A stretch of DNA of 64,000 bases from an uncultured Candidatus Rokubacteria bacterium. Lineage in GTDB: Bacteria > Methylomirabilota > Methylomirabilia > Rokubacteriales > DASRDR01. The DNA lies in assembly GCA_963708025.1 (NCBI GenBank), contig CAVPSB010000049.1, positions 160,001 to 224,000 on the forward strand, written 5' to 3'. Shown one piece after another: positions 1-64,000 of the stretch. The position numbers and the translations under genes are program-made. A model generated the notes under the pieces. It was not told where the DNA came from, ran no database searches, and saw nothing but the letters and a program-made list of their open reading frames with translations. Every line of letters starts with the position of its first letter. Position 1 is the stretch's first letter.

Positions 1-31
1 CGCGCTCCACGAGCAGCGTCTCGTATGGCAT
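1..31 (-). CDS. 5' end of a probable enoyl-CoA hydratase/crotonase (runs off window)
   Basis: Minus strand from ATG at 31 reads MPYETLLVER, nearly the same N-terminus as the crotonase at 3123-3905 (MTYETLLVEIR). Confidence 0.55.
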   Translation of the reverse strand, partial: MPYETLLVER

Positions 32-57
32 GGTTCGTAACCTCTCACCTGCCCGAT

Positions 58-150
58 CCTGACGGCCTCCGGCCTGGCCCCCCTCCCCCACCCTCGACGG
101 CCTTCGGCTTGGCGGGGGGAGGGGGGAGCCGAAGGACCGATCCTTCATTG
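58..150. repeat. REP-like palindromic intergenic repeat with nested GACGGCCTTCGGC micro-hairpin
   Basis: CCCCCTCCCCCA...GGGGGGAGGGGGGAGCC arms; similar to 9618-9705 and 58880-58990. Confidence 0.7.
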
Positions 151-160
151 CAGACGACAC

Positions 161-1384
161 TCACTTCACACGACACTCAAGGTGGGGCTCGCCGATGGCG
201 CCGGCGGCGCGCAGGTCGGCGATCTCGGCGTCTCCCAGCCCGAGCACCCCGCGCAGCACCTCGTCGGTGTGCTCTCCCAGCCGAGGGGGCGGGCCCTGGA
301 TGGCCGCCGGGGTGCCGCCGAACTTCACCGGGACACCGGGCAGCCGGATCGACCCGGCGGTGGGGTGCTCCACGAGCGCGGCCATGGCCCGGTGCTGCAC
401 CTGAGGATCGGCGAAGACCTCGGCGATGTCGTTGATGGGACCGGCCGGCAACCCGGCCGCGGCGAAGGCGGCGACCCACTCGTCCCGCGAGCGCGGGGCC
501 AGCCGCTCCTCGATCAGCCGGACCAGCTCGGTCCGACGCTCCACGCGCTTCGCGTTGCCGTCGTAGCGGGGATCGTCGGCCCATTCGGGCACCCCCAGGA
601 CCTCGCAGAAGGCTTTCCAGAGCCGCTCGTTGCCGGCGCCCACCAGCAGGTAGCCGTCGCGGGCGCGGAAGGCCTGATACGGCACCAGCGAGGGGTGCGC
701 GTGACCCCAGCGACCCTGCACCTCGCCCCCGACGAGATACGCGGTGGCGGCGTTGATGAGCGCGGCGATGCCGCACTCCATGAGCGACAGCTCGAGGAAC
801 TGCCCTTCGCCGGTGCGGGCCCGGTGCTGGAGGGCCGCCAGGATCGCGCCGTGGGCGTAGAGCGCGGTGATGACGTCGATGAGGGCGACACCGACCTTGA
901 CCGGCGGCCCGTCGGGCTCGCCCGTGATCGACATGAGCCCGGTGAACCCCTGCATGATCGCGTCGTAGCCGGCCCGCTCGCGGTAAGGGCCGGTCGCGCC
1001 GAACCCCGAGATCGAGCAGTAGATCAGCCGGGGGTTCGCCGCCCGGAGCGCGGCGGCACCCAGGCCCAGCCGCTCCATCGTGCCAGGCGTGAAGTTCTCG
1101 ACGAGCACGTCGCCCCGGCGCGCCAGCTCGACGACGAGGGCGCGGCCCCGCGGGTGCTTCAGGTCGATCGTGATGCTGTACTTCCCGCGGTTCACGGCGA
1201 AGAAGTACGAGGCCTGACCGTCGGGGGCGCGCGGCGGCGCCCACTGGCGGCTGTCGTCGCCGACCCCGGGCTGCTCGACCTTGATGACCTCCGCCCCGTA
1301 GTCGCTGAAGATCTGGGTGGCGAGCGGTCCGGCGACGATGCGCGAAAGATCGATGATGCGAAGATCGTCGAGCGGTCCGGCCAC
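161..1384 (-). CDS. CaiB/BaiF family (class III) CoA-transferase
   Basis: PLDDLRIIDLSRIVAGP, GAEVIKVE, NRGKYS, DVLVENF, ISGFGATGPY..AGYD and PPRLGEHT motifs. GTG 1384 chosen as start because it lies 7 nt after a TATAGT -10-like hexamer. Confidence 0.95.
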   Translation of the reverse strand: MAGPLDDLRIIDLSRIVAGPLATQIFSDYGAEVIKVEQPGVGDDSRQWAPPRAPDGQASYFFAVNRGKYSITIDLKHPRGRALVVELARRGDVLVENFTPGTMERLGLGAAALRAANPRLIYCSISGFGATGPYRERAGYDAIMQGFTGLMSITGEPDGPPVKVGVALIDVITALYAHGAILAALQHRARTGEGQFLELSLMECGIAALINAATAYLVGGEVQGRWGHAHPSLVPYQAFRARDGYLLVGAGNERLWKAFCEVLGVPEWADDPRYDGNAKRVERRTELVRLIEERLAPRSRDEWVAAFAAAGLPAGPINDIAEVFADPQVQHRAMAALVEHPTAGSIRLPGVPVKFGGTPAAIQGPPPRLGEHTDEVLRGVLGLGDAEIADLRAAGAIGEPHLECRVK

Positions 1385-1491
1385 GGGCGTCACTATACAG
1401 CCCGCCCGGAACCTCTTCAACGACCGGCCGGGCGGCGGCGCGCGCGGTTGCGCGGCTTCCGCCCGCCCCGTATACTTCGAAGCGTCCGACC

Positions 1492-2439
1492 ATGCACAGG
1501 CTCACGGCCGTCACGCTCGCCCTCGCCGTCCTGACCGGCTGCAGCGTCGTCTCGATCGACCTCACCCCGCCCGTTCGCCCGCTGAAAGAGAGCACGCTGG
1601 AGGGCAAGGGACGGGACAAGATCCTCGTCGTCGAGCTGGCCGGCGTGCTCGCGGAGGAGCCGATCTTCACCTTCGAGTCGAAGCCCGCGGTGCCGCTGCT
1701 GGCGCGCGTGCGGGAAGAGTTCGAGAAGGCGGCCGATGACGACCACGTGAAGGCCCTGGTCCTCCGCATCAACAGCCCGGGCGGGACGGTCACCGCCTCC
1801 GACATCCTCTACCACGAGATCAAGCGCTTCAAGGCTCGCCGGAAGATCCCCGTCGTGGCGGCGGTCATGGACGTCGCCGCCTCGGGCGGCTACTACGCGG
1901 CGCTCGCCGCCGACCGGATCGTCGTCCACCCGACCTCCATCACGGGCTCCATCGGCGTGCTCATGCTCACCGTGAACTCGAGCGGGCTGCTCGAGAAGAT
2001 CGGCGTGAACGCGAGCTACATCACCTCGGGGCCCCGGAAGGACATGGGTAGCCCGTTCCGAGCTCTCACGCCCGATGAGCGGGCGATCTTCCAGGAGGTC
2101 ATCGATCGCCTCTACGGCCGCTTCATCGCCCTGATCGTTCGCGAGCGCCGGCTGGACGAGGCCCGGGTCCGGAGCTTCGCCGACGGCCGCATCTACACCG
2201 CGGGGGAGGCGCTCAATCTCGGCCTCGTCGATCAGATCGGCTACCTGGAAGAGGCCATCGCGCTGGCCCGCGAAGCGGCCGGGCTCGGCGAAGCCAAGGT
2301 AGTGACCTACCACCGGCCCCGCCAGTACCGGGCGACGATCTACTCCGGCGGCGAGGCGCCGCCGATCCAGTCGGGGGTGGCGGACCTCGCCCGGCTGGTC
2401 ACGTCGGGACCCCGCTTCCTCTATCTCTGGTGGCCGTGA
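1492..2439 (+). CDS. sppA: Signal peptide peptidase SppA (S49), lipoprotein-type N-terminus
   Basis: LRINSPGG, VAASGGYY, TGSIGV, KDMGSPFR, DGRIYTA motifs; LTGC lipobox. Confidence 0.95.
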   Translation: MHRLTAVTLALAVLTGCSVVSIDLTPPVRPLKESTLEGKGRDKILVVELAGVLAEEPIFTFESKPAVPLLARVREEFEKAADDDHVKALVLRINSPGGTVTASDILYHEIKRFKARRKIPVVAAVMDVAASGGYYAALAADRIVVHPTSITGSIGVLMLTVNSSGLLEKIGVNASYITSGPRKDMGSPFRALTPDERAIFQEVIDRLYGRFIALIVRERRLDEARVRSFADGRIYTAGEALNLGLVDQIGYLEEAIALAREAAGLGEAKVVTYHRPRQYRATIYSGGEAPPIQSGVADLARLVTSGPRFLYLWWP

Positions 2440-2528
2440 CGGCCACCGGCGGGCCCCAACCGGGGCCGCCAGATGGGCGTGGGCATCGAACCCCGGATCG
2501 GGGTTTCCCATGACTCGGGCCGACCCCC

Positions 2529-2558
2529 TTGACACGGTTCGACGGCGCGTGATAACCG
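2529..2558 (+). promoter_or_regulatory. Sigma70-like promoter with no downstream CDS on its strand
   Basis: TTGACA at 2529-2534 followed by TGATAAC at 2550-2556. Confidence 0.55.
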
Positions 2559-2561
2559 TCA

Positions 2562-2690
2562 GACGGGCCCTGGGGAGTCGGACACCGACCTGAGAGTCGG
2601 AGAGGGCACGGCGCGCCGCAGCCGCGCCAGCCCACCGGATTGCTACTTCAGGGCTCGCGTGAGCGCGCTTCGGGGGCGGCAGGCCCTGGT
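2562..2690 (+). ncRNA. Candidate structured small RNA (family unassigned)
   Basis: Nested complementarity (GGGCCCTG/CAGGGCTC or CAGGCCC, CCTGAGAG/CTTCAGGG, GGGC/GCCC, GGCGCG/CGCGCC) directly after a promoter, between convergent genes. Confidence 0.4.
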
Positions 2691-2751
2691 AGGTCAGACG
2701 GGGATCGCCTGCCGCCCATCCCCCCCCACCGCGCCGATAACCTTCGCATCG

Positions 2752-2850
2752 CGGCGTCCTCGGCTCGGCGCCCATCCTCGGCGTACCAGGGCGTACGCCT
2801 CCGGTGGGCGCCGGCCTGCGTCCTTGCGCTGCTCGGCTCTCGGCGCGGTA
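2752..2850. repeat. REP-like repeat with TCCTCGGCGTAC...GTACGCCT palindromic core
   Basis: Homologous to 28015-28115 and 52452-52570. Confidence 0.65.
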
Positions 2851-2944
2851 GCCCCCCGCCGGCATTCCATCCGTCCCGGCCTATCAGCCCTGATCGGCAA
2901 TTCCACCACGCTCCCGAAGATCCCTGCAGTCGCTCCTATTCCGC

Positions 2945-3042
2945 TCCCTCTCCCTTTCAGGGAGAGGGTTGGGATGAGGGTGTCCAGGGGTGCGTGGTTG
3001 CCCCCTCGCCCTGACCCGCTCCCAAAGCGGGGGAGAGGGGAA
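2945..3042. repeat. Paired CCCTCTCCC...GGGAGAGGG REP-like palindromes
   Basis: Two imperfect hairpins; a similar unit occurs at 56258-56297. Confidence 0.65.
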
Positions 3043-3122
3043 ATGCCCCTTCGCGCATTCGCCGATTGGGGTTGGGCGTCCTCGGCGAGCGCCGTGTTCG
3101 CGCGGGCTTGACCGAGTTGCCT

Positions 3123-3905
3123 TCAGCGGCCGGTCCAGCGGGGGGGGCGCTTGGCCAGGAAGGCGGCCACGCCCTCCTGGGCGTCCTCCGAGCGGGCGAC
3201 GATGGTCAGCAGATCCCGCAGGTACGGCAGCGCCTTCCCGTGGTCCAGCTCCAGCGCGGCGTAGAAGGCTTCCTTGGCGATGGCCACCACCGCGGGACTG
3301 TAGCCGGCGACGGTCCGGGCCATCGCCTGCACGGTGGCCTCGAGCTCGGCCCGCGGCACCACCTGGCTCACGAGCCCGATCGCCGCGGCCTCGCGGGCGG
3401 GCAGCTCGGCGCCGGTCAGGACGAGCTGGAGGACCCGCTTCGGGGAGGCGGCGCGGAGGATCGGCGCCATGACCATGAGCGGCAGGAGCCCGAGCTTGAT
3501 CTCCGGGAGACCGAAGATGGCGTCCTCGGACGCCACCACGACGTCGCAGGCCGCCGCCAGCCCGCAGCCGCCGGCCAGTGCGTACCCGTGCACCTGCCCG
3601 ATCACCGGAGTCCGCATGCGGGGAATGCCGTCCAGGATCCGGGCCAGGCCGGCGTACTGCTCCCGCGCCTCCAGGATGGGCGCCTCGCGAAACATCCCCT
3701 TGAGGTCGGCCCCCGCGCAGAACGCCCGGTCACCCGCGCCGCGGAGGACGATGGCCCGCGCCTCGGCGTCGGCATCCAGGGCGTCCAGGGCATCACCCAG
3801 CTCCTGGATGAGGGTCCGGTTGAGCGCGTTCCGCGCCTCCGGCCGGTTGAGCGTGATCGTCGCCACGCCGTCCCGGATCTCCACCAGCAGCGTCTCGTAC
3901 GTCAC
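3123..3905 (-). CDS. Enoyl-CoA hydratase/isomerase
   Basis: ITLNRPEARNAL, FCAGADL, GYALAGG, FGLPEIKLG motifs; GTG start overlaps the upstream Nudix stop (GTGA). Confidence 0.93.
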   Translation of the reverse strand: MTYETLLVEIRDGVATITLNRPEARNALNRTLIQELGDALDALDADAEARAIVLRGAGDRAFCAGADLKGMFREAPILEAREQYAGLARILDGIPRMRTPVIGQVHGYALAGGCGLAAACDVVVASEDAIFGLPEIKLGLLPLMVMAPILRAASPKRVLQLVLTGAELPAREAAAIGLVSQVVPRAELEATVQAMARTVAGYSPAVVAIAKEAFYAALELDHGKALPYLRDLLTIVARSEDAQEGVAAFLAKRPPRWTGR

Positions 3906-4507
3906 GGAGTCCGTCCCGGCACACCGGCCGCCCCGAACGCCACGCTCAGGAACTCCTTGAGGATCCGCGCGGTCGCACCCCAGATCACGTCGTCGCCGTA
4001 CCGCACGAAGACCACCGGGCGGCGCCGGCCGTCGCGCTCCCACTCTTCCTCCCGGTAGGCGGCCGGGTCGAGCAGGCAGCGGAGCGGGATCTCGAGGATC
4101 CGCTCGATCTCGCGGCCGTCCGCCCGCAGCGACGGTGCGGTCGCGCAGAGGCCGATGACGGGCGTGATGACGAAGCCCGTCGTCGCGGTGGGGACGTCAT
4201 CGAGGAGACCCAGCACCTCGACGGTCGCGGGGTCCAGCCCGACCTCCTCCCGGGCCTCGCGCAGCGCGGTCTCGACCCGCGAGCCGTCGAAGGTCTCGAC
4301 GAGACCCCCCGGGAAGGCGAACTGCCCCTTGTGGTGGGGCACGGTGTCCGTCTTCTTCGTGAAGACGAGGTGCGGCTCGTCGCCATGATAGACGAGCAGC
4401 AAGAGGACCGCGGCCGGCCGGCAGTCGTCCGGCTCGGCCACCTGGCGGCACCGACCCTCGAGGGCCTGACGCAGGCGGCGCCGCATCGCCTCGACGTCGA
4501 GCTCCAC
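3902..4507 (-). CDS. CoA pyrophosphatase, Nudix family (NudL-like)
   Basis: HKGQFAFPGG...TALREAREEVGL Nudix box, AAVL and IWGATARIL; start approximate. Confidence 0.9.
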   Translation of the reverse strand: MELDVEAMRRRLRQALEGRCRQVAEPDDCRPAAVLLLLVYHGDEPHLVFTKKTDTVPHHKGQFAFPGGLVETFDGSRVETALREAREEVGLDPATVEVLGLLDDVPTATTGFVITPVIGLCATAPSLRADGREIERILEIPLRCLLDPAAYREEEWERDGRRRPVVFVRYGDDVIWGATARILKEFLSVAFGAAGVPGRTP

Positions 4508-4548
4508 CTGAATGTTCGGGCCAGGGGGGAGCTGCGCGCTCATCCAGA

Positions 4549-4648
4549 TCGCCGCGGCGCCTCGGGCCTCCGGCAATCGGTGCGCCGCGTCCCTCCGGGC
4601 GCCCCGGTCCCCCCTCCGGGTCTCTCCTCGCTCACGCGTCCCGGGCTT
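4549..4648. repeat. Dispersed intergenic repeat
   Basis: CGCCGCGGCGCCTCGG...GTGCGCCGCGTCCCTCCGG.CGCCCCGG.CCCCCCTCCGGGTCT shared with 58764-58860. Confidence 0.7.
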
Positions 4649-5437
4649 TCAACGCGCCTTGAAAACCGGCTTGCGCTTCTCGGCGAATGCCCGGGGGCCC
4701 TCGGCCGCGTCCTCGGTGCCCCGCAGCGTGCCCGCGAGGAGGGCTTCGAGCCTCAGCCCGTCCGCAAGCGGGAGCGAGAGCCCGCGCAGCACCGCCTCCT
4801 TCGCGGCCCGGACCGCCAGCGGCCCGCGCTCGCAGATCGTCTGGGCCCAGCGATGGGCCGTCGGGATCACCTCGGCCAGCGGCACCACCGCGTTCACCAG
4901 GCCGATCCGGTGCGCCTCCTGGGCCGAGATCGTCTCACCCGTCAGGATCAGCTCCATGGCGCGCGCCAGCGGCACCGCTCGGGGAAGCCGCTGGGTCCCG
5001 CCCGCGCCCGGCATGATCGCCCAGCGCACCTCGGTCAGCCCGAAGGTCGCGTGCTCGGCCGCGACCCGGAGGTCGCAGGCCAGGACCTGCTCGAGCCCGC
5101 CGGCCAACGCGTAGCCGTTGACGGCCGCGATCATCGGCTTCCAGATCTCCAGGCCGCGGGTGATCCCGCCGAGGCCGTAGTCGTTGTGGCCGCGACCGCG
5201 AACGCGGCCGCCTGCCGCCATGGCCTGGGGGATCATGCGCTTCAGGTCGGCCCCGGCCGAGAACGCCTTCTCTCCGGCCCCAGTCAGGATCGCCACCCAC
5301 GCCTCGGGATCGTCCCGGAACCGGATCCAGGCGTCGATCAGCTCGTAGTGCGTCTCGGGGTCGATCGCGTTCATCGCCTCCGGCCGGTTGATCGTGATGG
5401 TGACGACGCGGCCCTTCTGCTCGTACAGGATCGGCAT
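4649..5437 (-). CDS. Enoyl-CoA hydratase/isomerase
   Basis: ITINRPEAMNA, FSAGADL, NGYALAGG, FGLTEV, GAGGTQRLPR motifs; GGAGGG RBS. Confidence 0.95.
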   Translation of the reverse strand: MPILYEQKGRVVTITINRPEAMNAIDPETHYELIDAWIRFRDDPEAWVAILTGAGEKAFSAGADLKRMIPQAMAAGGRVRGRGHNDYGLGGITRGLEIWKPMIAAVNGYALAGGLEQVLACDLRVAAEHATFGLTEVRWAIMPGAGGTQRLPRAVPLARAMELILTGETISAQEAHRIGLVNAVVPLAEVIPTAHRWAQTICERGPLAVRAAKEAVLRGLSLPLADGLRLEALLAGTLRGTEDAAEGPRAFAEKRKPVFKAR

Positions 5438-5488
5438 CTCCCCTCCGGGGCTATTCGGGACCGCGCGTGAGCGTCCTCCGGCGGCTCA

Positions 5489-6043
5489 TCAGAGGATAGC
5501 CTCCTTGCCCAGCTGCCACAACGCCTTGTCCAGCGTGCGCAGCGAGACGCGGTGCCGCCGGGCGAGTCGCCGAAGACAGGCTACGTACGCGATCCAGCCG
5601 TCGGGCGTCGGGGGGAAGCGATCGCCGACACCGAGGCGTCGCAGCGCGGCCAGGACCCGGACGTCGTAGACCGGGTACCGGGCCGGGCCGGCGAAGTGCA
5701 GCAGCACCGAAGCGACGGGCAGACCGACCCCCGACAGCCCCTGCAAGAGTCGGATGCGCAGCCGCTCGTCCCGGGCCAGGAAGGCGATGGTCGTGAGCCC
5801 GCGGACTCCGGCCGGCGTGTTCCGCGCGATCAGCGGTCGGATGCGCGCGGCCTTCCACTCGCCGAGCCGGACCAGCTCCGCGCGCGTCAGATACATCGGC
5901 CCGCGGACCCGCCGCCGGCGCAGGCGCGCCTTGAGGCGGCGCTCCTCCCGGAGCCAGCCGGACGAGCTGGCGTCGGCCCGATCGAAGGCGCGGGCGCGCT
6001 CGAGCACCAGCCGCCGCGTCAGCGTCAGGCGCAGCCGTGCCAT
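5489..6043 (-). CDS. Hypothetical protein with helix-hairpin-helix/GPD-like motif
   Basis: LQGLSGVGLPVASVLL followed by YPVYDVRV and LRTLDKALW. Confidence 0.6.
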   Translation of the reverse strand: MARLRLTLTRRLVLERARAFDRADASSSGWLREERRLKARLRRRRVRGPMYLTRAELVRLGEWKAARIRPLIARNTPAGVRGLTTIAFLARDERLRIRLLQGLSGVGLPVASVLLHFAGPARYPVYDVRVLAALRRLGVGDRFPPTPDGWIAYVACLRRLARRHRVSLRTLDKALWQLGKEAIL

Positions 6044-6239
6044 TCAGCCCCGCCGGCCGGCCCGACACCGGGTCCGCACCCACTCCCGCCCCGTCGGCAC
6101 GAGGGGAGCATGGCACGACATCGGTTGTTTCTCGACGCATTCCGCGGCACCGGCCGCGCTGGCCACGGGGTCACGACGACGGTCGGCGACGACGGTCGGC
6201 TTGCCCGCGGCACCGGCCAGCCGTAGACTGGCCGCCGTC

Positions 6240-6722
6240 ATGGACGACGCGACGCTCGTCATCGAGGCCGCCACCGCGGCCGATGCCCCCGCCGTGATCG
6301 GCCTCATCGGCCGGGTCTTCGAGGAGTACGCCTTCGTCTTCGATCCGGTGATCGAGCTGCCCGACCTCCTGGCCTTCGACCGGCACTACACGTCCCCCCG
6401 CGCCGCCTTCTTCGTGGCCCGCCTGGGCGCCGCCGTCGTCGGCTCGGTGGCCGTGGAGCGGCTCGACGGCGGGACGGCGGAGCTGCATCGGCTCTACCTG
6501 GAGGCCCACCTCCGCGGCCGCGGCCTGGGGCGCTCCCTGGTCGAGGTCGTGCTCGACTGGTGCCGCCGCGCCGGCATCCCTCACCTCGTCCTGTGGTCGG
6601 ATACCCGCTTCGACCGCGCCCACGCCCTCTACGAGCGGATGGGCTTCGCCAAGACCGGCGAGCGCACGCTGGCCGGAGACGTGAACAATACCAGTGAGTT
6701 CCGGTACGAGCGGGAGGTCTAG
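6240..6722 (+). CDS. GNAT family N-acetyltransferase
   Basis: ELHRLYL...LRGRGLGRSLV acetyl-CoA motif, AHALYERMGF. Confidence 0.9.
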   Translation: MDDATLVIEAATAADAPAVIGLIGRVFEEYAFVFDPVIELPDLLAFDRHYTSPRAAFFVARLGAAVVGSVAVERLDGGTAELHRLYLEAHLRGRGLGRSLVEVVLDWCRRAGIPHLVLWSDTRFDRAHALYERMGFAKTGERTLAGDVNNTSEFRYEREV

Positions 6723-6741
6723 CGCGGCGCTGAAGGGCCCA

Positions 6742-6762
6742 TTGTGCGGGATTTTGTGCGGG
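6742..6762. repeat. TTGTGCGGG direct repeat, possible integrase arm-type site
   Basis: Two copies (6742, 6754) immediately 3' of an integrase C-terminal remnant. Confidence 0.45.
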
Positions 6763-6765
6763 TCC

Positions 6766-6895
6766 TCACTCCTCCCTGCCCTCGGTCGCCTTCGCCAACG
6801 GGACCATCGCCCGCCTCGTGGACTCCCGCATGGCGGCCTGGGTCCGGTGCAGGGCGTCACCGATGTCCTCCTTGTCGACGATCCAAAACCGCGCG
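6766..6895 (-). pseudogene. C-terminal remnant of a tyrosine recombinase/integrase
   Basis: RFWIVDKEDIGDALHRTQAAM...MVPL resembles the RYnIVxexDlrdA...VVPL tail of phage-type integrases; the rest of the gene is absent. Confidence 0.5.
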
Positions 6896-7393
6896 TTCGC
6901 GGAGGCGCAGGGCTGGCAGGCGGTGGCGGACGTGGACCATGGCATCTCCGGTGCGAAGGAACGACGCCCCGCGCTCGATGCGCTGATGGCAGCCGTCCGC
7001 ACCCACAAGGCTGAGGTGGTCGCGTGCGTGAAGCTAGACCGGCTCGCCCGCAGTGTTCGGCACCTGGTGATGGTCGCCCAGGAGCCGGAGGCGCTTGGCG
7101 TTCATCTGGTCGTGCACGACGAGGCGATTGATACCACGACGCCGTCCGGGCGGCTGCTGTTTCACGTCTTGGCTGCCATTGCGGAGTTCGAGCGGGAGTT
7201 GATTCGGGAGCGGGTCGTGGCCGGCGTGCGCCATGCGAAGGTTCTGGGTCGGCGGCTCGGGCGGCCCCGGCTCCATCATGTGGACTCTGCCCGGGCCCGG
7301 GCGCTGCTGGGGCAGGGACTCACGCTCCGTGCGGTGGCGCGCGCGCTCCACACCCATGCCACCACGGTCAAGCGCGCCCTCGGCCGGGCGTAG
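6890..7393 (+). pseudogene. N-terminally truncated serine resolvase (recombinase + HTH)
   Basis: DHGISGAKERRPAL, KLDRLARS, DTTTPSGRLLFHVLAAIAEFERELIRER and a C-terminal HTH; lacks the YxRVS catalytic N-terminus. Confidence 0.85.
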
Positions 7394-7550
7394 CAAATCC
7401 TGCCTGCCGACAGCCCCATAAGTTCCCGCCGCTTGGGGACCTGGCGGGCGGCGCGAAACTCAAGGCTGAAGCTCTGGCCGTGGCCGTAGCGACGTCGAGG
7501 GACGCGCTCCGGCTGAGCCGCGCTGCGCGACGGTGAATTTCTTCCAGATT

Positions 7551-7685
7551 CTACGGGGTCAGTGCTAGACGGGGACGAGCGTCTATGTCCCCGTACCCGA
7601 TCGGTTGGCCGGTGATCTCCGCGAGCTTCTCCTCGTACTTGACCAGTTCGGGCTCGATGAACTGCGGTTTCCGCTCTTCCTGCAT
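7551..7685 (-). CDS. 44-aa RiPP precursor-like small protein MQEERKPQFIEPELVKYEEKLAEITGQPIGYGDIDARPRLALTP
   Basis: Translated by hand (below the ORF-track cutoff). GGAGG 4 nt before ATG, GC3-rich codons in the leader, [YF]xxPxL...IT-G leader pattern, upstream promoter. Confidence 0.65.
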   Translation of the reverse strand: MQEERKPQFIEPELVKYEEKLAEITGQPIGYGDIDARPRLALTP

Positions 7686-7765
7686 AAATCCTCCGTCCGG
7701 CAGGAGGTGGCTCTTCCTGGATGCGTCCCGCTGACGTCCGTCAGGACGACACGTGGGGCGAAGTC

Positions 7766-7794
7766 ATCGTGAACGTCTGCCGACACGCCGTCAA
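7766..7794 (-). promoter_or_regulatory. Sigma70-like promoter for the small ORF
   Basis: TTGACG-N17-CACGAT on the minus strand. Confidence 0.45.
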
Positions 7795-8122
7795 GATGAA
7801 AGAGTTTGCACCCACGCCCGTCTTGATTGCGTAGCTCGCGGCGATCTTCCACCGGTCGGCTCGGCGCGCGGGACCGGCGGGCGCGCTCGTCCAAGCCGCG
7901 CGGACGGCGTCTCGGCCTGACGGCGCCCGCACTCCGCCCTGAGCGCGGCGGCCGCGCGCTCGCACGAACCTTGGGTACGCTAGGTCTTCACCGGTTCCTG
8001 GCCTGCATCCCACAGAACAAGGCCCCGTTCAAAGAGTTGATAGACGCCATCGACCCCGCGAGCGCGGGGCTGCCCGTCAACCAGGCCCGCGAGCCCCGCG
8101 ACGAGCGGCGGTCGCCGGCGGC

Positions 8123-8467
8123 TCAGACGAGGATCGCTTCCCCCAGCACCACGTGCTTGGCCGGGGCCTTGCGGGCCGGGGCCTTGGATTTCGCCACCGT
8201 CTTGTGGCCCGTCTTCTGAGGGCCGGCGGCCTTGTGCGCCGGGGCCGCCTTGTGGGTGGCGGCCGTCTTGTGGACGCCGGCCTTGCGCTCGGCCGTCTGC
8301 GCCGGCGCCTTCTTCGCGGCCGGCTTCGCCGACTTCGCCTTGGGCGCGGCGGGCTTCACGTCGCCGTCGAGCGCCGAGGGGGGAATGCCCGGGCCTGCCG
8401 TCTGGGCGAGGGCGGCCGGAGCCAGCAGCGCCACACCGAGGAGCATCGCGGTGATCAGGACTCCCAC
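8123..8467 (-). CDS. Small secreted Lys/Ala/His-rich low-complexity protein
   Basis: AAAGGGAGG RBS, GTG start, signal peptide (ALA-Q), then KAPA/HKAA repeats. Confidence 0.7.
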   Translation of the reverse strand: MGVLITAMLLGVALLAPAALAQTAGPGIPPSALDGDVKPAAPKAKSAKPAAKKAPAQTAERKAGVHKTAATHKAAPAHKAAGPQKTGHKTVAKSKAPARKAPAKHVVLGEAILV

Positions 8468-8480
8468 GGTACCTCCCTTT

Positions 8481-8765
8481 CTACGGGGTCGATGGGGGAT
8501 CGGACTTTCGGCGCGTCGGGCGGCGTCGCGGCCGGGGCGAGCCGGCCGGCCTGGACCGGGGCCGCGGTCGGGCCGGATCGATCCGGACCGGCGCCGTGGC
8601 CGAAGTGGCCGGGACATCCCCGGCGAGCCCACCGTGAGCGGACCGAAGCGCTCGCCGCTGCTTCTCGGCTCGCAACTGGGCCAGCGCCTCGGCCAGCACC
8701 CCCAGCGCGAAGCTGCTCACGTCGAGCCATCGCCCCGGCCGGCGCCGAATCGACGAGTACGTCAC
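8481..8765 (-). CDS. Hypothetical protein
   Basis: 94-aa ORF filling the gap between cobB and the Lys-rich gene in the same orientation. Confidence 0.4.
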   Translation of the reverse strand: MTYSSIRRRPGRWLDVSSFALGVLAEALAQLRAEKQRRALRSAHGGLAGDVPATSATAPVRIDPARPRPRSRPAGSPRPRRRPTRRKSDPPSTP

Positions 8766-8771
8766 GGCCTC

Positions 8772-9545
8772 TCAGCGTGCCGCCCGCGCGCGGAGCGCGC
8801 CGACGAGACCGGCCATGACGTCCCCGGCCTTGCCGGGGATGACGACGTCGGCGAGGTGGTCGAGGTGCGTGGGGGTGAGGTTGACGATGACGAGCCGGGC
8901 GCCGGCCTCCTTCGCGTAGATCGGCATGTACGCGGCCGGGTAGACAACCAGCGACGACCCGACCACCAGGACGCAGCCGGCGCGCCGGGCCCGTTCCTCG
9001 GCGAGCTGCGTCTCGCGGGCCGGCATCGGCTCGCCGAACAGGATCGTGTGCGGCTTGAGGATCCCGCCGCAGGTGCGACAGTCCGGCACCGGCTCCCCCG
9101 ACTCCAGCCGCGCCTGAATCTCGTCGCGGGCGTACGGGGCGGCGCAGCCGAGACAGCGGACGCGCGTGGCGTTGCCGTGCAGCTCGATGACTTTCTCGGC
9201 CGGCGTGCCGGCGCGCTGGTGGAGGTTGTCGATGTTCTGCGTGATCACGCAGTCCAGCAGGCCGAGCGCGTCGAGCGCGGCGATCGCGTGGTGGGCGGGG
9301 TTGGGTCGGGCCGCGCTGACGGTCGCGTACAGCTCGCGGCCGACCGCCCAGTACTTCCGCCGCCCCTCGTCCGAGCGCATGAAGCTCCGGTACGAGAAGT
9401 CGTCGGGATCGTGCCGGGTCCATAGCCCGCCCGGGCCGCGGAAGTCGGGGATCCCCGACTCGGTGGAGACGCCCGCCCCGGTGAAGACGACGACGGGACC
9501 GGCCGTCACGGTGAGGTCGGCGGCCCTGTCGATCAGGTCATCCAT
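8772..9545 (-). CDS. cobB: NAD-dependent protein deacylase (sirtuin)
   Basis: TGAGVSTESGIPDFR, ITQNID, ELHG, CxxC...CxxC, GSSLVVYPAA motifs. Confidence 0.95.
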   Translation of the reverse strand: MDDLIDRAADLTVTAGPVVVFTGAGVSTESGIPDFRGPGGLWTRHDPDDFSYRSFMRSDEGRRKYWAVGRELYATVSAARPNPAHHAIAALDALGLLDCVITQNIDNLHQRAGTPAEKVIELHGNATRVRCLGCAAPYARDEIQARLESGEPVPDCRTCGGILKPHTILFGEPMPARETQLAEERARRAGCVLVVGSSLVVYPAAYMPIYAKEAGARLVIVNLTPTHLDHLADVVIPGKAGDVMAGLVGALRARAAR

Positions 9546-9617
9546 GGTGGAGGCTCGCCATCGAGGCTACCAGATGTAGGGGCCGGGGCTCTGCAAGAAT
9601 TTCGCGGACGGGCTCAG

Positions 9618-9705
9618 TTCGGGACCTCCCGCCCACCCGGTCCTTGGACGGCCTTCGGCCTTTGGCTGGGGGGAGGGGGAGCCGGAGAACCCCATTCCTT
9701 CACAG
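9618..9705. repeat. REP-like repeat with micro-hairpin, directly after the patatin stop
   Basis: Near-identical to 58925-58990 (GACGGCCTTCGGCCTTTGGCTGGGGGGAGGGGGAGCCGGAG.ACCCCATTCCTTCAC). Confidence 0.75.
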
Positions 9706-9709
9706 GCCC

Positions 9710-10657
9710 TCAGTTTCGATAGCCGAGCGCCTCCAGGCAGGCGAGCCCGTCGCGGCGGCCGAGGTCGACCAGCCGTCCGAGCCGCTCACCGTCGAAGTCG
9801 AAGGGCCGGAGCGCGAGCGGCTCGGAGGGCCGCAGCACGCGGATCTCCACCCCCGGGTGCCGGAAGCCGGCCAGCTCGACGTCGCGGAGGATCTCCCGGG
9901 CCAGCGCGATCTCGAACGCGCGCTCGAGGACGGGCTGAACGGTGTCGCCGGCGAGGCGCTGGCCCTCGTAGCCCAGCACGACGAGCAGCCGGTCCAGCGG
10001 ATGCGCGTCCAGCAGCTCGAGGGTCGGGGCCCGCTGGACGATGCCGCCGTCCACGAGGACGCCCCCCGCGTGCGGCACGGCGGGAAAGACCGCCGGGATC
10101 GTCGAGCTCGCCAGGAGCGCCTCGACGGTGAGGCTCTCGTTGTCGAAGCGGCGCGCCTGTCCCGAGGTGAGGTCGGCGGCCAGGACCAGGAGACGGACCG
10201 GGGCCGCCCGGAGCCGCCCCAGGTCCAGGTGGCGCTCGATCGTCCGGCGGAGCGGCGCCGGGTCGAGGACGGCCCGGGCCTTACGGAGATAGGCGAGCCC
10301 GAGCCAGCCGGGCAGCAGGCCGCCGAAGACCGTCGCCGCCGGATAGGCGAAGACGTCCTCCCGGCGGAGGCTGCGCCAGAGGCCGGCCAGGCGCGGCGCC
10401 TCGCCAGTCGCCACCAGGACCGCGTTGAGCGCGCCGGACGAGGTGCCGGCCACGGCCGCCGGGACCACACCCCGGTCGTGGAGGGCGAGGGCCACCCCCG
10501 CCTCGTACGCCGCCTTGGCCCCACCCCCGGAGAAGACCACGCCGACCCGCAGGCCGGCCGGCTCGCGTCCACTCGGCTCGCAGGCGGCCGCCGGCCACGG
10601 CGCCACCACGGCGGCAACGAGCATCACCGCCCCCCAGCGGTTCAAGCTGGGAGTCAC
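9710..10657 (-). CDS. Patatin-like phospholipase with predicted signal peptide
   Basis: SGGGAKA, GTSSG and DGG motifs; hydrophobic N-terminus. Confidence 0.9.
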   Translation of the reverse strand: MTPSLNRWGAVMLVAAVVAPWPAAACEPSGREPAGLRVGVVFSGGGAKAAYEAGVALALHDRGVVPAAVAGTSSGALNAVLVATGEAPRLAGLWRSLRREDVFAYPAATVFGGLLPGWLGLAYLRKARAVLDPAPLRRTIERHLDLGRLRAAPVRLLVLAADLTSGQARRFDNESLTVEALLASSTIPAVFPAVPHAGGVLVDGGIVQRAPTLELLDAHPLDRLLVVLGYEGQRLAGDTVQPVLERAFEIALAREILRDVELAGFRHPGVEIRVLRPSEPLALRPFDFDGERLGRLVDLGRRDGLACLEALGYRN

Positions 10658-10830
10658 GTCTGGGCCACCTGGCATTCTGGTTGGCCGCGAGCGGTCACGG
10701 CCGCGAGGATCCACATTCGCCGGTCGGCGTCGGGTTCCAGGACCCGCACCCGCTCGCCTCGCGGTTATCGCGGAGGGCGGCTTCTCCCACCGGACCCGGG
10801 GGCTGCCGAGCAGGCGCCGGCAAGCCGCTC

Positions 10831-11271
10831 CTACTTCTGTCCAGCCTTCTTCGACAGGGAGGCCTGCAGGTCCTTCTCGATGTTTTTCAGCCACCCCTTG
10901 GGAATCGCGGGCTCGAGCTGACCGGTTTGGGGCGACTTGTAGCGCGAGTCGTTCAGGATCTTGACCAGTGGCCCCTCGACTTTCAGGATGACCTTGGCGT
11001 CGAAGCCGCGGTGCACGAGCGTGCCGACGACCTGCTGCGGCGAGCGTTCCGTCACCGTCCACTTGCGGCCCTCGAGCGTCGACACCAGCGCCGACTCGAC
11101 CTCGGCTTCGGTCAGGCTCGGGGGCAGCGGCACCGACAGCGGCTGGGCGTTGTACTTCGCGGCTTCATCGCCACCCATGACCGTCTGACCCGCGACAGGC
11201 ACCGGCGTCCTCAGCATCGCTCCCACGAGCGCGAGCGCGGCGACCACCCAGACCACGTGTCTCGATCTCAT
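10831..11271 (-). CDS. Hypothetical exported protein
   Basis: GGAGG RBS, signal peptide, folded-looking domain ending GWLKNIEKDL. Confidence 0.75.
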   Translation of the reverse strand: MRSRHVVWVVAALALVGAMLRTPVPVAGQTVMGGDEAAKYNAQPLSVPLPPSLTEAEVESALVSTLEGRKWTVTERSPQQVVGTLVHRGFDAKVILKVEGPLVKILNDSRYKSPQTGQLEPAIPKGWLKNIEKDLQASLSKKAGQK

Positions 11272-11456
11272 CGCATCACCTCCGACGCCCCGCCATCCAG
11301 GCCGCGCCGCGCGCGTCGTCACCGGCCGGTCCAGGCGGGGGGACCGAGCTCGCTTCGACACGCCTCCCCTCCGAGTTCACGGAGTCCTCCGCCCTGCGAC
11401 CACGAGCCAGATCCACGACTCGTTGCCCGTCGAGTCCGCGGGGTGCGGTCATCGGA

Positions 11457-12641
11457 CTACGGCTGACCGAGGACGGCCACGCAGGCGACCGCACCCGGGC
11501 CGCCCAGCGTGTGGGCCAGGCCGGTGCGGGCGCCCTTGACCTGCATCGCGCCGGCCCGCCCCAGGAGCTGGTCAGCGACGTTGTTGATCATCCGCACGCC
11601 GGAGGCGCCGACCGGGTGGCCGCAGGACTTGAGGCCGCCCGAGGTGTTGACCGGGAGGTCGCCGCCGAGCCGGGTCACCCCGGCGGCGGCGAGCCGGTGG
11701 CCCTCCCCCGGCCGGGCGAAGCCGAGGTCCTCGTAGTTGATGATCTCGGTGATCGTGAAGCAGTCGTGGCACTCGGCGACGTCGATCTCTTTCGCCGGCG
11801 CCGTGATCCCGGCCATCCGGTACGCGGCCTGGGCCGCCTCGCGCGTGGCCTTGAACGAGGTGAAGCTCCACGACGGGTCGAACTGGGTGTTCCAGTAGCC
11901 GGCGGCGACGCTGAAGGCGATGCCGCGGATGAGCACGTGCGGCCGGCCGCTCCGGGCCGCCAGGTCCGCCCGGGTCAGGATGCAGGCGGCGGCCCCGTCG
12001 GTCGTGGGGCAGCAGTCGAAGAGCCCGAGCGGCTCGGCGACCTTCGGCGCCTTCGCGTGCTGGTCGGCGGTGATCGGTTTCTGGAAGTGCGCCTTGGGGT
12101 TGAGGCTCCCGTGGTAGTGGTTCTTCACCGCAACCGGCCCCAGCGCCGACTCGTCGACCCCGTACTCCTTGAAGTAGCGGGTCGCCAGGAGGGCGAACAT
12201 CCCGGGCGCCGTGCGCCCCTTGCACAGGACCGGGTGGCCGCGCTCGACGGCCTGGGCGACCAGGCTGCCCCGCGACGGCACCTCACGCATCTTCTCGGCC
12301 CCCACCGCGAGGACGACGTCGTACTCCCCGGACGCGACGGCCAGGGCGGCGTTCCGCACGGCCTCCATGCCGGAGGCGCAGTAGGCGGCGACCCGCGTGA
12401 TCGGGATCGGGGGCAGGTTCAAGGTGTCCCCGACGAACGTCCCGGCGTTCCCCTCGTAGCCGTAGAGGAACGGCTCGTAGGTTCCGAGCCAGCCCGCCTG
12501 GATCGCCCGGGGCTCCACCTGCGCGTCCGCCATGGCGGCGGTGGCCGCCTCGTACACCATGTCCGTGTACGACTGGTGGAAGTTCTCCCCGAACTTGATG
12601 GTGCCGGTGCCGACGATGGCGACCTGGTTGGCGAGCCCCAT
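11457..12641 (-). CDS. Thiolase family (SCP2-type) acetyl-CoA acetyltransferase
   Basis: CASG, GAEKM, KNH, DCCPTTDGAA, ECHDCF, NTSGGLKSCGHPVGASG motifs. Confidence 0.93.
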   Translation of the reverse strand: MGLANQVAIVGTGTIKFGENFHQSYTDMVYEAATAAMADAQVEPRAIQAGWLGTYEPFLYGYEGNAGTFVGDTLNLPPIPITRVAAYCASGMEAVRNAALAVASGEYDVVLAVGAEKMREVPSRGSLVAQAVERGHPVLCKGRTAPGMFALLATRYFKEYGVDESALGPVAVKNHYHGSLNPKAHFQKPITADQHAKAPKVAEPLGLFDCCPTTDGAAACILTRADLAARSGRPHVLIRGIAFSVAAGYWNTQFDPSWSFTSFKATREAAQAAYRMAGITAPAKEIDVAECHDCFTITEIINYEDLGFARPGEGHRLAAAGVTRLGGDLPVNTSGGLKSCGHPVGASGVRMINNVADQLLGRAGAMQVKGARTGLAHTLGGPGAVACVAVLGQP

Positions 12642-12649
12642 GATGCCTC

Positions 12650-13687
12650 CTACTTCTCGGCCAGGTACATGATCCGGGTCGGGTTCGGCTGCTCGATCCG
12701 CCGCGCAGCCGGGAAGCCGGCCTGCTCGAGGAGCGTCCGCAGCTCGGGGATCGTGATCATCCCGCAGCCAACCAGCACCTCGTGGTGCTGGATCCCGGCC
12801 AGCATCCGGTAGGCCGGCTGCTCGCGGTACTCCTCGATCGTGCCCGGGTAGGGCAGCTCCGAGATCAGGAGCGCCCCGCCCGGCGCCAGCGCCCGGCGGA
12901 CGCGCCGCAGCACCTCTTCCCACTCCGGCCGCTCGCCGGTCTCGTGGAGCGCTATGTTCATCACCGCCAGGTCGAACTCGTCCGCGTACTCCATGGCGAG
13001 GGCGCTGGTGGCGGCCACCCGCACCCGGCCCCCGACCCCCGCCTCGGCCAGGTTGCGGGCGGCGAGGTCGAGCATCGGCGGATCCACCTCGAGCCCGAGA
13101 CCGCGGGCCGCGGGGAAGCGGCGACTCATGTGGATCAGCCCGTACGCCGCGCCGCACCCGATGTCCAGGATCGCCCCGCCCCGCTCGAGCCGGGCCAGCA
13201 GCGCCGGCGCCTGCGGGAGCACGATCTCGGTCATGATCGAGAAGTCCGGCTTGGTGTTCTCCATGATCCCCCGGACCAGCTCGGGGGCGTGGTCCTTCCG
13301 GGGGAACGGCTTGCCGTCGGCCAGGCGCGCCGGGAACGCGGCGAAGTCCTCGCCGAAGGCGACGCTCAGCTCGACGCGGCCGCCGAGGTACTGCGGATCA
13401 CGGGGATCGAGGAGCAGGTTGGCCATGTGAGGCGCCAGCCGGAAGCCGGCCGCCGGGTCGACGTCGAGCAGCTCGTAGGCGTAGGCGGCGCGACACCAGA
13501 CGCGGACGTACCGCGGCTCGTAACCGAGCCGCTTCGCCAGGTCGTCGGCCGTCATGCCGGCTCCGGCGTCGTGGATCGCCTGGAAGAGCCCGGCCTTCCG
13601 CCCGATGGCCGCCACCCAGGTCCCCTGGAAGCCCCCCAGGTAGCCGAACAGCTTCCGGAACTGCTCCTCGCGCGTGGGCACCCTCAT
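12650..13687 (-). CDS. Class I SAM-dependent methyltransferase with N-terminal winged helix
   Basis: ILDIGCGAA motif I, ALHE, LAPGG; N-terminal GLF...LAKRLG...YVRVW wHTH pattern. Confidence 0.88.
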   Translation of the reverse strand: MRVPTREEQFRKLFGYLGGFQGTWVAAIGRKAGLFQAIHDAGAGMTADDLAKRLGYEPRYVRVWCRAAYAYELLDVDPAAGFRLAPHMANLLLDPRDPQYLGGRVELSVAFGEDFAAFPARLADGKPFPRKDHAPELVRGIMENTKPDFSIMTEIVLPQAPALLARLERGGAILDIGCGAAYGLIHMSRRFPAARGLGLEVDPPMLDLAARNLAEAGVGGRVRVAATSALAMEYADEFDLAVMNIALHETGERPEWEEVLRRVRRALAPGGALLISELPYPGTIEEYREQPAYRMLAGIQHHEVLVGCGMITIPELRTLLEQAGFPAARRIEQPNPTRIMYLAEK

Positions 13688-13696
13688 CCGTCCCGG

Positions 13697-14626
13697 TCAG
13701 CGGGCGGCGTACGTCGCGGGATCCTGGTCGAACCGGCGCTTGCAGCCGGCGCCGCAGAAGTAGACGCGCCGGCCCGCGACCTCGGACACGTACCGGGCCT
13801 GGGCGATCTCGACGGTCATGCCGCAAATCGGGTCGAGGGCATCCACGCCGAGAGCCGGTTCGGCAGCGAGCGCGGCCGGGGGCGGCTCGGGCTGGCGCGT
13901 CCGCCGGGCCTGGACGATCTCAGCCAGGATGCTGACGGCGATCTCCTCGGGGGTCACCGCGCCGAGATCGAGGCCGGCGGGCGCCTTGAGTCGCTCCGTC
14001 GGAACGTCGCGCGCCGTCAGTGTCTCGACCACCGCCCGGGCCCGCTTCGGGCTTGCGACCAGGCTGACGTAGCACGCCTCGGTTCTCAAGATACGCTCCA
14101 GGGCCGCCTCGTCGAAGCGCCCGTGGGTCGCCACGACGACCGCCGTCTCCGGGGCCAGGGCCACCCTCCCCAGCTCCGGCTCGCCCGCCACCGCGGTCAC
14201 CTCGAAGCCCACCGCCACGGCCAGCGTGGCCAGGGTCGCCACGACCGGGCCGCTCCCGACCAGGACGAGGGACGGCTTCGGGAGCACCGGCTCGACGTAG
14301 ATCTCCAGCGTGCCGCCGCTGTGACAGGGCATCGCGTGCTCCCTCACACCCTCCCGCGGGCTTCCGTGGGGCCGGGTCCCCTCGCCGGCCAGGGCCAGCA
14401 GCCGGGGCTGGCCGTCGCGCATGGCGGCCAGGGCCTCCCGCACGACGAGGGGCTCGGCGCAGCTCCCGCCGATCCACCCCACCACCGTGCCGTCCGGTCG
14501 GACGAGGGCCTTGGCGCCGACCTTCGCCGAGGTGGGCCGCTCGCAGCGGACGACCGTCGCCAGCGCGAACGGCTCCCCCCGCCGGGACAGCTCGAAGGCC
14601 TGCGCCAGCAGGCTGTCGGCGCTCAC
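13697..14626 (-). CDS. coxF: XdhC/CoxF family molybdoenzyme maturation factor with C-terminal YHS domain
   Basis: GWIGGSCAE, CHSGGTLEIYVEP, APAGLDLGAVTPEEIAVSILAE; C-terminal DPICGM...YFCGAGC. Confidence 0.88.
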   Translation of the reverse strand: MSADSLLAQAFELSRRGEPFALATVVRCERPTSAKVGAKALVRPDGTVVGWIGGSCAEPLVVREALAAMRDGQPRLLALAGEGTRPHGSPREGVREHAMPCHSGGTLEIYVEPVLPKPSLVLVGSGPVVATLATLAVAVGFEVTAVAGEPELGRVALAPETAVVVATHGRFDEAALERILRTEACYVSLVASPKRARAVVETLTARDVPTERLKAPAGLDLGAVTPEEIAVSILAEIVQARRTRQPEPPPAALAAEPALGVDALDPICGMTVEIAQARYVSEVAGRRVYFCGAGCKRRFDQDPATYAAR

Positions 14627-15180
14627 GCCTTGTCCGTCTCCCCGCCCAGGAAGCGCTTCACGGCCTGGCCCACCGCCTTGGCGCCGAGCGAGAGCGCATC
14701 GAGCGATTGCGGGGCGTCCGGGGCCGGCGCCCCCGCCAGCTTCTGCTGCATGTTGGCGGCGAACTGGCGGAAGATCTGCGTCGACACGCTCTCGATCATC
14801 CCCCGGCCCAGCTGGGCGAGGAGCCCCCTGAGGCTCACCTCCGAGGCGACCCGGACCTCGGTGCCGCCGTTCGTCGGCTGGAGGCGGCTCTGCATCCGCA
14901 TCTCGGCGCCCCCCCGCCCCTTGACGTCTTGGCCGCTGCCCACCATCCCCGCCTCCCAGCGGTCGGGGTCGAGTCGGTCGAAGCGGATGGTGCCCTTGTA
15001 ACTCGTGGTGACGGGTCCCACCTTCACGGTCATGGTTCCCCGCCAGGTCCGCTCGTCCACCTGCTCCGTGATCGCCGCGCCGGGGAGGCAGGTCGCCACC
15101 TCGCGCGGGTCGGTCAGGAGCGCCCACACGCGCTCCGGCGGCGCCTCCAGGACGACGGTCTGCTCGATCTTCAGGGCCAT
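14623..15180 (-). CDS. coxG: CoxG/SRPBCC family CO dehydrogenase accessory protein
   Basis: PERVWALLTDP..VATCLPGA, VKVGPV...YKG, GLLAQLGRGMI motifs. Confidence 0.9.
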   Translation of the reverse strand: MALKIEQTVVLEAPPERVWALLTDPREVATCLPGAAITEQVDERTWRGTMTVKVGPVTTSYKGTIRFDRLDPDRWEAGMVGSGQDVKGRGGAEMRMQSRLQPTNGGTEVRVASEVSLRGLLAQLGRGMIESVSTQIFRQFAANMQQKLAGAPAPDAPQSLDALSLGAKAVGQAVKRFLGGETDKA

Positions 15181-15224
15181 GGACTCCTCACTCGCCCAGC
15201 CGGCGGGTCGCACGTCCGCACTCG

Positions 15225-15303
15225 TTTGTATGCCCGGCCGCGCCGGATGTCAATGTGGCCGGCCGGGCGAAATTGGACAGTGACGACGGCATCCTGCTAG
15301 ACT
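15225..15303. promoter_or_regulatory. Back-to-back divergent sigma70-like promoters (coxG and MCP gene)
   Basis: Minus: TTGACA(15253-15248)-N17-TACAAA. Plus: TGGACA(15274)-N18-TAGACT with a TGn extension. Confidence 0.55.
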
Positions 15304-15409
15304 TCCGGACCACGATGGTTTCCACGGACGCGGGCGACCTCGCGCGCTTCGGGGGCAAGCGGCGACGTCGTGAGCGGGCCGGCGGCGCGCCGCCCGGCGA
15401 CCTCCCACG

Positions 15410-17395
15410 GTGGCGCAGGCCGCGACCACGTCCCGAGTGGAAGGGGCGCCACCCTGGCCTGGACGCTCGACGGCGCTCTCGGGTGGCCTGCTGGTCCTCG
15501 CGAGCGTCTTGTGGCTGGCGGGGCTGCCGCCGGCCCTCGTCGCCGCCCTCGCCGCTGCCGGCACCGTCGGCACGGTGACCGGACTCCTCTGGCTGGGCTC
15601 GTCCCGGGCGCTCCAGCGCAACCTGGAGCTGGCGCGCCGGGCGACGCCCGAGCTGTCCTCGACCGCGCACCGGCTGTCCGACCTGGCCGACGCCATCGCC
15701 GGTGGCGCCCAGGGGCAGGCGTCGCGAGTCGGCGAGGTCGCGGCGGCGGTGGAGGAGCTCTCGGCGTCGGTCGTCGACGTGGCCCGGCACGCCGACCACG
15801 CGTCTGACTCCGTCAAGCAGAGCGTGGCCTCGACGGAGGACGGCTTCCGCCAGGCCCGCGAGGCGATCGCGGCCATCCGGCGCGTTGCCGCCTCGCTCGA
15901 GCGGTCGGCCGCCGTCATCCAGAAGCTCGAGGAGACCCAGGGGCGCATCGCCGCCGTCGTCAACGTCATCCGCCAGGTCGCGAACGAGACGAACCTGCTG
16001 GCCCTGAACGCCGCCGTGGAAGCCGCCCGCGCCGGCCAGCACGGCGCCGCGTTCGCGGTGGTGGCCGGCGAGGTCCGGGACCTGGCCAACCGGACCAAGA
16101 CCGCCACCGGCGAGATCGCCGCCATGGTGACCGGCGTCGTGAACGAGATCGGGCGGGCGGTGGACACCGTCCGGGGCGTCGGCGCCGAGGTCGACGCCGG
16201 CGTGCGTCTGGTCACGGCCAGCGGCGAGCACTTCGGGGCCATCCGCGAGCGTGTGGCACAGATGCAGGACGCCGTCGCGCAGATCGCCCAGGCCGCCACC
16301 CAGCAGTCCTCGGCCACGCGCGACATCGCGCGGGCCATGGAGGCGCTGACCGCGGCCAGCCACGCCGCCGCCGGCCAGGCCAGCACCGTGTCGCAGGCCA
16401 GCCAGACCCTCACGGTGCTGGCCGACGAGATGGGGGGCCGGCTCCAGGCCCGCCACTCGGCGCTCGTCCGTCGCGGACGCTCCCGCGTGCTCCGGCTGGT
16501 GCTCCTCGAGCAGGGCTCCCTGGCGCCGCGAGCGCTGCTGCGCATGGCGGATCGGATCGAGGCGGCGTCGGGCGGGCGCCTCCGGGTCGAGCGGATCGTC
16601 GACGAGAGCCTGGGCGAGCGTGACATGATCGCCCAGCTCCGGCGCGGGGAAGCGGCGTGCAGCTTCTCCACCGCCGTCGTCCTCTCCAACTACGTCCCCG
16701 CGCTGCAGGCGCTCGCGCTCCCCTACGCGTTCGGAAGCTACCAGGAGCTCTTCCGGGTGGTCGACGGCCCGGTCGGCATGAGGCTCCTCGACCGCCTCCG
16801 CCCGCTCGGGCTCCTCCCCCTGGGATTCCTCGAACACGGCCCGCGCCACTTCACCAGCCGCCGGCCCATCCGGCAGCCGGGCGACCTGCGCGGGATGGTC
16901 ATGCGGATCCAGGAGTCGAGCGTGGGCAAGGCCTTCGCGCATGCCCTCGGCGCCACCCCTCGCGCCCTGTCCCGGCCCGAGTTCCGGCGGGAGCTGGAGC
17001 GCGGGGCGATCGACGCTTCCGACAACACGCTGGTCATCATCGCGGACTCGCCCGCGATTCGCCGCCACCATCCTTACGTCACCCTCGACGCCCACTGCTT
17101 CACGCCGACCGTCCTCCTGTTCTCCGAGGCGGTCTTCCGCGAGCTGTCCCCCGACCTGCAGGCGATCGTCGCGGAGGCGGCCCGCGAGGCCATCGCCTGG
17201 CAGCGCCAGTCCACCATGACGGTCGAGCCCGAGATGCTCGAGAAGATCCGCCGCGAGGGGGTGACGCTCATCGAGCTGTCACCGGCGGATCGGGAGGCCT
17301 TCGCGCGGGCCGCGCGCGTCGTCTGGGAGCAGCTCGAGCCCGTCGTCGGCCCTGACGTCATGGCCGAGCTCCGGCACGCGCTCGGCCGCGGCTGA
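15410..17395 (+). CDS. Methyl-accepting chemotaxis protein fused to a C-terminal DctP (TRAP solute-binding) domain
   Basis: IRQVANETNLLALNAAVEAARAGQHGAAFAVVAGEVRDLA tip motif, then GGRLRVE...LGERDMI...LPYAF...GPRHFT...DLRGMVMR (DctP) in one frame; start uncertain. Confidence 0.88.
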   Translation: MAQAATTSRVEGAPPWPGRSTALSGGLLVLASVLWLAGLPPALVAALAAAGTVGTVTGLLWLGSSRALQRNLELARRATPELSSTAHRLSDLADAIAGGAQGQASRVGEVAAAVEELSASVVDVARHADHASDSVKQSVASTEDGFRQAREAIAAIRRVAASLERSAAVIQKLEETQGRIAAVVNVIRQVANETNLLALNAAVEAARAGQHGAAFAVVAGEVRDLANRTKTATGEIAAMVTGVVNEIGRAVDTVRGVGAEVDAGVRLVTASGEHFGAIRERVAQMQDAVAQIAQAATQQSSATRDIARAMEALTAASHAAAGQASTVSQASQTLTVLADEMGGRLQARHSALVRRGRSRVLRLVLLEQGSLAPRALLRMADRIEAASGGRLRVERIVDESLGERDMIAQLRRGEAACSFSTAVVLSNYVPALQALALPYAFGSYQELFRVVDGPVGMRLLDRLRPLGLLPLGFLEHGPRHFTSRRPIRQPGDLRGMVMRIQESSVGKAFAHALGATPRALSRPEFRRELERGAIDASDNTLVIIADSPAIRRHHPYVTLDAHCFTPTVLLFSEAVFRELSPDLQAIVAEAAREAIAWQRQSTMTVEPEMLEKIRREGVTLIELSPADREAFARAARVVWEQLEPVVGPDVMAELRHALGRG

Positions 17396-17531
17396 CAGCC
17401 CCCGTCCCGGATCCCTCGGCCCGGACCGCTCTCGCGACGCGCCTCGGAACGCCGGAATCATTGCGCGTCACGCAATGCTTCGCGCCCTTCCTCGAGGCAA
17501 GGCGCCCACCGGCAGGACTCTCCTCCATCCA

Positions 17532-17825
17532 TCAGTTCCGGCCTTCCCAAGAGCTCGGATGACGGTGGAGGTGGACGATCGCCACTATCGTGGGAACGTC
17601 GTTCTCCAGCGTGAAGAACACGCCAAACGGAAACCGGTGCAGGATGGCTCTTCGAGTTTCTCTGAAGACGACGGGGAACTGAAGAGGCGCTTCTTCGATT
17701 CGCCTAAAGGCGGTGCGCGTGGCCTGGAGGAACTCCGCGCCGAGACCGGGCCGCTCGGCCTCGTACCAGAGCGCCGCCTCGAGGGCGTCGGCCTCCGCCT
17801 CCGGGCGAACCCGGAGCTGGCGCAT
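17532..17825 (-). CDS. Type II toxin, RelE/ParE family
   Basis: PEAEADALEAALWYEAERPGLGAEF...RRAILHRFPFGVFF...AIVHLHRHP; adjacent to the antitoxin. Confidence 0.88.
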   Translation of the reverse strand: MRQLRVRPEAEADALEAALWYEAERPGLGAEFLQATRTAFRRIEEAPLQFPVVFRETRRAILHRFPFGVFFTLENDVPTIVAIVHLHRHPSSWEGRN

Positions 17826-18068
17826 CTAGCGAGGCTGTCGCAGCCGCATCTGGAGACGTTCGAGAACTTCCTCCCACGGACGAGCCTCGTGGGGAGCGGC
17901 ACGATGTGCCGCGAGGCGCGCTTCCAGGAGCTCGCGCTGCCAGTCCGCGAGCGGCACCTGCTCGACGCTCGCCGCGATGTGGTCCCACAACGACTGGACG
18001 TAGTCGATCTGCTGATCGATGGGCAGCTCATCGAAACCGGGGGGCGGCATGGGTAAGCGATCACTCAT
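17826..18068 (-). CDS. Addiction module antitoxin component
   Basis: PPPGFDELPIDQQIDYVQSLWDHI...WQRELLEARL...PWEEV pattern; directly upstream of the toxin. Confidence 0.85.
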   Translation of the reverse strand: MSDRLPMPPPGFDELPIDQQIDYVQSLWDHIAASVEQVPLADWQRELLEARLAAHRAAPHEARPWEEVLERLQMRLRQPR

Positions 18069-18151
18069 GACCCCTGAAGTATACTCCAGGGCCGCACCGC
18101 CACGAATCAGCCGGCGTCTCCCCGTCGAAGCGGAACTTCCGCGCCTGGCGG

Positions 18152-20519
18152 CTACTCGGTGACCCCGTGGTCGCGGAGGAGCTTCCAGACCTTGGCCGGC
18201 GTGATGGGGATGTCGACGTGGCGCACGCCGAGGTGCCACAGGGCGTCCACCACCGCGTTAGCGATGGCCGCCGGCGCCCCTACCGTGGCCGACTCGCCCA
18301 CCCCCTTGGCGCCCAGCGGGTGGTGCGGGGACGGCGTGCAGGTCTTGTCGGTCTCCCACTTCGGCGTCTCGACGGCCGTCGGCACCAGGTAGTCCACGAA
18401 GCTGCCGCCCCGGATGTTCCCCTGCTCGTCGTAGGAGATCTCCTCGTAGAGCGCGGGGGCCAGCCCCATGGTCAGCCCGCCGTGGATCTGCCCTTCCACG
18501 ATCATTGGGTTGATGATGTTGCCGCAGTCGTCCACCGCCACGAAGCGCCGGATCTTGACCTCGCCAGTCCCCCGGTCGATGTCCACGATGCAGATGTAGC
18601 TCCCGAAGGGGTAGGTCAGGTTGGGCGGGTCGTAGTAGGAGACGGCCTCCAGCCCCGCTTCCATCCCCTGCGGATGGTTGGTGTAGGCGGCGAAGGCGAT
18701 CTCCTGGATGGTCTTCGAGCGGCCGGGGGCGCCCTTGACCGAGAATTTCCCCGGCTCCCAGACCAGGTCCTCCTCGGCCGCCTCCAGGAGGTGGGCGGCG
18801 ATCTTCCGGGCCTTGTCCCGGACCTTGCGCGCCGCCATCGCCGCGGCGGCGCCGCCGACGGGCGTGGAGCGGCTGGCGTAGGTGCCGAGGCCGTAGGGCG
18901 CGGTGTCGGTGTCGCCCTCCTCGACCTGGATGTCCTTGGCCGGGATGCCGAGCTCCTCGGCCAGGATCTGAGCGTACGTGGTCTCGTGCCCCTGGCCCTG
19001 GGACTTGGTGCCGAAGCGCGCGATCGCCTTGCCGGTGGGATGGACCCGGATCTCGCAGCTGTCGAACATCTTGAGGCCGAGGATGTCGAAGTGCTTCGAC
19101 GGCCCCGCCCCGACGATCTCGGTGAAGCTCGAGATGCCGATCCCCATCAGCTCGCCCCGCTGGCGCTTCTCCGCCTGCTCGCGACGGGCCCCGGCGTAGT
19201 CGATCCGCTCCATGGCCTTCCGGAGGGCGGCGCCGTAGTCGCCGCTGTCGTACTCCCAGCCGAGCGCCGACTTGTAGGGGAACTGCTCGGGCTTGATGAA
19301 GTTCTTGAGCCGGAGCTCGGCCGCGTCCATCCCGAGCTGGTGGGCCATGAGGTCCGTCATCCGCTCGATGGCGTGGACGGCCTCGGTCACCCGGAAGGAG
19401 CAGCGGTAGGCGATCCCCCCCGGCGGCTTGTTCGTGTAGACGCCGTCCACCTCCACGTGGGCCGCCTTGAGGTCATAGGAGCCGGTGCAGATGTGGAAGA
19501 GCCCCGCCGGGAATTTCGACGGGTTCGCCGCCGCGTCGGTGTAGCCGTGGTCGGCCAGCGTCTTGATGCGGAGCGCGGTCAGCCGGCCATCCTTGGTCGC
19601 GGCCAGCTCGGCCTTCATGTGGTAGTCGCGGGCGAAGGAGTCGGCCTGGAGGTTCTCCATCCGGTCCTCGATCCACTTGACCGGGGCGCCGGTCAGGACC
19701 GAGGCGGCGACGGCGATCACGTAGCCCGGGTACACGGGGACCTTGCCGCCGAAGCCGCCGCCGATGTCGGGGGAGATGATCCGGATCTTGTGCTCCTCGA
19801 GGCCGACGTGGCCGGCGACCAGGGCGAACACCGTGCGGATCGCGTGGGGCGCCTGCGTGGTCATCCACACCGTGAGCTTCCCGCTGACCTTGTCGAAGCT
19901 GGCGACGCAGCCGCACGTCTCGATGGAGGCGACGTGGATCCGCGGGAGGTAGATGTCCTGGGTCACCGTGACCGCCGCGTCCTTGAACGCCCGGTCGGTG
20001 GCGGCCCGGTCGCCCCACTCCCAGTGCCAGATGTGGTTGTCCTTCTTGTCCTTCTTGTCGGTGCGCAGCACCGGGGCGCCGGGCTCGAGGGCCTTGTGGG
20101 GATCGACCACGACCGGCAGCGGCTCGTACTCGACCTCCACCGCGTTCGACGCCGTCGGCCGCCGCGTAGCGACTGGTGGCCAGGACGGCCGCCACCTCCT
20201 GGGCCTGGTACATGACCTTCTCGACCGGCAGCACCATCTGGGTGTCCGACATCAGAGTCGGCATCCAGTGGAGGTTGTACTTGGCCAGGTCCTGGCCGGT
20301 GATGACGGCGAGGACCCCGGGCGTCGCGAGGGCGCGCGTGGAGTCGATCTTCTTGATCCGGGCGTGGGCGAAGGGGCTCCGGACGATGTCGAGGTAGAGC
20401 ATCCCCGGGAGCTGGACGTCGTTGACGTACGTCCCCTTCCCCCGGATGAAGCGCGGGTCCTCCTTGCGCTTCATCGAGTGCCCCATCCCGGACACTTCCG
20501 GCGACGTGCGGGGTGCCAT
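18152..20519 (-). CDS. coxL: Aerobic CO dehydrogenase large subunit, form I (one frameshift near 20145)
   Basis: AYRCSFR active-site loop, RKEDPRFIRGKG N-terminus, GGGFGGK, QGQGHET, GAKGVGE; the two frames join at ~20145. Confidence 0.95.
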
Positions 20520-20993
20520 CACGCGCCTCCCTGCCGCAGCGCCGCCGCGGCATGCTGGATCGCCTTGACGATGTTGACGTACCCGGTACAGCGGCAGAGG
20601 TTCCCCGAGATCGCCGTGCGGATCTCGTCCTCGCTCGGCTCCTTGTGCTTCCGGAGGAAGGCGTAGCTCGTCATGAGCATGCCCGGGGTGCAGTAGCCGC
20701 ACTGGAGGCCGTGCTCCTGCATGAAGCCGTCCTGGACCGGGTGGAGCTTCCCGTCCTGCTCGAGCCCCTCGACCGTCATCAGCTCGCGGCCGTGGGCCTG
20801 GACGGCGAACACCGTGCACGACTTCACCGGCCGGCCGTCGAGGAGGACGGTGCACGCCCCGCAGTGGGTCGTGTCGCAGCCGATGTGGGTCCCGGTCAGC
20901 CGGAGACACTTCGCGGATCAGGTGGACCAGCAGGAGCCGCGGCTCCACGTCGACCTCGTGCTTCGCCCCGTTGATCGTGAGCTGGACGCGCAT
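20519..20993 (-). CDS. coxS: CO dehydrogenase small 2Fe-2S subunit (frameshift near 20905)
   Basis: [44 protein letters not shown]. Confidence 0.93.
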
Positions 20994-21073
20994 GGCCTTG
21001 ATCTCCATCTGGTCGCGGCGGCTTCGGCCTACGGACCGTTCGACGGCCGTCGGCCTGAGGGCGACGCCGCTCC

Positions 21074-21954
21074 CTACGTTCGATTCCCGCCCGCCCGCTC
21101 GAGCGCGAGCCTGAGCGCCCGGGCGGTCAGCACCCGCACGAGGTCCCGCTTGTACTCGGCCGGCCCCCGCAGGTCGGCGGTGGGCTGCGCCTCCTCGGCG
21201 GCGAGCCGGGCGGCCTGCTGGACGACCGCGGCGTCGAGCGTCTTGCCGGCCAGGAAGGCCTCGGCCCGCCTGGCCTGGATGGGCGTCGGGCCGACGTTGG
21301 TCAGGCCGATGCCGGCCTTCTCGCAGGCGCCCCCCGGCACCGAGGCCAAGCTGGACCGCCACCCCGGCCGTCGCGAAGTCGCCGACCTTCCGCTCCAGTT
21401 CGAGGTAGGCGCCGCCGCTCCGCGCCGCCGGGACCGGCACCCGGATCTCGACCAGGATCTCCGCGGGAGCCAGCGCCGTCGCGAACGGACCGGTGAAGAA
21501 GCCGCCGATCGGGATCCGCCGCTCCCCACCCGGCGCCGACCGCCACCACCTCGGCCCCGAGGGCCAGCATGGTGGCGGGGTGATCGTTGGCGGGATCGCC
21601 GTGGGCGAGGTTGCCGCCCACCGTGGCCAGGTTCCGCACCAGGGGATCGGCGATGACCCGGCAGGTGTCGAGGAGGATCGGATACCGCGTTCGCACCAGA
21701 TCCGACTCCTCCAGGTCCGACTCCCGGGTCAGGGCCCCGATCTTCAAGACCCCGTCGGCCTCGGCGAGGGACGCCAGCCCCGGGATCCGGTTGATGTCCA
21801 CCAGGTGCGCCGGCGTCGCCAGCCGGAGCTTCATCATCGGGATGAGGCTCTGCCCTCCGGAGAGGACCTTCGCGTCGTCACCGAGCCGGGCGAGCAGGGC
21901 CGTCGCCTCGGCGATCGAGGTGGGGACGTGGTAGTCGAACGCGGCAGGAATCAT
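21074..21954 (-). CDS. coxM: CO dehydrogenase medium FAD subunit (frameshifts near 21535 and 21332)
   Basis: MIPAAFDYHVP, SGGQSLIPMMKLR, IADPLVRNLATVGGNLAHGDPAND, ERKVGDFA, DLRGPAEYKR across three frames. Confidence 0.93.
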
Positions 21955-22017
21955 GATCGCCCTCGCGAGGACATCGTGTTGAGGACCGGCCTGGACATCG
22001 GAGCGAGCTTGGCCGGG

Positions 22018-22046
22018 ATACTAGAGGCCATGCGTCCGCTTGTCAA
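22018..22046 (-). promoter_or_regulatory. Sigma70 promoter of the coxMSL operon
   Basis: TTGACA-N17-TAGTAT on the minus strand. Confidence 0.7.
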
Positions 22047-22057
22047 GCGATCTCGGA

Positions 22058-22086
22058 GGGTAAACCCTGAATGGGGTAAACCCTGA
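22058..22086. promoter_or_regulatory. Tandem GGGTAAACCCTGA operator-like repeat upstream of the cox -35
   Basis: Exact 13-bp direct repeat (22058, 22074), each with a near-palindromic core GGGT-AA-ACCC. Confidence 0.6.
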
Positions 22087-22338
22087 CGTCTGAGTGACCG
22101 CGGCGACCGCATCGCGCGGCGCGCGACCGGCGACCCGGAGCGGCGCCAGACCGGCATCCCGGGCTCCTCCAGGGTGGGTGGACGGAAGGCCTCGGTCCCA
22201 CACCGTCGGCCGGGGCGCGCGGCCGGTTGGAGGATAGCCACGCGCGACCATCTCGGTCGCGCGGCTCACTCCAAATCATCGCCGGGAGGCGCTGCCTCCG
22301 ACTGTCTTATTCGACACTTCCCCGCAAGGGGCTCCCGG

Positions 22339-22354
22339 TGGCACCGGACATGCT
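22339..22354 (+). promoter_or_regulatory. Sigma54-like -24/-12 site
   Basis: TGGCAC-N5-ATGCT upstream of the RBS-bearing ORF at 22491. Confidence 0.4.
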
Positions 22355-22490
22355 TCTCCTTGCCGGCACTGGACAGGCGCAGGTCTGCCCGACCTGCCGG
22401 CGTGAACGAGCCGCTCGGGTGACAACGCGCCTCGCCGACCGTTGGTCGGGGTGGATGGGGAAGGAGGTCGGGTAAGGAAGGGAGGAGACC

Positions 22491-22776
22491 ATGCTTGGAC
22501 TGGTGCTGGCACTCTCCGTCCTGGTTCGCCTGGATCTCCCCGAGGTCGTCATCTTCGTCGCACGCCGGTACCCGGGTGGAAAACCCGGAGGCCTTCGCCG
22601 CCAGCGCAGCGTGCCCTGCCCTGACCGGCCAGGCAGTCCCGCTGCCCGTCCCATTCGTCATCCAGTGGTTCAAGCGCCAGGGCGAGGGGAACGGGGAGGT
22701 TCCGGATACCTCCCGCCGCCTGACCGGGCTCTTGACCCAGTGCACGCTCCCCGTCGCGCAGGGGCCGCCGACCTGA
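22491..22776 (+). CDS. Small hypothetical protein, probably frameshifted near 22560
   Basis: GGAGGAG RBS, hydrophobic N-terminus; plausible continuation in a second frame ending at 22776. Confidence 0.35.
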
Positions 22777-23027
22777 CCGCGCCCCCAACGTCTCCGCGCG
22801 CCGGATCGAATCGCGAGGACACCCTCGCGCTCCGAGGGGATCATCGCGTCCGACGAGGCCCCGCCACCGCCACTCCGCGACCGCCTTGCCGCGCCTTCGC
22901 GGTCTGCGCTATCGTGTGAGCACACGCGAGATCGAGGACGTCCGGCGGCCACCACGACACGGGATTCGTGGGTCGGCACCGTGCCGGGACGGGCTCACCA
23001 TCGAACGACCGCAGGGAGGATCGCGTC

Positions 23028-24143
23028 ATGACACGGCGAGGCGGGAAGCTCGGAGGTCTCCTGGCGGCGCTCCTCCTCGGGCTGCTCGGCGGCTCGGCGG
23101 ACGTGGGCGCCCAGGCCCAGCCGGCGATGAAGCCGCAGCCGAAGGTCCGGGCGGCCTTCATCTACGTGTCGCCGGTGGGCGACGGCGGCTGGACCTTCGC
23201 CCACGACCAGGCCCGGAAGGCGACCGAGAAGGCGATGGGCGACGTCCTCTCCACGGCCTACTCGGAGGGCGTGCCCGAGGGCGCGCAGGCCGAGCAGGTG
23301 ATCGAGCGCTACGTCCGCCAGGGCTTCAACCTGATCTTCACGACGAGCTTCGGCTACATGGACCCCACCCTGGCGGTCGCCCAGCGTCACCCCGAGGCCG
23401 TCTTCATGCACTGCTCGGGCTTCAAGACCGCCCCGAACATGGGGACCTACTTCGGGCGCATGTACCAGGCCCGCTACCTGTCGGGGCTCGTCGCGGGGAA
23501 GATGACCCGGAGCAACATCATCGGGTACGTCGCGGCCCACCCCATCCCCGAGGTGATCCGGGGGATCGACGCCTTCACCCTCGGGGTGCGCGCGGCCAAC
23601 CCGGCGGCCCGGGTCCACGTCGTCTGGACGAACACGTGGTACGACCCGCCCAAGGAGCGAGAGGCGGCCGAGAGCCTGCTCGACATCAACGCCGACGTCA
23701 TCGCCCAGCACCAGGACACCCCGGGACCCCAGCAGGCGGCCGAGAAGCGGGGGCGGTACTCCGTCGGCTACAACTCGGACATGCGCGCCTTCGCGCCGAA
23801 GGCCCACCTGACCGCGCCGATCTGGCACTGGGAGAAGATCTACACGGAGATCGTCAAGCAGGTGAACCAGGGCACCTGGACGAGCGCCCAGCTCTGGCCC
23901 GGGCTGGACTCGGGCGTCGTGGACCTGGCGCCCTTCAACCCGGCGGTCCCGGCCGATGTGCGGAAGCTGGTCGAGGAGAAGAAGGCCGAGATCATCGCCA
24001 AGCGCTGGGACGTCTTCACCGGGCCGATCAAGGACCAGGAGGGCAGGGTCGTCGTCGAGACCGGCCGCCGCATGACCGACCCCGAGATGCTGTCGATGAG
24101 CTTCTTCGTGGAAGGCGTGGTGGGCAGCCTCCCCAAGAAGTGA
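23028..24143 (+). CDS. BMP family ABC substrate-binding protein (purine/nucleoside type)
   Basis: AAFIYVSPVGDGGWTFAHD, IFTTSFGYMD, PIPEVIRGI, WTNTWYDP, IAQHQD motifs. Confidence 0.93.
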   Translation: MTRRGGKLGGLLAALLLGLLGGSADVGAQAQPAMKPQPKVRAAFIYVSPVGDGGWTFAHDQARKATEKAMGDVLSTAYSEGVPEGAQAEQVIERYVRQGFNLIFTTSFGYMDPTLAVAQRHPEAVFMHCSGFKTAPNMGTYFGRMYQARYLSGLVAGKMTRSNIIGYVAAHPIPEVIRGIDAFTLGVRAANPAARVHVVWTNTWYDPPKEREAAESLLDINADVIAQHQDTPGPQQAAEKRGRYSVGYNSDMRAFAPKAHLTAPIWHWEKIYTEIVKQVNQGTWTSAQLWPGLDSGVVDLAPFNPAVPADVRKLVEEKKAEIIAKRWDVFTGPIKDQEGRVVVETGRRMTDPEMLSMSFFVEGVVGSLPKK

Positions 24144-25702
24144 CCGGGGCGGCCCCCGCCGTCGCTCTCAGCGGGATCCGCAAGTCCTTTCCCGGGGTCC
24201 GCGCCAACGACGGCGTGGACCTGGAGGTCCGGGACGGCGAGGTCCACGCGCTGCTCGGCGAGAACGGCGCCGGCAAGACGACGCTGACCAGCATCCTGGT
24301 GGGGTTGTACCAGCCGGATGCGGGGACCATCCGGGTGGACGGGCGGGTCGTCGAGCTTCGCTCGCCCCGAGACGCCTACCGCCACGGCATCGGCATGGTG
24401 CACCAGCACTTCCGCCTGGTGCCGTCCTTCACCGTCGCCGAGAACGTGCTCCTCGGCCTGGCCGCCGGGCGGCGCCCGGGGTGGCGCCTGCGGATCCGCG
24501 ACCATCGAGTCCACGTGGCGGAGGTCGCCCGGCAGTTCGATCTGCCCGTCGACGTTGACGCCCCGGTGTGGCAGCTCTCGGTCGGCCAGCAGCAGCGCGT
24601 CGAGATCGTGAAGATGCTCTACCGCGGCGTTCGGGTGCTGATCCTCGACGAGCCCACCGCCGCCCTGACCCCACAGGAGGCGCGCGCGCTCTTCGTGACG
24701 CTCCGGGCCATGGCGGCCCAGGGCCGGGCGGTCGTCTTCATCTCCCACAAGCTCGACGAGGTGATGTCGGTGGCCGACCGGATCTCGGTGATGCGCCGGG
24801 GACGGCGAGTGGCCACGCTCCGGCCCGCCGAGACGGATCCCCGCCGGCTCGCCGCGCTGATGATCGGCGGCGACCTCGAGGACGCCGAGTCCCCGCGCGC
24901 GGCGCCGCCGACCGCGCCGGCGGCGTCCGGGCCGCCCGCGCTGGCGTGCGAGGGGCTCTGGGTCGCGGGCGATCACGGCCGGCCCGCCGTTCGGGGGGTG
25001 ACCCTGGCGGTCCACGCCGGCGAGACGGTCGGGATCGCCGGGGTCGCCGGCAACGGCCAGCGCGAGCTGGCCGAGGCGCTGGCCGGCATGCGCGCGGTGA
25101 TCCGGGGTCGCATCACGCTCGACGGGCGCGACATCACCACGCTGCCGGTCCGGGCGCGGATCGAGCGCGGTCTGGGCTACCTGCCCGGCGATCGTCGCCG
25201 GGTCGGGATGGCGCCCGACCTCTCCGTCGCCCAGAACCTGGCGCTGAAATCGTTCCGGCAGCCGCGCTTCGGCTCTGCGCTGTGGCAGGACCGCGGCGCC
25301 GTTCGACGCGAGGCCACCCGACTCATGGCGGAGTTCCGGATCACCGGCGCCGGGCCCGACGCCCCGGTCGGCGTCCTCTCGGGCGGTAACCTGCAAAAGG
25401 TGCTGCTGGCGCGCGAGCTGACCCTGCCCGGGCACGCGCTGGTCGCCGAGTCCCCAACCCGGGGGCTGGACGTGGGCGCCACCCGCTTCGTGCACGACGC
25501 GCTCCGCGCGGCGGCCCGCGCCGGCCGGGCCATCCTGCTCGTCTCCGAGGACCTGGACGAGCTGCTCCTGCTCTCGGACCGGGTCGCGGTGATGTTCGGC
25601 GGCGAGCTGATGGGGGTGCTCGCCGCGGCGTCGGCCTCCCGCGAGCAGCTCGGCCTCCTGATGGCCGGCACCCGCGCCGAGCCAGCGTCCGAGCTCCCAT
25701 GA
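24140..25702 (+). CDS. Nucleoside ABC transporter ATP-binding protein (tandem domains)
   Basis: GENGAGKT, LSVGQQQRVE, GVAGNGQ, LSGGNLQK; GTGA overlap with the upstream gene. Confidence 0.93.
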   Translation: MTGAAPAVALSGIRKSFPGVRANDGVDLEVRDGEVHALLGENGAGKTTLTSILVGLYQPDAGTIRVDGRVVELRSPRDAYRHGIGMVHQHFRLVPSFTVAENVLLGLAAGRRPGWRLRIRDHRVHVAEVARQFDLPVDVDAPVWQLSVGQQQRVEIVKMLYRGVRVLILDEPTAALTPQEARALFVTLRAMAAQGRAVVFISHKLDEVMSVADRISVMRRGRRVATLRPAETDPRRLAALMIGGDLEDAESPRAAPPTAPAASGPPALACEGLWVAGDHGRPAVRGVTLAVHAGETVGIAGVAGNGQRELAEALAGMRAVIRGRITLDGRDITTLPVRARIERGLGYLPGDRRRVGMAPDLSVAQNLALKSFRQPRFGSALWQDRGAVRREATRLMAEFRITGAGPDAPVGVLSGGNLQKVLLARELTLPGHALVAESPTRGLDVGATRFVHDALRAAARAGRAILLVSEDLDELLLLSDRVAVMFGGELMGVLAAASASREQLGLLMAGTRAEPASELP

Positions 25703-25741
25703 GGCAATCGCCTGGCTCGGGCAGCGTGGATCTGTCGGGGG

Positions 25742-25792
25742 CCGGCTCCCCTCCCCCCGGCAGGTGGGGAGGGGTCGGGGGTGGGGGGGGTC
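25742..25792. repeat. REP-like palindrome inside the ABC operon
   Basis: GGCTCCCCTCCCCCC..GTGGGGAGGGGTCGGGGG; same family as 57845-57903, without the nested micro-hairpin. Confidence 0.6.
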
Positions 25793-25796
25793 TCGA

Positions 25797-26933
25797 ATGA
25801 TCCGGGTCCAGCCCCGGCTGGCGGCGTCGGCCCGGCACCTGGGGCTGGTGTGGCTCGCCTCGCTCGCCTGCGCCCTCGGGGTCGGCGCGCTCCTGCTCGC
25901 CGCGGCCGGCGTCCCGCCGCTTCCCGCCTACGCGGAGATGCTCGGGGAGGCCTTCGCAACCCGATACGGGTTCTCCGAGACCCTCGTCAAGGCGACGCCG
26001 CTCCTCCTCTGTGGGCTCGGGCTCGGGCTGGCGTTCCGGATGGGCTTCTGGAACATCGGCGCCGAGGGCCAGCTCTACCTGGGCGCCGCGGCCGCGACCG
26101 CGGTCGCCGCCTGGCCGCTGCCGGTGGAGACGGCGTGGCTGCGCCTGCCGTGCATGGCGGCCGCCGCCCTGCTCGCCGGCGCCGCCTGGGGGCTCGTGCC
26201 CGCGCTGCTCAAGCTCGGCCGCCAGGTCAACGAGATCGTCTCGAGCCTCCTCCTCAACTACGTCGCGATCGCCCTCGTCGGCTACCTCGTCTATGGCCCC
26301 TGGAAGGACCCGGCCTCCTCCAACTTCCCGATGACCGCGGTGATCTCGCCCTCGGCGCGCCTGCCGCGCTTCAGCGACCTCCGCGTCAACGCGGGCCTGG
26401 CGCTCGCGCTGGCGGCGCTCGCGCTGGTCTACATCCTCCAGGAGCGAAGCCGCCTGGGATTCGCGATCCGCGTCATCGGGAGCAACCCCACCGCCGCCCG
26501 GTACGCCGGCCTCGACGTGGCCCGCACGACGCTCGTCGCGGTGGCGCTGAGCGGCGGGCTGGCCGGCCTGGCCGGCCTGGTGGAGGTGGCGGGGCTCCAG
26601 CACCGGCTGATCCCCGCCCTCTCGCCGGGCTACGGCTACACGGCGATCATCGTCGCCTGGCTCGGGCGGCTCCACCCGGTGGGCATCGGGCTCGCCGCCG
26701 TTCTCCTCGGCGGGCTCTTCTCCGGGGGCGAGGTGCTCCAGATCATGCGGCAGCTCCCGGTCTCGGTCGTGTTCATGTTCCAGGGCCTGCTCCTGCTCGC
26801 CTTCCTCGCCGGCGACCTCTTCACCCGGTACCGGGTCACGTGGCGGCCGGCCGCCGCCCTCCCGGTCGGGGACCCTGCCGTCCCGGCGCCGAAGGAGATG
26901 GCGCCGGAAGCGCCGGTCCCGCCGGAGCGGTGA
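25797..26933 (+). CDS. Nucleoside ABC transporter permease
   Basis: WNIGAEGQ, VNEIVSSLLLNY, GYGYTAIIVAWLG. Confidence 0.93.
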   Translation: MIRVQPRLAASARHLGLVWLASLACALGVGALLLAAAGVPPLPAYAEMLGEAFATRYGFSETLVKATPLLLCGLGLGLAFRMGFWNIGAEGQLYLGAAAATAVAAWPLPVETAWLRLPCMAAAALLAGAAWGLVPALLKLGRQVNEIVSSLLLNYVAIALVGYLVYGPWKDPASSNFPMTAVISPSARLPRFSDLRVNAGLALALAALALVYILQERSRLGFAIRVIGSNPTAARYAGLDVARTTLVAVALSGGLAGLAGLVEVAGLQHRLIPALSPGYGYTAIIVAWLGRLHPVGIGLAAVLLGGLFSGGEVLQIMRQLPVSVVFMFQGLLLLAFLAGDLFTRYRVTWRPAAALPVGDPAVPAPKEMAPEAPVPPER

Positions 26934-26946
26934 GCCGGGAGCCCGA

Positions 26947-27879
26947 GTGGACATCCTCCTGGTGACCTCCATCGTCACCGCGGCGGTCCGCGCCGGCACG
27001 GCGCTCCTCCTACCGGCGCTCGGCGAGATCGTGACCGAGCGGGCCGGCGTGCTCAACCTGGGGCTGGAGGGGCTGATGCTGGTGGGCGCGCTCACCGGCT
27101 TCGCGGTCACGCTCGGCTCGGGCAGCGTGGTGGGCGGCCTCCTGGCCGCCGCGGCCGCCGGCGGGCTCCTGGCCCTCGTGCACGCCGTCTCGAGCGTCAC
27201 CCTCCGCGCCAACCAGGTCGTGTCCGGGCTGGCGCTCGTGTTCCTCGCGACGGGCGTGACCGACCTCTTCGGCCGGCGCTTCGTCGGCCAGACCGTCGAG
27301 GGGCTGGCGCCCCTGCCGGTGCCCCTCCTCGCCGACCTACCCGTGCTCGGCCCGGCGCTCTTCCGCCACGACGCCATCGTGTACGCCGGGTACCTGCTCG
27401 TGCCCGCGCTCTGGTACGTGCTCTACCACACCCGCGTCGGGCTCCATCTCCGCGCGGTGGGCGAGAGCCCGGAGACGGCGGACGCGATGGGGGTCTCGGT
27501 CGCCGCCACCCGGTACGGGGCGACGCTCGTCGGCGGGATGCTGGCCGGTCTCGGCGGGGCGTACCTGTCGGTCGGCTACACGCACCTCTGGGTCTCCCAG
27601 ATGAGCGCGGGCCGCGGCTGGATCGCGCTGGCGCTCGTGATCTTCGCCGGCTGGAACCCCGTGCGAGCGTTCTTCGGCGCGGTCCTCTTCGGCGGGGTGG
27701 ACGCCCTCCAGTTCCGCTTGCAGGCGGCCGGCTCCCCCGTGCCCGGCCATCTGCTGCTCATGCTTCCCTACCTGGCCACCCTGACCGTGCTGGCGCTCGC
27801 CTCGACTGCCCACGCGCGCCGGCGCCTCGGCGTGCCTTCGGCGCTGGGGCTCCCTTACGCCCGCGAAGAACGCCGATGA
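26947..27879 (+). CDS. Nucleoside ABC transporter permease
   Basis: ERAGVLNLGLEG, LRAVGE, AGRGWIALALVIF, MLPYLAT. Confidence 0.93.
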   Translation: MDILLVTSIVTAAVRAGTALLLPALGEIVTERAGVLNLGLEGLMLVGALTGFAVTLGSGSVVGGLLAAAAAGGLLALVHAVSSVTLRANQVVSGLALVFLATGVTDLFGRRFVGQTVEGLAPLPVPLLADLPVLGPALFRHDAIVYAGYLLVPALWYVLYHTRVGLHLRAVGESPETADAMGVSVAATRYGATLVGGMLAGLGGAYLSVGYTHLWVSQMSAGRGWIALALVIFAGWNPVRAFFGAVLFGGVDALQFRLQAAGSPVPGHLLLMLPYLATLTVLALASTAHARRRLGVPSALGLPYAREERR

Positions 27880-27914
27880 GCGGGCGGGGCCGATGAGCGT
27901 CGCAACGTCGATCT

Positions 27915-28115
27915 CGGTCGGGACGCGCTCGGCCTTCGGCGATCGGACGGCCTTCGGCCTGTGGGCGTCCGTCCCGACCTATGGTTGTCGTTCGGACGGC
28001 CTTCGGCCTATGGGGTCGTGGCCGATCCTCGGCGTACTCGGAGTACGCCTGCGGTCGGCGCCTCCCTGCGTCCATTGGACGGCCTTCGGCCTGTGGGCGC
28101 TGCTCGCTCCTCGAC
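27915..28115. repeat. Composite REP-like cluster with three GACGGCCTTCGGCCT micro-hairpins
   Basis: Copies at 27946, 27995 and 28078; GTCGGGACG/CGTCCCGAC arms and a CGGCGTAC/GTACGCC core. Confidence 0.75.
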
Positions 28116-28207
28116 CCCGCCCCCGCCCCCGCGAACTTGACTCATCGGCTACGACTTTGATACGCCACAGAACCGAGAACGACGCCAGTCACCTGAAGAG
28201 GTGAGGA

Positions 28208-29392
28208 ATGGACCCGACCGTCACCGAGTGGCTCAACCTCGCGCTCCGCTGGTTCCACGTGATCGCCGCCATGGCCTGGATCGGCACCTCGCTCCACTTC
28301 ATGTGGCTCGACAGCGCGCTCGAGCCGCCCGCGAAGCCGCGCGAGGGTCTCGAAGGCGAGCTGTGGATGGTCCACAGCGGCGGGTTCTACCTCGTGGAGA
28401 AGCTCAAGCCCGGCCCGAACGCAATGCCGGCAACCCTGCACTGGTTCAAGTGGGAAGCCCTGCTGACCCTGGTCAGCGGTGTCAGCCTGCTCGGCGTCGC
28501 CTACTACCTGAGCGGCGGCGGCGCCCTGGTCGAGTCGGGCGGCGCGCGCCTCGGCGCCGGCACCGGGACCGCCCTCGCCCTCGGGCTCCTCGCCGCCGCC
28601 TGGCTCGGCTACGACCTCCTCTGGAACTCGCCGGTCGGCCGGCACCCGACGCTCGCCGCGGTCCTGTCGTGCACCGTCCTGGTGGCGATCGCCTTCGGCC
28701 TCGGCCGCGTCATGAGCGGCCGCGCGACCTTCGTCCACGTCGGCGCGATCCTCGGCACCCTGATGACGGCGAATGTCTGGATGCGGATCCTGCCCGCCCA
28801 GCGGGAGATGATCGCGGCGAGCCGGGCGGGCCGGATGCCGGACTTCACACTCGGCGCCCGTGCCAAGGTCCGCTCGGTCCATAACAGCTACATGACATTC
28901 CCGGTCGTCATCCTCATGCTCAGCAACCATTACCCAAGCCTGTACGGACACGAGCTGAACTGGGTCGCGCTCGCCCTCCTCCTCGTGCTGGGGGCCGGGA
29001 TCCGGCACGCCATGATCGCCTGGGACCGCTCGGGGCGCTGGGCGCTGGCGCCGGCGGCGGCCGCGCTGGCGGCGCTGGTCGTCATGACGGCCCCGGCAGC
29101 GTCCCACCCCGGGGCGGCGGCCGGCGAGCGGGTCTCGTTCGCCGCCGTCCGGGTCGTCCTCAACCAGCGCTGCCTGGGCTGCCACTCGGCGTTCCCCTCC
29201 GACCGGAGCTTCGGGCTCGCTCCCGGCGGCGTGAGCTTCGACGTCCCCGACCGCATCCCGGCGTTCGCCGAGCGGATCAAGCTCCGCGCCGTCGTCTCCC
29301 AGACGATGCCGCTCGCGAACAAGACCGGGATGACGACCGACGAGCGCGCGCTCCTCGCGCGCTGGATCGACCAGGGCGCCCGCCTGGAGTAG
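28208..29392 (+). CDS. puuD: Membrane urate hydroxylase PuuD with C-terminal cytochrome c
   Basis: RWFHVIAAMAWIG, ELWMVHSGGFY, LHWFKWEA, RSVHNSYMT, MLSNHYP, CLGCH heme motif, MPLANKTGMT. Confidence 0.9.
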   Translation: MDPTVTEWLNLALRWFHVIAAMAWIGTSLHFMWLDSALEPPAKPREGLEGELWMVHSGGFYLVEKLKPGPNAMPATLHWFKWEALLTLVSGVSLLGVAYYLSGGGALVESGGARLGAGTGTALALGLLAAAWLGYDLLWNSPVGRHPTLAAVLSCTVLVAIAFGLGRVMSGRATFVHVGAILGTLMTANVWMRILPAQREMIAASRAGRMPDFTLGARAKVRSVHNSYMTFPVVILMLSNHYPSLYGHELNWVALALLLVLGAGIRHAMIAWDRSGRWALAPAAAALAALVVMTAPAASHPGAAAGERVSFAAVRVVLNQRCLGCHSAFPSDRSFGLAPGGVSFDVPDRIPAFAERIKLRAVVSQTMPLANKTGMTTDERALLARWIDQGARLE

Positions 29393-29421
29393 CCGGGCCG
29401 ACCGGTGGTACCCTCCGGCAA

Positions 29422-31128
29422 ATGGATCCAATGATCGAGAGTCGGCGTGTCGCTGTCCTGGAGACGGCCTCCCAGCTCATCGGCAGGGCCGTCGCCCTTC
29501 TCGGCTGCCTGGTGCTCCTGGGTTGGGCGCTCGACATACCCACCCTGAGGAACCCGCTGCCAGGCTCGGTCGCCATGAAGGCCAACACGGCGATGGCCTT
29601 CGTGCTCTCGGCCGTGCCCCTGGGGCTATGGCGTGACCGGAGGACGTGGAGGCACGCCATCGCTCGCGGGTGCGCCGCGCTTGTCGTGCTGGTCGGCGTC
29701 CTGACTCTCGCCGAGTACGCGTTCGGCTGGGACCTCCACATCGACGAGTGGCTCTTCCGCGACGCGGTGGGCGCACCGGGAGCCAGCCACCCGGGCCGGA
29801 TGGCTCCCTTGACGGCTCTCGGCTTCGTCCTGCTCGGGCTCGCGGAGATGACACTCGACCTCGCTCGAGCGGGCGCCCTCGGCCAATGGCTGGCCATCGC
29901 GGTTGGGTATCTCGGCGTGCTCAACCTGGTGGGCAATGCCTATCGGGCTCAAGGCCTCAGCCACCTCTACAGCCCTGCCTCGGCGTACACGGAAATGCCG
30001 CTGCTTACGGCCGGAGTGTTCGTCGTCGTCAGCGGCGCCGTGCTGTGCGCACGGCCCGACCGTGGAATGATGGCGATCGCGACGAGCCAGACCGCCGGTG
30101 GCGTGGTGGCCCGCCGTCTTCTCCCGGCCGCCCTCGGTCTGCCGCTCGTTCTCGGTTGGCTACGCTTGCTCGGCGAGCGCGCGGGCCTCTGGACCTTTCA
30201 GGCGGGGTGGGGACTGCTGGCCCTCTCCACGCTGACGGTGTTCGTGGTGATCGTGTGGCGGAGCGCCCGCGTGCTGCACCAGACCGACGGTCAGCGGCAG
30301 CAGGTGGAAGCGGCGCTGCGTCGGGCGCGTGATGATCTGGAGACCCAGGTGCAACAACGAACCCGGGACCTGAGCGAGACCGTTCACGCGCTGCAGGTGG
30401 AAGTAGACGAGCGCCAGCGAGTCGAGCAGGCTCTCCGGGAGAGTGAGCGGCGGTACCGGGACCTCGTCGATTCGAGCCGAGGGCTCATCTGCATCCACGA
30501 TCTCGATGGCACCGTGCTGTCCGTGAACCCGGCCGCGGCGCGGCTGCTCGGCTACACGGCGGCGGAGCTGGTCGGGAGAAACTTGCGCGAGATCCTGGCC
30601 CCGTCCGTCCAGCCTCTGTTTCCTCAGTACCTCGAGCGGATCCGCCAGGCGCCGGCGGATGAGGGCGTGATGCGAGTCGTCACCCGGGCCGGCGAGGAGC
30701 GTCTCTGGGCCTACAGCAACGTGCGGTACGAGGAGCCGGGGCGCCCACCCTATGTCCTGGGCCATGCGCAGGACATCACGGCGCTGAAGCGCGCCGAGCA
30801 CCTCGCGCGGCAGGCGGAGGCGCTCCGGTCAGTCGCTCAGCTGGCGAACGCCGCCGCTCATGAGATCAACAACCCGCTCGCGATCGTCGCCGGCCAGCTC
30901 GAGATGCTGAAAGGGCAGAGTTCGGACGATCCGGACACACTCACCAGGATCGAGAAGGCAAGGGCGGCCGTGCTTCGAATCCAGACGATCCTTGGAAGCA
31001 TGGCGAGAATCACACGACTCGAGCGCCTCGACTGGTCTCCGAATCTGCCGCCGCTGCTCGACTTGCGTCGATCGGGAGCCCCAGACGCCGATGGGACTTC
31101 GACTCCCGACGATGCCCCCCAGGCATAA
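29422..31128 (+). CDS. Multi-TM PAS sensor with HisKA (H-box) domain but no HATPase domain
   Basis: Several TM helices, coiled coil, LRESERRYR-PAS-QDIT, AAAHEINNPL; stops ~85 aa after the H-box with no N/G1/F/G2 boxes. Confidence 0.85.
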   Translation: MDPMIESRRVAVLETASQLIGRAVALLGCLVLLGWALDIPTLRNPLPGSVAMKANTAMAFVLSAVPLGLWRDRRTWRHAIARGCAALVVLVGVLTLAEYAFGWDLHIDEWLFRDAVGAPGASHPGRMAPLTALGFVLLGLAEMTLDLARAGALGQWLAIAVGYLGVLNLVGNAYRAQGLSHLYSPASAYTEMPLLTAGVFVVVSGAVLCARPDRGMMAIATSQTAGGVVARRLLPAALGLPLVLGWLRLLGERAGLWTFQAGWGLLALSTLTVFVVIVWRSARVLHQTDGQRQQVEAALRRARDDLETQVQQRTRDLSETVHALQVEVDERQRVEQALRESERRYRDLVDSSRGLICIHDLDGTVLSVNPAAARLLGYTAAELVGRNLREILAPSVQPLFPQYLERIRQAPADEGVMRVVTRAGEERLWAYSNVRYEEPGRPPYVLGHAQDITALKRAEHLARQAEALRSVAQLANAAAHEINNPLAIVAGQLEMLKGQSSDDPDTLTRIEKARAAVLRIQTILGSMARITRLERLDWSPNLPPLLDLRRSGAPDADGTSTPDDAPQA

Positions 31129-31170
31129 GGCGCTGTGTCGACCTTCGGGATTGCGACGGGTCTGAAGGAG

Positions 31171-32296
31171 CTATGAACGGCCGCCGTGCTGTCGGGGCTG
31201 GCGCTTCAAGTCTTGGAGGTTCGAGGGCGCTAACGGGCCAGCACGCCTCTTGGACTCGGCTCGGGCCCCGGTGACGGAGCAGTTCGAGAGCGTCTCGAAT
31301 GCCGCCACCATGCGCGTCAGGACCAACCTCCTGACCGCCGCCCGAGGGTCAGGCCCGGCTCCGCCGCCCACGATCGTCGGGTTGGTGTTGATCTCCCACA
31401 CCTGAACCCGGCCGTCCAGGATCGCATAGTCCATGCGCCCATACTGAATCCGGGCCAGGGCGAAGATCTCCCTGAGCGTGTCCTCGTGAGGATTGTGCTC
31501 GACGTACTGGGCCTCCTCGCGCAGCAGCTCCGGATCTTTCAGGTCCGGGCTCTTCTGGACCCAGCACCGGCTGAACTGCAGACTCTTCGGGACGATCCGA
31601 TCACCCACGATGAACGCTCCGTGCTTCCGATAGATTCCCCGTGCGTCCACGGTATCGCAGAACTCCACGACGAGGAGTTCTTCCCGCCGGTCATCCGTGC
31701 GCTCGAAGGCGCAGATCGCGTCCACGAGCTCGTGCCGGCTCCTGAGCAGTGGCGTGATCGGCCCCCCGTGGTCGCTCTCGAGCCGGAGGAAGACCGGGTA
31801 TCGTTCCGGCCACCGCCCTTCGGTCACGCGATAGGCGTTGAACGTGTTGATGCCGCGCTCGTAGAGGTTGCGCAGCAACTCGTAGCGGCGCATCGAGCGG
31901 GTCGGGTGGTTCAGCAGGCGGCGACCCGGATCCGACTCGGCGAGGGTCCGCCACACGAACGCGGCACGCCGGGTCTCCTCGGGCGTGAGACTGTCGACAT
32001 CGGCAAAGATGTAGATGCCGAGCGGGAGCGCCCACCTCGCGCTCGCGTACCGGCCGAGGCGGGCGGCCAGCGACCCGAGTGCCGGGGGTACCTCGCGTCG
32101 AACGTGGCGACCAGCCGTGGCGCGCCAGGGTCCAGTAGGACTCCTTGGCTCTCCTCCACCAGAAATCCTTGGTCATCCGGCCGAGCAGGCGTTCGTAAGC
32201 GACGGGGCGCACGTCGCCGGCTAGGCGCCCTCCCGCCGAGTCGAGCAGCTTCTGGATGCCGGTGAGATGCTCACACTTGGCCAGGAAGTAAGTCAC
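31171..32296 (-). CDS. ATP-grasp-like hypothetical protein (frameshifted 5' part)
   Basis: YPVFLR...H.GP, LLVVEFCD, YGRMDYAILDGRVQVWEINTNP C-terminal motif; the N-terminal part lies in a different frame. Confidence 0.55.
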
Positions 32297-32333
32297 GCGG
32301 ATGGCTCCCGGGCGCCCGATCCGGCCGGTCGGG

Positions 32334-34064
32334 TCAGGACCGCTCGACGACGTAGAGGTGGGTGAGCATCCTCGAGTAGATGTTCGTGTCGATGACCACG
32401 TCCCCAGCCCGATTTCGCTTGACTCCGCGGACCCATGGCTTGAGGGCGGCGTACGGGGTCCCCCACACCACCGGGACGTAGCCAACGTCCCTCTGCAGGA
32501 TCTCCTCGGCCTTCCTGTACAGATCCATGCGTTTCCGGTGATCGAGCTCCCCGCGGGCGGCCTCCACCGTCCGATCCAACTCCTCGTTGGCCCACGCCTG
32601 CCGCCGTCCCGTGGTGCCCTTGCCGTAGAACGTGTCGAAGTACTCGTTGTGAGGGTCGGGGTAGTCGATGGACCAGCGGATCCAGACGGCCTGGAACTCG
32701 TGCTTCCAGAGCCGCTGGTAGAAGACCTGCGGTTCGAGCACGGCCAGCTCGGTCTTCAGGTTGAGGTGCTCGAGGAGCATCGCCTGGACGGCTTCCGCCA
32801 TCGGCTTGGCGCCGTCGCCCTGCGCGCGCATGGAGATCACGACCTTGGGCCAGTTCCTTCCGCCTTCGAACGGCGTCCCCTTGAGCGCCAGCAGGGCCGC
32901 CCTCGGGTCGAAGCGCTGGATCCGCTGGATGTCGGCGTGGACGATGTGACCGGGGACCCCCGGAGGGATCATCGAGTGCGCCGGGGTCGCGAAGCCCTGT
33001 GACACCTTGGCGACCGCCTCGCGATCGATGGCATGGGACACCGCCCGTCGCACGCTCAGGCTGTCGAAGGGAGGCCTGGTGACCTGGGGAGTCAGGTACC
33101 AGGTCTGCGGCCGCGGATACCGGAAGACCTGCTTCCCCACCAACGGGTCCGCCATGGCACGGCGCAGGTCGCCGGGAGGAACGAGCGTGAAGTCCACCTC
33201 GTCGTTCTCGTAGGGGAGGAACCCGGCGCTCGTCGGGATGATCGGGACGATGACCCGCTCGAGATGGATATCCTGGACCCCGTGGTAACGGGGATTCTTC
33301 ACGAGGACGAGCTGCTGGCCGTGAGTCCAGGACTCCAGCTTGAACGGCCCGTTACTGACGATGTTCTCAGGCTCCGTCCACGTGTCCCCGTACTTCTCGA
33401 CGCCCGGACGATAGGCAGGGAGCGCCGTGCTGAAGGCCGTCAGGGCCGGGAAGTAGGCGCGTGGCCCCTCGAGGGTGACTTCCAACGTGTAGTCGTCCCG
33501 CGCGCGCAGCCCGAGCTGTAGAGGATCCGGAACGCGACCCTTGTTGAAGGCCTCACCGTTCCGGATGTCGTAGAAGAAAGCGGCGTAGGGGGATCCCGTC
33601 CCAGGGTCGAGGACGCGTCGCCAGGACCAGACGAAGTCGTGCGCGGTACAGGGCGCCCCGTTCGACCACCCGGAGTCCCTCCGCATGTAGAACGTCCACA
33701 CGGAGCCGTCCGAATTGGACTCCACCTTCGTCGCCAGATCCGGCACTGGAACGAAGTCCACATCGAACTGCAGGAGTCCGGCGAACAGCGCGAGGTGACC
33801 ACCACCGAAGCTGTCCTTGCCGAAATCGTGACTCGAAGGCTCCCGATCGAAGTAGCCGCCACCGCCGGTGCGCAGGACCTGGTCCTTCGCCAGCCGCTCC
33901 CCTGGGACCAACTTCGGGGCCGCCGCCGCCCGCCGGCCGCTGAAGGTCCCGGGGCCCGCCACCGCAGTAAGAGCCGCGACCGTTCTCAGGAAGCCTCGAC
34001 GGTCAACCCCGACCGCTCGCAGTCGCTGCTCGAGGAACTCAGCCATTCCGTCGGTCAGCCGCAT
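32334..34064 (-). CDS. Peptide ABC substrate-binding protein (family 5, OppA-like), Tat signal
   Basis: DRRGFL Tat motif, PDLA, WSNGAPCTAHDFVWSWRR, VSNGPFKL, VRRAVSHAIDR, DYPDP. Confidence 0.92.
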   Translation of the reverse strand: MRLTDGMAEFLEQRLRAVGVDRRGFLRTVAALTAVAGPGTFSGRRAAAAPKLVPGERLAKDQVLRTGGGGYFDREPSSHDFGKDSFGGGHLALFAGLLQFDVDFVPVPDLATKVESNSDGSVWTFYMRRDSGWSNGAPCTAHDFVWSWRRVLDPGTGSPYAAFFYDIRNGEAFNKGRVPDPLQLGLRARDDYTLEVTLEGPRAYFPALTAFSTALPAYRPGVEKYGDTWTEPENIVSNGPFKLESWTHGQQLVLVKNPRYHGVQDIHLERVIVPIIPTSAGFLPYENDEVDFTLVPPGDLRRAMADPLVGKQVFRYPRPQTWYLTPQVTRPPFDSLSVRRAVSHAIDREAVAKVSQGFATPAHSMIPPGVPGHIVHADIQRIQRFDPRAALLALKGTPFEGGRNWPKVVISMRAQGDGAKPMAEAVQAMLLEHLNLKTELAVLEPQVFYQRLWKHEFQAVWIRWSIDYPDPHNEYFDTFYGKGTTGRRQAWANEELDRTVEAARGELDHRKRMDLYRKAEEILQRDVGYVPVVWGTPYAALKPWVRGVKRNRAGDVVIDTNIYSRMLTHLYVVERS

Positions 34065-34255
34065 GCGGCCCTCCGTGAGTCGCAAGGCCCATGGTCACAG
34101 GGAGACCCGACGTGGCCCGCGCAGGCGCGATCTCCGCTATTCCGACCCTCGCTGACGGCGTTATGACAATCCGGCGTGGCCAGATCGCCGGGGTTCAGCT
34201 GCAAAGGCGCGACGTGCCATCGTGTGCTCACGCGTGAGGTACAGCGACCATTGCA

Positions 34256-34271
34256 TGCGAGCTTCGTGCCA
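34256..34271 (-). promoter_or_regulatory. Sigma54-like -24/-12 site upstream of the OppA-like gene
   Basis: TGGCAC-GAAGC-TCGCA on the minus strand. Confidence 0.45.
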
Positions 34272-34554
34272 ATCGCTGCCACCTCGTAACGGCACCCGGA
34301 TCGTGCCACTGCTCGGCGGCCGATTTCACGCCTCGGGCGGCCCCGCCAGCAGTGGGCTCGGTTGTCAGAAGGGTGTCCCCGCCTGAAAGGCGACACACTC
34401 ACCGGCGGTCACGTTGCGCGCTGAGCATTCCGGAGAGGAGTCTGGCAATCGGCCTCCGGAAATTCTATGCACGAATGCTGAAATGAGATGGCCATCGAGC
34501 CCCTCAACGGTGCTATAGAAGCGACGACAAGGCGCTTCGGCACTGCCAGACGAG

Positions 34555-34701
34555 GAGACAAGATCCTTCGGCGCACCGACCCGGGCGAGCTGCCTATCGA
34601 GCTGCCCACGACGTCTGCCCTGCCATCAACTCAAGACGGCGAAGGCCCTCGGGACGAGCTCCCAGTCGCTGCTGTTGCGGGCGGCTGAGGTGATTCAGTA
34701 G
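34555..34701 (+). pseudogene. Degraded C-terminus of an ABC_sub_bind-type substrate-binding protein
   Basis: Across frameshifts reads DKILRRTDPGELPIELPT..IN.KTAKALG..QSLLLRAAEVIQ*, the typical tail of this family. Confidence 0.75.
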
Positions 34702-35005
34702 AGGTCAGTGCGGAGCAACTCGGGAGGGGGACACTGATGAATGCCGCTCCCGATCCGCCGCGCCATGGTCAGGGCGAGGGCCAGGCTGAGCATCGCGATG
34801 ACGGCCGCGCCTGCACCGATCTGGGCCAGGAGTCGCCCCCGCGGGCGCTCCTCCCGCGGCGGGCACGACTACTTCGTGCCGGCGCGGACCAGATTCTCGA
34901 ACGAGGCCACGCCCCCGCCATCGCGACCGTGGAGACCCCTGGCGTTCCCGAATGACGGGGCCTCGAGGTCGAGCCGTTGCTCGTCACTCTGACCGGCTGC
35001 TCCGG

Positions 35006-37601
35006 TCATGGCCTTCGAGGGGCATACTCGTTCAGGAGCCAGTCGATGATCCCGCCAGGGTCCATTGATTCCGCTCTCTCGGCCGGGACGATGCTAGTGA
35101 TCGATGCCGGACCGGGGAGCGGCCCGGTCACCTCTCGCTTCTCATCGGAGGCAACCACCTTCGGCGGCGCTTTCGACGGCGTGTTGACAGCGGCCGCCGG
35201 AAGCGCGCCGACAGGCGGCTGCCGCATTCTCACCACCTCGGTATCAGGCTCGGGCTGGCTCGCCTGAGCGGACTGGACGAATGACTCGACGGCCGTGTCC
35301 AACCGGCCGCCCTCGCTCGGCCGGTCGGTCGGCGGTTCGCTCGATTCCCTCGTCGTTGCACCCGCACTGGATCGCTGGTCGGTGGAGCGACTCGAATGAT
35401 ACAGGTAGCCGGCCATGGCCAGCAGGAGGACGAACAGGACAGCGTACTGCGCGATCTTGCGGGCGGTCCCTCGCCCTTCCTCGTCAGCGTCCGGAACCGG
35501 GGCGGCTTGTCTCCAGCCCCTGACCGTCTCGCGACGATCTGCTCGAGCTGGCTGCGAGTGCAAAGGTCCGCCGGCGCCATTGGGGGCAGTCCTTGTCGTC
35601 GGCGGGGCTCCGGCTCGCTTTTCCCCCTCAGGGCTCGCAACCGGTGCGACCTCTCCCTGGCTCCTGCCCGTCTCGAGACCGTTTCCCCGAGGTGGCGGCG
35701 TATCCGACGGTCCGCCGGCGTCGTCCAGGGCGACCCCCGTCAGGGCTCGGGCTCCCTCTTCGTCCACGGCGCTCGCAACCGGTACGGCCGCTGCCGGGCT
35801 CGTGACCGTCTCGGCCTCGAGACCGTCGCCCCGAAGTGGCGGCGAATCCGACGGTCCGCCGGCGCCGTCGTCCAGGGCAACCCCCGTCCGAGGGCCGCCG
35901 GCTCGCTCTTCCTCCGCGGCGCTCGCAACCGGTACGGCCGCTGCCGGGCTCGTGACCGTCTCGGCCTCGAGACCGTCGCCCCGAAGTGGCGGCGAATCCG
36001 ACGGTCCGCCGGCGCCGTCGTCCAGGGCAACCCCCGTCCGAGGGCCGCCGGCTCGCTCTTCCTCCGCGGCGCTCGCAACCGGTACGGCCGCTGCCGGGCT
36101 CGTGACCGTCTCGGCCTCGAGACCGTCGCCCCGAAGTGGCGGCGAATCCGACGGTCCGCCGGCGCCGTCGTCCAGGGCAACCCCCGTCCGAGGGCCGCCG
36201 GCTCGCTCTTCCTCCGCGGCGCTCGCAACCGGTACGCCGCTGCCGGGCTCGTGACCGTCTCGGCCTCGAGACCGTCGCCCCGAAGTGGCGGCGAATCCGA
36301 CGGTCCGCCGGCGCCGTCGTCCAGGGCAACCCCCGTCGAGGGCCGCCGGCTCGCTCTTCGTCCGCGGCGCTCGCAACCGGTACGGCCGCTGCCGGGCTCG
36401 TGACCGTCTCGGCCTCGAGACCGTCGCCCCGAAGTGGCGGCGAATCCGACGGTCCGCCGGCGCCGTCGTCCAGGGCAACCCCCGTCCGAGGGCCGCCGGC
36501 TCGCTCTTCCTCCGCGGCGCTCGCAACCGGTACGGCCGCTGCCGGGCTCGTGACCGTCTCGGCCTCGAGACCGTCGCCCCGAAGTGGCGGCGAATCCGAC
36601 GGTCCGCCGGCGCCGTCGTCCAGGGCAACCCCCGTCCGAGGGCCGCCGGCTCGCTCTTCCTCCGCGGCGCTCGCAGCCGGTACGGCTGCTCCCCGGCTCC
36701 TCACCTTCACACCGTTCCGAAGAGGTAGTCCGAGCCTTCCGGCGCACTCCCTGACGATCTCGGCGTTGATCGTGTTCGCGCCACGCCGATAGCCACTCAT
36801 CAGAGCCAGATCTCCGATCACGTTGATCAGACGTGGAATGCCTTGCGAAAACGCGCTGACCTCACGAATAGCCCCGGCCGTGAACAGGCTCCGGCCCGCG
36901 CCCGCCATCTTCAGGCGATGCTGAACATACTGCCTGACTTCGGACTCCGTCAGCGGGGCGGTGGTGCCTCTGATCCCGATCCATTCCTCGAGGGCCCCGT
37001 CTTCGGGCTCCGACAGGATCGCGTTCAGCTCATTCTCGCCTACGAGCAGAAGGTTCAGGCAGGTTGACCGATCCGTGCCGACGTTCGCCAGATGGCGCAT
37101 CTCTGAGATGAGCTCGCGGCTCAGACTCTGCGCCTCGTCGACGACGAGCAGGACGCGCTTGTCCCGGGAGCCGGCGTCGTCGACAAACTGCTCGAAGCGC
37201 TGACGAAAGGCTTCACGGCTGTCGGCCGGCCCGCCGATGCCGCATGCGTCGGCGATGGCTTGGAGGAAGTCGAGCGTCTCGAGGCTCGAATACGACACCC
37301 TGACTACGATCACTGCATCGCCTAGGTCTCGGAGCAGGGTATCCGTCAGCGTAGTCTTCCCGCTACCAAAGTCGCCCGTCAGGACGGCCAACCCCGCGTT
37401 CTTGAGAATACCGGACTTCAGATTGCTCAGGGTCTCTCTGCGCGCCCCCTCGAGCCACAGAAACTTCGGGTCGGGGCTGGGCTGAAAGGGGTTCACGCGC
37501 AGACCGAAAGAGGACAGCTCCGTCTCGACGTCGAGGTCCATCTCGAGGTGCTTCATGAGGTAGAGCCTCCCGGTGGTCGTGGCCAGCCCGTCGTCACTCA
37601 C
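35006..37601 (-). CDS. ExeA/GspA-like AAA ATPase with 50-aa repeat stalk and C-terminal TM (two 1-bp frameshifts in the repeat)
   Basis: NPFQPSPDPKFLW, GDFGSGKT, LLVVDEAQ, LLLVGE, YVQHRL, SQGIPRLINVI; TM IAQYAVLFVLLLAMAGYLY; ends DPGGIIDWLL. Confidence 0.85.
35630..36690. repeat. 150-bp coding tandem repeat, six near-identical copies plus one degenerate
   Basis: GACCGTCGCC anchors at 35821, 35971, 36121, 36270, 36419, 36569; unit VPVASAAEEERAGGPRTGVALDDGAGGPSDSPPLRGDGLEAETVTSPAAA. Confidence 0.95.
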
Positions 37602-38586
37602 CCAGGATCTGCTTGATGGCCTCCATCACGGGATTGCTTCCAGACGACGACTTGGCCGCCGCCGACGCCTCGACCGGCTTTCGGAGATACTTCCTGACGC
37701 AGTCGTACTGCTCCCATCCCTTCAGCGGGAAGTCCAGATCGACGGCCTTCCACTTCGGATGGCCGTTCTTTTTGAGCCAGTCCATGTTGTCGGCGACAGT
37801 CTTGGCGAGCGTGCCCACGCTGTCACAGTCCTTCCGCCTGAAATCGAACGAGATGAGGACCGCCTTCACGGCCACCGTCTCCACGGGGCGCGTCTGCCAG
37901 CGATAGGTGTTCGCCGGAATCTCAGCCCTCGGGTAGAACTCGGTGATGCTCTTGTTCGTGATGGGAATCAGGGTCAGACCGTCGGAGTCGCCGACGTCCT
38001 CGCTGAACAGTTTCACCGGATAGCCCGCGACATAGAACATCGCGTCGATGCGTCCCGCCTTCAGCTCTGCCAGGGCCTCACCGGTGTCGATGGGCACCAT
38101 CTCCCGGGGTGATACTTCCGAGACGTTGAAGAGGAGTCGCGCCGTCAGATATGTCCCGCTTCCCTCGCGGCCGATGGCGACCCGCCGGTCGGCCAAATCG
38201 TCGAAATCCGCGACGGTGCCGCGGGCGAGCACATGAACTTCCTCGTTGTAGAGCGGAAACACCATCTTGGTCTTCTTGGCGATCCGCTTCAACACCGGGT
38301 CGGACTGCACGCGTCCGACAAAGGCCAGGACATCCGACTGGACGATCCCGAGCTGTGTCAGCGGCTTCTGGTAGACCGCGTATACGTTCTCGATCGACCC
38401 CTTCGAAGCGTATACGCTCAGGCTGATGCCGCTCTGCTTCACGAGATTCTGGAGATTCAGGCCGAACTGGTAATAGGTCCCTTTTTCGCCTCCCGTGATG
38501 ATGCCCATGTCGGCCGCGGCGGACACGGACGCCAGGGCAAGGACGATGAAGACCGGGGCCGCAAGCCGCGCGAGTGCCTTCTTCAT
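37594..38586 (-). CDS. TAXI family TRAP solute-binding protein
   Basis: Signal peptide, TGGEKGTYY, SKGSIEN, GIVQSD, LYNEEVH, IGREGSGT motifs. Confidence 0.9.
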   Translation of the reverse strand: MKKALARLAAPVFIVLALASVSAAADMGIITGGEKGTYYQFGLNLQNLVKQSGISLSVYASKGSIENVYAVYQKPLTQLGIVQSDVLAFVGRVQSDPVLKRIAKKTKMVFPLYNEEVHVLARGTVADFDDLADRRVAIGREGSGTYLTARLLFNVSEVSPREMVPIDTGEALAELKAGRIDAMFYVAGYPVKLFSEDVGDSDGLTLIPITNKSITEFYPRAEIPANTYRWQTRPVETVAVKAVLISFDFRRKDCDSVGTLAKTVADNMDWLKKNGHPKWKAVDLDFPLKGWEQYDCVRKYLRKPVEASAAAKSSSGSNPVMEAIKQILGE

Positions 38587-39061
38587 GATGTGCTCTCCTC
38601 TTCCGATTCCGACCGCTGCCGCCGACGTATGATCGACCGCCGGTACCTTTGGCACTGTCTGGCTCACGACCCTGCACCGTGAGGCCGGCCATCTCCGTGG
38701 GTGACTGTGCCGTCCCCTCTCGCCCCCCGCTTGCCCTCCGCCGGCTACCGAATCCTGCGTGGCCAGCTCCTTCCACGCCCTCCGCGGCCCACTGGCCGCT
38801 GGCACAACCCCGCCTCCTCCGGGAGCCCCTCGCGCCGCTCCAAAGCTCCCGGCGCTCGCGCACGCCCCGGGAGTGCGAGAACACCCTCCTACTTCCAAGA
38901 ATGTCCGCGCCACCGGGAAGCCCCTCACACGCGAGGCCACCCGTTGGGATCGGCCTCGGGGGGCTTTCGGGTCCTCGCCGGCCGGCCTGGGGCCGCCGCC
39001 GGAGCCCGCTGACGACCGTGCGGGCTCGCCCAGCCCATCGTCCCCGGCGGGCGCGTGTGGG

Positions 39062-39475
39062 TCATCGCTCCGCTGCCGGCGTGCCGACACCCACAGGTTC
39101 TTGGTCAGCGGTCAAAGAACGGATGACGGCCTCGAGCTCCTCGGCCATCTGGCTTCGCTCTCGCAAGAGGGCGTCATGCCGCTCGCGGAGCTCTTGCAGC
39201 GCGTGGCGGCGGATTTCGGATTCGGTGAGGAGCGCCTGGTAAGAGGCGCGCAGCTCGGTGAAGGCCTGAGCCGCTTCCCCGCTCTCTCGGCGCAAGCTCT
39301 CCTCACTCCTCCGGAGCTCCTCGTTCTCGCACTCCAGCCGGTCGAAGCGTTCGCGCAGCACTTCGTGCTGGCCCATCAGCTCCTTCATCGAGCTGACAAG
39401 CGCGTCAACGTCACCTACCATCTTCTCGGCGACCTGGACGGCGGACGGCACATCTCTGTCCTGCAGCTCGAGCAT
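39062..39475 (-). CDS. Small coiled-coil protein
   Basis: Heptad E/R/L-rich sequence, AGGAG RBS. Confidence 0.7.
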   Translation of the reverse strand: MLELQDRDVPSAVQVAEKMVGDVDALVSSMKELMGQHEVLRERFDRLECENEELRRSEESLRRESGEAAQAFTELRASYQALLTESEIRRHALQELRERHDALLRERSQMAEELEAVIRSLTADQEPVGVGTPAAER

Positions 39476-40109
39476 CGCGACTCCTTTCCTCATGGGGATG
39501 GCGTTCTGGTCGCCTCCGAGGCAGATTGGCTGACCCCAACCGCGCGACGGTGAGCTCGATCAGACCGGCATGCCGTCGGCTCGCGCCTAACATCTGCGCC
39601 GCGTGGACCGGTGTCAAGAGCTTATTTCGCCACTCCCCATGCGGGTGCGAGGCAATCGAGACGCTCGAAGGCAGGCTGCATCTGCTCGCGCGCATACCTG
39701 CCCTTCGGATCCGCATTGGCCGCGGCGTCGCGACCCGCGTAGCCCTCGAACCCGCACTAGGCGCGTCGAAAGCGTGCTGGTGGACAACGGTGCATAAGTG
39801 GATAACTGTTCACGGCCGTGCCGTAGGATTCGCCGACCTGAGCGTCCAAGGCCGAAGAACCAGCAGTAATGGACGGGGGATCCGGAGACCTCCTCGATCC
39901 GCGGGCGGAGATCCGCCAGGTAGCGCGATAGCGTGTCGAAAAGGCGGGCATCTCGCTCATCCCAGGCGCGTTAGTCGCCCACCACCCCGAGCACCAGCAC
40001 GACCGCCTGACCCTGCCCTTGCTCGACATAGGCCAGTTCTGATCCCGTTTACCCTGACCTGCTTGCCGGGAGTCATGGCAGTCCTTTTCAACACGGTCCG
40101 GCCGGACAG

Positions 40110-41200
40110 CTACGGCCCGAACGTCACACAGACCGGCGAACCTAGCTCAGCGGCTTGGCCGGCCGGAGTGAGCTTGCCGGAAGCCGCATCCACCTTGAAG
40201 ACGACGATGTTGCCCGTCTCCTGGTTTGCCGCGAGCAGCCAGCGGCCGGACAGATCGAGAGCGAAGTTGCGCGGCCCTCGACCCTGGGTGCTGGTGTGTT
40301 CGATGAACGTGAGCCGCCCACCAGCGCCAATCGCGAACACCGCGATGCTGTTGTGGCCTCGGTTCGAGCCGTAGAGGACTTTTCCGGTTGGGTGCACAAA
40401 GATCTCCGCGGTCGTGTTCTGCCCGGCAAAACCTTCCGGGAGCGTCGTGATCTCCTGCACTTGCTCGAGAGCCCCGGTGGTGGCGTCGTGCTCGAAGACT
40501 GTGATCGTGTTGAGCATCTCATTGATCACGTAAGCAAAGCCGTCATGGAAAGCGAGATGGCGCGGGCCCGAACCCGGCCGCACCTTGGCGAATCCTTGGA
40601 TCGTTCGGAGTGAGTGTCCCTTTCTGCGCATCGAGCCGGTAGATGAGCACCTGGTCGGTTCCGAGATCGCAAGCGTAGACGAAGCCTCCCTGCGTGTAGA
40701 TGCTGTGAGCGTGGGGACGTTCCTGCCGTCTCGCATTGGGGCCGGAACCCGTGTGCTGCACGAACCCGGTTGCCTCGCCGAGGGTGCCGTCGTCGTGAAT
40801 CGGGAGCGCGGCCACGCTACCGCCGCCGTAGTTCGCGACGACCACGTACTTCCCGGCGCCATCGACGACAAGATGACATGCCTCAGCGCCGCGCGACGCT
40901 TTCGAATTCAGCGGCGCGAGTCCATCGTCCGCCCCGATCGCGTAGGCACTCACGCCGCCGCTTCCAGTCTCGTTGACGGAATAGAGGAATCTCCGGTTGG
41001 GATGAAGCGCAAGAAACGTCGGGTTCTTCGTTTCTGCAACCAGGCCGCCGGCCGTCAGAGCGCCGGTTTCGGAGTTCAGGCGAAACAGGTAAATGCCTTT
41101 GCTGCCCCCCTTCTTCGTGTACGTGCCCACGTAAACCCTGAGATCGGCGGCAGAGACAGAAGTGTCAGACGTGGCGAGCACGGCGGGAGTGATGAACGCG
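40110..41200 (-). CDS. 6-phosphogluconolactonase-like beta-propeller lactonase (frameshift near 40595, start unclear)
   Basis: VYVGTYT, NPTFLALHP, VANYGGGSV, RQERPHAH, DLGTD, GSGPRHLAFH, SNRGHNSIA, PRNF, ANQ motifs. Confidence 0.88.
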
Positions 41201-41361
41201 ACAGAACGGAGCCTGGCGCGATCAGCTCTCCTTCTGGCGCGATGCGCTGCGACCTCGCCACCTCGTCATTGCTCGTCTCACCAGGCTGCCGATCCTGCGC
41301 CGAATAAGCCGGGGCTTCGAATCGGTCCCGGCGGGCTCAGCCCGCGCGACCAGATCGGTCC

Positions 41362-42648
41362 TCATCCGCCGGCGCCGGTCCGTGCTCGCCGGATGGGTGC
41401 GCTCATGGAAAAGCGCAGCGCATGCGCCGCGTACCCGATCGGCCTCGAGAAGTACCGGAGTGCGCCCGCCGAGCTCGGACGCCCGAGCGCGGCGCCGCGG
41501 AGATACTCGCGCGAGGGGAACAGGAGCCACTGGAGCACGCGCGCCTGCGTTCGCCAGCCACCCGGCATCCTGCGGAGCAGGGCGAGAAGAGGCTGGCGCG
41601 ACCCGTTGCGCGCGGCGAAGAGAGCCACGTCGCGCTCCACCGCCGGCGCGCGGTCGAATGCCTCGGCGAGCCGGTCAAGAAAGACGCCGGGGACCCGAGC
41701 GCCGAAGGTGTCGCTCAGATAGCGCAGCATCACGTAGAGCGGGAGCGTGAGTCGCGCGCGCCAGGCGATGTCGAGCACCTCGTGCCAGTCGAGGTCCGAC
41801 TCCCGGTCGATGATGAACCACGCATCGCACACCCAACGCAGGCTCGCCCGACTCGCGGAATACGAGGCATGCCCGCAGACGTGCACCAGGGCGTGCTCAG
41901 GCGAGAGTACGCGCGCCGCCACGCCGGCGATCGTGGTTGCCCGGCTGCGCTCCCATGCCTCGGTCGCGGGAAGGCTGTAGAACGGCAGCGCGAAGAGCTT
42001 GGCGTGCAGCTCGAGCGGAAGTCCCGAGGGATGATCGAGCCGGATGTCCGAGGGGCCGTAGTCTGGCGAGGCCGAGGCCGGCGTGAAACCGGCCGTGCCG
42101 AGCGCCCGCACAGCACGCTCCAGGTCATCGGGCGCGACGAGGAGGTCGATGTCGTGGCAGTGCCGTTGGGCCGGATGGTCGTACACGATCTCGGCCAGTG
42201 CCGCGCCCTTGATCACGAGCACGGACACTCCACTCGCGCCCAGCGCCTCGAGCGCGGCGCGGCAGATTGCGCGATAGGCGTCGTTGCGCATCGCCTCGCG
42301 GGCGTACGAGGTCGTGAGGTATGGACGCAGCGCCGGATCCACCTCCGCCGCATTGCGGCGAAGCGCGGTGAAGAGGAGCGGGAGGATCTGCTTCGCTCCC
42401 CCCGCGTCGTCCGCCACGGCGGCCTTCACATCCGCGTGGTAGCGCTGCCACTGGCGCCACGCGTCCCGCCCCGGCTCGGCAGACAGCAGGCAGGCGCGCA
42501 GCAGCCACGTCTGGTCGGCCCGCGGGAGGACGATGCCGAGCGCGCTCGCCAGCCGCGAGCGGGCGAGCGGCGCCCCAGGCACGCGGAACGCGCCCGGGTG
42601 GCCAAGGGGACTGCCCGACGAGTGCTCCAGGGCGCCGCCCACGCTCAT
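41362..42648 (-). CDS. Nucleotidyltransferase family protein (NTP_transf_5-like)
   Basis: LVIKGAALA...R.CHDIDLLV, LELH, VHVCGH, LRWVCDA motifs. Confidence 0.88.
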   Translation of the reverse strand: MSVGGALEHSSGSPLGHPGAFRVPGAPLARSRLASALGIVLPRADQTWLLRACLLSAEPGRDAWRQWQRYHADVKAAVADDAGGAKQILPLLFTALRRNAAEVDPALRPYLTTSYAREAMRNDAYRAICRAALEALGASGVSVLVIKGAALAEIVYDHPAQRHCHDIDLLVAPDDLERAVRALGTAGFTPASASPDYGPSDIRLDHPSGLPLELHAKLFALPFYSLPATEAWERSRATTIAGVAARVLSPEHALVHVCGHASYSASRASLRWVCDAWFIIDRESDLDWHEVLDIAWRARLTLPLYVMLRYLSDTFGARVPGVFLDRLAEAFDRAPAVERDVALFAARNGSRQPLLALLRRMPGGWRTQARVLQWLLFPSREYLRGAALGRPSSAGALRYFSRPIGYAAHALRFSMSAPIRRARTGAGG

Positions 42649-43388
42649 GTCTTCTTCTCGGCGGAGGAATCGGCAAGCGCCTCGGTACGGCGCCGGTCGA
42701 GCGACGACTTCAGGAATGCCAGCCACTCGTCGCGCGCCTGCGCGGTCTTCCGCCGGGTGAGGTTGGTGTGGTGCATGCGGCGGTACGTGAGCACATCGGA
42801 CAGCACCTCGCTTACCGCACCCAGGGCCGCGGCTCGCATGAACCAGTCGGCGGCGTCGGCAAACCAGAGCTGGGGGTCGAACCCTCCGACGCGGTCGAAC
42901 ACCGCGCGCCGCGCGAGGAGCGTGGTGGTGGCGTAGCCCGGCGGCTGCACGCGCTCGGAGTCCTTGTACTTCTCTTCCTCCTCCTTGAGCTCCGCGATCC
43001 AGAAGAGCTTCACGTACGAGAGACAGTAATCCAGCTCCGGGCGGGCGGCGAAGCGCGCCATCTGTCGCTCCAGCTTTTCCGGATGCCAGAGATCGTCGCC
43101 GTCCAAGAAGGCCACCATCTCTCCGCGCGCCTCACGCAGCCCGGCGTTTCGCGCGGCCGGCGGCCCCATATTGGACTCCCAATAGTAGCGCACCTGCGTC
43201 CCATATTGCTCCACCAGCGCCCTGGTACCGTCGGTCGACCCGTCGTCGATGACGACGATCTCGATCGGGCGATACGTCTGCGCGAGGATGCTGTCGATCG
43301 CTTCCTGGATGTAGCGCTCCCCGTTGTACGTGGGCACGATGCAGCTGATGAGAGGATTCATGGCGCCCTCCGAGCCTGTCGCGCTCAT
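42645..43388 (-). CDS. GT2 family glycosyltransferase
   Basis: ISCIVPTYN, IDDGSTD, ARNAG, FLDGDDLW, YRRMH. Confidence 0.93.
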   Translation of the reverse strand: MSATGSEGAMNPLISCIVPTYNGERYIQEAIDSILAQTYRPIEIVVIDDGSTDGTRALVEQYGTQVRYYWESNMGPPAARNAGLREARGEMVAFLDGDDLWHPEKLERQMARFAARPELDYCLSYVKLFWIAELKEEEEKYKDSERVQPPGYATTTLLARRAVFDRVGGFDPQLWFADAADWFMRAAALGAVSEVLSDVLTYRRMHHTNLTRRKTAQARDEWLAFLKSSLDRRRTEALADSSAEKKT

Positions 43389-44524
43389 GCCAAGCTCCGT
43401 TGCGCGCGCCCGCGCTCGGCGAGCCCGCGGATCAGCTCGTCGTACGCGTCCACGTGCTGCTCCCAGCCAAAGGCAGCTAGGGCTCGCTGCCGAGCGGCCC
43501 TGCCCATCGCCGCGGCGCACCGCGGATCGTCCAGCAGCCTCGCGATGGCTCGTAAGAGGGCGCCGATGTCTTCGGGCTCGATGAGCAGTCCCGTCTCGCC
43601 GTCGACGACCACCTCGGGGAGCCCACCCACGCGTGCGGCGATGACCGGGCGCTCGAGTTGCCCCGCCTGCAGCACGGCGAGGCCGAACCCCTCCTCCACG
43701 CGTGAGGGCATCAGCACCATGGTGGACTGCGCAATCACCGCCGGGATCTGCGCGGGGTTCACCCACCCCAGGAAGTCCACGCGATCGGCGATGCCGAGGG
43801 CGTGCGCCTGACGCTCCAGCCTCGCGCGCTCCTCGCCGTCGCCGGCGATGGTGAGGCGAAGCAGCGGATAGCGCGGCGCGATCCGGGCCAGCGCCGACAG
43901 CGCGAGGTCGAAGCCCTTCTCCTTCGTGGCCAGGCGTCCGACGCAGAGTAGGCGTGGCGCCTCGAGCGGCGGAGGCGTGGGCGCGTGCGCCGTGGCCTCC
44001 AGTCCGTTGAGGATCACGGAGCAGCGGTCAGCGATCTCGGGCGCCTGCCGGCGTATGCGCTCGAGCGTCGCGGCGGAGCACGCCGTCACCCATTCGGCAT
44101 CGCGCAGCAGGCGCCGCAGCACGGAGTTGGGGGTGAGCACGTGGTCGGGGAAGGCGCCATGCAATGTGCACAGCGTGGCCGCCGGGTGCGCGTCGCGTGT
44201 CTCGAGATGCAGAACGGTATCGAAGGTCGCATGGTAAACGTGTACGACCTCCGGCGCAAAGCCGCGCTTGAGCTGCGCCACCGTCCGCCGCAGCTCGAAC
44301 CAGCGCAGCGCGTCGCGGCTCTCCGCCACCTGCAGGAAATCGAAGCGGCGCACCGGAACGCCCTCGAAGCTGGACTCGGCGGCGAGCTCCAGCTCGTCGC
44401 GTCGGGTGACCACCAGAATCTGGTGCCCCCGGTCGCGCAGCGCGGTGACCAGGCGGGCGCCGAGCACCTCGACCCCACCGATGTTCGGCCAGAACGCGTC
44501 ACACCAGAAAAGAATGCGGCTCAC
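43385..44524 (-). CDS. GT4 family glycosyltransferase
   Basis: FWPNIGGVE, VILNG, VGRL..EKG, EGFGLAVLQA, VGGLPEVV. Confidence 0.93.
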   Translation of the reverse strand: MSRILFWCDAFWPNIGGVEVLGARLVTALRDRGHQILVVTRRDELELAAESSFEGVPVRRFDFLQVAESRDALRWFELRRTVAQLKRGFAPEVVHVYHATFDTVLHLETRDAHPAATLCTLHGAFPDHVLTPNSVLRRLLRDAEWVTACSAATLERIRRQAPEIADRCSVILNGLEATAHAPTPPPLEAPRLLCVGRLATKEKGFDLALSALARIAPRYPLLRLTIAGDGEERARLERQAHALGIADRVDFLGWVNPAQIPAVIAQSTMVLMPSRVEEGFGLAVLQAGQLERPVIAARVGGLPEVVVDGETGLLIEPEDIGALLRAIARLLDDPRCAAAMGRAARQRALAAFGWEQHVDAYDELIRGLAERGRAQRSLA

Positions 44525-44800
44525 GGCGCATCGACCGCGAGCGAGTCGAGGAGCTCGTTCACGCGGGCGGGGATGGTCTCGAGGTCGCTCCCCATCTCGA
44601 GCCGATGTGATGGCACCCGCTCCACGAGGCACACGAGCGCGTCGAAGCCTCGTCGTGCCGGCATGAACGGGAGCATGAGCAGCGAGCTGGGCACCAGCGT
44701 GCGGAGCGCTTCGGCGCGCGATACGGGGCTCAGGTGTGCGCCCGCCGCGGCCGACGATCCTGGGAAGGACCAACGCTCGAACCGGCACCATGCTCTCATG
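44521..44800 (-). pseudogene. C-terminal remnant of an HPr-kinase-like (P-loop serine kinase) protein
   Basis: VPVRALVLPRI.. plus LSPVSRAEALRTLVPSSL...LVERVPSHRLEMGSDLETIP match the tail of PqqD-associated kinases; the Walker A region is missing. Confidence 0.6.
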
Positions 44801-44890
44801 GCGACCAAGCGTGTCCGCCGCTGCGCGCTGCGTGCGTATGCGATTCGTGCCCGTCCGCCGAGTGACGAGACTGCACGCCGCGCTTCGCCA

Positions 44891-45349
44891 CTAGAGGCCC
44901 GACCGCGGTGCCGGCGGTGCCGACTCCTGCCATGGGACCTCCTTGAGGCCCGGCATCGGCGGGTCGAGCGCGAGGAGGTCGGCCATGTCGCGGTAGCTGT
45001 TGAGGCGCGGCTCCTGGTACGGCTGCTTCGCGCCAGGCGACGCGCCGGTCGTGGGCGCCGCGGCGTCGCCGACGGCCGGCGTCACCAGCTTCTCGGCGAT
45101 GAGCTCGTCGAGGAGTCGTTGCGCGTCCTCGAGCGCGCGCTGGCCAGTGACCTCGTACCGCGCGACGACGCCGTCCACAATCTCCTCGAAGGGCCGTCCC
45201 TCGGCGACCAGCGACCAGATGAATCCACCCACCTTGTCCATGCTGTAGTACGTGCCGTTGGACAGATTGATGATGACGGCTTCGCCGTCGATCACCTTCG
45301 CGGCGCACTCCTCCTCGTTCGGTACCAGGCGGCTACGCGGTGACAGCAT
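44891..45349 (-). CDS. PqqD/RRE family protein with C-terminal leader-like tail
   Basis: KVIDGEAVIINLSNGTYYSMDKVGGFIW..FEEIVD.VVARYEV..D.QRLLDELIAEKLV, then a linker and YQEPRLNSYRDMADLLALDPP. Confidence 0.9.
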   Translation of the reverse strand: MLSPRSRLVPNEEECAAKVIDGEAVIINLSNGTYYSMDKVGGFIWSLVAEGRPFEEIVDGVVARYEVTGQRALEDAQRLLDELIAEKLVTPAVGDAAAPTTGASPGAKQPYQEPRLNSYRDMADLLALDPPMPGLKEVPWQESAPPAPRSGL

Positions 45350-46463
45350 GTGCATTCTCCTTGGCGACCTGCTGGTACAGAATGTCGAATTGGGAGACGT
45401 GACGCTCGATCGTGAATTCCTCCAGCGCGCGCTGGCGGCCCACGATGCCCATCCGCGCTGCCACGTCGGGATTCTCCAACAAGTACAGTATCGCGTCGGC
45501 GAGTGCACCGGGGTCTTCCTTCTCGACCAGCAGCCCGGTATCCCCGTGCACCACCACCTCCGGCACCCCACCAACGCGACTCGCGATCACGGGACGCGCC
45601 ATCTGGGCGCCCTGCAGTGCCACGAGTCCGAATGCTTCCTTCCACCGGGAGGGCTGCAGCACCATCGTCGAGGCGTTGATGAGCTGCGGAACGTCTGCGG
45701 GGGCAACCCATCCCAGAAAGTCCACGGCATAGGCGATCCCGAGTTCCGCCGCCTGCCGCTCGAGCGCGGCTCGCGCCACTCCATCACCGGCCAGCACCAA
45801 CCGCGCGCGGTGGAACCTCGCGCGCACTTTCGCGAATGCGGTGAGCGCGGTGTCGAACCCCTTCTCTTCCACCAGACGCCCGATGGCCAGAATGCGCGGC
45901 GGATCCAGTGGGAGCGCGCTTGGGCGAAGAGCGGGCACGTCCAGCCCGTTGTGCACGACGGATGAGCGAGGCTGGATCTCGGGCACGAGCTGCCGCGCCT
46001 CGTCGAGCACCGCCATGGAGGGGGCCGTGACCCATGCCGCATCGCGCAACGCGCGGCCGAAGAGCGAGTCGCCCATCGCGGCGGCGGCGGGCACGAAGAC
46101 AGGAAGAGTGACGAGCAGCGGTGCCGGCCACGCGTCGGCGGTCTGATAGTGGAAGAGGAAGCTCGGGTCGGTGATGTTGAGGTGCACGAGATCGGGGCGG
46201 AGCTCTCGCTTGAGCGCGGCCAGTCCCCGCCGTGCCCGCACGATCTCCTCGAGGTCTCTAGTCGCGATCGCGGTCTGGAAGCGAAAGCGATGCACCGGTA
46301 CTCCCTCGTGCTCCGCGAGATCCGGTAGATCGAGATGACCATGCGAGGTGACGACGCACGGCTCGTGGCCGCAGCGACGCAGCCCGCGGAGCAGCTGCGG
46401 CGACCGTACCTCGACGCCGCCGATGTACGGGGCGTACAGTGCCGTCCAGTAGATCACGCGCAT
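45333..46463 (-). CDS. GT4 family glycosyltransferase
   Basis: YAPYIGGVE, VVHNG, IGRLVEEKG, EAFGLVALQG, VGGVPEVV. Confidence 0.93.
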   Translation of the reverse strand: MRVIYWTALYAPYIGGVEVRSPQLLRGLRRCGHEPCVVTSHGHLDLPDLAEHEGVPVHRFRFQTAIATRDLEEIVRARRGLAALKRELRPDLVHLNITDPSFLFHYQTADAWPAPLLVTLPVFVPAAAAMGDSLFGRALRDAAWVTAPSMAVLDEARQLVPEIQPRSSVVHNGLDVPALRPSALPLDPPRILAIGRLVEEKGFDTALTAFAKVRARFHRARLVLAGDGVARAALERQAAELGIAYAVDFLGWVAPADVPQLINASTMVLQPSRWKEAFGLVALQGAQMARPVIASRVGGVPEVVVHGDTGLLVEKEDPGALADAILYLLENPDVAARMGIVGRQRALEEFTIERHVSQFDILYQQVAKENAHAVTA

Positions 46464-46660
46464 GGAGATCCTCCCGCTGCGTCGCTGTCCATGTTCACCA
46501 CTCTCCATTCGCTGGACACGGAGCAGAACCTCCCTGATCAGGAGGATCACCGCCGCCGACGCGGCTGGGCGGTGCCGGCACGAACCGTGCGAGGAGGCGC
46601 TTCTCCCATCGGAAGAGGTGGCCGATGAACTGTCTCGCCGGATTTCTCATGGTCGGGTCG

Positions 46661-47926
46661 TCAGGGCGACCAGAATCGCCACTCCGCCCGGCCCCGCCGC
46701 GTCGTGGACACAGCCAAGCCGGCCAGGTAGAGCCCGCACTGATAGGCGGCCAGCTTGGCGAACTCGATTGGCGCGGACAGGCGGGACCGACGCGAGACCG
46801 AGACACGCAACTCCTCCCAGAGCCAGCGCAGGGGGTCCTGGCTGCCCGTCACCAACTGGCGCAGATATCTGGCCCGTTCCCGTCCGCTCGGTTGGATCCA
46901 CAGGGCGAGGAGGCGTCCAGCCGCGGCTTTCTGAAAGCGCTGGTCGAGGAGAGACGGCTCCGGTCTGAGGACCCCCAGGTGGAAGCAGGTCAAGAGATCT
47001 GGCCGGATGCGCCTGAGCACGTGATGCGGAACATCGGTCTCGAAAATCCTCCGAGTTAGCTGCAGCGACAGGGCCAGCCCGTTCAGGAGCCCGCCCCGAC
47101 GCGCGCTGTCTTCGACCAGGTCCCACCGAAACCGTGGGTTCGCCCTGATGATCCGGTCGATGTCCACGAATCTGACGAGGCGATCGAAGCCGCCCTGGGT
47201 GTTCTGGCTGACCACGTGGAGCAACTGGTGCTCTGGACAGGGAAGGCGGAAGTCCGGTTTGCCGGAGTGGAACTCGGCCCAGGCGAGAAAGTCCTCGGTG
47301 ACGAGCCGCATCGCGGAACCCGGGGCGGTCAGCCCGAAGTGCACCTCCACGATGAAGCCACGAGAGTGTCTCACGCGTACATGAAAATGGTGGTCCATGT
47401 AACCCTGGAGCTGTGCCTCGCTGTACCGATTCTCGTATCCGGAGTCGAGGAGGGCCGAGACACCCCTCTCCAGCTGGTCGGCAGGCAGGAGGAGGTCCAG
47501 GTCGCCGAACCCCCGCTCCACGGGCTCGCCATAGAGAGTCGTACACAGCGCTCCCCCCTTGAGCATGACGGGATCGAGCCCGCGGCGGTGGAGAACGCTG
47601 AGCACGCGATCGCGCTCGACCAGCCACAGGCCGGCGCGGCGGCGCAGGCGCGCGAGGGGGTGGGCCAGCTCGTCGCGCGTCTCGGAGGACAGCATCTCTT
47701 GAACGGCCGGACGCTCCAGCGCCACGAGGACCAGTCCCAGCACGCCATGACGCCGTGCGAAATCCAGGAAACGCTCGCGATCCCCTGACCGAGCGAGGCC
47801 GCGGAGGCCAGCTGCGTTGACACGGGGCTCCGGGACGTGCCGGCACAGCTCGATCACCAGGGACTGGATGGGATCGGCCAGGCCCCAGGGGGGCCGTCTC
47901 CAGCGGGCGGTGAATCCTCTCCTCAT
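46661..47926 (-). CDS. Nucleotidyltransferase family protein (NTP_transf_5-like)
   Basis: ARRHGV, VMLKGGAL...ERGFGDLDLL, VEVHF, RFVDI motifs. Confidence 0.85.
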   Translation of the reverse strand: MRRGFTARWRRPPWGLADPIQSLVIELCRHVPEPRVNAAGLRGLARSGDRERFLDFARRHGVLGLVLVALERPAVQEMLSSETRDELAHPLARLRRRAGLWLVERDRVLSVLHRRGLDPVMLKGGALCTTLYGEPVERGFGDLDLLLPADQLERGVSALLDSGYENRYSEAQLQGYMDHHFHVRVRHSRGFIVEVHFGLTAPGSAMRLVTEDFLAWAEFHSGKPDFRLPCPEHQLLHVVSQNTQGGFDRLVRFVDIDRIIRANPRFRWDLVEDSARRGGLLNGLALSLQLTRRIFETDVPHHVLRRIRPDLLTCFHLGVLRPEPSLLDQRFQKAAAGRLLALWIQPSGRERARYLRQLVTGSQDPLRWLWEELRVSVSRRSRLSAPIEFAKLAAYQCGLYLAGLAVSTTRRGRAEWRFWSP

Positions 47927-48309
47927 GTGCCACATCTGTGCCCATCACGAGGTGGACTGCGCTCCACAAGAGGCGGTCCCCCGATAGTGTGGGGATAATG
48001 CCCGAAGTGTAGCAGACTATGCCAGACTCGGGCCAGCGCGCTGAACTGGCGATCAGCGGAGTCACGCAGTCACCGCAGCGATCCCCGCTGTGAAGCGTTT
48101 TGCACATCCTGTGACGAGGGGTAGTCAGCCGATTCGACCTCATCGGAGACGCCTCGGCGACCCGTTCGACCCCCGCCTGCGCGCGCGGTGACTCGCGGAG
48201 GCTCCGCTCACCGCAACGCTCTTCAGAGCCTCCACGGTTGGCGGCGGCCCGACCGGCAGTCGCCCTCGCGACTCAGCCTCCGCGCCGATTTCGTAATGAT
48301 CGGCGACTT

Positions 48310-48439
48310 CATTGAATCGCTCTGTCGGCCGCAGGTGGCCCAATCCCCGCAAGAAGACGTCGCGAAGCGTCCCAGGCCGGTCCGGATGATAGCGGCGAAA
48401 CTGCTTGCCAAGACCCTGGAACCCGATGGCCATGGCCAT
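48310..48439 (-). pseudogene. wzt: N-terminal remnant of a polysaccharide ABC exporter ATPase
   Basis: MAMAIGFQGLGKQFRRYHPDRPGTLRDVF...ERF directly after wzm; similarity stops before Walker A. Confidence 0.7.
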
Positions 48440-48440
48440 T

Positions 48441-48870
48441 CTAGAGCTCGTCCACGAAGTCGTGGCTCGCACGCGCGAAGGTCCGTGATCCCACGGCGAG
48501 GAGAGCTCCGGATAGCACCGCGAGTGCCAGAAGAGAAGCACCATCGGGGAACTCGCCGCGGACGAGGATCGCACGATAGGCGTCGAGCAGGTAGAGCATC
48601 GGGTTCAGATGGTACACGGCTTCATGCCGCGCCGGCACGCGACTCGCCTCGTAGAAGACGGGCGTGAGGAACAGGAGAAGCTGGAGGAACCCGGCCAGGA
48701 TGTATTGAGTGTCGCGAAACGTCACATAGAGAGTCGCGGCGAGGTAGGCCAGGCCCAACGTCAGGAAAAACTGGAGCGCGATCGGAACGGGCAGCATGAG
48801 CATCGCCGGCGTCATGGATCGGTCGTCCAGAATGAAGACGAGCAACAGAATGGGAAGCGCCAGCAGGAGT
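48441..48870 (-). pseudogene. wzm: C-terminal half of an ABC-2 polysaccharide exporter permease
   Basis: LYVTFRDTQY, FLTPVFY, LNPM...YRAIL, FVDEL*; the N-terminal half is absent. Confidence 0.8.
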
Positions 48871-48874
48871 TCCG

Positions 48875-49910
48875 GATCTGCGCGTAGGCTCGGGTGTCTG
48901 GGAGATCAGGTGAGGAGCGTAAACGAGCCGCGTGGGTCGGACGCCCTCCGGCGCCAGCGCCACAACGGCTTCCCGCCCGACCGAAGCGGCGTCGAGGACG
49001 TCAAACATGGCCGCGGAGGGCAGGAGCGCACGCCGGGACACGCTGGTGTCGATCGCGCCGGGAATCCGCCTGCCGACGATGACCGCCTGCTGACCGAGAA
49101 AGAGGGCCGAGTCGCGAGCGCCCGATCCGCTGAGCCGCGAATCACCTTCTTCCACCAGCTTGACGGGGGCCGAACATTGAGCCCCGGCAGCGGCGGCGGC
49201 GAGGCAGTCCCTAACCGACCCACCGTCCGCGAAGGGTCGTCCGAGCAGTCCTTCCCGAACCGCGGCCCGGCAGAGCTCGAAGCCGCTGCCCCGGGTGAGC
49301 GCAGCCCGGAGCGGCTGGGCGCCGATGACTCCCTGCTCGGCGGGCAGACGGACAGCTCCGATCGCGACTCCGCCCACCATGGCCACGACGTTGAGCTCCG
49401 AGCCGGCGACGTGGACGCAGGGAAGCTCTCCGGTGACCTCGATCGCCACCCAGTCAGTGTCGACCTTGCGCGTCGGCGCGGGCTCGTCGGTGGCGTTCGG
49501 GTCGTAGAAACGCTCCAGCGGCCAGTGTCAACGGTGCCACAGTTCCTGCAGGAATACCGTCCACCCCACCCGCGCGTGGATGTCCCGCCGTAACATGTCT
49601 TGGCTGTCCGGAGCCGAGGGTGTGAGCCGCGTCGATCCCCTCCAGAGTGATCGACCCTGCGCGTCCTCGTGGACCTCGAGCTCGGAATAGACGGTCCGCT
49701 GAAAGAAGCGCTCCAGGATCTGCCAGCCGAACTCCGCCGCAATCGAGTCGGCCAGAACATACCCGAGCACCGCACCGTCAACGACCGGGAGCTCGCTTCG
49801 TACTCGGGGTAGGTCTGGCCCACGACGGAGGCGAGGGTCTCGCCGATGTACGGGGCCACGTTGTAGGCAGGGATGACGATGCTGACGACGGGACGGCGTG
49901 AGACCCCAGT
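48875..49910 (-). pseudogene. Fragmented large GT2-domain protein
   Basis: VSIVIPAYNVAPYIGETLASVVGQT abruptly joined (~49797) to downstream-domain fragments with stops and frameshifts. Confidence 0.65.
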
Positions 49911-50564
49911 GAACACGAAGCCTACCCTCTTTGCGCTTTCCGAATACCCGGTGGACAAAGGTTCGCGCACAGGCGACCGGCGCGATCGGATTCCCTGGGC
50001 GACCGCGCGGGGAGGTCAGCGCGCGAGCGCCCGCATCTGGGTGAGGAGCAAGGAGCGTGCCCAGTGGCAACATCGCGCCGTTGCCCCAACACTGCGAGGG
50101 GGGCACTGTAAGACATCGATCGGCGGGCGTCAGCGCGCTGATGTGCAGAGCTCGTAACAATTAGGGGTAAACCCTCCATAGCAAGCGCAGCCGCCTGCGT
50201 TCAGCTCGACACGATCACGCGACGTCGGTCGGAGGTTCAACGACGTCTCGCGCCCCGGAGATGCGGGGGTCGGCGCAGTTGTCACACACCACGGCGAGGT
50301 CGAGCTTAGATGGATTGATACGGCTTGATACGGCGGCTGGCGCATGGGGCCCGAGTGGGCTATGCTGGCGGCGCCTGGGCGAGGGATCCCTCGCAGCGAA
50401 TGGGGCGTTCGAGCGGCCTGCGATCCTGCATTGTTGACTCGTTCTCTAGGCGAGCAGACACCTTCCGTCCGTCTCGACGACGATCCGTGGCCGGGCGGGC
50501 TCGGGAGTGCGCTGGGCCCATGAGCCGCGGCCGGCGCCGGTAACCACTCGCCGAGGGAGCGCCG

Positions 50565-51509
50565 GTGTTCCGCTTCCTCTTTCGCCGCCTCGGGCAGACG
50601 CTCGCCGTCCTGGTCACGGTCTCGCTCATCGTCTTCTTCCTGATCCGGCTGATCCCCGGCGACCCGGTCATGACGATGCTTGGAAACGAGTACACCGACC
50701 AGGCGTACCGGGAGCTGCGGGAGAGGCTCGGCCTCGACCGCCCGGTCCCCGTCCAGTACGCGATGTGGCTTGGCGACGTCGCCCGCGGCGACCTCGGGTA
50801 CTCGCACGTCCTCCACGAGGACGTCCGGGTCCTGGTCCACGACGCCTTCCTGCCGACGCTGTCCCTGGTGCTCGCCTCGGTGCTGGTGGGGCTCCTGATC
50901 GCGGTGCCGTCGGGCATCGTCGCCGCGATGCGGAAGGACGGGCCCTGGGACTACGGGTCCATGGGGTTCGCCATCTTCATGTACTCGATGCCGAGCTTCT
51001 GGAAGGGCATCGTGCTCATCTGGATCTTCAGCGTCTACCTGGGGTGGTTCCCGGCCATGGGCTACGCCCACCCCTGGGTGGACGTCCGCGAGGCCGCGTG
51101 GAAGCTCGCCCTCCCGGCGATCACGCTGGGCACCTTCTTCTCGGGCTTCGTCGCCCGCATCATCCGCTCGAGCCTCCTGGAAGTCCTCGGCCAGGATTAC
51201 ATCAAGGCCGCCCGGGCCAAGGGCGTCCGGCGGGCGGCCCTGGTCTACCGGCACGCCCTGGCCAACGCGCTGATCCCGGTCGTCACGGTCGTGGGCCTTC
51301 AGTTCGGCACGCTGCTGGGCGGGGCCGTGCTGACCGAGACCGTGTTCGCCATTCCCGGCATGGGGCGGCTCACGGTGGGCGCCATCCTGAACCGCGACTA
51401 CCAGCTCGTGCAGGCGGCCATCCTGACCGGCGTCGTGTTCGTGGTGGCCGTCAACCTGGTGGTGGACGTGCTCTACGCTTTCCTGAACCCGCGGATCCGG
51501 GTGACCTGA
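50565..51509 (+). CDS. dppB: Peptide/nickel ABC permease
   Basis: LIPGDP, LGLDRP.PVQY, DYIKAARAKG EAA loop, GGAVLTETVF, RDY. Confidence 0.93.
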   Translation: MFRFLFRRLGQTLAVLVTVSLIVFFLIRLIPGDPVMTMLGNEYTDQAYRELRERLGLDRPVPVQYAMWLGDVARGDLGYSHVLHEDVRVLVHDAFLPTLSLVLASVLVGLLIAVPSGIVAAMRKDGPWDYGSMGFAIFMYSMPSFWKGIVLIWIFSVYLGWFPAMGYAHPWVDVREAAWKLALPAITLGTFFSGFVARIIRSSLLEVLGQDYIKAARAKGVRRAALVYRHALANALIPVVTVVGLQFGTLLGGAVLTETVFAIPGMGRLTVGAILNRDYQLVQAAILTGVVFVVAVNLVVDVLYAFLNPRIRVT

Positions 51510-51517
51510 GCGCGGCC

Positions 51518-52423
51518 GTGGCGACGCTCGAAGGCGCGAGCCCGCCCTGGACGCCGACGGCCGCGGCCGCCCGCGAGGAGGCCGGGAGCGGGGTACGCCG
51601 CTGGTGGCGCCGCTTCGCGCGGAACCGGGGGGCCGTGTTCGGGCTGGCGGTCTTCCTGGCGATGGTGGCGATGGCCATCTTCGCCGACGGACTAGCGCCC
51701 TACGACCCGGTGGCCCAGGGCGTGGGCCGGGCGCTGGAGGGCCCGTCGGTCCGGCACTGGGCGGGGACCGACGGCTTCGGACGCGACATCCTGAGCCGGA
51801 TCCTCCACGGGGCGCGCATCGCGCTGGTGGTGGGCGTGGTGGCGGTGGCCGCCGCCATGGTCGTCGGCGTGGGTCTGGGCCTCGTCGCCGGCTACTACGG
51901 GGGACGGCTCGACGCGATCGTGATGCGGGTGATGGACGGCCTGTTCGCGTTCCCGGTGATCTTCCTGGCCATCGCCACCATGACCGTGCTCGGCTTCGGG
52001 GTAGCGAACGTGATCGTCGCGGTGGCGGTGGGCCTGGTGGCGCCGTTCGCCCGCGTCACGCGCGGAGACGTGCTGGCGGTTCGCGAGGAGCCCTACATCG
52101 AGGCGGCGCGGCTGGCGGGGGTCCGGACCCCGGCCATCATCCTCCGGCACGTCCTGCCCAACGTGACGGCACCCATCATCGTTCAGGCCGCCCTGTACGT
52201 GTCCGGGGCGATCATCACCGAGGCCGGGCTGTCGTTCCTGGGCCTCGGCCCGCCCCCGCCGACTCCGGTGTGGGGCTCCATGATCGCCGAGGGTCGCAAC
52301 TTCATCGTCATGGCGCCCCACGTCTCGACGATTCCGGGCCTGGTCCTCACCGTCACCGTGGTCGGGCTGAACCTGCTCGGCGACGGGCTGCGGGACACGC
52401 TGGACCCCCGCCTCCGCCGATGA
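51518..52423 (+). CDS. dppC: Peptide/nickel ABC permease
   Basis: GTDGFGRDILSR, YIEAAR..G, RHVLPN, EAGLSFLGLG, GDGLRDTLDPR. Confidence 0.93.
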   Translation: MATLEGASPPWTPTAAAAREEAGSGVRRWWRRFARNRGAVFGLAVFLAMVAMAIFADGLAPYDPVAQGVGRALEGPSVRHWAGTDGFGRDILSRILHGARIALVVGVVAVAAAMVVGVGLGLVAGYYGGRLDAIVMRVMDGLFAFPVIFLAIATMTVLGFGVANVIVAVAVGLVAPFARVTRGDVLAVREEPYIEAARLAGVRTPAIILRHVLPNVTAPIIVQAALYVSGAIITEAGLSFLGLGPPPPTPVWGSMIAEGRNFIVMAPHVSTIPGLVLTVTVVGLNLLGDGLRDTLDPRLRR

Positions 52424-52451
52424 GCGGCACCGGGCCGAGACCCGTCGCATC

Positions 52452-52570
52452 CCGTCGTCCTCGGTCGGAGGCGGTCCTCAGCGTATGCGGCATACGCTTC
52501 CGGCCGCCTCCTCCCTGCGTCCTTCGGACGGCCTTCGGCCTGTGGGGGCTGCTCGGGTCTCGGCCCGGTG
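52452..52570. repeat. REP-like repeat with nested micro-hairpin between dppC and dppD
   Basis: Homologous to 2752-2850, with GACGGCCTTCGGCCTGTGG at 52527. Confidence 0.7.
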
Positions 52571-52613
52571 CCATGCTCGGACCTACGGCCCTGGCTCGTC
52601 CGCGGATTGGCCG

Positions 52614-53594
52614 GTGAGCAGGCACGCGTCGGGCGAGCCGATCCTGGAGGTCCGCGACCTCACCGTCGAGTTCACGACCGAGCGCGGAGTGCTCCGGGCG
52701 GTGGACGGCGTGAGCTTCGCGGTGCGTCCGGGGGAGATCGTGGGGCTGGTGGGCGAGTCGGGCGCCGGCAAGTCGCTCACCTCCGAGGCGATCCTGCGCC
52801 TCGTCCCCTGCCCGCCGGGGCGGATCACGGGCGAGGTCCGCTTCCGGGGCCGGGACCTGCTCGCGCTGGACGAGGCGGCCCTGGCGCGGATCCGCGGGAA
52901 AGACATCGCGATGGTGTTCCAGAACGCGGGCGGGTCGCTGAACCCCGTGTTCCGGGTGGGCGACCAGGTGCTGGAAGCGATGACGCTTCACCTGCCCGAG
53001 TCCCGAAAGACGCTGCGGCGGCGGGTGGTGGAGACGCTGGCCCGGGTCGGCATCCCCTCGGCCGCCGCGCGGGCCCGGGACTACCCGCACCAGTTCAGCG
53101 GCGGCATGGCCCAGCGTGCGATGATCGGCATGGGCATGTCCTGCGTCCCGAGCCTCCTCATCGCCGACGAGCCCACCACGGCGCTGGACGTCACCATCCA
53201 GGCCCAGGTCCTGGCGCTCCTCCGAACCCTGGCGCGGGAGATGGGCGTCGCGGTGCTGCTCGTGTCCCACGACCTCGGGATCATCTCCCAGATGTGCCAC
53301 CGGGTGGTGGTCATGTACGCGGGACGCGTCGTCGAGGAGGCGCCGGTCGCCACCGTCTTCCGCGCCGCCGCGCACCCCTACACCCGGGCGCTGATCGACT
53401 GCCTGCCCCGGCTCGAGGGGGGCGACCGGCTGGGGGCCATCGCCGGGGTGATGCCAGGCCTCCGCGCCATTCCCACCGGCTGCCGGTTCCACCCCCGCTG
53501 CCCGCAGGCCGAGCCGCGCTGCGCCGCCGAGGAGCCGCGGCCCCGGGCGGTGGGGCCGGCTCACGTGGCGGCCTGTCACCTGGTGGGCGCCTGA
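52614..53594 (+). CDS. dppD: Peptide ABC ATP-binding protein
   Basis: [39 protein letters not shown]. Confidence 0.93.
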
Positions 53595-54583
53595 TGCCGC
53601 CGCTCCTCGAGGTCCGCGACCTCGCGAAGCACTTCCCGCTGCGGGACGGCCTCCTGGGGCGCCTCACCGGGCGCCCGCCCCGCCTCCTGCGGGCCGTGGA
53701 CGGGGTCAGCTTCGCCGTCGAGGCCGGCGAGACCCTGGGGCTGGTCGGCGAGTCGGGGTGCGGCAAGACCACGACCGCCCGGCTGACCCTCCGGGCGATC
53801 GAGCCCACGGCGGGGCGCATCCTCTTCGAGGGCCAGGACATCACGGCGCTCCGGCCCCGGGACCTCCTGCCGTTCCGCCGGCAGGCCCAGATCGTCTTCC
53901 AGGACCCCTACAGCTCCCTGAACCCGCGGATGACCGTCGAGCGCATCGTCGGCGAGCCGCTCCGGGTCCACCACCTGGCCACCCGCGCCGAGCTCGGCGC
54001 CCGCGTCCGCGGCCTGCTCGAGATGGTGGGCCTCCAGGGCGAGCACGCCGGGCGGTACCCCCACGAGCTGTCCGGCGGCCAGCGCCAGCGGGTCGGCATC
54101 GCCCGCGCGCTCGCGGTGGGGCCGCGGCTCGTGGTGGCCGACGAGGCGGTGTCGGCGCTGGACGTCTCGGTGCGCGCCCAGATCCTCAACCTCCTGGTGG
54201 AGCTGCGCGAGCGGCTGCACCTGGCCTACCTCTTCGTCTCCCACGACCTCGGCGTGGTCCGCTTCCTGAGCCACCGGGTCGCCGTGATGTACCTGGGCCG
54301 GCTGGTGGAGGTCGCGACGACCGCCGAGCTGTTCAAGCGGCCGCTCCACCCCTACACCCAGGCGCTCCTCGGCGCGATCCCGACCATCGGCGACGGGACC
54401 GTCTCGATGTTCGACCAGCCGGGCCGCATCCTGGAGGGCGAGCTGCCGAGCCCGCTCGACCTCCCGCCGGGATGCCGGTTCGCGAGCCGCTGCCCCCGGC
54501 GCTTCGACCGCTGCCGGGTCGAGGACCCCCGCCTCGCGGAGGCGGAGCTCGGCCACGCGGTCGCGTGCCATCTCTACACCTAA
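53594..54583 (+). CDS. dppF: Peptide ABC ATP-binding protein
   Basis: [40 protein letters not shown]. Confidence 0.93.
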
Positions 54584-54595
54584 AGGAGGGTACCC

Positions 54596-56239
54596 ATGAA
54601 GAGCCGTGACGGGTTCGAAGTGGTCAACGCGCTGTGCCGCGACGAGGTGACCCGGCGCTCGGTCCTGCGCGCGCTGGGCTGGTCGGCGGTCGCCGCGGCC
54701 GGGGTGGTCCCGGCCGGCTGGGCCGCGCCGGCCTGGGCGCAGAAGCCGAAGGTGGGCGGGATGATCAAGGTCGGCGTGGACGAGAACATCGACACGCTCG
54801 ACCCCCACAACACCACCAGCATCGTCGCCTGCTCGATCCACAACAACATCTACAACGGCCTCCTGAAGACCACCTACGACGGCAAGAGCGTGGACTTCAA
54901 GCCGGAGCTGGCGCGGGAGTGGGAGATCCAGGGGGACCGGGTCCACATCTTCCGGCTCAACAAGGGGGTGACCTTCCACAACGGCGAGCCGTGCACGGCC
55001 GCCGAGGTGAAGTGGAACCTGGAGCGGGTCAAGGACAAGCAGCAGTCGCCGATCCACGCCTGGAAGCTCGATCTGCTCGAGGCCGTCGACACCCCGGACT
55101 CCCACACCGTCAAGCTGACGTTCCGCCAGCCCTTCCCCTTCCTCCGCGTGGCGCTGACGGGCTCGACCGGCCGGGCCGGCACGATCGTCAGCCCCAAGGC
55201 CGTCAAGGAGCTGGGCAAGGGGTTCGGCCGGAAGCCGGTCGGGACCGGGCCCTTCAAGTTCGTCGAGTGGAAGGAGGGCGACTCCATCCTGCTCGAGAAG
55301 AACCCCAACTACTGGGAGACCGACGCGTCGGGCGGGAAGCTGCCCTACCTCGATCGCGTGCTGATCAAGATCATCATCGAGCCGTCCACCCTGGTGGCCG
55401 CGCTCCAGACCGGCGAGGTGGACGGGGTCGCCAACGTGTCGCCCCAGTTCATGGCCCAGGTCCGCGCCGACGCGAAGCTGGCCGCCTACACCGTCACCGG
55501 CGGCAACTGGCGCTGCGTCCACTTCAACCTGACCCGCGAGCCGTTCAGCGACTTCAGCCTCCGCAAGGCGGCGGCGTTCGCGATCGACCGGAAGGAGATC
55601 GTCGACAAGGTCCAGTTCGGCGAGGCGATCGTGGCTCACGGGCCGATCTCGCCGCCCATGACCGGCTTCTACGACCCGGCGTTCTCGACCGGCAAGAACG
55701 GCCAGTACTACGACCTCGAGGCGGCCCAGGCGTACCTGGCCCGGTCGAAGCACAAGAGCGGCGTCGAGGCGCTCCTGATCACCCCGAACACCGGCACCTA
55801 CCCGCGCACGGCCGAGGCCATCCAGGCCCAGCTCGCCAAGATCAACATCAAGGTGAAGATCGAGGCCTCGGACTTCCCGACCTGGCGGCGGAAGTGGCTC
55901 CAGGAGCGCGCGTTCGACATGGTGCTGCTCCAGTGGGACGCCGACCTCGACCCGGACGAGACGATCTTCCCCGAGCTCCACTCCAAGGAGACCTGGAACG
56001 CCGGCCGCTGGAACAACCCGGAGTTCGATCGGCTGGTGGAGGCGGCGCGGCAGGAAGCCGACCAGAAGAAGCGGAAGTCGTACTACGACCAGGCGGTGAA
56101 GCAGATCGTCGAGGAGGCGCCGGCCGCCACCATCTTCCACGCCAACGAGCAGAAGGTCTTCCACAAGTACGTGAAGGGCTTCCAGGTGGTGCCGGCCAAC
56201 CTGATCAACATGCACGGGGTCTGGCTGGACAAGGCGTAG
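54596..56239 (+). CDS. dppA: Family 5 ABC substrate-binding protein, Tat-type signal
   Basis: TRRSVL signal, TLDPH, PELA, GVTFHNG, VGTGPFKF; AAGGAGG RBS. Confidence 0.93.
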   Translation: MKSRDGFEVVNALCRDEVTRRSVLRALGWSAVAAAGVVPAGWAAPAWAQKPKVGGMIKVGVDENIDTLDPHNTTSIVACSIHNNIYNGLLKTTYDGKSVDFKPELAREWEIQGDRVHIFRLNKGVTFHNGEPCTAAEVKWNLERVKDKQQSPIHAWKLDLLEAVDTPDSHTVKLTFRQPFPFLRVALTGSTGRAGTIVSPKAVKELGKGFGRKPVGTGPFKFVEWKEGDSILLEKNPNYWETDASGGKLPYLDRVLIKIIIEPSTLVAALQTGEVDGVANVSPQFMAQVRADAKLAAYTVTGGNWRCVHFNLTREPFSDFSLRKAAAFAIDRKEIVDKVQFGEAIVAHGPISPPMTGFYDPAFSTGKNGQYYDLEAAQAYLARSKHKSGVEALLITPNTGTYPRTAEAIQAQLAKINIKVKIEASDFPTWRRKWLQERAFDMVLLQWDADLDPDETIFPELHSKETWNAGRWNNPEFDRLVEAARQEADQKKRKSYYDQAVKQIVEEAPAATIFHANEQKVFHKYVKGFQVVPANLINMHGVWLDKA

Positions 56240-56306
56240 TCGCTCACGTCGCCGACTCCCTCTCCCTCCCCGTCGGGGAGGGAGAGGGTGGAGGGGACAC
56301 GGCCCG

Positions 56307-57820
56307 ATGAGCCAGGTCAGCCCGGCCGACCGCACCACCTTCGTCGAGTTCCAGGCCCGCAACCGCCGCGCCACCTGGAAGCTGACCGCCGCCTGCGCGC
56401 TCGTGGTCGGCGCGGGCGGCTTGCTCGCCGCCTTCGGCTTCATCGTCAACGTGGCGCTCGTCCTGTTCGCGGTGACGTTCGTCCCCGCCCTCGTCTTTTT
56501 CCTGCTGGGCTTCCTCGCCCTGCTGACGCCCGGGACCGGCGTGCTCAGCGATGCCCTGTTCTGGGTCGGGGGCGCGCTCCTGGGGAGCATCGCGGGGACC
56601 GTCCTGCCGTGGCTCGGGGACCACCCGGTGCTGCTCTGGGGCGCCGCCCTCCTGCTCCCGATCGGCGCGTGGCTCGCGGTGCGGTCGGTCTGGCTGGCCG
56701 CGGGCGTCGGCGAGACGCTCCTGGAAATGGGCGCGCGCGCGGCCGCCCCCGGCGACCTGGAGGAACGCCAGCTCGTCAACGTCGTCGAGGAGATGGCGAT
56801 CGCCGCCGGCATCCCGGCGCCTCGGGTGCGCCTCCTCGACGGCGCGGTCGCCAACGCGGCGGCGGCGGGCTGGGACCCGGCGGAGAGCTACGTGGTCGTC
56901 GGGCGGCGGGTGCTCGACGAGTTCGACCGCGACGCGACCCAGGGGCTGCTCGCCCACCTGGTCGGCTCGATCGGCAACGGCGACCTGCGGGGCGCGGCCC
57001 AGATCCACTCGCTCCTCTACGTCCTGGAGCTGATGATCGTGGTGGTGCTCGCTCCGTTCGCCCGCTTCTCGCGCCGGATCGCGCGGGCCTGGCTCGCCTT
57101 CCCGTTCGGGGCCGGCGGGCACGGCGAGGCGCGCGCGGAGCGGGCGCGGGTGCTGATCGGGCTCCTCGCCGAGCACCGCGCCCTCATGCAGGCGAGCGAC
57201 GGCAAGCCGGGGAGCGGCTCGGCCGCGACTACTTCGGCCGCGTGGGCCGCCTCCTGGTCGTCGCGTGCCCGCCCTTCCTCGCGCTCATCCTGTTCGCCCA
57301 GGCGGCGACCGGCTTCCTGCTCCTCTTCGCGAGCGCGCCGATGGCGCTGCTCTGGCGGAGCCGCCGCTACCTGGCCGACGCGACGGCCGTTCAGCTCACG
57401 CGCAACCCCACCGGCCTCTACGGGGCCCTCGCCCGGCTCGCCGAGTGCGGGGCGGTCATCCCCGGCGGTGAGCCGCTGGCCCACCTGTTCGTCGTCGGTC
57501 CCGAGGCCGCCGCGGGCCGCGAGCAGCAATGTCGGGAGCAGGAGATGGCCCGCTGGGTCGAGAAGCGCCAGGCGGAGAGGCAGGGGCGGGCCCCGGGCGC
57601 CTCGTCCCCGGGCACGTGGCTCGACGCCGCTGCGCAAGCGGCCAGCCTGGGCGGCGAGCTCGTGCGGAGCCAGGCAGGCTCTCGCGCCCGCGAGGACGCG
57701 GCCCGCCGCAACACCTTCTGGGAGCGCGAGGGGCTCCTGATGGGGATGCACCCTCCCCTCCACCGGCGGCTCCGGCGGCTCCACCGGATGGGCGCCGTCC
57801 CGAGAGCAGATTCCGGCTGA
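56307..57820 (+). CDS. HtpX/M48-like membrane protein with degenerate zinc motif (frameshift near 57195)
   Basis: NRRATW, ERQLVNVVEEMAIAAG, ANAAA, LLAHLVGSIGNGD, RRYLADATAVQLTRNP.GL, AHLF, HPPL..R. Confidence 0.8.
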
Positions 57821-57844
57821 GTGACCGCAAGGAGATTCGCGGCT

Positions 57845-57903
57845 CGGACTCCCCCTCCCCCCGGTGGGTGGGGGAGGGGGTTGGGGGGTGGGCGGGAGGT
57901 CCT
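57845..57903. repeat. REP-like palindrome between convergent genes
   Basis: CTCCCCCTCCCCC..GGGGGAGGGGG followed by GGGTGGGCGGGAGGTCC, the reverse complement of the 9621/58885 arm. Confidence 0.65.
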
Positions 57904-58704
57904 CGCGCAGGAAGCCGTCACCGCGGCCCAGAACTCCGGGGTCCCGCCGACGTCGTTGTGATCGGCGCCGGGGATGGCGACCCAGCGCCTGGGTCCGCTC
58001 CAGGCGTCGAACAGGCGTTTCGAATGCGCCGGGGGGATGATCCCGTCGCGCTCCCCGACGATCGTGAGCATGGGGACCCTGATCGCGGGCGCGCGGGAGC
58101 GCGCGTCGAACGGGTGGCGGAGGAGGAGCCCGACCGGCAGCCACGGGTAGTGACGTCGGCCCACCTCGATCATGCTCTCGAAGGGGGAGACGAGGATCGC
58201 GCCCGCCACCGGACGCTCGGCGGCGACGTGGGTGGCCACCGCGCTGCCGAGGCTCCGGCCGAAGAGCACGATGCGCGAGGTGTCCACGTCGGGCCGCCTG
58301 GCGAGCGCGTCGAACACGACGAGCGCGTCGGCGAAGAGGCTCCGCTCGGACGGCTTGCCCTCGCTGGCGCCGTAACCACGATAGTTGACGAGGGCCAGCG
58401 ACCAGTCGGCGGGCCAGCCTGGCCCCCGGGCCTGCCACGAGACCTCCTCGGCGTTGCCGCCGTAGTAGACGACGAGCGGGGCCGGCCCGGGAGCCGTCCC
58501 CACGAGCCAGCCGCGGAGACGCAGGCCGTCGGCCGTGTCGAAGACGAGTTCCTCGACGGGTCGGGCCAGGAGCGACGCCGGGGGTGGCCCGATCACGGGC
58601 TGGGGGAAGAACAGCAGGCTGTCCTGCATCAGGTACATGGCCGCCGGCACGCCGAGCACCGCGCCCACGAGCACTACGATCCAGCCGAGCACGCCGGGAT
58701 CCAC
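57890..58704 (-). CDS. Alpha/beta hydrolase (BEM46/ABHD-like); 3' end uncertain, runs into the repeat
   Basis: N-terminal TM, GGNAE, NYRGYG.SEG.PSE, GRSLG, GERD, GADHND. Confidence 0.88.
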
Positions 58705-58763
58705 CCTCCAGGGTGATTCAGAGGGGCTCAGTCGGGCCGGGGGGAGCTACGCGCTCCTCCAGC

Positions 58764-58990
58764 TCGCCGCGGCGCCTCGGCCCTGCGGCCCTCCGTGCGC
58801 CGCGTCCCTCCGGACGCCCCGGACCCCCCCTCCGGGTCTGCCGTCGCTCGCCACTCCAGGTCGATTCCGTCACGGCGTTTCTCGGGACCTCCCGCCCACC
58901 CCCCCGACCCCCCTCCCCCACCGTTCGACGGCCTTCGGCCTTTGGCTGGGGGGAGGGGGGAGCCGGAGGACCCCATTCCTTCACGGCCTC
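58764..58990. repeat. Composite of two dispersed repeat families
   Basis: 58764-58860 matches 4549-4648; 58880-58990 matches 9618-9705 and 58-150. Confidence 0.75.
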
Positions 58991-59884
58991 TCAGCGGATG
59001 CGATCGAGCACCGAGAGGCCCGGCAGCGCGAGCCGGACCACGAACAGGGCCGGCGGGGCGGTGATGAAGAGGATCTTCGCGTCGTAGCCGTAGAAGGCCA
59101 GGTTCGTCGCCACCACGGGGAGGCGCAGGATCCCGAGCGGCGTCCCGTCGGCCGCCACCACCCACACCCCGCCCGGCCCGGTGACGTAGGCGTGGCCCGC
59201 CGTGTCCACCTTCATGCCGTCGCCCACGCCCTCGGCCTCGTGGCGCATGACGAGCCACTGCCGGCGGTTCCGGAGCGACCCGTCGGCCGCCACGTCGAAG
59301 GCGGAAACCGAGTTGTCGGCCGAGTCCACGACGTACAGCCGGGACTCGTCGGGCGAGAACGCGAGACCGTTCGGGCGCGACAGCTCGGTCGTCAGCCGCG
59401 TCAGCCCGCCGTCCGGCGCGATCCGGAACACGCCGCAGGAGTCGAGCGCCATGTAGGACGGCGCCAGGAGCGGCTCGTCGGGGCCCAGGAAGATCGGGTC
59501 CGTGAAGTACACGGCGCCGTCGGAGCGGACCACGACGTCGTTCGGGGCGTTCAGGCGCTTGCCCTCGTGGTGGGCGGCCAGGACCGTGATCGTGCCGTCG
59601 GGCTCCGTGCGGGTCACCCGGCGCCGGCCGGCCTCGCAGGTCACCAGCCGGCCGCGTGGATCGAGCGTGTTGCCGTTGGCGCCGCCGGAAGGCTGGCGGA
59701 AGATGCCGGTACGGCCCGGCCGGGTGAAGCGGATGAGGGCGTCGTTGGCGATGTCGCTGAAGACCAGGTAGCCGTCCGGCAGCATGACGGGGCCCTCGGG
59801 GAAGCCGAAGCCGTCCCCGACCTGGCGGAGACTCGCCCCGTCCACCAGGTCCCCGAACCGCCGGTCCCACACGACGTGGTCCAC
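58991..59884 (-). CDS. SMP-30/gluconolactonase family protein
   Basis: FPEGP, FSDI, ANGN, LNAPND, YFTDP, PNGLAFSPD, DGMKVD motifs; TATAAT 8 nt upstream of GTG. Confidence 0.93.
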   Translation of the reverse strand: MDHVVWDRRFGDLVDGASLRQVGDGFGFPEGPVMLPDGYLVFSDIANDALIRFTRPGRTGIFRQPSGGANGNTLDPRGRLVTCEAGRRRVTRTEPDGTITVLAAHHEGKRLNAPNDVVVRSDGAVYFTDPIFLGPDEPLLAPSYMALDSCGVFRIAPDGGLTRLTTELSRPNGLAFSPDESRLYVVDSADNSVSAFDVAADGSLRNRRQWLVMRHEAEGVGDGMKVDTAGHAYVTGPGGVWVVAADGTPLGILRLPVVATNLAFYGYDAKILFITAPPALFVVRLALPGLSVLDRIR

Positions 59885-60080
59885 TGGCCGGGATTATAGC
59901 GACTTGCGCCGAGCTCGGCACGTCCCGAAATCGACACGGCTGTGGCACTCGGCCGGGCACGACGTGCTATCATCCGTCATCCTGACCGAGCCGTCACCAT
60001 CTCCGCCACCCACATCTGGCCCTCCAACAACGGTGAGGCGACGGCGACGCTCACGCCGAATTGAAAATGGCCTGGCAACC

Positions 60081-60955
60081 ATGAGGCTCTGGGGCAGGGT
60101 GGCGACCGGCCTGCTGCTGGCCTTCGCCGTGGTCTTCACGGCGATCGCCGTCGTCGCGCCCACGATGCGGCGGGAGGCCATCGTTGCGGTCGTCATCGCC
60201 ACCGCGGCCGCCCTCCTGGGAGTCCCCGCGCTGGTGCGCTTCTTCGGCTCTTTTACCGGCGACGAGGAGGTGCTGAGGAACGGGACCCCGGGCGCCGCCA
60301 CCATCACGTTGCTGCAGCCGACCCGGTGGCGCTACAACCGAACCTACCCCATCGTGAGGTTCGGCCTCAGCGTGGAGGCTGCCGGCGTCTACCCGGTCGA
60401 GGTCAAGCAGGCGGTCGATCCCGATCTGCTGCCGCGACTCGCCCCCGGGGTGGTGGTGGCCGTACGGGTGGACCGGCTGGACCGCAAGAAGGTCGTCATC
60501 GACTGGCGTGAGCCGGTTCGTACGGCCACGGGTGAGACCGTGGACCAGAGCGTGGCCGGGGCCGCGCAAACGCCGACAGCAAAACGGTCCCTCTGGCCTT
60601 TCCTCCGCTGGGCGTGCCTGCTGTGCTCCAGAAGACCTACTCGCCCGGCACCAGCTCGACCAGCGGAAGCCGAGGCTCCCCGGCCCGGCGCTCCGTGAGT
60701 TACCGATTCACGACGAAGGAGGGACGGACGCTCGAGGGCCGATCCGACGTCCTTCCCGGGACCTGGGGAACACTCAAGGAAGGCGATTCCATCGTCGTCG
60801 AGTACCTGCCGGAGTCGCCCGACACCAACCGGGTCCCGGACCAACGGGCCAGGTCCACAATCTGGGGAATCATGGCGCTGGTGCTCCTGGTGGCCAGCGC
60901 GGTTCTCTTCGTCGTGGGGTGGCGAAAACGACGAGCCGCAAGCGTAGCGTGCTAG
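60081..60955 (+). CDS. Membrane protein with DUF3592-like domain(s); frameshift or deletion near 60615
   Basis: TM helices; VSYRFTT..G...G.SIVVEYLP..P.TNR followed by a TM helix. Confidence 0.55.
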
Positions 60956-61370
60956 GTGGTCGTCGCCATCATGGGCACGCCGACCGGGGCGGCAGATCAG
61001 GTCGAGCCGCTGGAGAACGGCACACCGGTGACGGCGGTCCCGTTCCGAGTCGGCGCTCCCGCCCGATCTACGAGGTAATCGACCCAGGGGCACGCCGTCT
61101 AGTGCCGTTCCAACTTGCTCCAGCCAATGCTTTCGAGGAATGCGGCAAGTCCGTGCTTCAAGAATCGCTTGCCCATTTTGGCTCATGCAGTTGGAATGGC
61201 ACTAGCAGCCAGCGTCCCGCTCAGCCACCGGGGGCCTTGACTCCTCGCGGGAAACAGTGCTTGATGGCTCGACTCCGGCATCAAGGTCTCCGGCGATGTG
61301 CAAAGATTTTTCCTCCCGGGACAGATGCTGCGGCGACGAGCCGTACCGTGCGAAGGCCCCAGAGGAAACG

Positions 61371-62189
61371 ATGACCAGTCCGCAACACAGAGTGCTCACG
61401 TCGCCTCCGACCGCGGACCTGCGCGCGGTGATAAGCTGCATCGTCCCCGTGTTCAATGGTGAACGCTATCTAGACGAGACGCTGGACAGCATCCTCCAGC
61501 AGACTCACAGCCCACTGGACATCATCGTCGCCGACGACGGCTCAACTGACGGAACAGCGGCTGTCGTTGCCGCCTACGGCGAGCGGGTCACGTATCTGTG
61601 GCAACCGAATGCTGGTGAGACAGCCGCGCGCAACCTCGGGCTTCGCGCCGCGCGTGGCGATTTCGTCGCCTTCCTGGATGCGGACGACCTCTGGCATCCA
61701 GACAAGCTCGCGCGGCAAGTCGCCCGATTCCAGGATCGCCCGGGGCTCGATCTCTGCTTTACTCACTTCGAGAACTTCTGGAGTCCAGAATGTACGGCCG
61801 AAGCAGAATACTACCGGAAGCGCGCATTTTCCCCAGCGTCATCCGCGTACTCGATCTGTACCTTGCTGGCCCGCCGCGCCGCTTTTCAGAAGTTCGGCCA
61901 TTTCGTCGACGACGGTCGTCGGGGGCCCCAGAACCTCATCTGGCTCTTTCACGCTGCTGAACACGGCGCCCGCATCGAGATGTTGACCGACCTCCTGATG
62001 TATCGCCGCCTTCACCGCGAGAACCTCTCCGGGAAGCGGAGCACTGCTCACGACCTCGACACCTTCTTCCCGATCCTGAAGGCGTGGCGCGACTACCAAC
62101 GGCGAGTGCGCGAAGAGACGGGGGTCGCCGCCCCGTTTGGGGCGGGCTTACCAATGACCGAAACCAGGCCGGGAGGTGTCGCATGCTGA
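61371..62189 (+). CDS. GT2 family glycosyltransferase
   Basis: ISCIVPVFN, ADDGSTD, ARNLG, FLDADDLW, YRRLH. Confidence 0.93.
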   Translation: MTSPQHRVLTSPPTADLRAVISCIVPVFNGERYLDETLDSILQQTHSPLDIIVADDGSTDGTAAVVAAYGERVTYLWQPNAGETAARNLGLRAARGDFVAFLDADDLWHPDKLARQVARFQDRPGLDLCFTHFENFWSPECTAEAEYYRKRAFSPASSAYSICTLLARRAAFQKFGHFVDDGRRGPQNLIWLFHAAEHGARIEMLTDLLMYRRLHRENLSGKRSTAHDLDTFFPILKAWRDYQRRVREETGVAAPFGAGLPMTETRPGGVAC

Positions 62190-62632
62190 CGCTGGATCAG
62201 CGCTTTCACCCGTGTGCGCAGGTTGCCTCCAGGGTCTTCGACGGCGAGGCGATCCTGATCAACATGTCCACCGGGATGTACTACAGCATGGTCGATGTCG
62301 GTGGGCGCGTCTGGGAGCTATTGGAGGCGCGACGGAGCCTCGACGAAGTCGTGTTGTCGATCACCGCACGTTACGACGTTTCACGCGAGCAGGCCGAGGC
62401 CGACGTCCAGCGGCTGGCGGCCGACTTGCTCCGCGAGGATCTGATCGCGGCGACCCACGATGGGCCGCCGGCTCGCGCGATCGCGGACACACCGCCGCAA
62501 GCGACACTTCCGTACGAAGCGCCCCGGCTCGACGTGTATCGCGACATGGGAGACTTGCTCGCGCTGGATCCCCCCGCCCCCCAGCTCATGGGCATCGCGT
62601 GGAACGAGCCGGGCGACGAGCCACCTCGTTAG
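62183..62632 (+). CDS. PqqD/RRE family protein with C-terminal leader-like tail
   Basis: GGAGG RBS; RVFDGEAILINMSTGMYYSM..VGGRVW..ARYDV..AEADVQRL, then YEAPRLDVYRDMGDLLALDPP. Confidence 0.9.
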   Translation: MLTLDQRFHPCAQVASRVFDGEAILINMSTGMYYSMVDVGGRVWELLEARRSLDEVVLSITARYDVSREQAEADVQRLAADLLREDLIAATHDGPPARAIADTPPQATLPYEAPRLDVYRDMGDLLALDPPAPQLMGIAWNEPGDEPPR

Positions 62633-62665
62633 CCCAACGGCCAGGTGACGAGAGAATAGTCTGTC

Positions 62666-63406
62666 GTGCTGCCTCTGATCAGCTGCGTCGTTCCCGTCTT
62701 CAACGGCGAGCGGTTTCTGCGCGAGGCGTTGGACAGCATCCTGGCGCAGACCTATCGGCCGGTGGAGATCATTGTCGCCGACGACGGCTCCACGGATGGG
62801 ACGGCCGGTGTGGTGGCGGCCCATGCCGGCGAGATTCGTTACGTGTGGCAACGCAATGCGGGACCAGCGGCGGCTCGCAACCTGGGGTTGAGCGTCGCGC
62901 AAGGCGAGTTTGTCGCGTTTCTCGACGCCGACGACCTCTGGCATCGGGAGAAACTCGCGCGGCAGATGGCCTCCTTTCAGGCGCGATCCGAGCTCGATCT
63001 CTGCGTCACCCACATACAGAACTTTTGGGTCCCAGAGCTGCGCCGGGAGGCGATTCGGTTGCAGCATGATCGGCTGATGCAAGCGTTGCCCGGGTACCTG
63101 ACATCGACGCTTCTCGCCCGTCGAGCCGTATTCGAATCGGCCGGCGGATTCGATGTCGCCTTGCCGCATGCGGGAGACACCGAGTGGTTCTTGCGCGCGG
63201 CTGAACGCGGCGCCGTCATGGAGTTGTTACCCGATCTGTTGACCTATCGCCGATTGCACCAGACCAATCGGAGCCGCCTGTCGGCGACTGCGAGCTGGGA
63301 AGAGTACCTGCTGATCGTGAAAGCGTCGCTGGACCGGCGGCGTCGCCTCAACAGGGCCGCCGCGCCGTACGCATTCCCGGGCGTCAACGAGCCGAGGAAC
63401 ACCTAG
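62666..63406 (+). CDS. GT2 family glycosyltransferase
   Basis: ISCVVPVFN, ADDGSTD, FLDADDLW, DTEWF, YRRLH. Confidence 0.93.
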   Translation: MLPLISCVVPVFNGERFLREALDSILAQTYRPVEIIVADDGSTDGTAGVVAAHAGEIRYVWQRNAGPAAARNLGLSVAQGEFVAFLDADDLWHREKLARQMASFQARSELDLCVTHIQNFWVPELRREAIRLQHDRLMQALPGYLTSTLLARRAVFESAGGFDVALPHAGDTEWFLRAAERGAVMELLPDLLTYRRLHQTNRSRLSATASWEEYLLIVKASLDRRRRLNRAAAPYAFPGVNEPRNT

Positions 63407-63475
63407 GCGAGCCACCATTGACCTATGGGCCCGTCGCCACCCGTGCTCGAGGCGGGGGAGGCAATCGGCTGAACG

Positions 63476-64000
63476 ATGCGAGTGTTGTACTGGTCCGATC
63501 TTTTTTCGCCGTACGTTGGGGGCGCTGAAGTGCTGAGCGCCGATCTCATCGAAGCGTTGGGGCAGCGCGGCATCGAAGCGCTCGTGCTTACCCGGCAGGA
63601 CCCCGCCGATCTACCCAGCGAGGCACGATTCAAGGGAATATCGGTGTGTCGTATCCCGTTCCTCACGGCGTTCGCGGACGGCAACATCGACCGACTCCTC
63701 GCGGCACGCCACGAGGTCAGCAGGCTCAAGCGGAGCTTTGCGCCCGACCTCATCCACGTCATCTCTTTCGGCGCCAGCGCCCTGTTTCACCTCGACACCG
63801 CGACCGCGTACCCGGCACCACTGTTGGTCACGTTGCACGGCGAGAGATCCCTAGAGGTTACGAGCGGCGACACCCTCCTGCAGAAGACCCTGCGCTCGGC
63901 CGATTGGGTGACCGGCGTCTCGGCCGCTGTCCTTGCCCAAGCACGTGAGCTGGTGCCGGAGATCCTTCCGCGCTCGTCCGTCATCTGCAACGCTCGCAAA
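63476..64000 (+). CDS. GT4 family glycosyltransferase (runs off window)
   Basis: MRVLYWSDLFSPYVGGAEV...LKRSFAPDLIH...LLVTLHG...SVICN; paralog of 43385-44524 and 45333-46463. Confidence 0.88.
   Translation, partial: MRVLYWSDLFSPYVGGAEVLSADLIEALGQRGIEALVLTRQDPADLPSEARFKGISVCRIPFLTAFADGNIDRLLAARHEVSRLKRSFAPDLIHVISFGASALFHLDTATAYPAPLLVTLHGERSLEVTSGDTLLQKTLRSADWVTGVSAAVLAQARELVPEILPRSSVICNARK

Follow-up and report, generated by a model that had tools for sequence, protein, structure and literature searches.

Gene content of the cassette and its surroundings

The window, the whole stretch of 64,000 nucleotides that was analysed, carries on its minus strand a co-oriented run of genes for an NTP_transf_5 nucleotidyltransferase, a GT4 glycosyltransferase, a PqqD/RRE protein (here PqqDt), the remnant of an HprK-like kinase, a second GT4, a GT2 glycosyltransferase, and another NTP_transf_5. 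This order had been proposed in the initial annotation, and all of its genes are present on the basis of Pfam, our own HMMs, and start codons. The overlaps that it described are also there: 17 nt are shared by the first GT4 gene and the PqqDt gene, and ATGA junctions lie between GT4 and GT2 and between GT2 and the nucleotidyltransferase.

41362..42648, minus strand: downstream NTP_transf_5 nucleotidyltransferase, ATGA-coupled to GT2 (Pfam, 3.8e-46)
42645..43388, minus strand: GT2 glycosyltransferase, ATGA-coupled to GT4b (Pfam Glycos_transf_2, 1.1e-35)
43385..44524, minus strand: GT4 glycosyltransferase GT4b, GTG start (Pfam; start codon)
44536..44799, minus strand: HprK-like kinase gene remnant, last ~88 codons (tblastn, E 4e-26)
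44891..45349, minus strand: PqqDt (P0002), 152-aa PqqD/RRE protein with conserved C-terminal tail (PF05402, 53.9 bits)
45333..46463, minus strand: GT4 glycosyltransferase GT4a, start ATG at 46463 (Pfam Glycos_transf_1, 3.1e-39, and Glyco_transf_4)
46661..47935, minus strand: upstream nucleotidyltransferase of the NTP_transf_5 family (PF14907), with an uncertain start codon (Pfam, E 5.5e-43)
48450..48806, minus strand: Wzm (ABC-2 permease) remnant, restricted to the C-terminal part (Pfam ABC2_membrane, covering positions 132-210 of the 211 in the profile)
49797..49895, minus strand: GT2 stub, limited to the first ~33 positions of the profile (own GT2 HMM, positions 14-46 of 256)
61257..64000, plus strand: second, paralogous cassette of GT2, PqqDt2 (62183-62632), GT2, and GT4 (Pfam, HMMs, PqqDt2 translation)

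The six non-kinase genes of the cassette are intact. Compared with the related locus L001, identity is 83% for GT2, 76% for GT4b (residues 6-398), 72% for the downstream nucleotidyltransferase (residues 1-406), and 42% for the upstream one. Our own HMMs match the upstream nucleotidyltransferase at 46790-47881 (E 1.9e-62) and GT4a at 45348-46466.

The kinase gene is a remnant, as had been suggested. What is left matches just residues 301-388 of an HprK-like kinase of 390 aa (63% identity), which correspond to positions 290-358 of 360 in our own HMM, and the P-loop is gone. In the relative L088, whose PqqDt is 84% identical, the whole kinase gene is kept and positions ~491-1272 are those missing from the window; about 780 nt of the gene, P-loop included, have been lost from the window copy. 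The remnant also carries a 1-nt insertion near 44745, a base that is missing in the contigs of three sequencing runs. Contigs of runs X1 and X2 diverge from the window at 44785 and 44796, and the diverging sequence codes on the other strand for kinase residues; the deletion junction was bridged by no contig of the four runs examined. The window cassette cannot phosphorylate with its own kinase. There are three intact paralogous HprK-like kinases elsewhere in the genome, and the window copy may rely on one of these or may be decaying.

Remnants of both wzm and wzt had been reported upstream. For Wzm this is correct, with tblastn to the L001 protein covering residues 176-294 of 296, i.e. the C-terminal 40%, but no Wzt remnant was found in the window at E<=5. 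Intact Wzm and Wzt genes adjoining glycosyltransferase genes are absent from the window; both are intact in L001, and both are labelled in the gene maps of L007 and L073. The Pfam match of the GT2 stub is limited to residues 30-58. A lactonase gene near the cassette is split across two frames.

It had also been claimed that the window contains no cyclase, peptidase, or radical SAM gene. Scanning of the window ORFs gave no match to Asn-synthase-type cyclase or radical SAM families, in agreement with the claim; peptidase-family ORFs are present, however, both of them outside the cassette (S49 at 1492-2439, M48-like at 56307-57740). Among the ORFs scanned, those of the window and 33 of the 39 other in-cassette ORFs in related loci, there was no B2 transglutaminase-like leader peptidase. 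Likewise, no signal-peptidase family member was seen in the window ORFs, the common neighbour clusters, or those 33 ORFs. Of 78 related loci, 4 contain an AsnB-type gene whose GATase domain is strong.

The second cassette, ~13 kb from the first, has an intact kinase just beyond the window end (G000:C49:224699-225691) and no NTP_transf_5 within the 18-kb stretch examined. Since its kinase is without a nearby NTP_transf_5, the two cassettes could complement each other, and a kinase-deleted cassette beside a kinase-bearing, nucleotidyltransferase-less one is a natural test of parts working in trans. This bears on whether the window cassette is non-functional, decaying with its neighbours since the kinase deletion. 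Two lesions in the kinase gene (the deletion and the 1-nt indel), the nearby Wzm remnant, GT2 stub, and two-frame lactonase, and broken kinases in other loci (L003, L024, L067, L073) all point that way. However, the six non-kinase genes are all intact, with translational coupling, the pairwise dN/dS of the remaining cassette genes (0.13-0.38) does not exceed the values between relatives with intact kinases, and there is the possible complementation by the paralogous cassette; decay is considered rather unlikely.

The RRE domain and its C-terminal tail

PqqDt had been described as a protein of about 150 aa that joins an RRE and a leader-like YxxPxL tail in one chain. It has 152 aa, and its translation ends in exactly the sequence that was quoted.

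45068..45334, minus strand: RRE (winged-helix) domain, residues 6-94 (VIA-align to TbiB1 5v1v_A)
44993..45019, minus strand: proximal tail motif Y111-Q-E-P-R-L-N-S-Y119 (YxxPxLxxY), proposed RRE-docking element (conservation, pLDDT)
44930..44989, minus strand: distal tail motif D121-W140 (DMxDLLALDPPxPGLxxxPW), proposed enzyme-facing element (the most conserved stretch of the family)
44894..44929, minus strand: variable C-terminal end, residues 141-152, Ser/Glu/Pro/Gly-rich across the family (composition and length statistics)

The match to PF05402 spans residues 23-89, numbered 98-164 in the long ORF, and scores well above the cut-off of 23.4 bits. The AlphaFold2 model (mean pLDDT 88.6) predicts strands at residues 15-20, 23-28, and 34-37 and helices at 39-49, 54-64, and 69-85, a three-strand, three-helix winged helix like those of solved RREs. 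VIA-align to TbiB1 gave Z 12.8 with an rmsd of 2.4 A over 88 residues, and Foldseek a TM-target of 0.88-0.90. In a profile search of the PDB, TbiB1 (8.9e-21) ranked before PbaB1 (7.8e-15) and LppB (9x8z; 8.5e-10), and the RRE part of PqqDt is closest to the lasso RRE TbiB1.

A Pro/Ala/Gly-rich linker of about 16 residues (95-110), variable in length, joins the RRE to the tail, whose consensus YxxPxLxxYxDMxDLLALDPPxP is the best-conserved part of the family. Among 133 homologues, with a mean column identity of 39%, conservation is 90% or higher at each of Y111, P114, L116, D121, M122, A127-P131, and P133, and also at D75 in the RRE. Conservation at this level rules out a chance motif.

Lasso RREs and those of LPP (linear polyphosphorylated peptide) clusters bind a [Y/W]xxPx[L/V] motif that a separate precursor carries. 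In the account of Popov et al. (Nat Commun 2026; PMC13381572), three leader residues past the motif Leu extend the RRE sheet in the PbaB1 crystal structure, and D70 of LppB hydrogen-bonds the leader Tyr. By alignment, D75 of PqqDt corresponds to LppB D70 and L79 to LppB F74. A structure prediction of the PqqDt gene product had been suggested as a check on the tail; the AlphaFold2 model agrees with its placement on the RRE, with residues 111-120 at pLDDT 97 and a strand at 117-119 directly after L116. In proteins with tandem RREs (P0124, P0127, P0129), only YxxPx[L/I]xx[Y/H] follows the first RRE and the full tail follows the second. It is therefore probable that the leader cleft of the PqqDt RRE is occupied by the proximal half of the protein's own tail (YxxPxLxxY), a placement predicted from the pLDDT values, the DSSP assignment, and the homology with solved structures, in a model where binding within and between molecules is indistinguishable. 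If the RRE does bind its own tail, PqqDt would be permanently self-loaded. The distal half, DMxDLLALDPPxPGLxxxPW, which has a pLDDT of only 61-66 in the monomer model, may lie off the RRE. It is proposed that the self-loaded RRE would hold the proximal motif in its own leader cleft and that the distal motif would be offered to the kinase, NTP_transf_5, and glycosyltransferases of the cassette.

The leader-like motif could instead be a pseudo-leader, displaced from an autoinhibited RRE by a true precursor encoded elsewhere. Its presence in cis and the possibility of distant precursor genes are in keeping with this; conversely, no conserved small ORF was found in or beside related cassettes, the distal tail is conserved beyond the needs of an inhibitory plug, and each tandem RRE retains a proximal motif of its own. 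Autoinhibition is very improbable. Five low-GC cassettes showed no candidate precursor ORF in their upstream regions, and no separate precursor with a YxxPxL leader was found, the motif being present only as the C-terminal tail of PqqDt. There was no convincing stand-alone tail peptide; two short matches both look like gene fragments.

The PqqDt family and possible roles of the tail

A word search found 867 PqqDt homologues, and there are 982 representatives at E<=1e-10. According to the titles of the sequence records, the loci belong to the Gemmatimonadota, Proteobacteria, Acidobacteriota, Bacteroidota, and other phyla. The initial annotation expected homologues to be linked to kinase, nucleotidyltransferase, and glycosyltransferase genes, and this is the case. 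Across the 49 loci with at least 6 kb of flank on both sides, GT2 is within 6 kb of PqqDt in all 49, NTP_transf_5 in 44, a kinase in 40, and GT4 in 33, while 38 loci combine a kinase, NTP_transf_5, and GT2 within that distance. The cassette core consists of PqqDt, a P-loop kinase of the HprK-like type, NTP_transf_5 in one or two copies, and GT2/GT4 glycosyltransferases, usually inside polysaccharide-type loci. In eight of the 49 loci there is no full kinase within 10 kb, two of these (L003 and L073) having kinase fragments only, and therefore a kinase next to PqqDt is not strictly required. In L024, a C-terminal kinase remnant lies next to a full kinase. Natural fusions join GT4 to PqqDt (P0273) and GT2 to the kinase (L036:7365-9242).

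It is possible that PqqDt is the counterpart of an LPP or pseudomycoidin precursor, fused to its RRE and left uncleaved, in which the kinase would phosphorylate a Ser or Thr of the variable end and NTP_transf_5 and the glycosyltransferases would add a phosphate-linked glycan; the variable end is tentatively regarded as the acceptor of this phosphate-linked sugar. In the lasso and LPP systems as described, the RRE-bound peptide is the kinase substrate and the nucleotidyltransferase adds a hexose to the phosphate (PMC8498205; PMC13381572). The tail is the sole RRE ligand found, it resembles a leader and core in that a conserved recognition part precedes a variable end, 219 of 251 family members have a Ser or Thr after LDPP, and the GT4-PqqDt fusion is compatible with this reading. 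However, there is no conserved Ser/Thr acceptor in the family. The remaining 32 of the 251 proteins have neither residue past LDPP, the end is as short as 2-8 residues in some members, hydroxyl residues are absent from the best-conserved stretch, and a C-terminal Ser, found in 34 of 250, is not enriched over the 14.5% share of Ser in the composition of the region. In LPP precursors, the acceptor Ser lies within a conserved motif, where LppK rejects Thr and Tyr (PMC13381572). Set against this requirement, the absence of a conserved hydroxyl in PqqDt weakens the case for the tail as a kinase substrate.

The distal motif may, with somewhat lower probability, be a mere docking handle by which the enzymes are brought together on some other substrate. 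As a pure scaffold for glycan assembly, the self-occupied RRE would be a structural adaptor only, with no peptide modified; the distal motif would recruit the kinase, NTP_transf_5, and glycosyltransferases onto a lipid-linked or other glycan, which would then be exported by Wzm/Wzt or an MsbA-like pump. Cassettes do lie amid sugar-modifying genes and ABC exporters, the distal motif is docking-like and without an acceptor residue, and the GT2-kinase fusion exists. In addition, the PW sub-motif tracks GT4, which is present in 25 loci and absent in 2 with PW, and present in 8 and absent in 14 without it (Fisher p 3.9e-5), although this may follow descent, as there is only one independent pair on supported branches. 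We know of no RRE that works without a peptide substrate, and an initiating phosphoglycosyltransferase is absent among the common neighbour clusters; a purely structural role is judged unlikely. It is also doubtful that PqqDt is a protein primer or carrier, with a phosphate-linked glycan built on or via the tail by the kinase, NTP_transf_5, and glycosyltransferases. If it were, the cassette would combine peptide modification with polysaccharide synthesis in a hybrid system, spread over more than 10 bacterial phyla, with neither precursor gene nor peptidase. That the tail is neither acceptor nor docking handle, but something else, is less likely still.

RREs are regarded as readers of separate precursor peptides and are used in genome mining for peptide natural products. 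A family whose reader carries its own ligand, without precursor, cyclase, or peptidase, would alter how 'orphan RRE' matches are interpreted. It would also extend LPP chemistry, in which a peptide receives phosphate and sugar, from the Bacillota to many soil phyla and tie it more tightly to polysaccharide loci. This raises the testable question of the substrates of the HprK-like kinase and of the uncharacterised PF14907 nucleotidyltransferase.

Comparison with known systems

The HPr-rel-A system of NCBIfam likewise places a PqqD-family protein beside an HprK-related kinase of unknown role. Its kinase is TIGR04352 (HprK-related kinase A) and its PqqD member TIGR04353. PqqDt gave no match to TIGR04353 at E<=0.01, and the kinases of L001 (47.8 bits) and of another relative (36.1 bits) are far below the TIGR04352 cut-off of 200 bits.

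The RRE-leader complexes of TbiB1, TfuB1, and PbaB1 (PDB 5v1v, 5v1u, 6jx3, 9x90) have the same fold (Z 12.8, 12.5, 11.0). PqqDt is 33-36% identical to TbiB1 and conserves the Asp that holds the leader Tyr. In these complexes the leader is a separate chain, whereas in PqqDt the motif is joined to the RRE via the linker.

The tailoring systems of paeninodin and pseudomycoidin share a B1-like RRE, an HprK-like kinase, a nucleotidyltransferase, and an RRE-binding motif with the PqqDt cassette (PMC8498205). They differ, as described there, in their lasso cyclase, B2 protease, and precursor gene, none of which the PqqDt cassette has, and in a kinase directed at a C-terminal Ser, a residue that PqqDt does not conserve.

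The closest described system is that of the lppA-K-B-S-D-N clusters, which encode LPP in the Bacillota (Popov et al., Nat Commun 2026; PMC13381572). The initial annotation called the window system undescribed; this holds for the fused RRE-tail form, of which no description was found in the literature searched, but not for the general arrangement, given the analogous LPP published in 2026. LPP clusters, as presented in that paper, and the PqqDt cassette both have a discrete lasso-type RRE, a kinase of the HprK-like type, a possibly equivalent NTP transferase that is uncharacterised, and no lasso cyclase, embedded in glycosyltransferase-rich polysaccharide loci. Both have a YxxPx[L/V] motif on the RRE ligand; the part past the motif, which lies off the RRE in LPP and may do so in PqqDt, is proposed to serve the enzymes. 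LPP clusters have a separate precursor gene and an SpI-type (SipW-like) signal peptidase, whereas the PqqDt cassette has no such peptidase and has the motif fused to the RRE C-terminus. The LPP kinase has as its counterpart only a P-loop-less remnant in the window, although most cassettes of relatives have a kinase. Two PF14907 genes are present in the window, while the main text of the LPP paper does not give the Pfam family of LppN. By sequence, the PqqDt RRE resembles TbiB1 and PbaB1 more closely than it does LppB. After YxxPxL, PqqDt continues with DMxDLLALDPP and LPP with VLxHQxIxFETxxS; 18 residues past the Tyr, LppA has its acceptor Ser and PqqDt the conserved Asp129, which, at the phospho-serine position of LPP precursors, might be a phosphate mimic. 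The paper calls LPP restricted to the Bacillota, in contrast to the many phyla of the PqqDt family. It is probable, on balance, that the window holds one copy of a widespread cassette, with a self-docked tail, and that this cassette is related to the machinery of lasso tailoring and of LPP peptide modification.

The cassette in the window and other copies in the genome

Pfam searches, our own HMMs and inspection of start codons identified seven genes or gene remains on the minus strand at 41362-47935 in the window, which has a G+C content of about 70 % and is closest by protein identity to Gemmatimonadaceae MAGs. The co-oriented, mostly overlapping run of nucleotidyltransferase, GT4, PqqD, kinase remnant, GT4, GT2 and nucleotidyltransferase genes described in the initial annotation is borne out by these searches, and the translated PqqD gene agrees exactly with the protein sequence quoted there. 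The cassette genes are tightly coupled, with a 17 nt overlap between the first GT4 and the PqqD gene and ATGA junctions common to the last three genes (GT4, GT2 and NTP_transf_5). The tail of the PqqD protein, PqqDt, is made up of a proximal YxxPxLxxY (residues 111-119), a distal DMxDLLALDPPxPGLxxxPW (121-140) and a variable end (141-152).

Genes and gene remains of the first cassette (minus strand) and the second, paralogous cassette (plus strand) within the window, with the evidence for the first in brackets.
46661-47935, -, NTP_transf_5 (PF14907), upstream (Pfam, own HMM)
45333-46463, -, first GT4 (Pfam, own HMM, start codon)
44891-45349, -, PqqD protein PqqDt, 152 aa (Pfam, own HMM)
44536-44799, -, kinase remnant (own HMM, match to the kinase of the related locus L001)
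43385-44524, -, second GT4, GT4b (Pfam, own HMM, start codon)
42645-43388, -, GT2 (Pfam, own HMM, start codon)
41362-42648, -, NTP_transf_5, downstream (Pfam, own HMM)
61257-62189, +, GT2
62183-62632, +, PqqDt2, tail ...YEAPRLDVYRDMGDLLALDPPAPQLMGIAWNEPGDEPPR
62666-63406, +, GT2
from 63473, +, GT4

Further PqqDt and kinase copies are present in the assembly (8.17 Mb, 49 contigs). The second cassette (61257-64000 in the window) extends to position 225691 of the same contig, with an intact HprK-like kinase whose start is about 700 nt outside the window; the 18-kb stretch retrieved around this cassette contains no NTP_transf_5. The first cassette therefore has two nucleotidyltransferases and no kinase, the second, 13 kb away, has a kinase and no nucleotidyltransferase nearby, and the two might act together. 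Contig C31 contains a complete cassette made up of PqqDt, kinase, GT2, three GT4 and NTP_transf_5 genes, and contig C18 contains a kinase and two GT2 genes with no PqqDt. On contig C25, a locus at about 6200-11800 (-) of the segment 9000-28999 encodes a tail-less 106-aa lasso-type PqqD, a GMC oxidoreductase, an HprK-related kinase and NTP_transf_5; no cyclase was seen at this locus. Elsewhere in the window, at 6818-11062, a Sir2-family gene (8772-9545) and a patatin-like phospholipase (9710-11062) have a resolvase (6818-7393) in their vicinity, a pairing reminiscent of defence islands.

Loss of the kinase from the window copy

In L001, the closest relative, the PqqD gene adjoins a gene for a 390-aa protein with a weak Hpr_kinase_C match and a distant match to NCBIfam HprK-related kinase A (47.8 bits, cut-off 200). 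Only residues 301-388 of this kinase have a counterpart in the window (63 % identity, E 4e-26), which confirms the earlier description of the window kinase as a remnant; this copy is without its own kinase. The PqqD protein of a metagenome contig, L088, shares 84 % identity with that of the window, and this contig keeps the whole kinase (residues 42-387 match). Positions 491-1272, approximately, of L088 are absent from the window, and the P-loop, GxGGSGKST in the consensus of 48 kinases, is within the missing part. In addition, one base at 44745 in the window is missing from the contigs of three public runs. Contigs of the public runs X1 and X2 diverge from the window at 44785 and 44796 and continue with unlike sequence, which on the other strand encodes kinase residues (...LAEVFP.RM...). 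Based on the whole gene in L088 and the kinase encoded in the X1 and X2 contigs, relatives keep the kinase gene, and the window copy, as assembled, has two lesions. No contig among runs X1, X2, X5 and X20 bridges the deletion junction (44785-44816). The RNA-library run X20 gave a single contig, at 44147-44426, which does not demonstrate transcription.

Pairwise dN/dS is 0.13-0.38 for PqqDt, GT4b, GT2 and the downstream NTP_transf_5, over a span that includes time before the deletion, and is not raised compared with relatives that have intact kinases. Around the cassette are a remnant of Wzm, a stub of a GT2 gene and a lactonase over two frames, consistent with local decay or with indels in the assembly. 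The 7-bladed lactonase (40110-41181, -) is in two overlapping frames, one ORF covering positions 2-193 of the Pfam profile and the other 178-344, and reflects either a frameshift in the gene or an indel in the assembly. The long ORFs between the Wzm remnant and the GT2 stub (48796-49593, +, and 48906-49970, -) match no Pfam family beyond that stub.

The PqqDt family, its neighbours and its tail

A word-indexed search identified 867 PqqDt proteins at E<=0.001, almost all of 140-160 aa, and a full HMMER scan identified 982 cluster representatives at E<=1e-10. In the ESM Atlas, the homologue P0010 is represented by 'PqqD family protein' clusters only. Conservation was assessed in an alignment of 133 sequences (mean column identity 39 %), taking residues conserved at 90 % or more. 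In the RRE these are D21, E23, G32, Y34, Y35, S36, G41, W45, D75, and L83; in the tail they are Y111, P114, L116, D121, M122, A127, L128, D129, P130, P131, and P133.

A genome scan gave 181 pattern matches, 152 of them relatives, and 78 distinct loci were retained. According to the record titles, these come from Gemmatimonadota, delta-, gamma- and alphaproteobacteria, Acidobacteriota, Bacteroidetes, Ignavibacteriales, Nitrospirota, Chloroflexota, Planctomycetes, Verrucomicrobia, Abditibacteriota, Methylomirabilis, Rokubacteria, Binatia, Calditrichia, and a Solirubrobacteraceae MAG. When ORFs called naively in the 78 loci were clustered and the cluster representatives searched with Pfam, four common neighbours of PqqDt emerged: GT2 (66 loci), NTP_transf_5 (98 copies in 63 loci), an HprK-like cluster (61), and GT4 (40). 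A second tally applied HMMs to six-frame translations of the 49 loci flanked by 6 kb or more in each direction. Within 6 kb of PqqDt, GT2 is present in all 49, NTP_transf_5 in 44, a full kinase in 40 and GT4 in 33; 38 have the combination of kinase, NTP_transf_5, and GT2. By the same search, a full kinase is missing within 10 kb in eight of the 49, and in two of these eight (L003 and L073) there are kinase fragments only. In L024, a C-terminal kinase remnant lies next to a full kinase.

Of the 39 other co-oriented ORFs in the cassettes of related loci, the 33 scanned encode sugar-modifying enzymes, sulfotransferases, radical SAM proteins and similar products, and no signal peptidase, lasso cyclase, or B2 protease is among them. 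ABC exporters, either fused MsbA-like or Wzm/Wzt, are frequent at related loci. The upstream gaps of five low-GC loci contain no candidate for a separate precursor ORF, and the only two candidate stand-alone tail peptides look like fragments of full-length genes. One 18.6-kb locus, from a 'delta proteobacterium' MAG, has three PqqDt copies (1974-2399, 7415-7840, and 10001-10426), each 51.4 % identical to the query, with many GT2 and GT4 genes and no kinase or NTP_transf_5.

An AlphaFold2 model of PqqDt built on the 133-row alignment has a mean pLDDT of 88.6 and a pTM of 0.76. Residues 6-94, the RRE, match leader-bound TbiB1 (Z 12.8, rmsd 2.4 Å over 88 residues; Z 12.5, 1.4 Å over 84 residues) and TfuB1 (Z 11.0), with Foldseek TM-target values of 0.88-0.90. 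Sequence profiles rank the solved RREs in the order TbiB1 (8.9e-21), PbaB1 (7.8e-15), LppB (8.5e-10). LppB is the RRE of the linear polyphosphorylated peptide (LPP) clusters, and model strands 7-10 and 89-92 agree with the RRE description in the available text of PMC13381572. According to that text, three leader residues past the motif Leu lengthen the RRE sheet, D70 of LppB hydrogen-bonds the leader Tyr, and F74 separates two pockets. In PqqDt a strand is predicted at 117-119, immediately following L116, and HMMER alignment places D70 at D75, which is at least 90 % conserved, and F74 at L79. Mean pLDDT is 88 for residues 101-110, 97 for 111-120, 66 for 121-130 and 61 for 131-140.

Tandem proteins P0124, P0127, P0129, and P0228 contain two or three RRE repeats, with the full tail confined to the last and just a short YxxPxL-like motif in the earlier repeats. 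In the first three, YxxPx[L/I]xx[Y/H] stands alone after the first RRE and the second RRE is followed by the full tail, an arrangement that gives independent support for docking of the tail on the RRE. We infer from the model and from homology to solved structures that the tail lies in the RRE cleft, either within one molecule or between two, which the model does not distinguish. The proposal of the initial annotation that a leader-like tail is fused to the RRE itself is well supported.

The distal stretch is the most conserved in PqqDt, yet it is modelled at low confidence. In the LPP study, the portion of the leader that makes no contact with the RRE is suggested to serve, perhaps, the modifying enzymes (PMC13381572, available text). 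Bearing on such a role for the distal tail are two natural fusions, of GT4 to PqqDt (P0273, 511 aa) and of GT2 to an HprK-like kinase (L036, 7365-9242, 625 aa), and an association of the PW sub-motif with GT4. Where PW is present, 25 have a GT4 gene and 2 do not; where it is absent, 8 do and 14 do not (Fisher p 3.9e-5). On the tree there is just one independent pair on supported branches, and the link is therefore regarded as a hint and not a result. Apparent PqqDt-kinase fusions in L032, L044, and L060 were rejected as out-of-frame ORF artefacts.

Comparison with known systems

HPr-kinase homologues phosphorylate the C-terminal Ser of lasso precursors, and in pseudomycoidin a nucleotidyltransferase attaches a hexose to that phosphate (PMC8498205, available text). 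Observations speak both for and against the PqqDt tail being likewise a substrate of the cassette enzymes. The tail is the sole RRE ligand in sight, its layout is like that of a leader and core, and Ser, Glu, Pro, and Gly are abundant at its end, with Ser or Thr after LDPP in 219 of 251 family members. However, the other 32 lack this residue, the tail has no conserved hydroxyl residue, and Ser is C-terminal in 34 of 250, equal to its 14.5 % share of the region. The LPP acceptor Ser, by comparison, belongs to a conserved motif, and Thr or Tyr in its place is not phosphorylated (PMC13381572, available text). It lies 18 residues past the Tyr; the same position in PqqDt is the conserved Asp129, which may be chance.

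Literature searches found no paper on the fused RRE-tail form, nor did those on PF14907, 'HprK-related kinase', and PqqD with Gemmatimonadota turn up anything about the PqqDt family, and a term search of a 2025 RRE survey gave no passage on the fused form. LPP clusters are inside capsule loci and are stated to be restricted to Bacillota (PMC13381572, available text). As far as they are described there, the PqqDt cassette differs from them in being without a peptidase, a separate precursor, and an acceptor Ser, and therefore it is considered a variant rather than a member of LPP, with which it has in common its types of RRE and kinase, an NTP transferase, a glycan context, and the first six positions of the motif.
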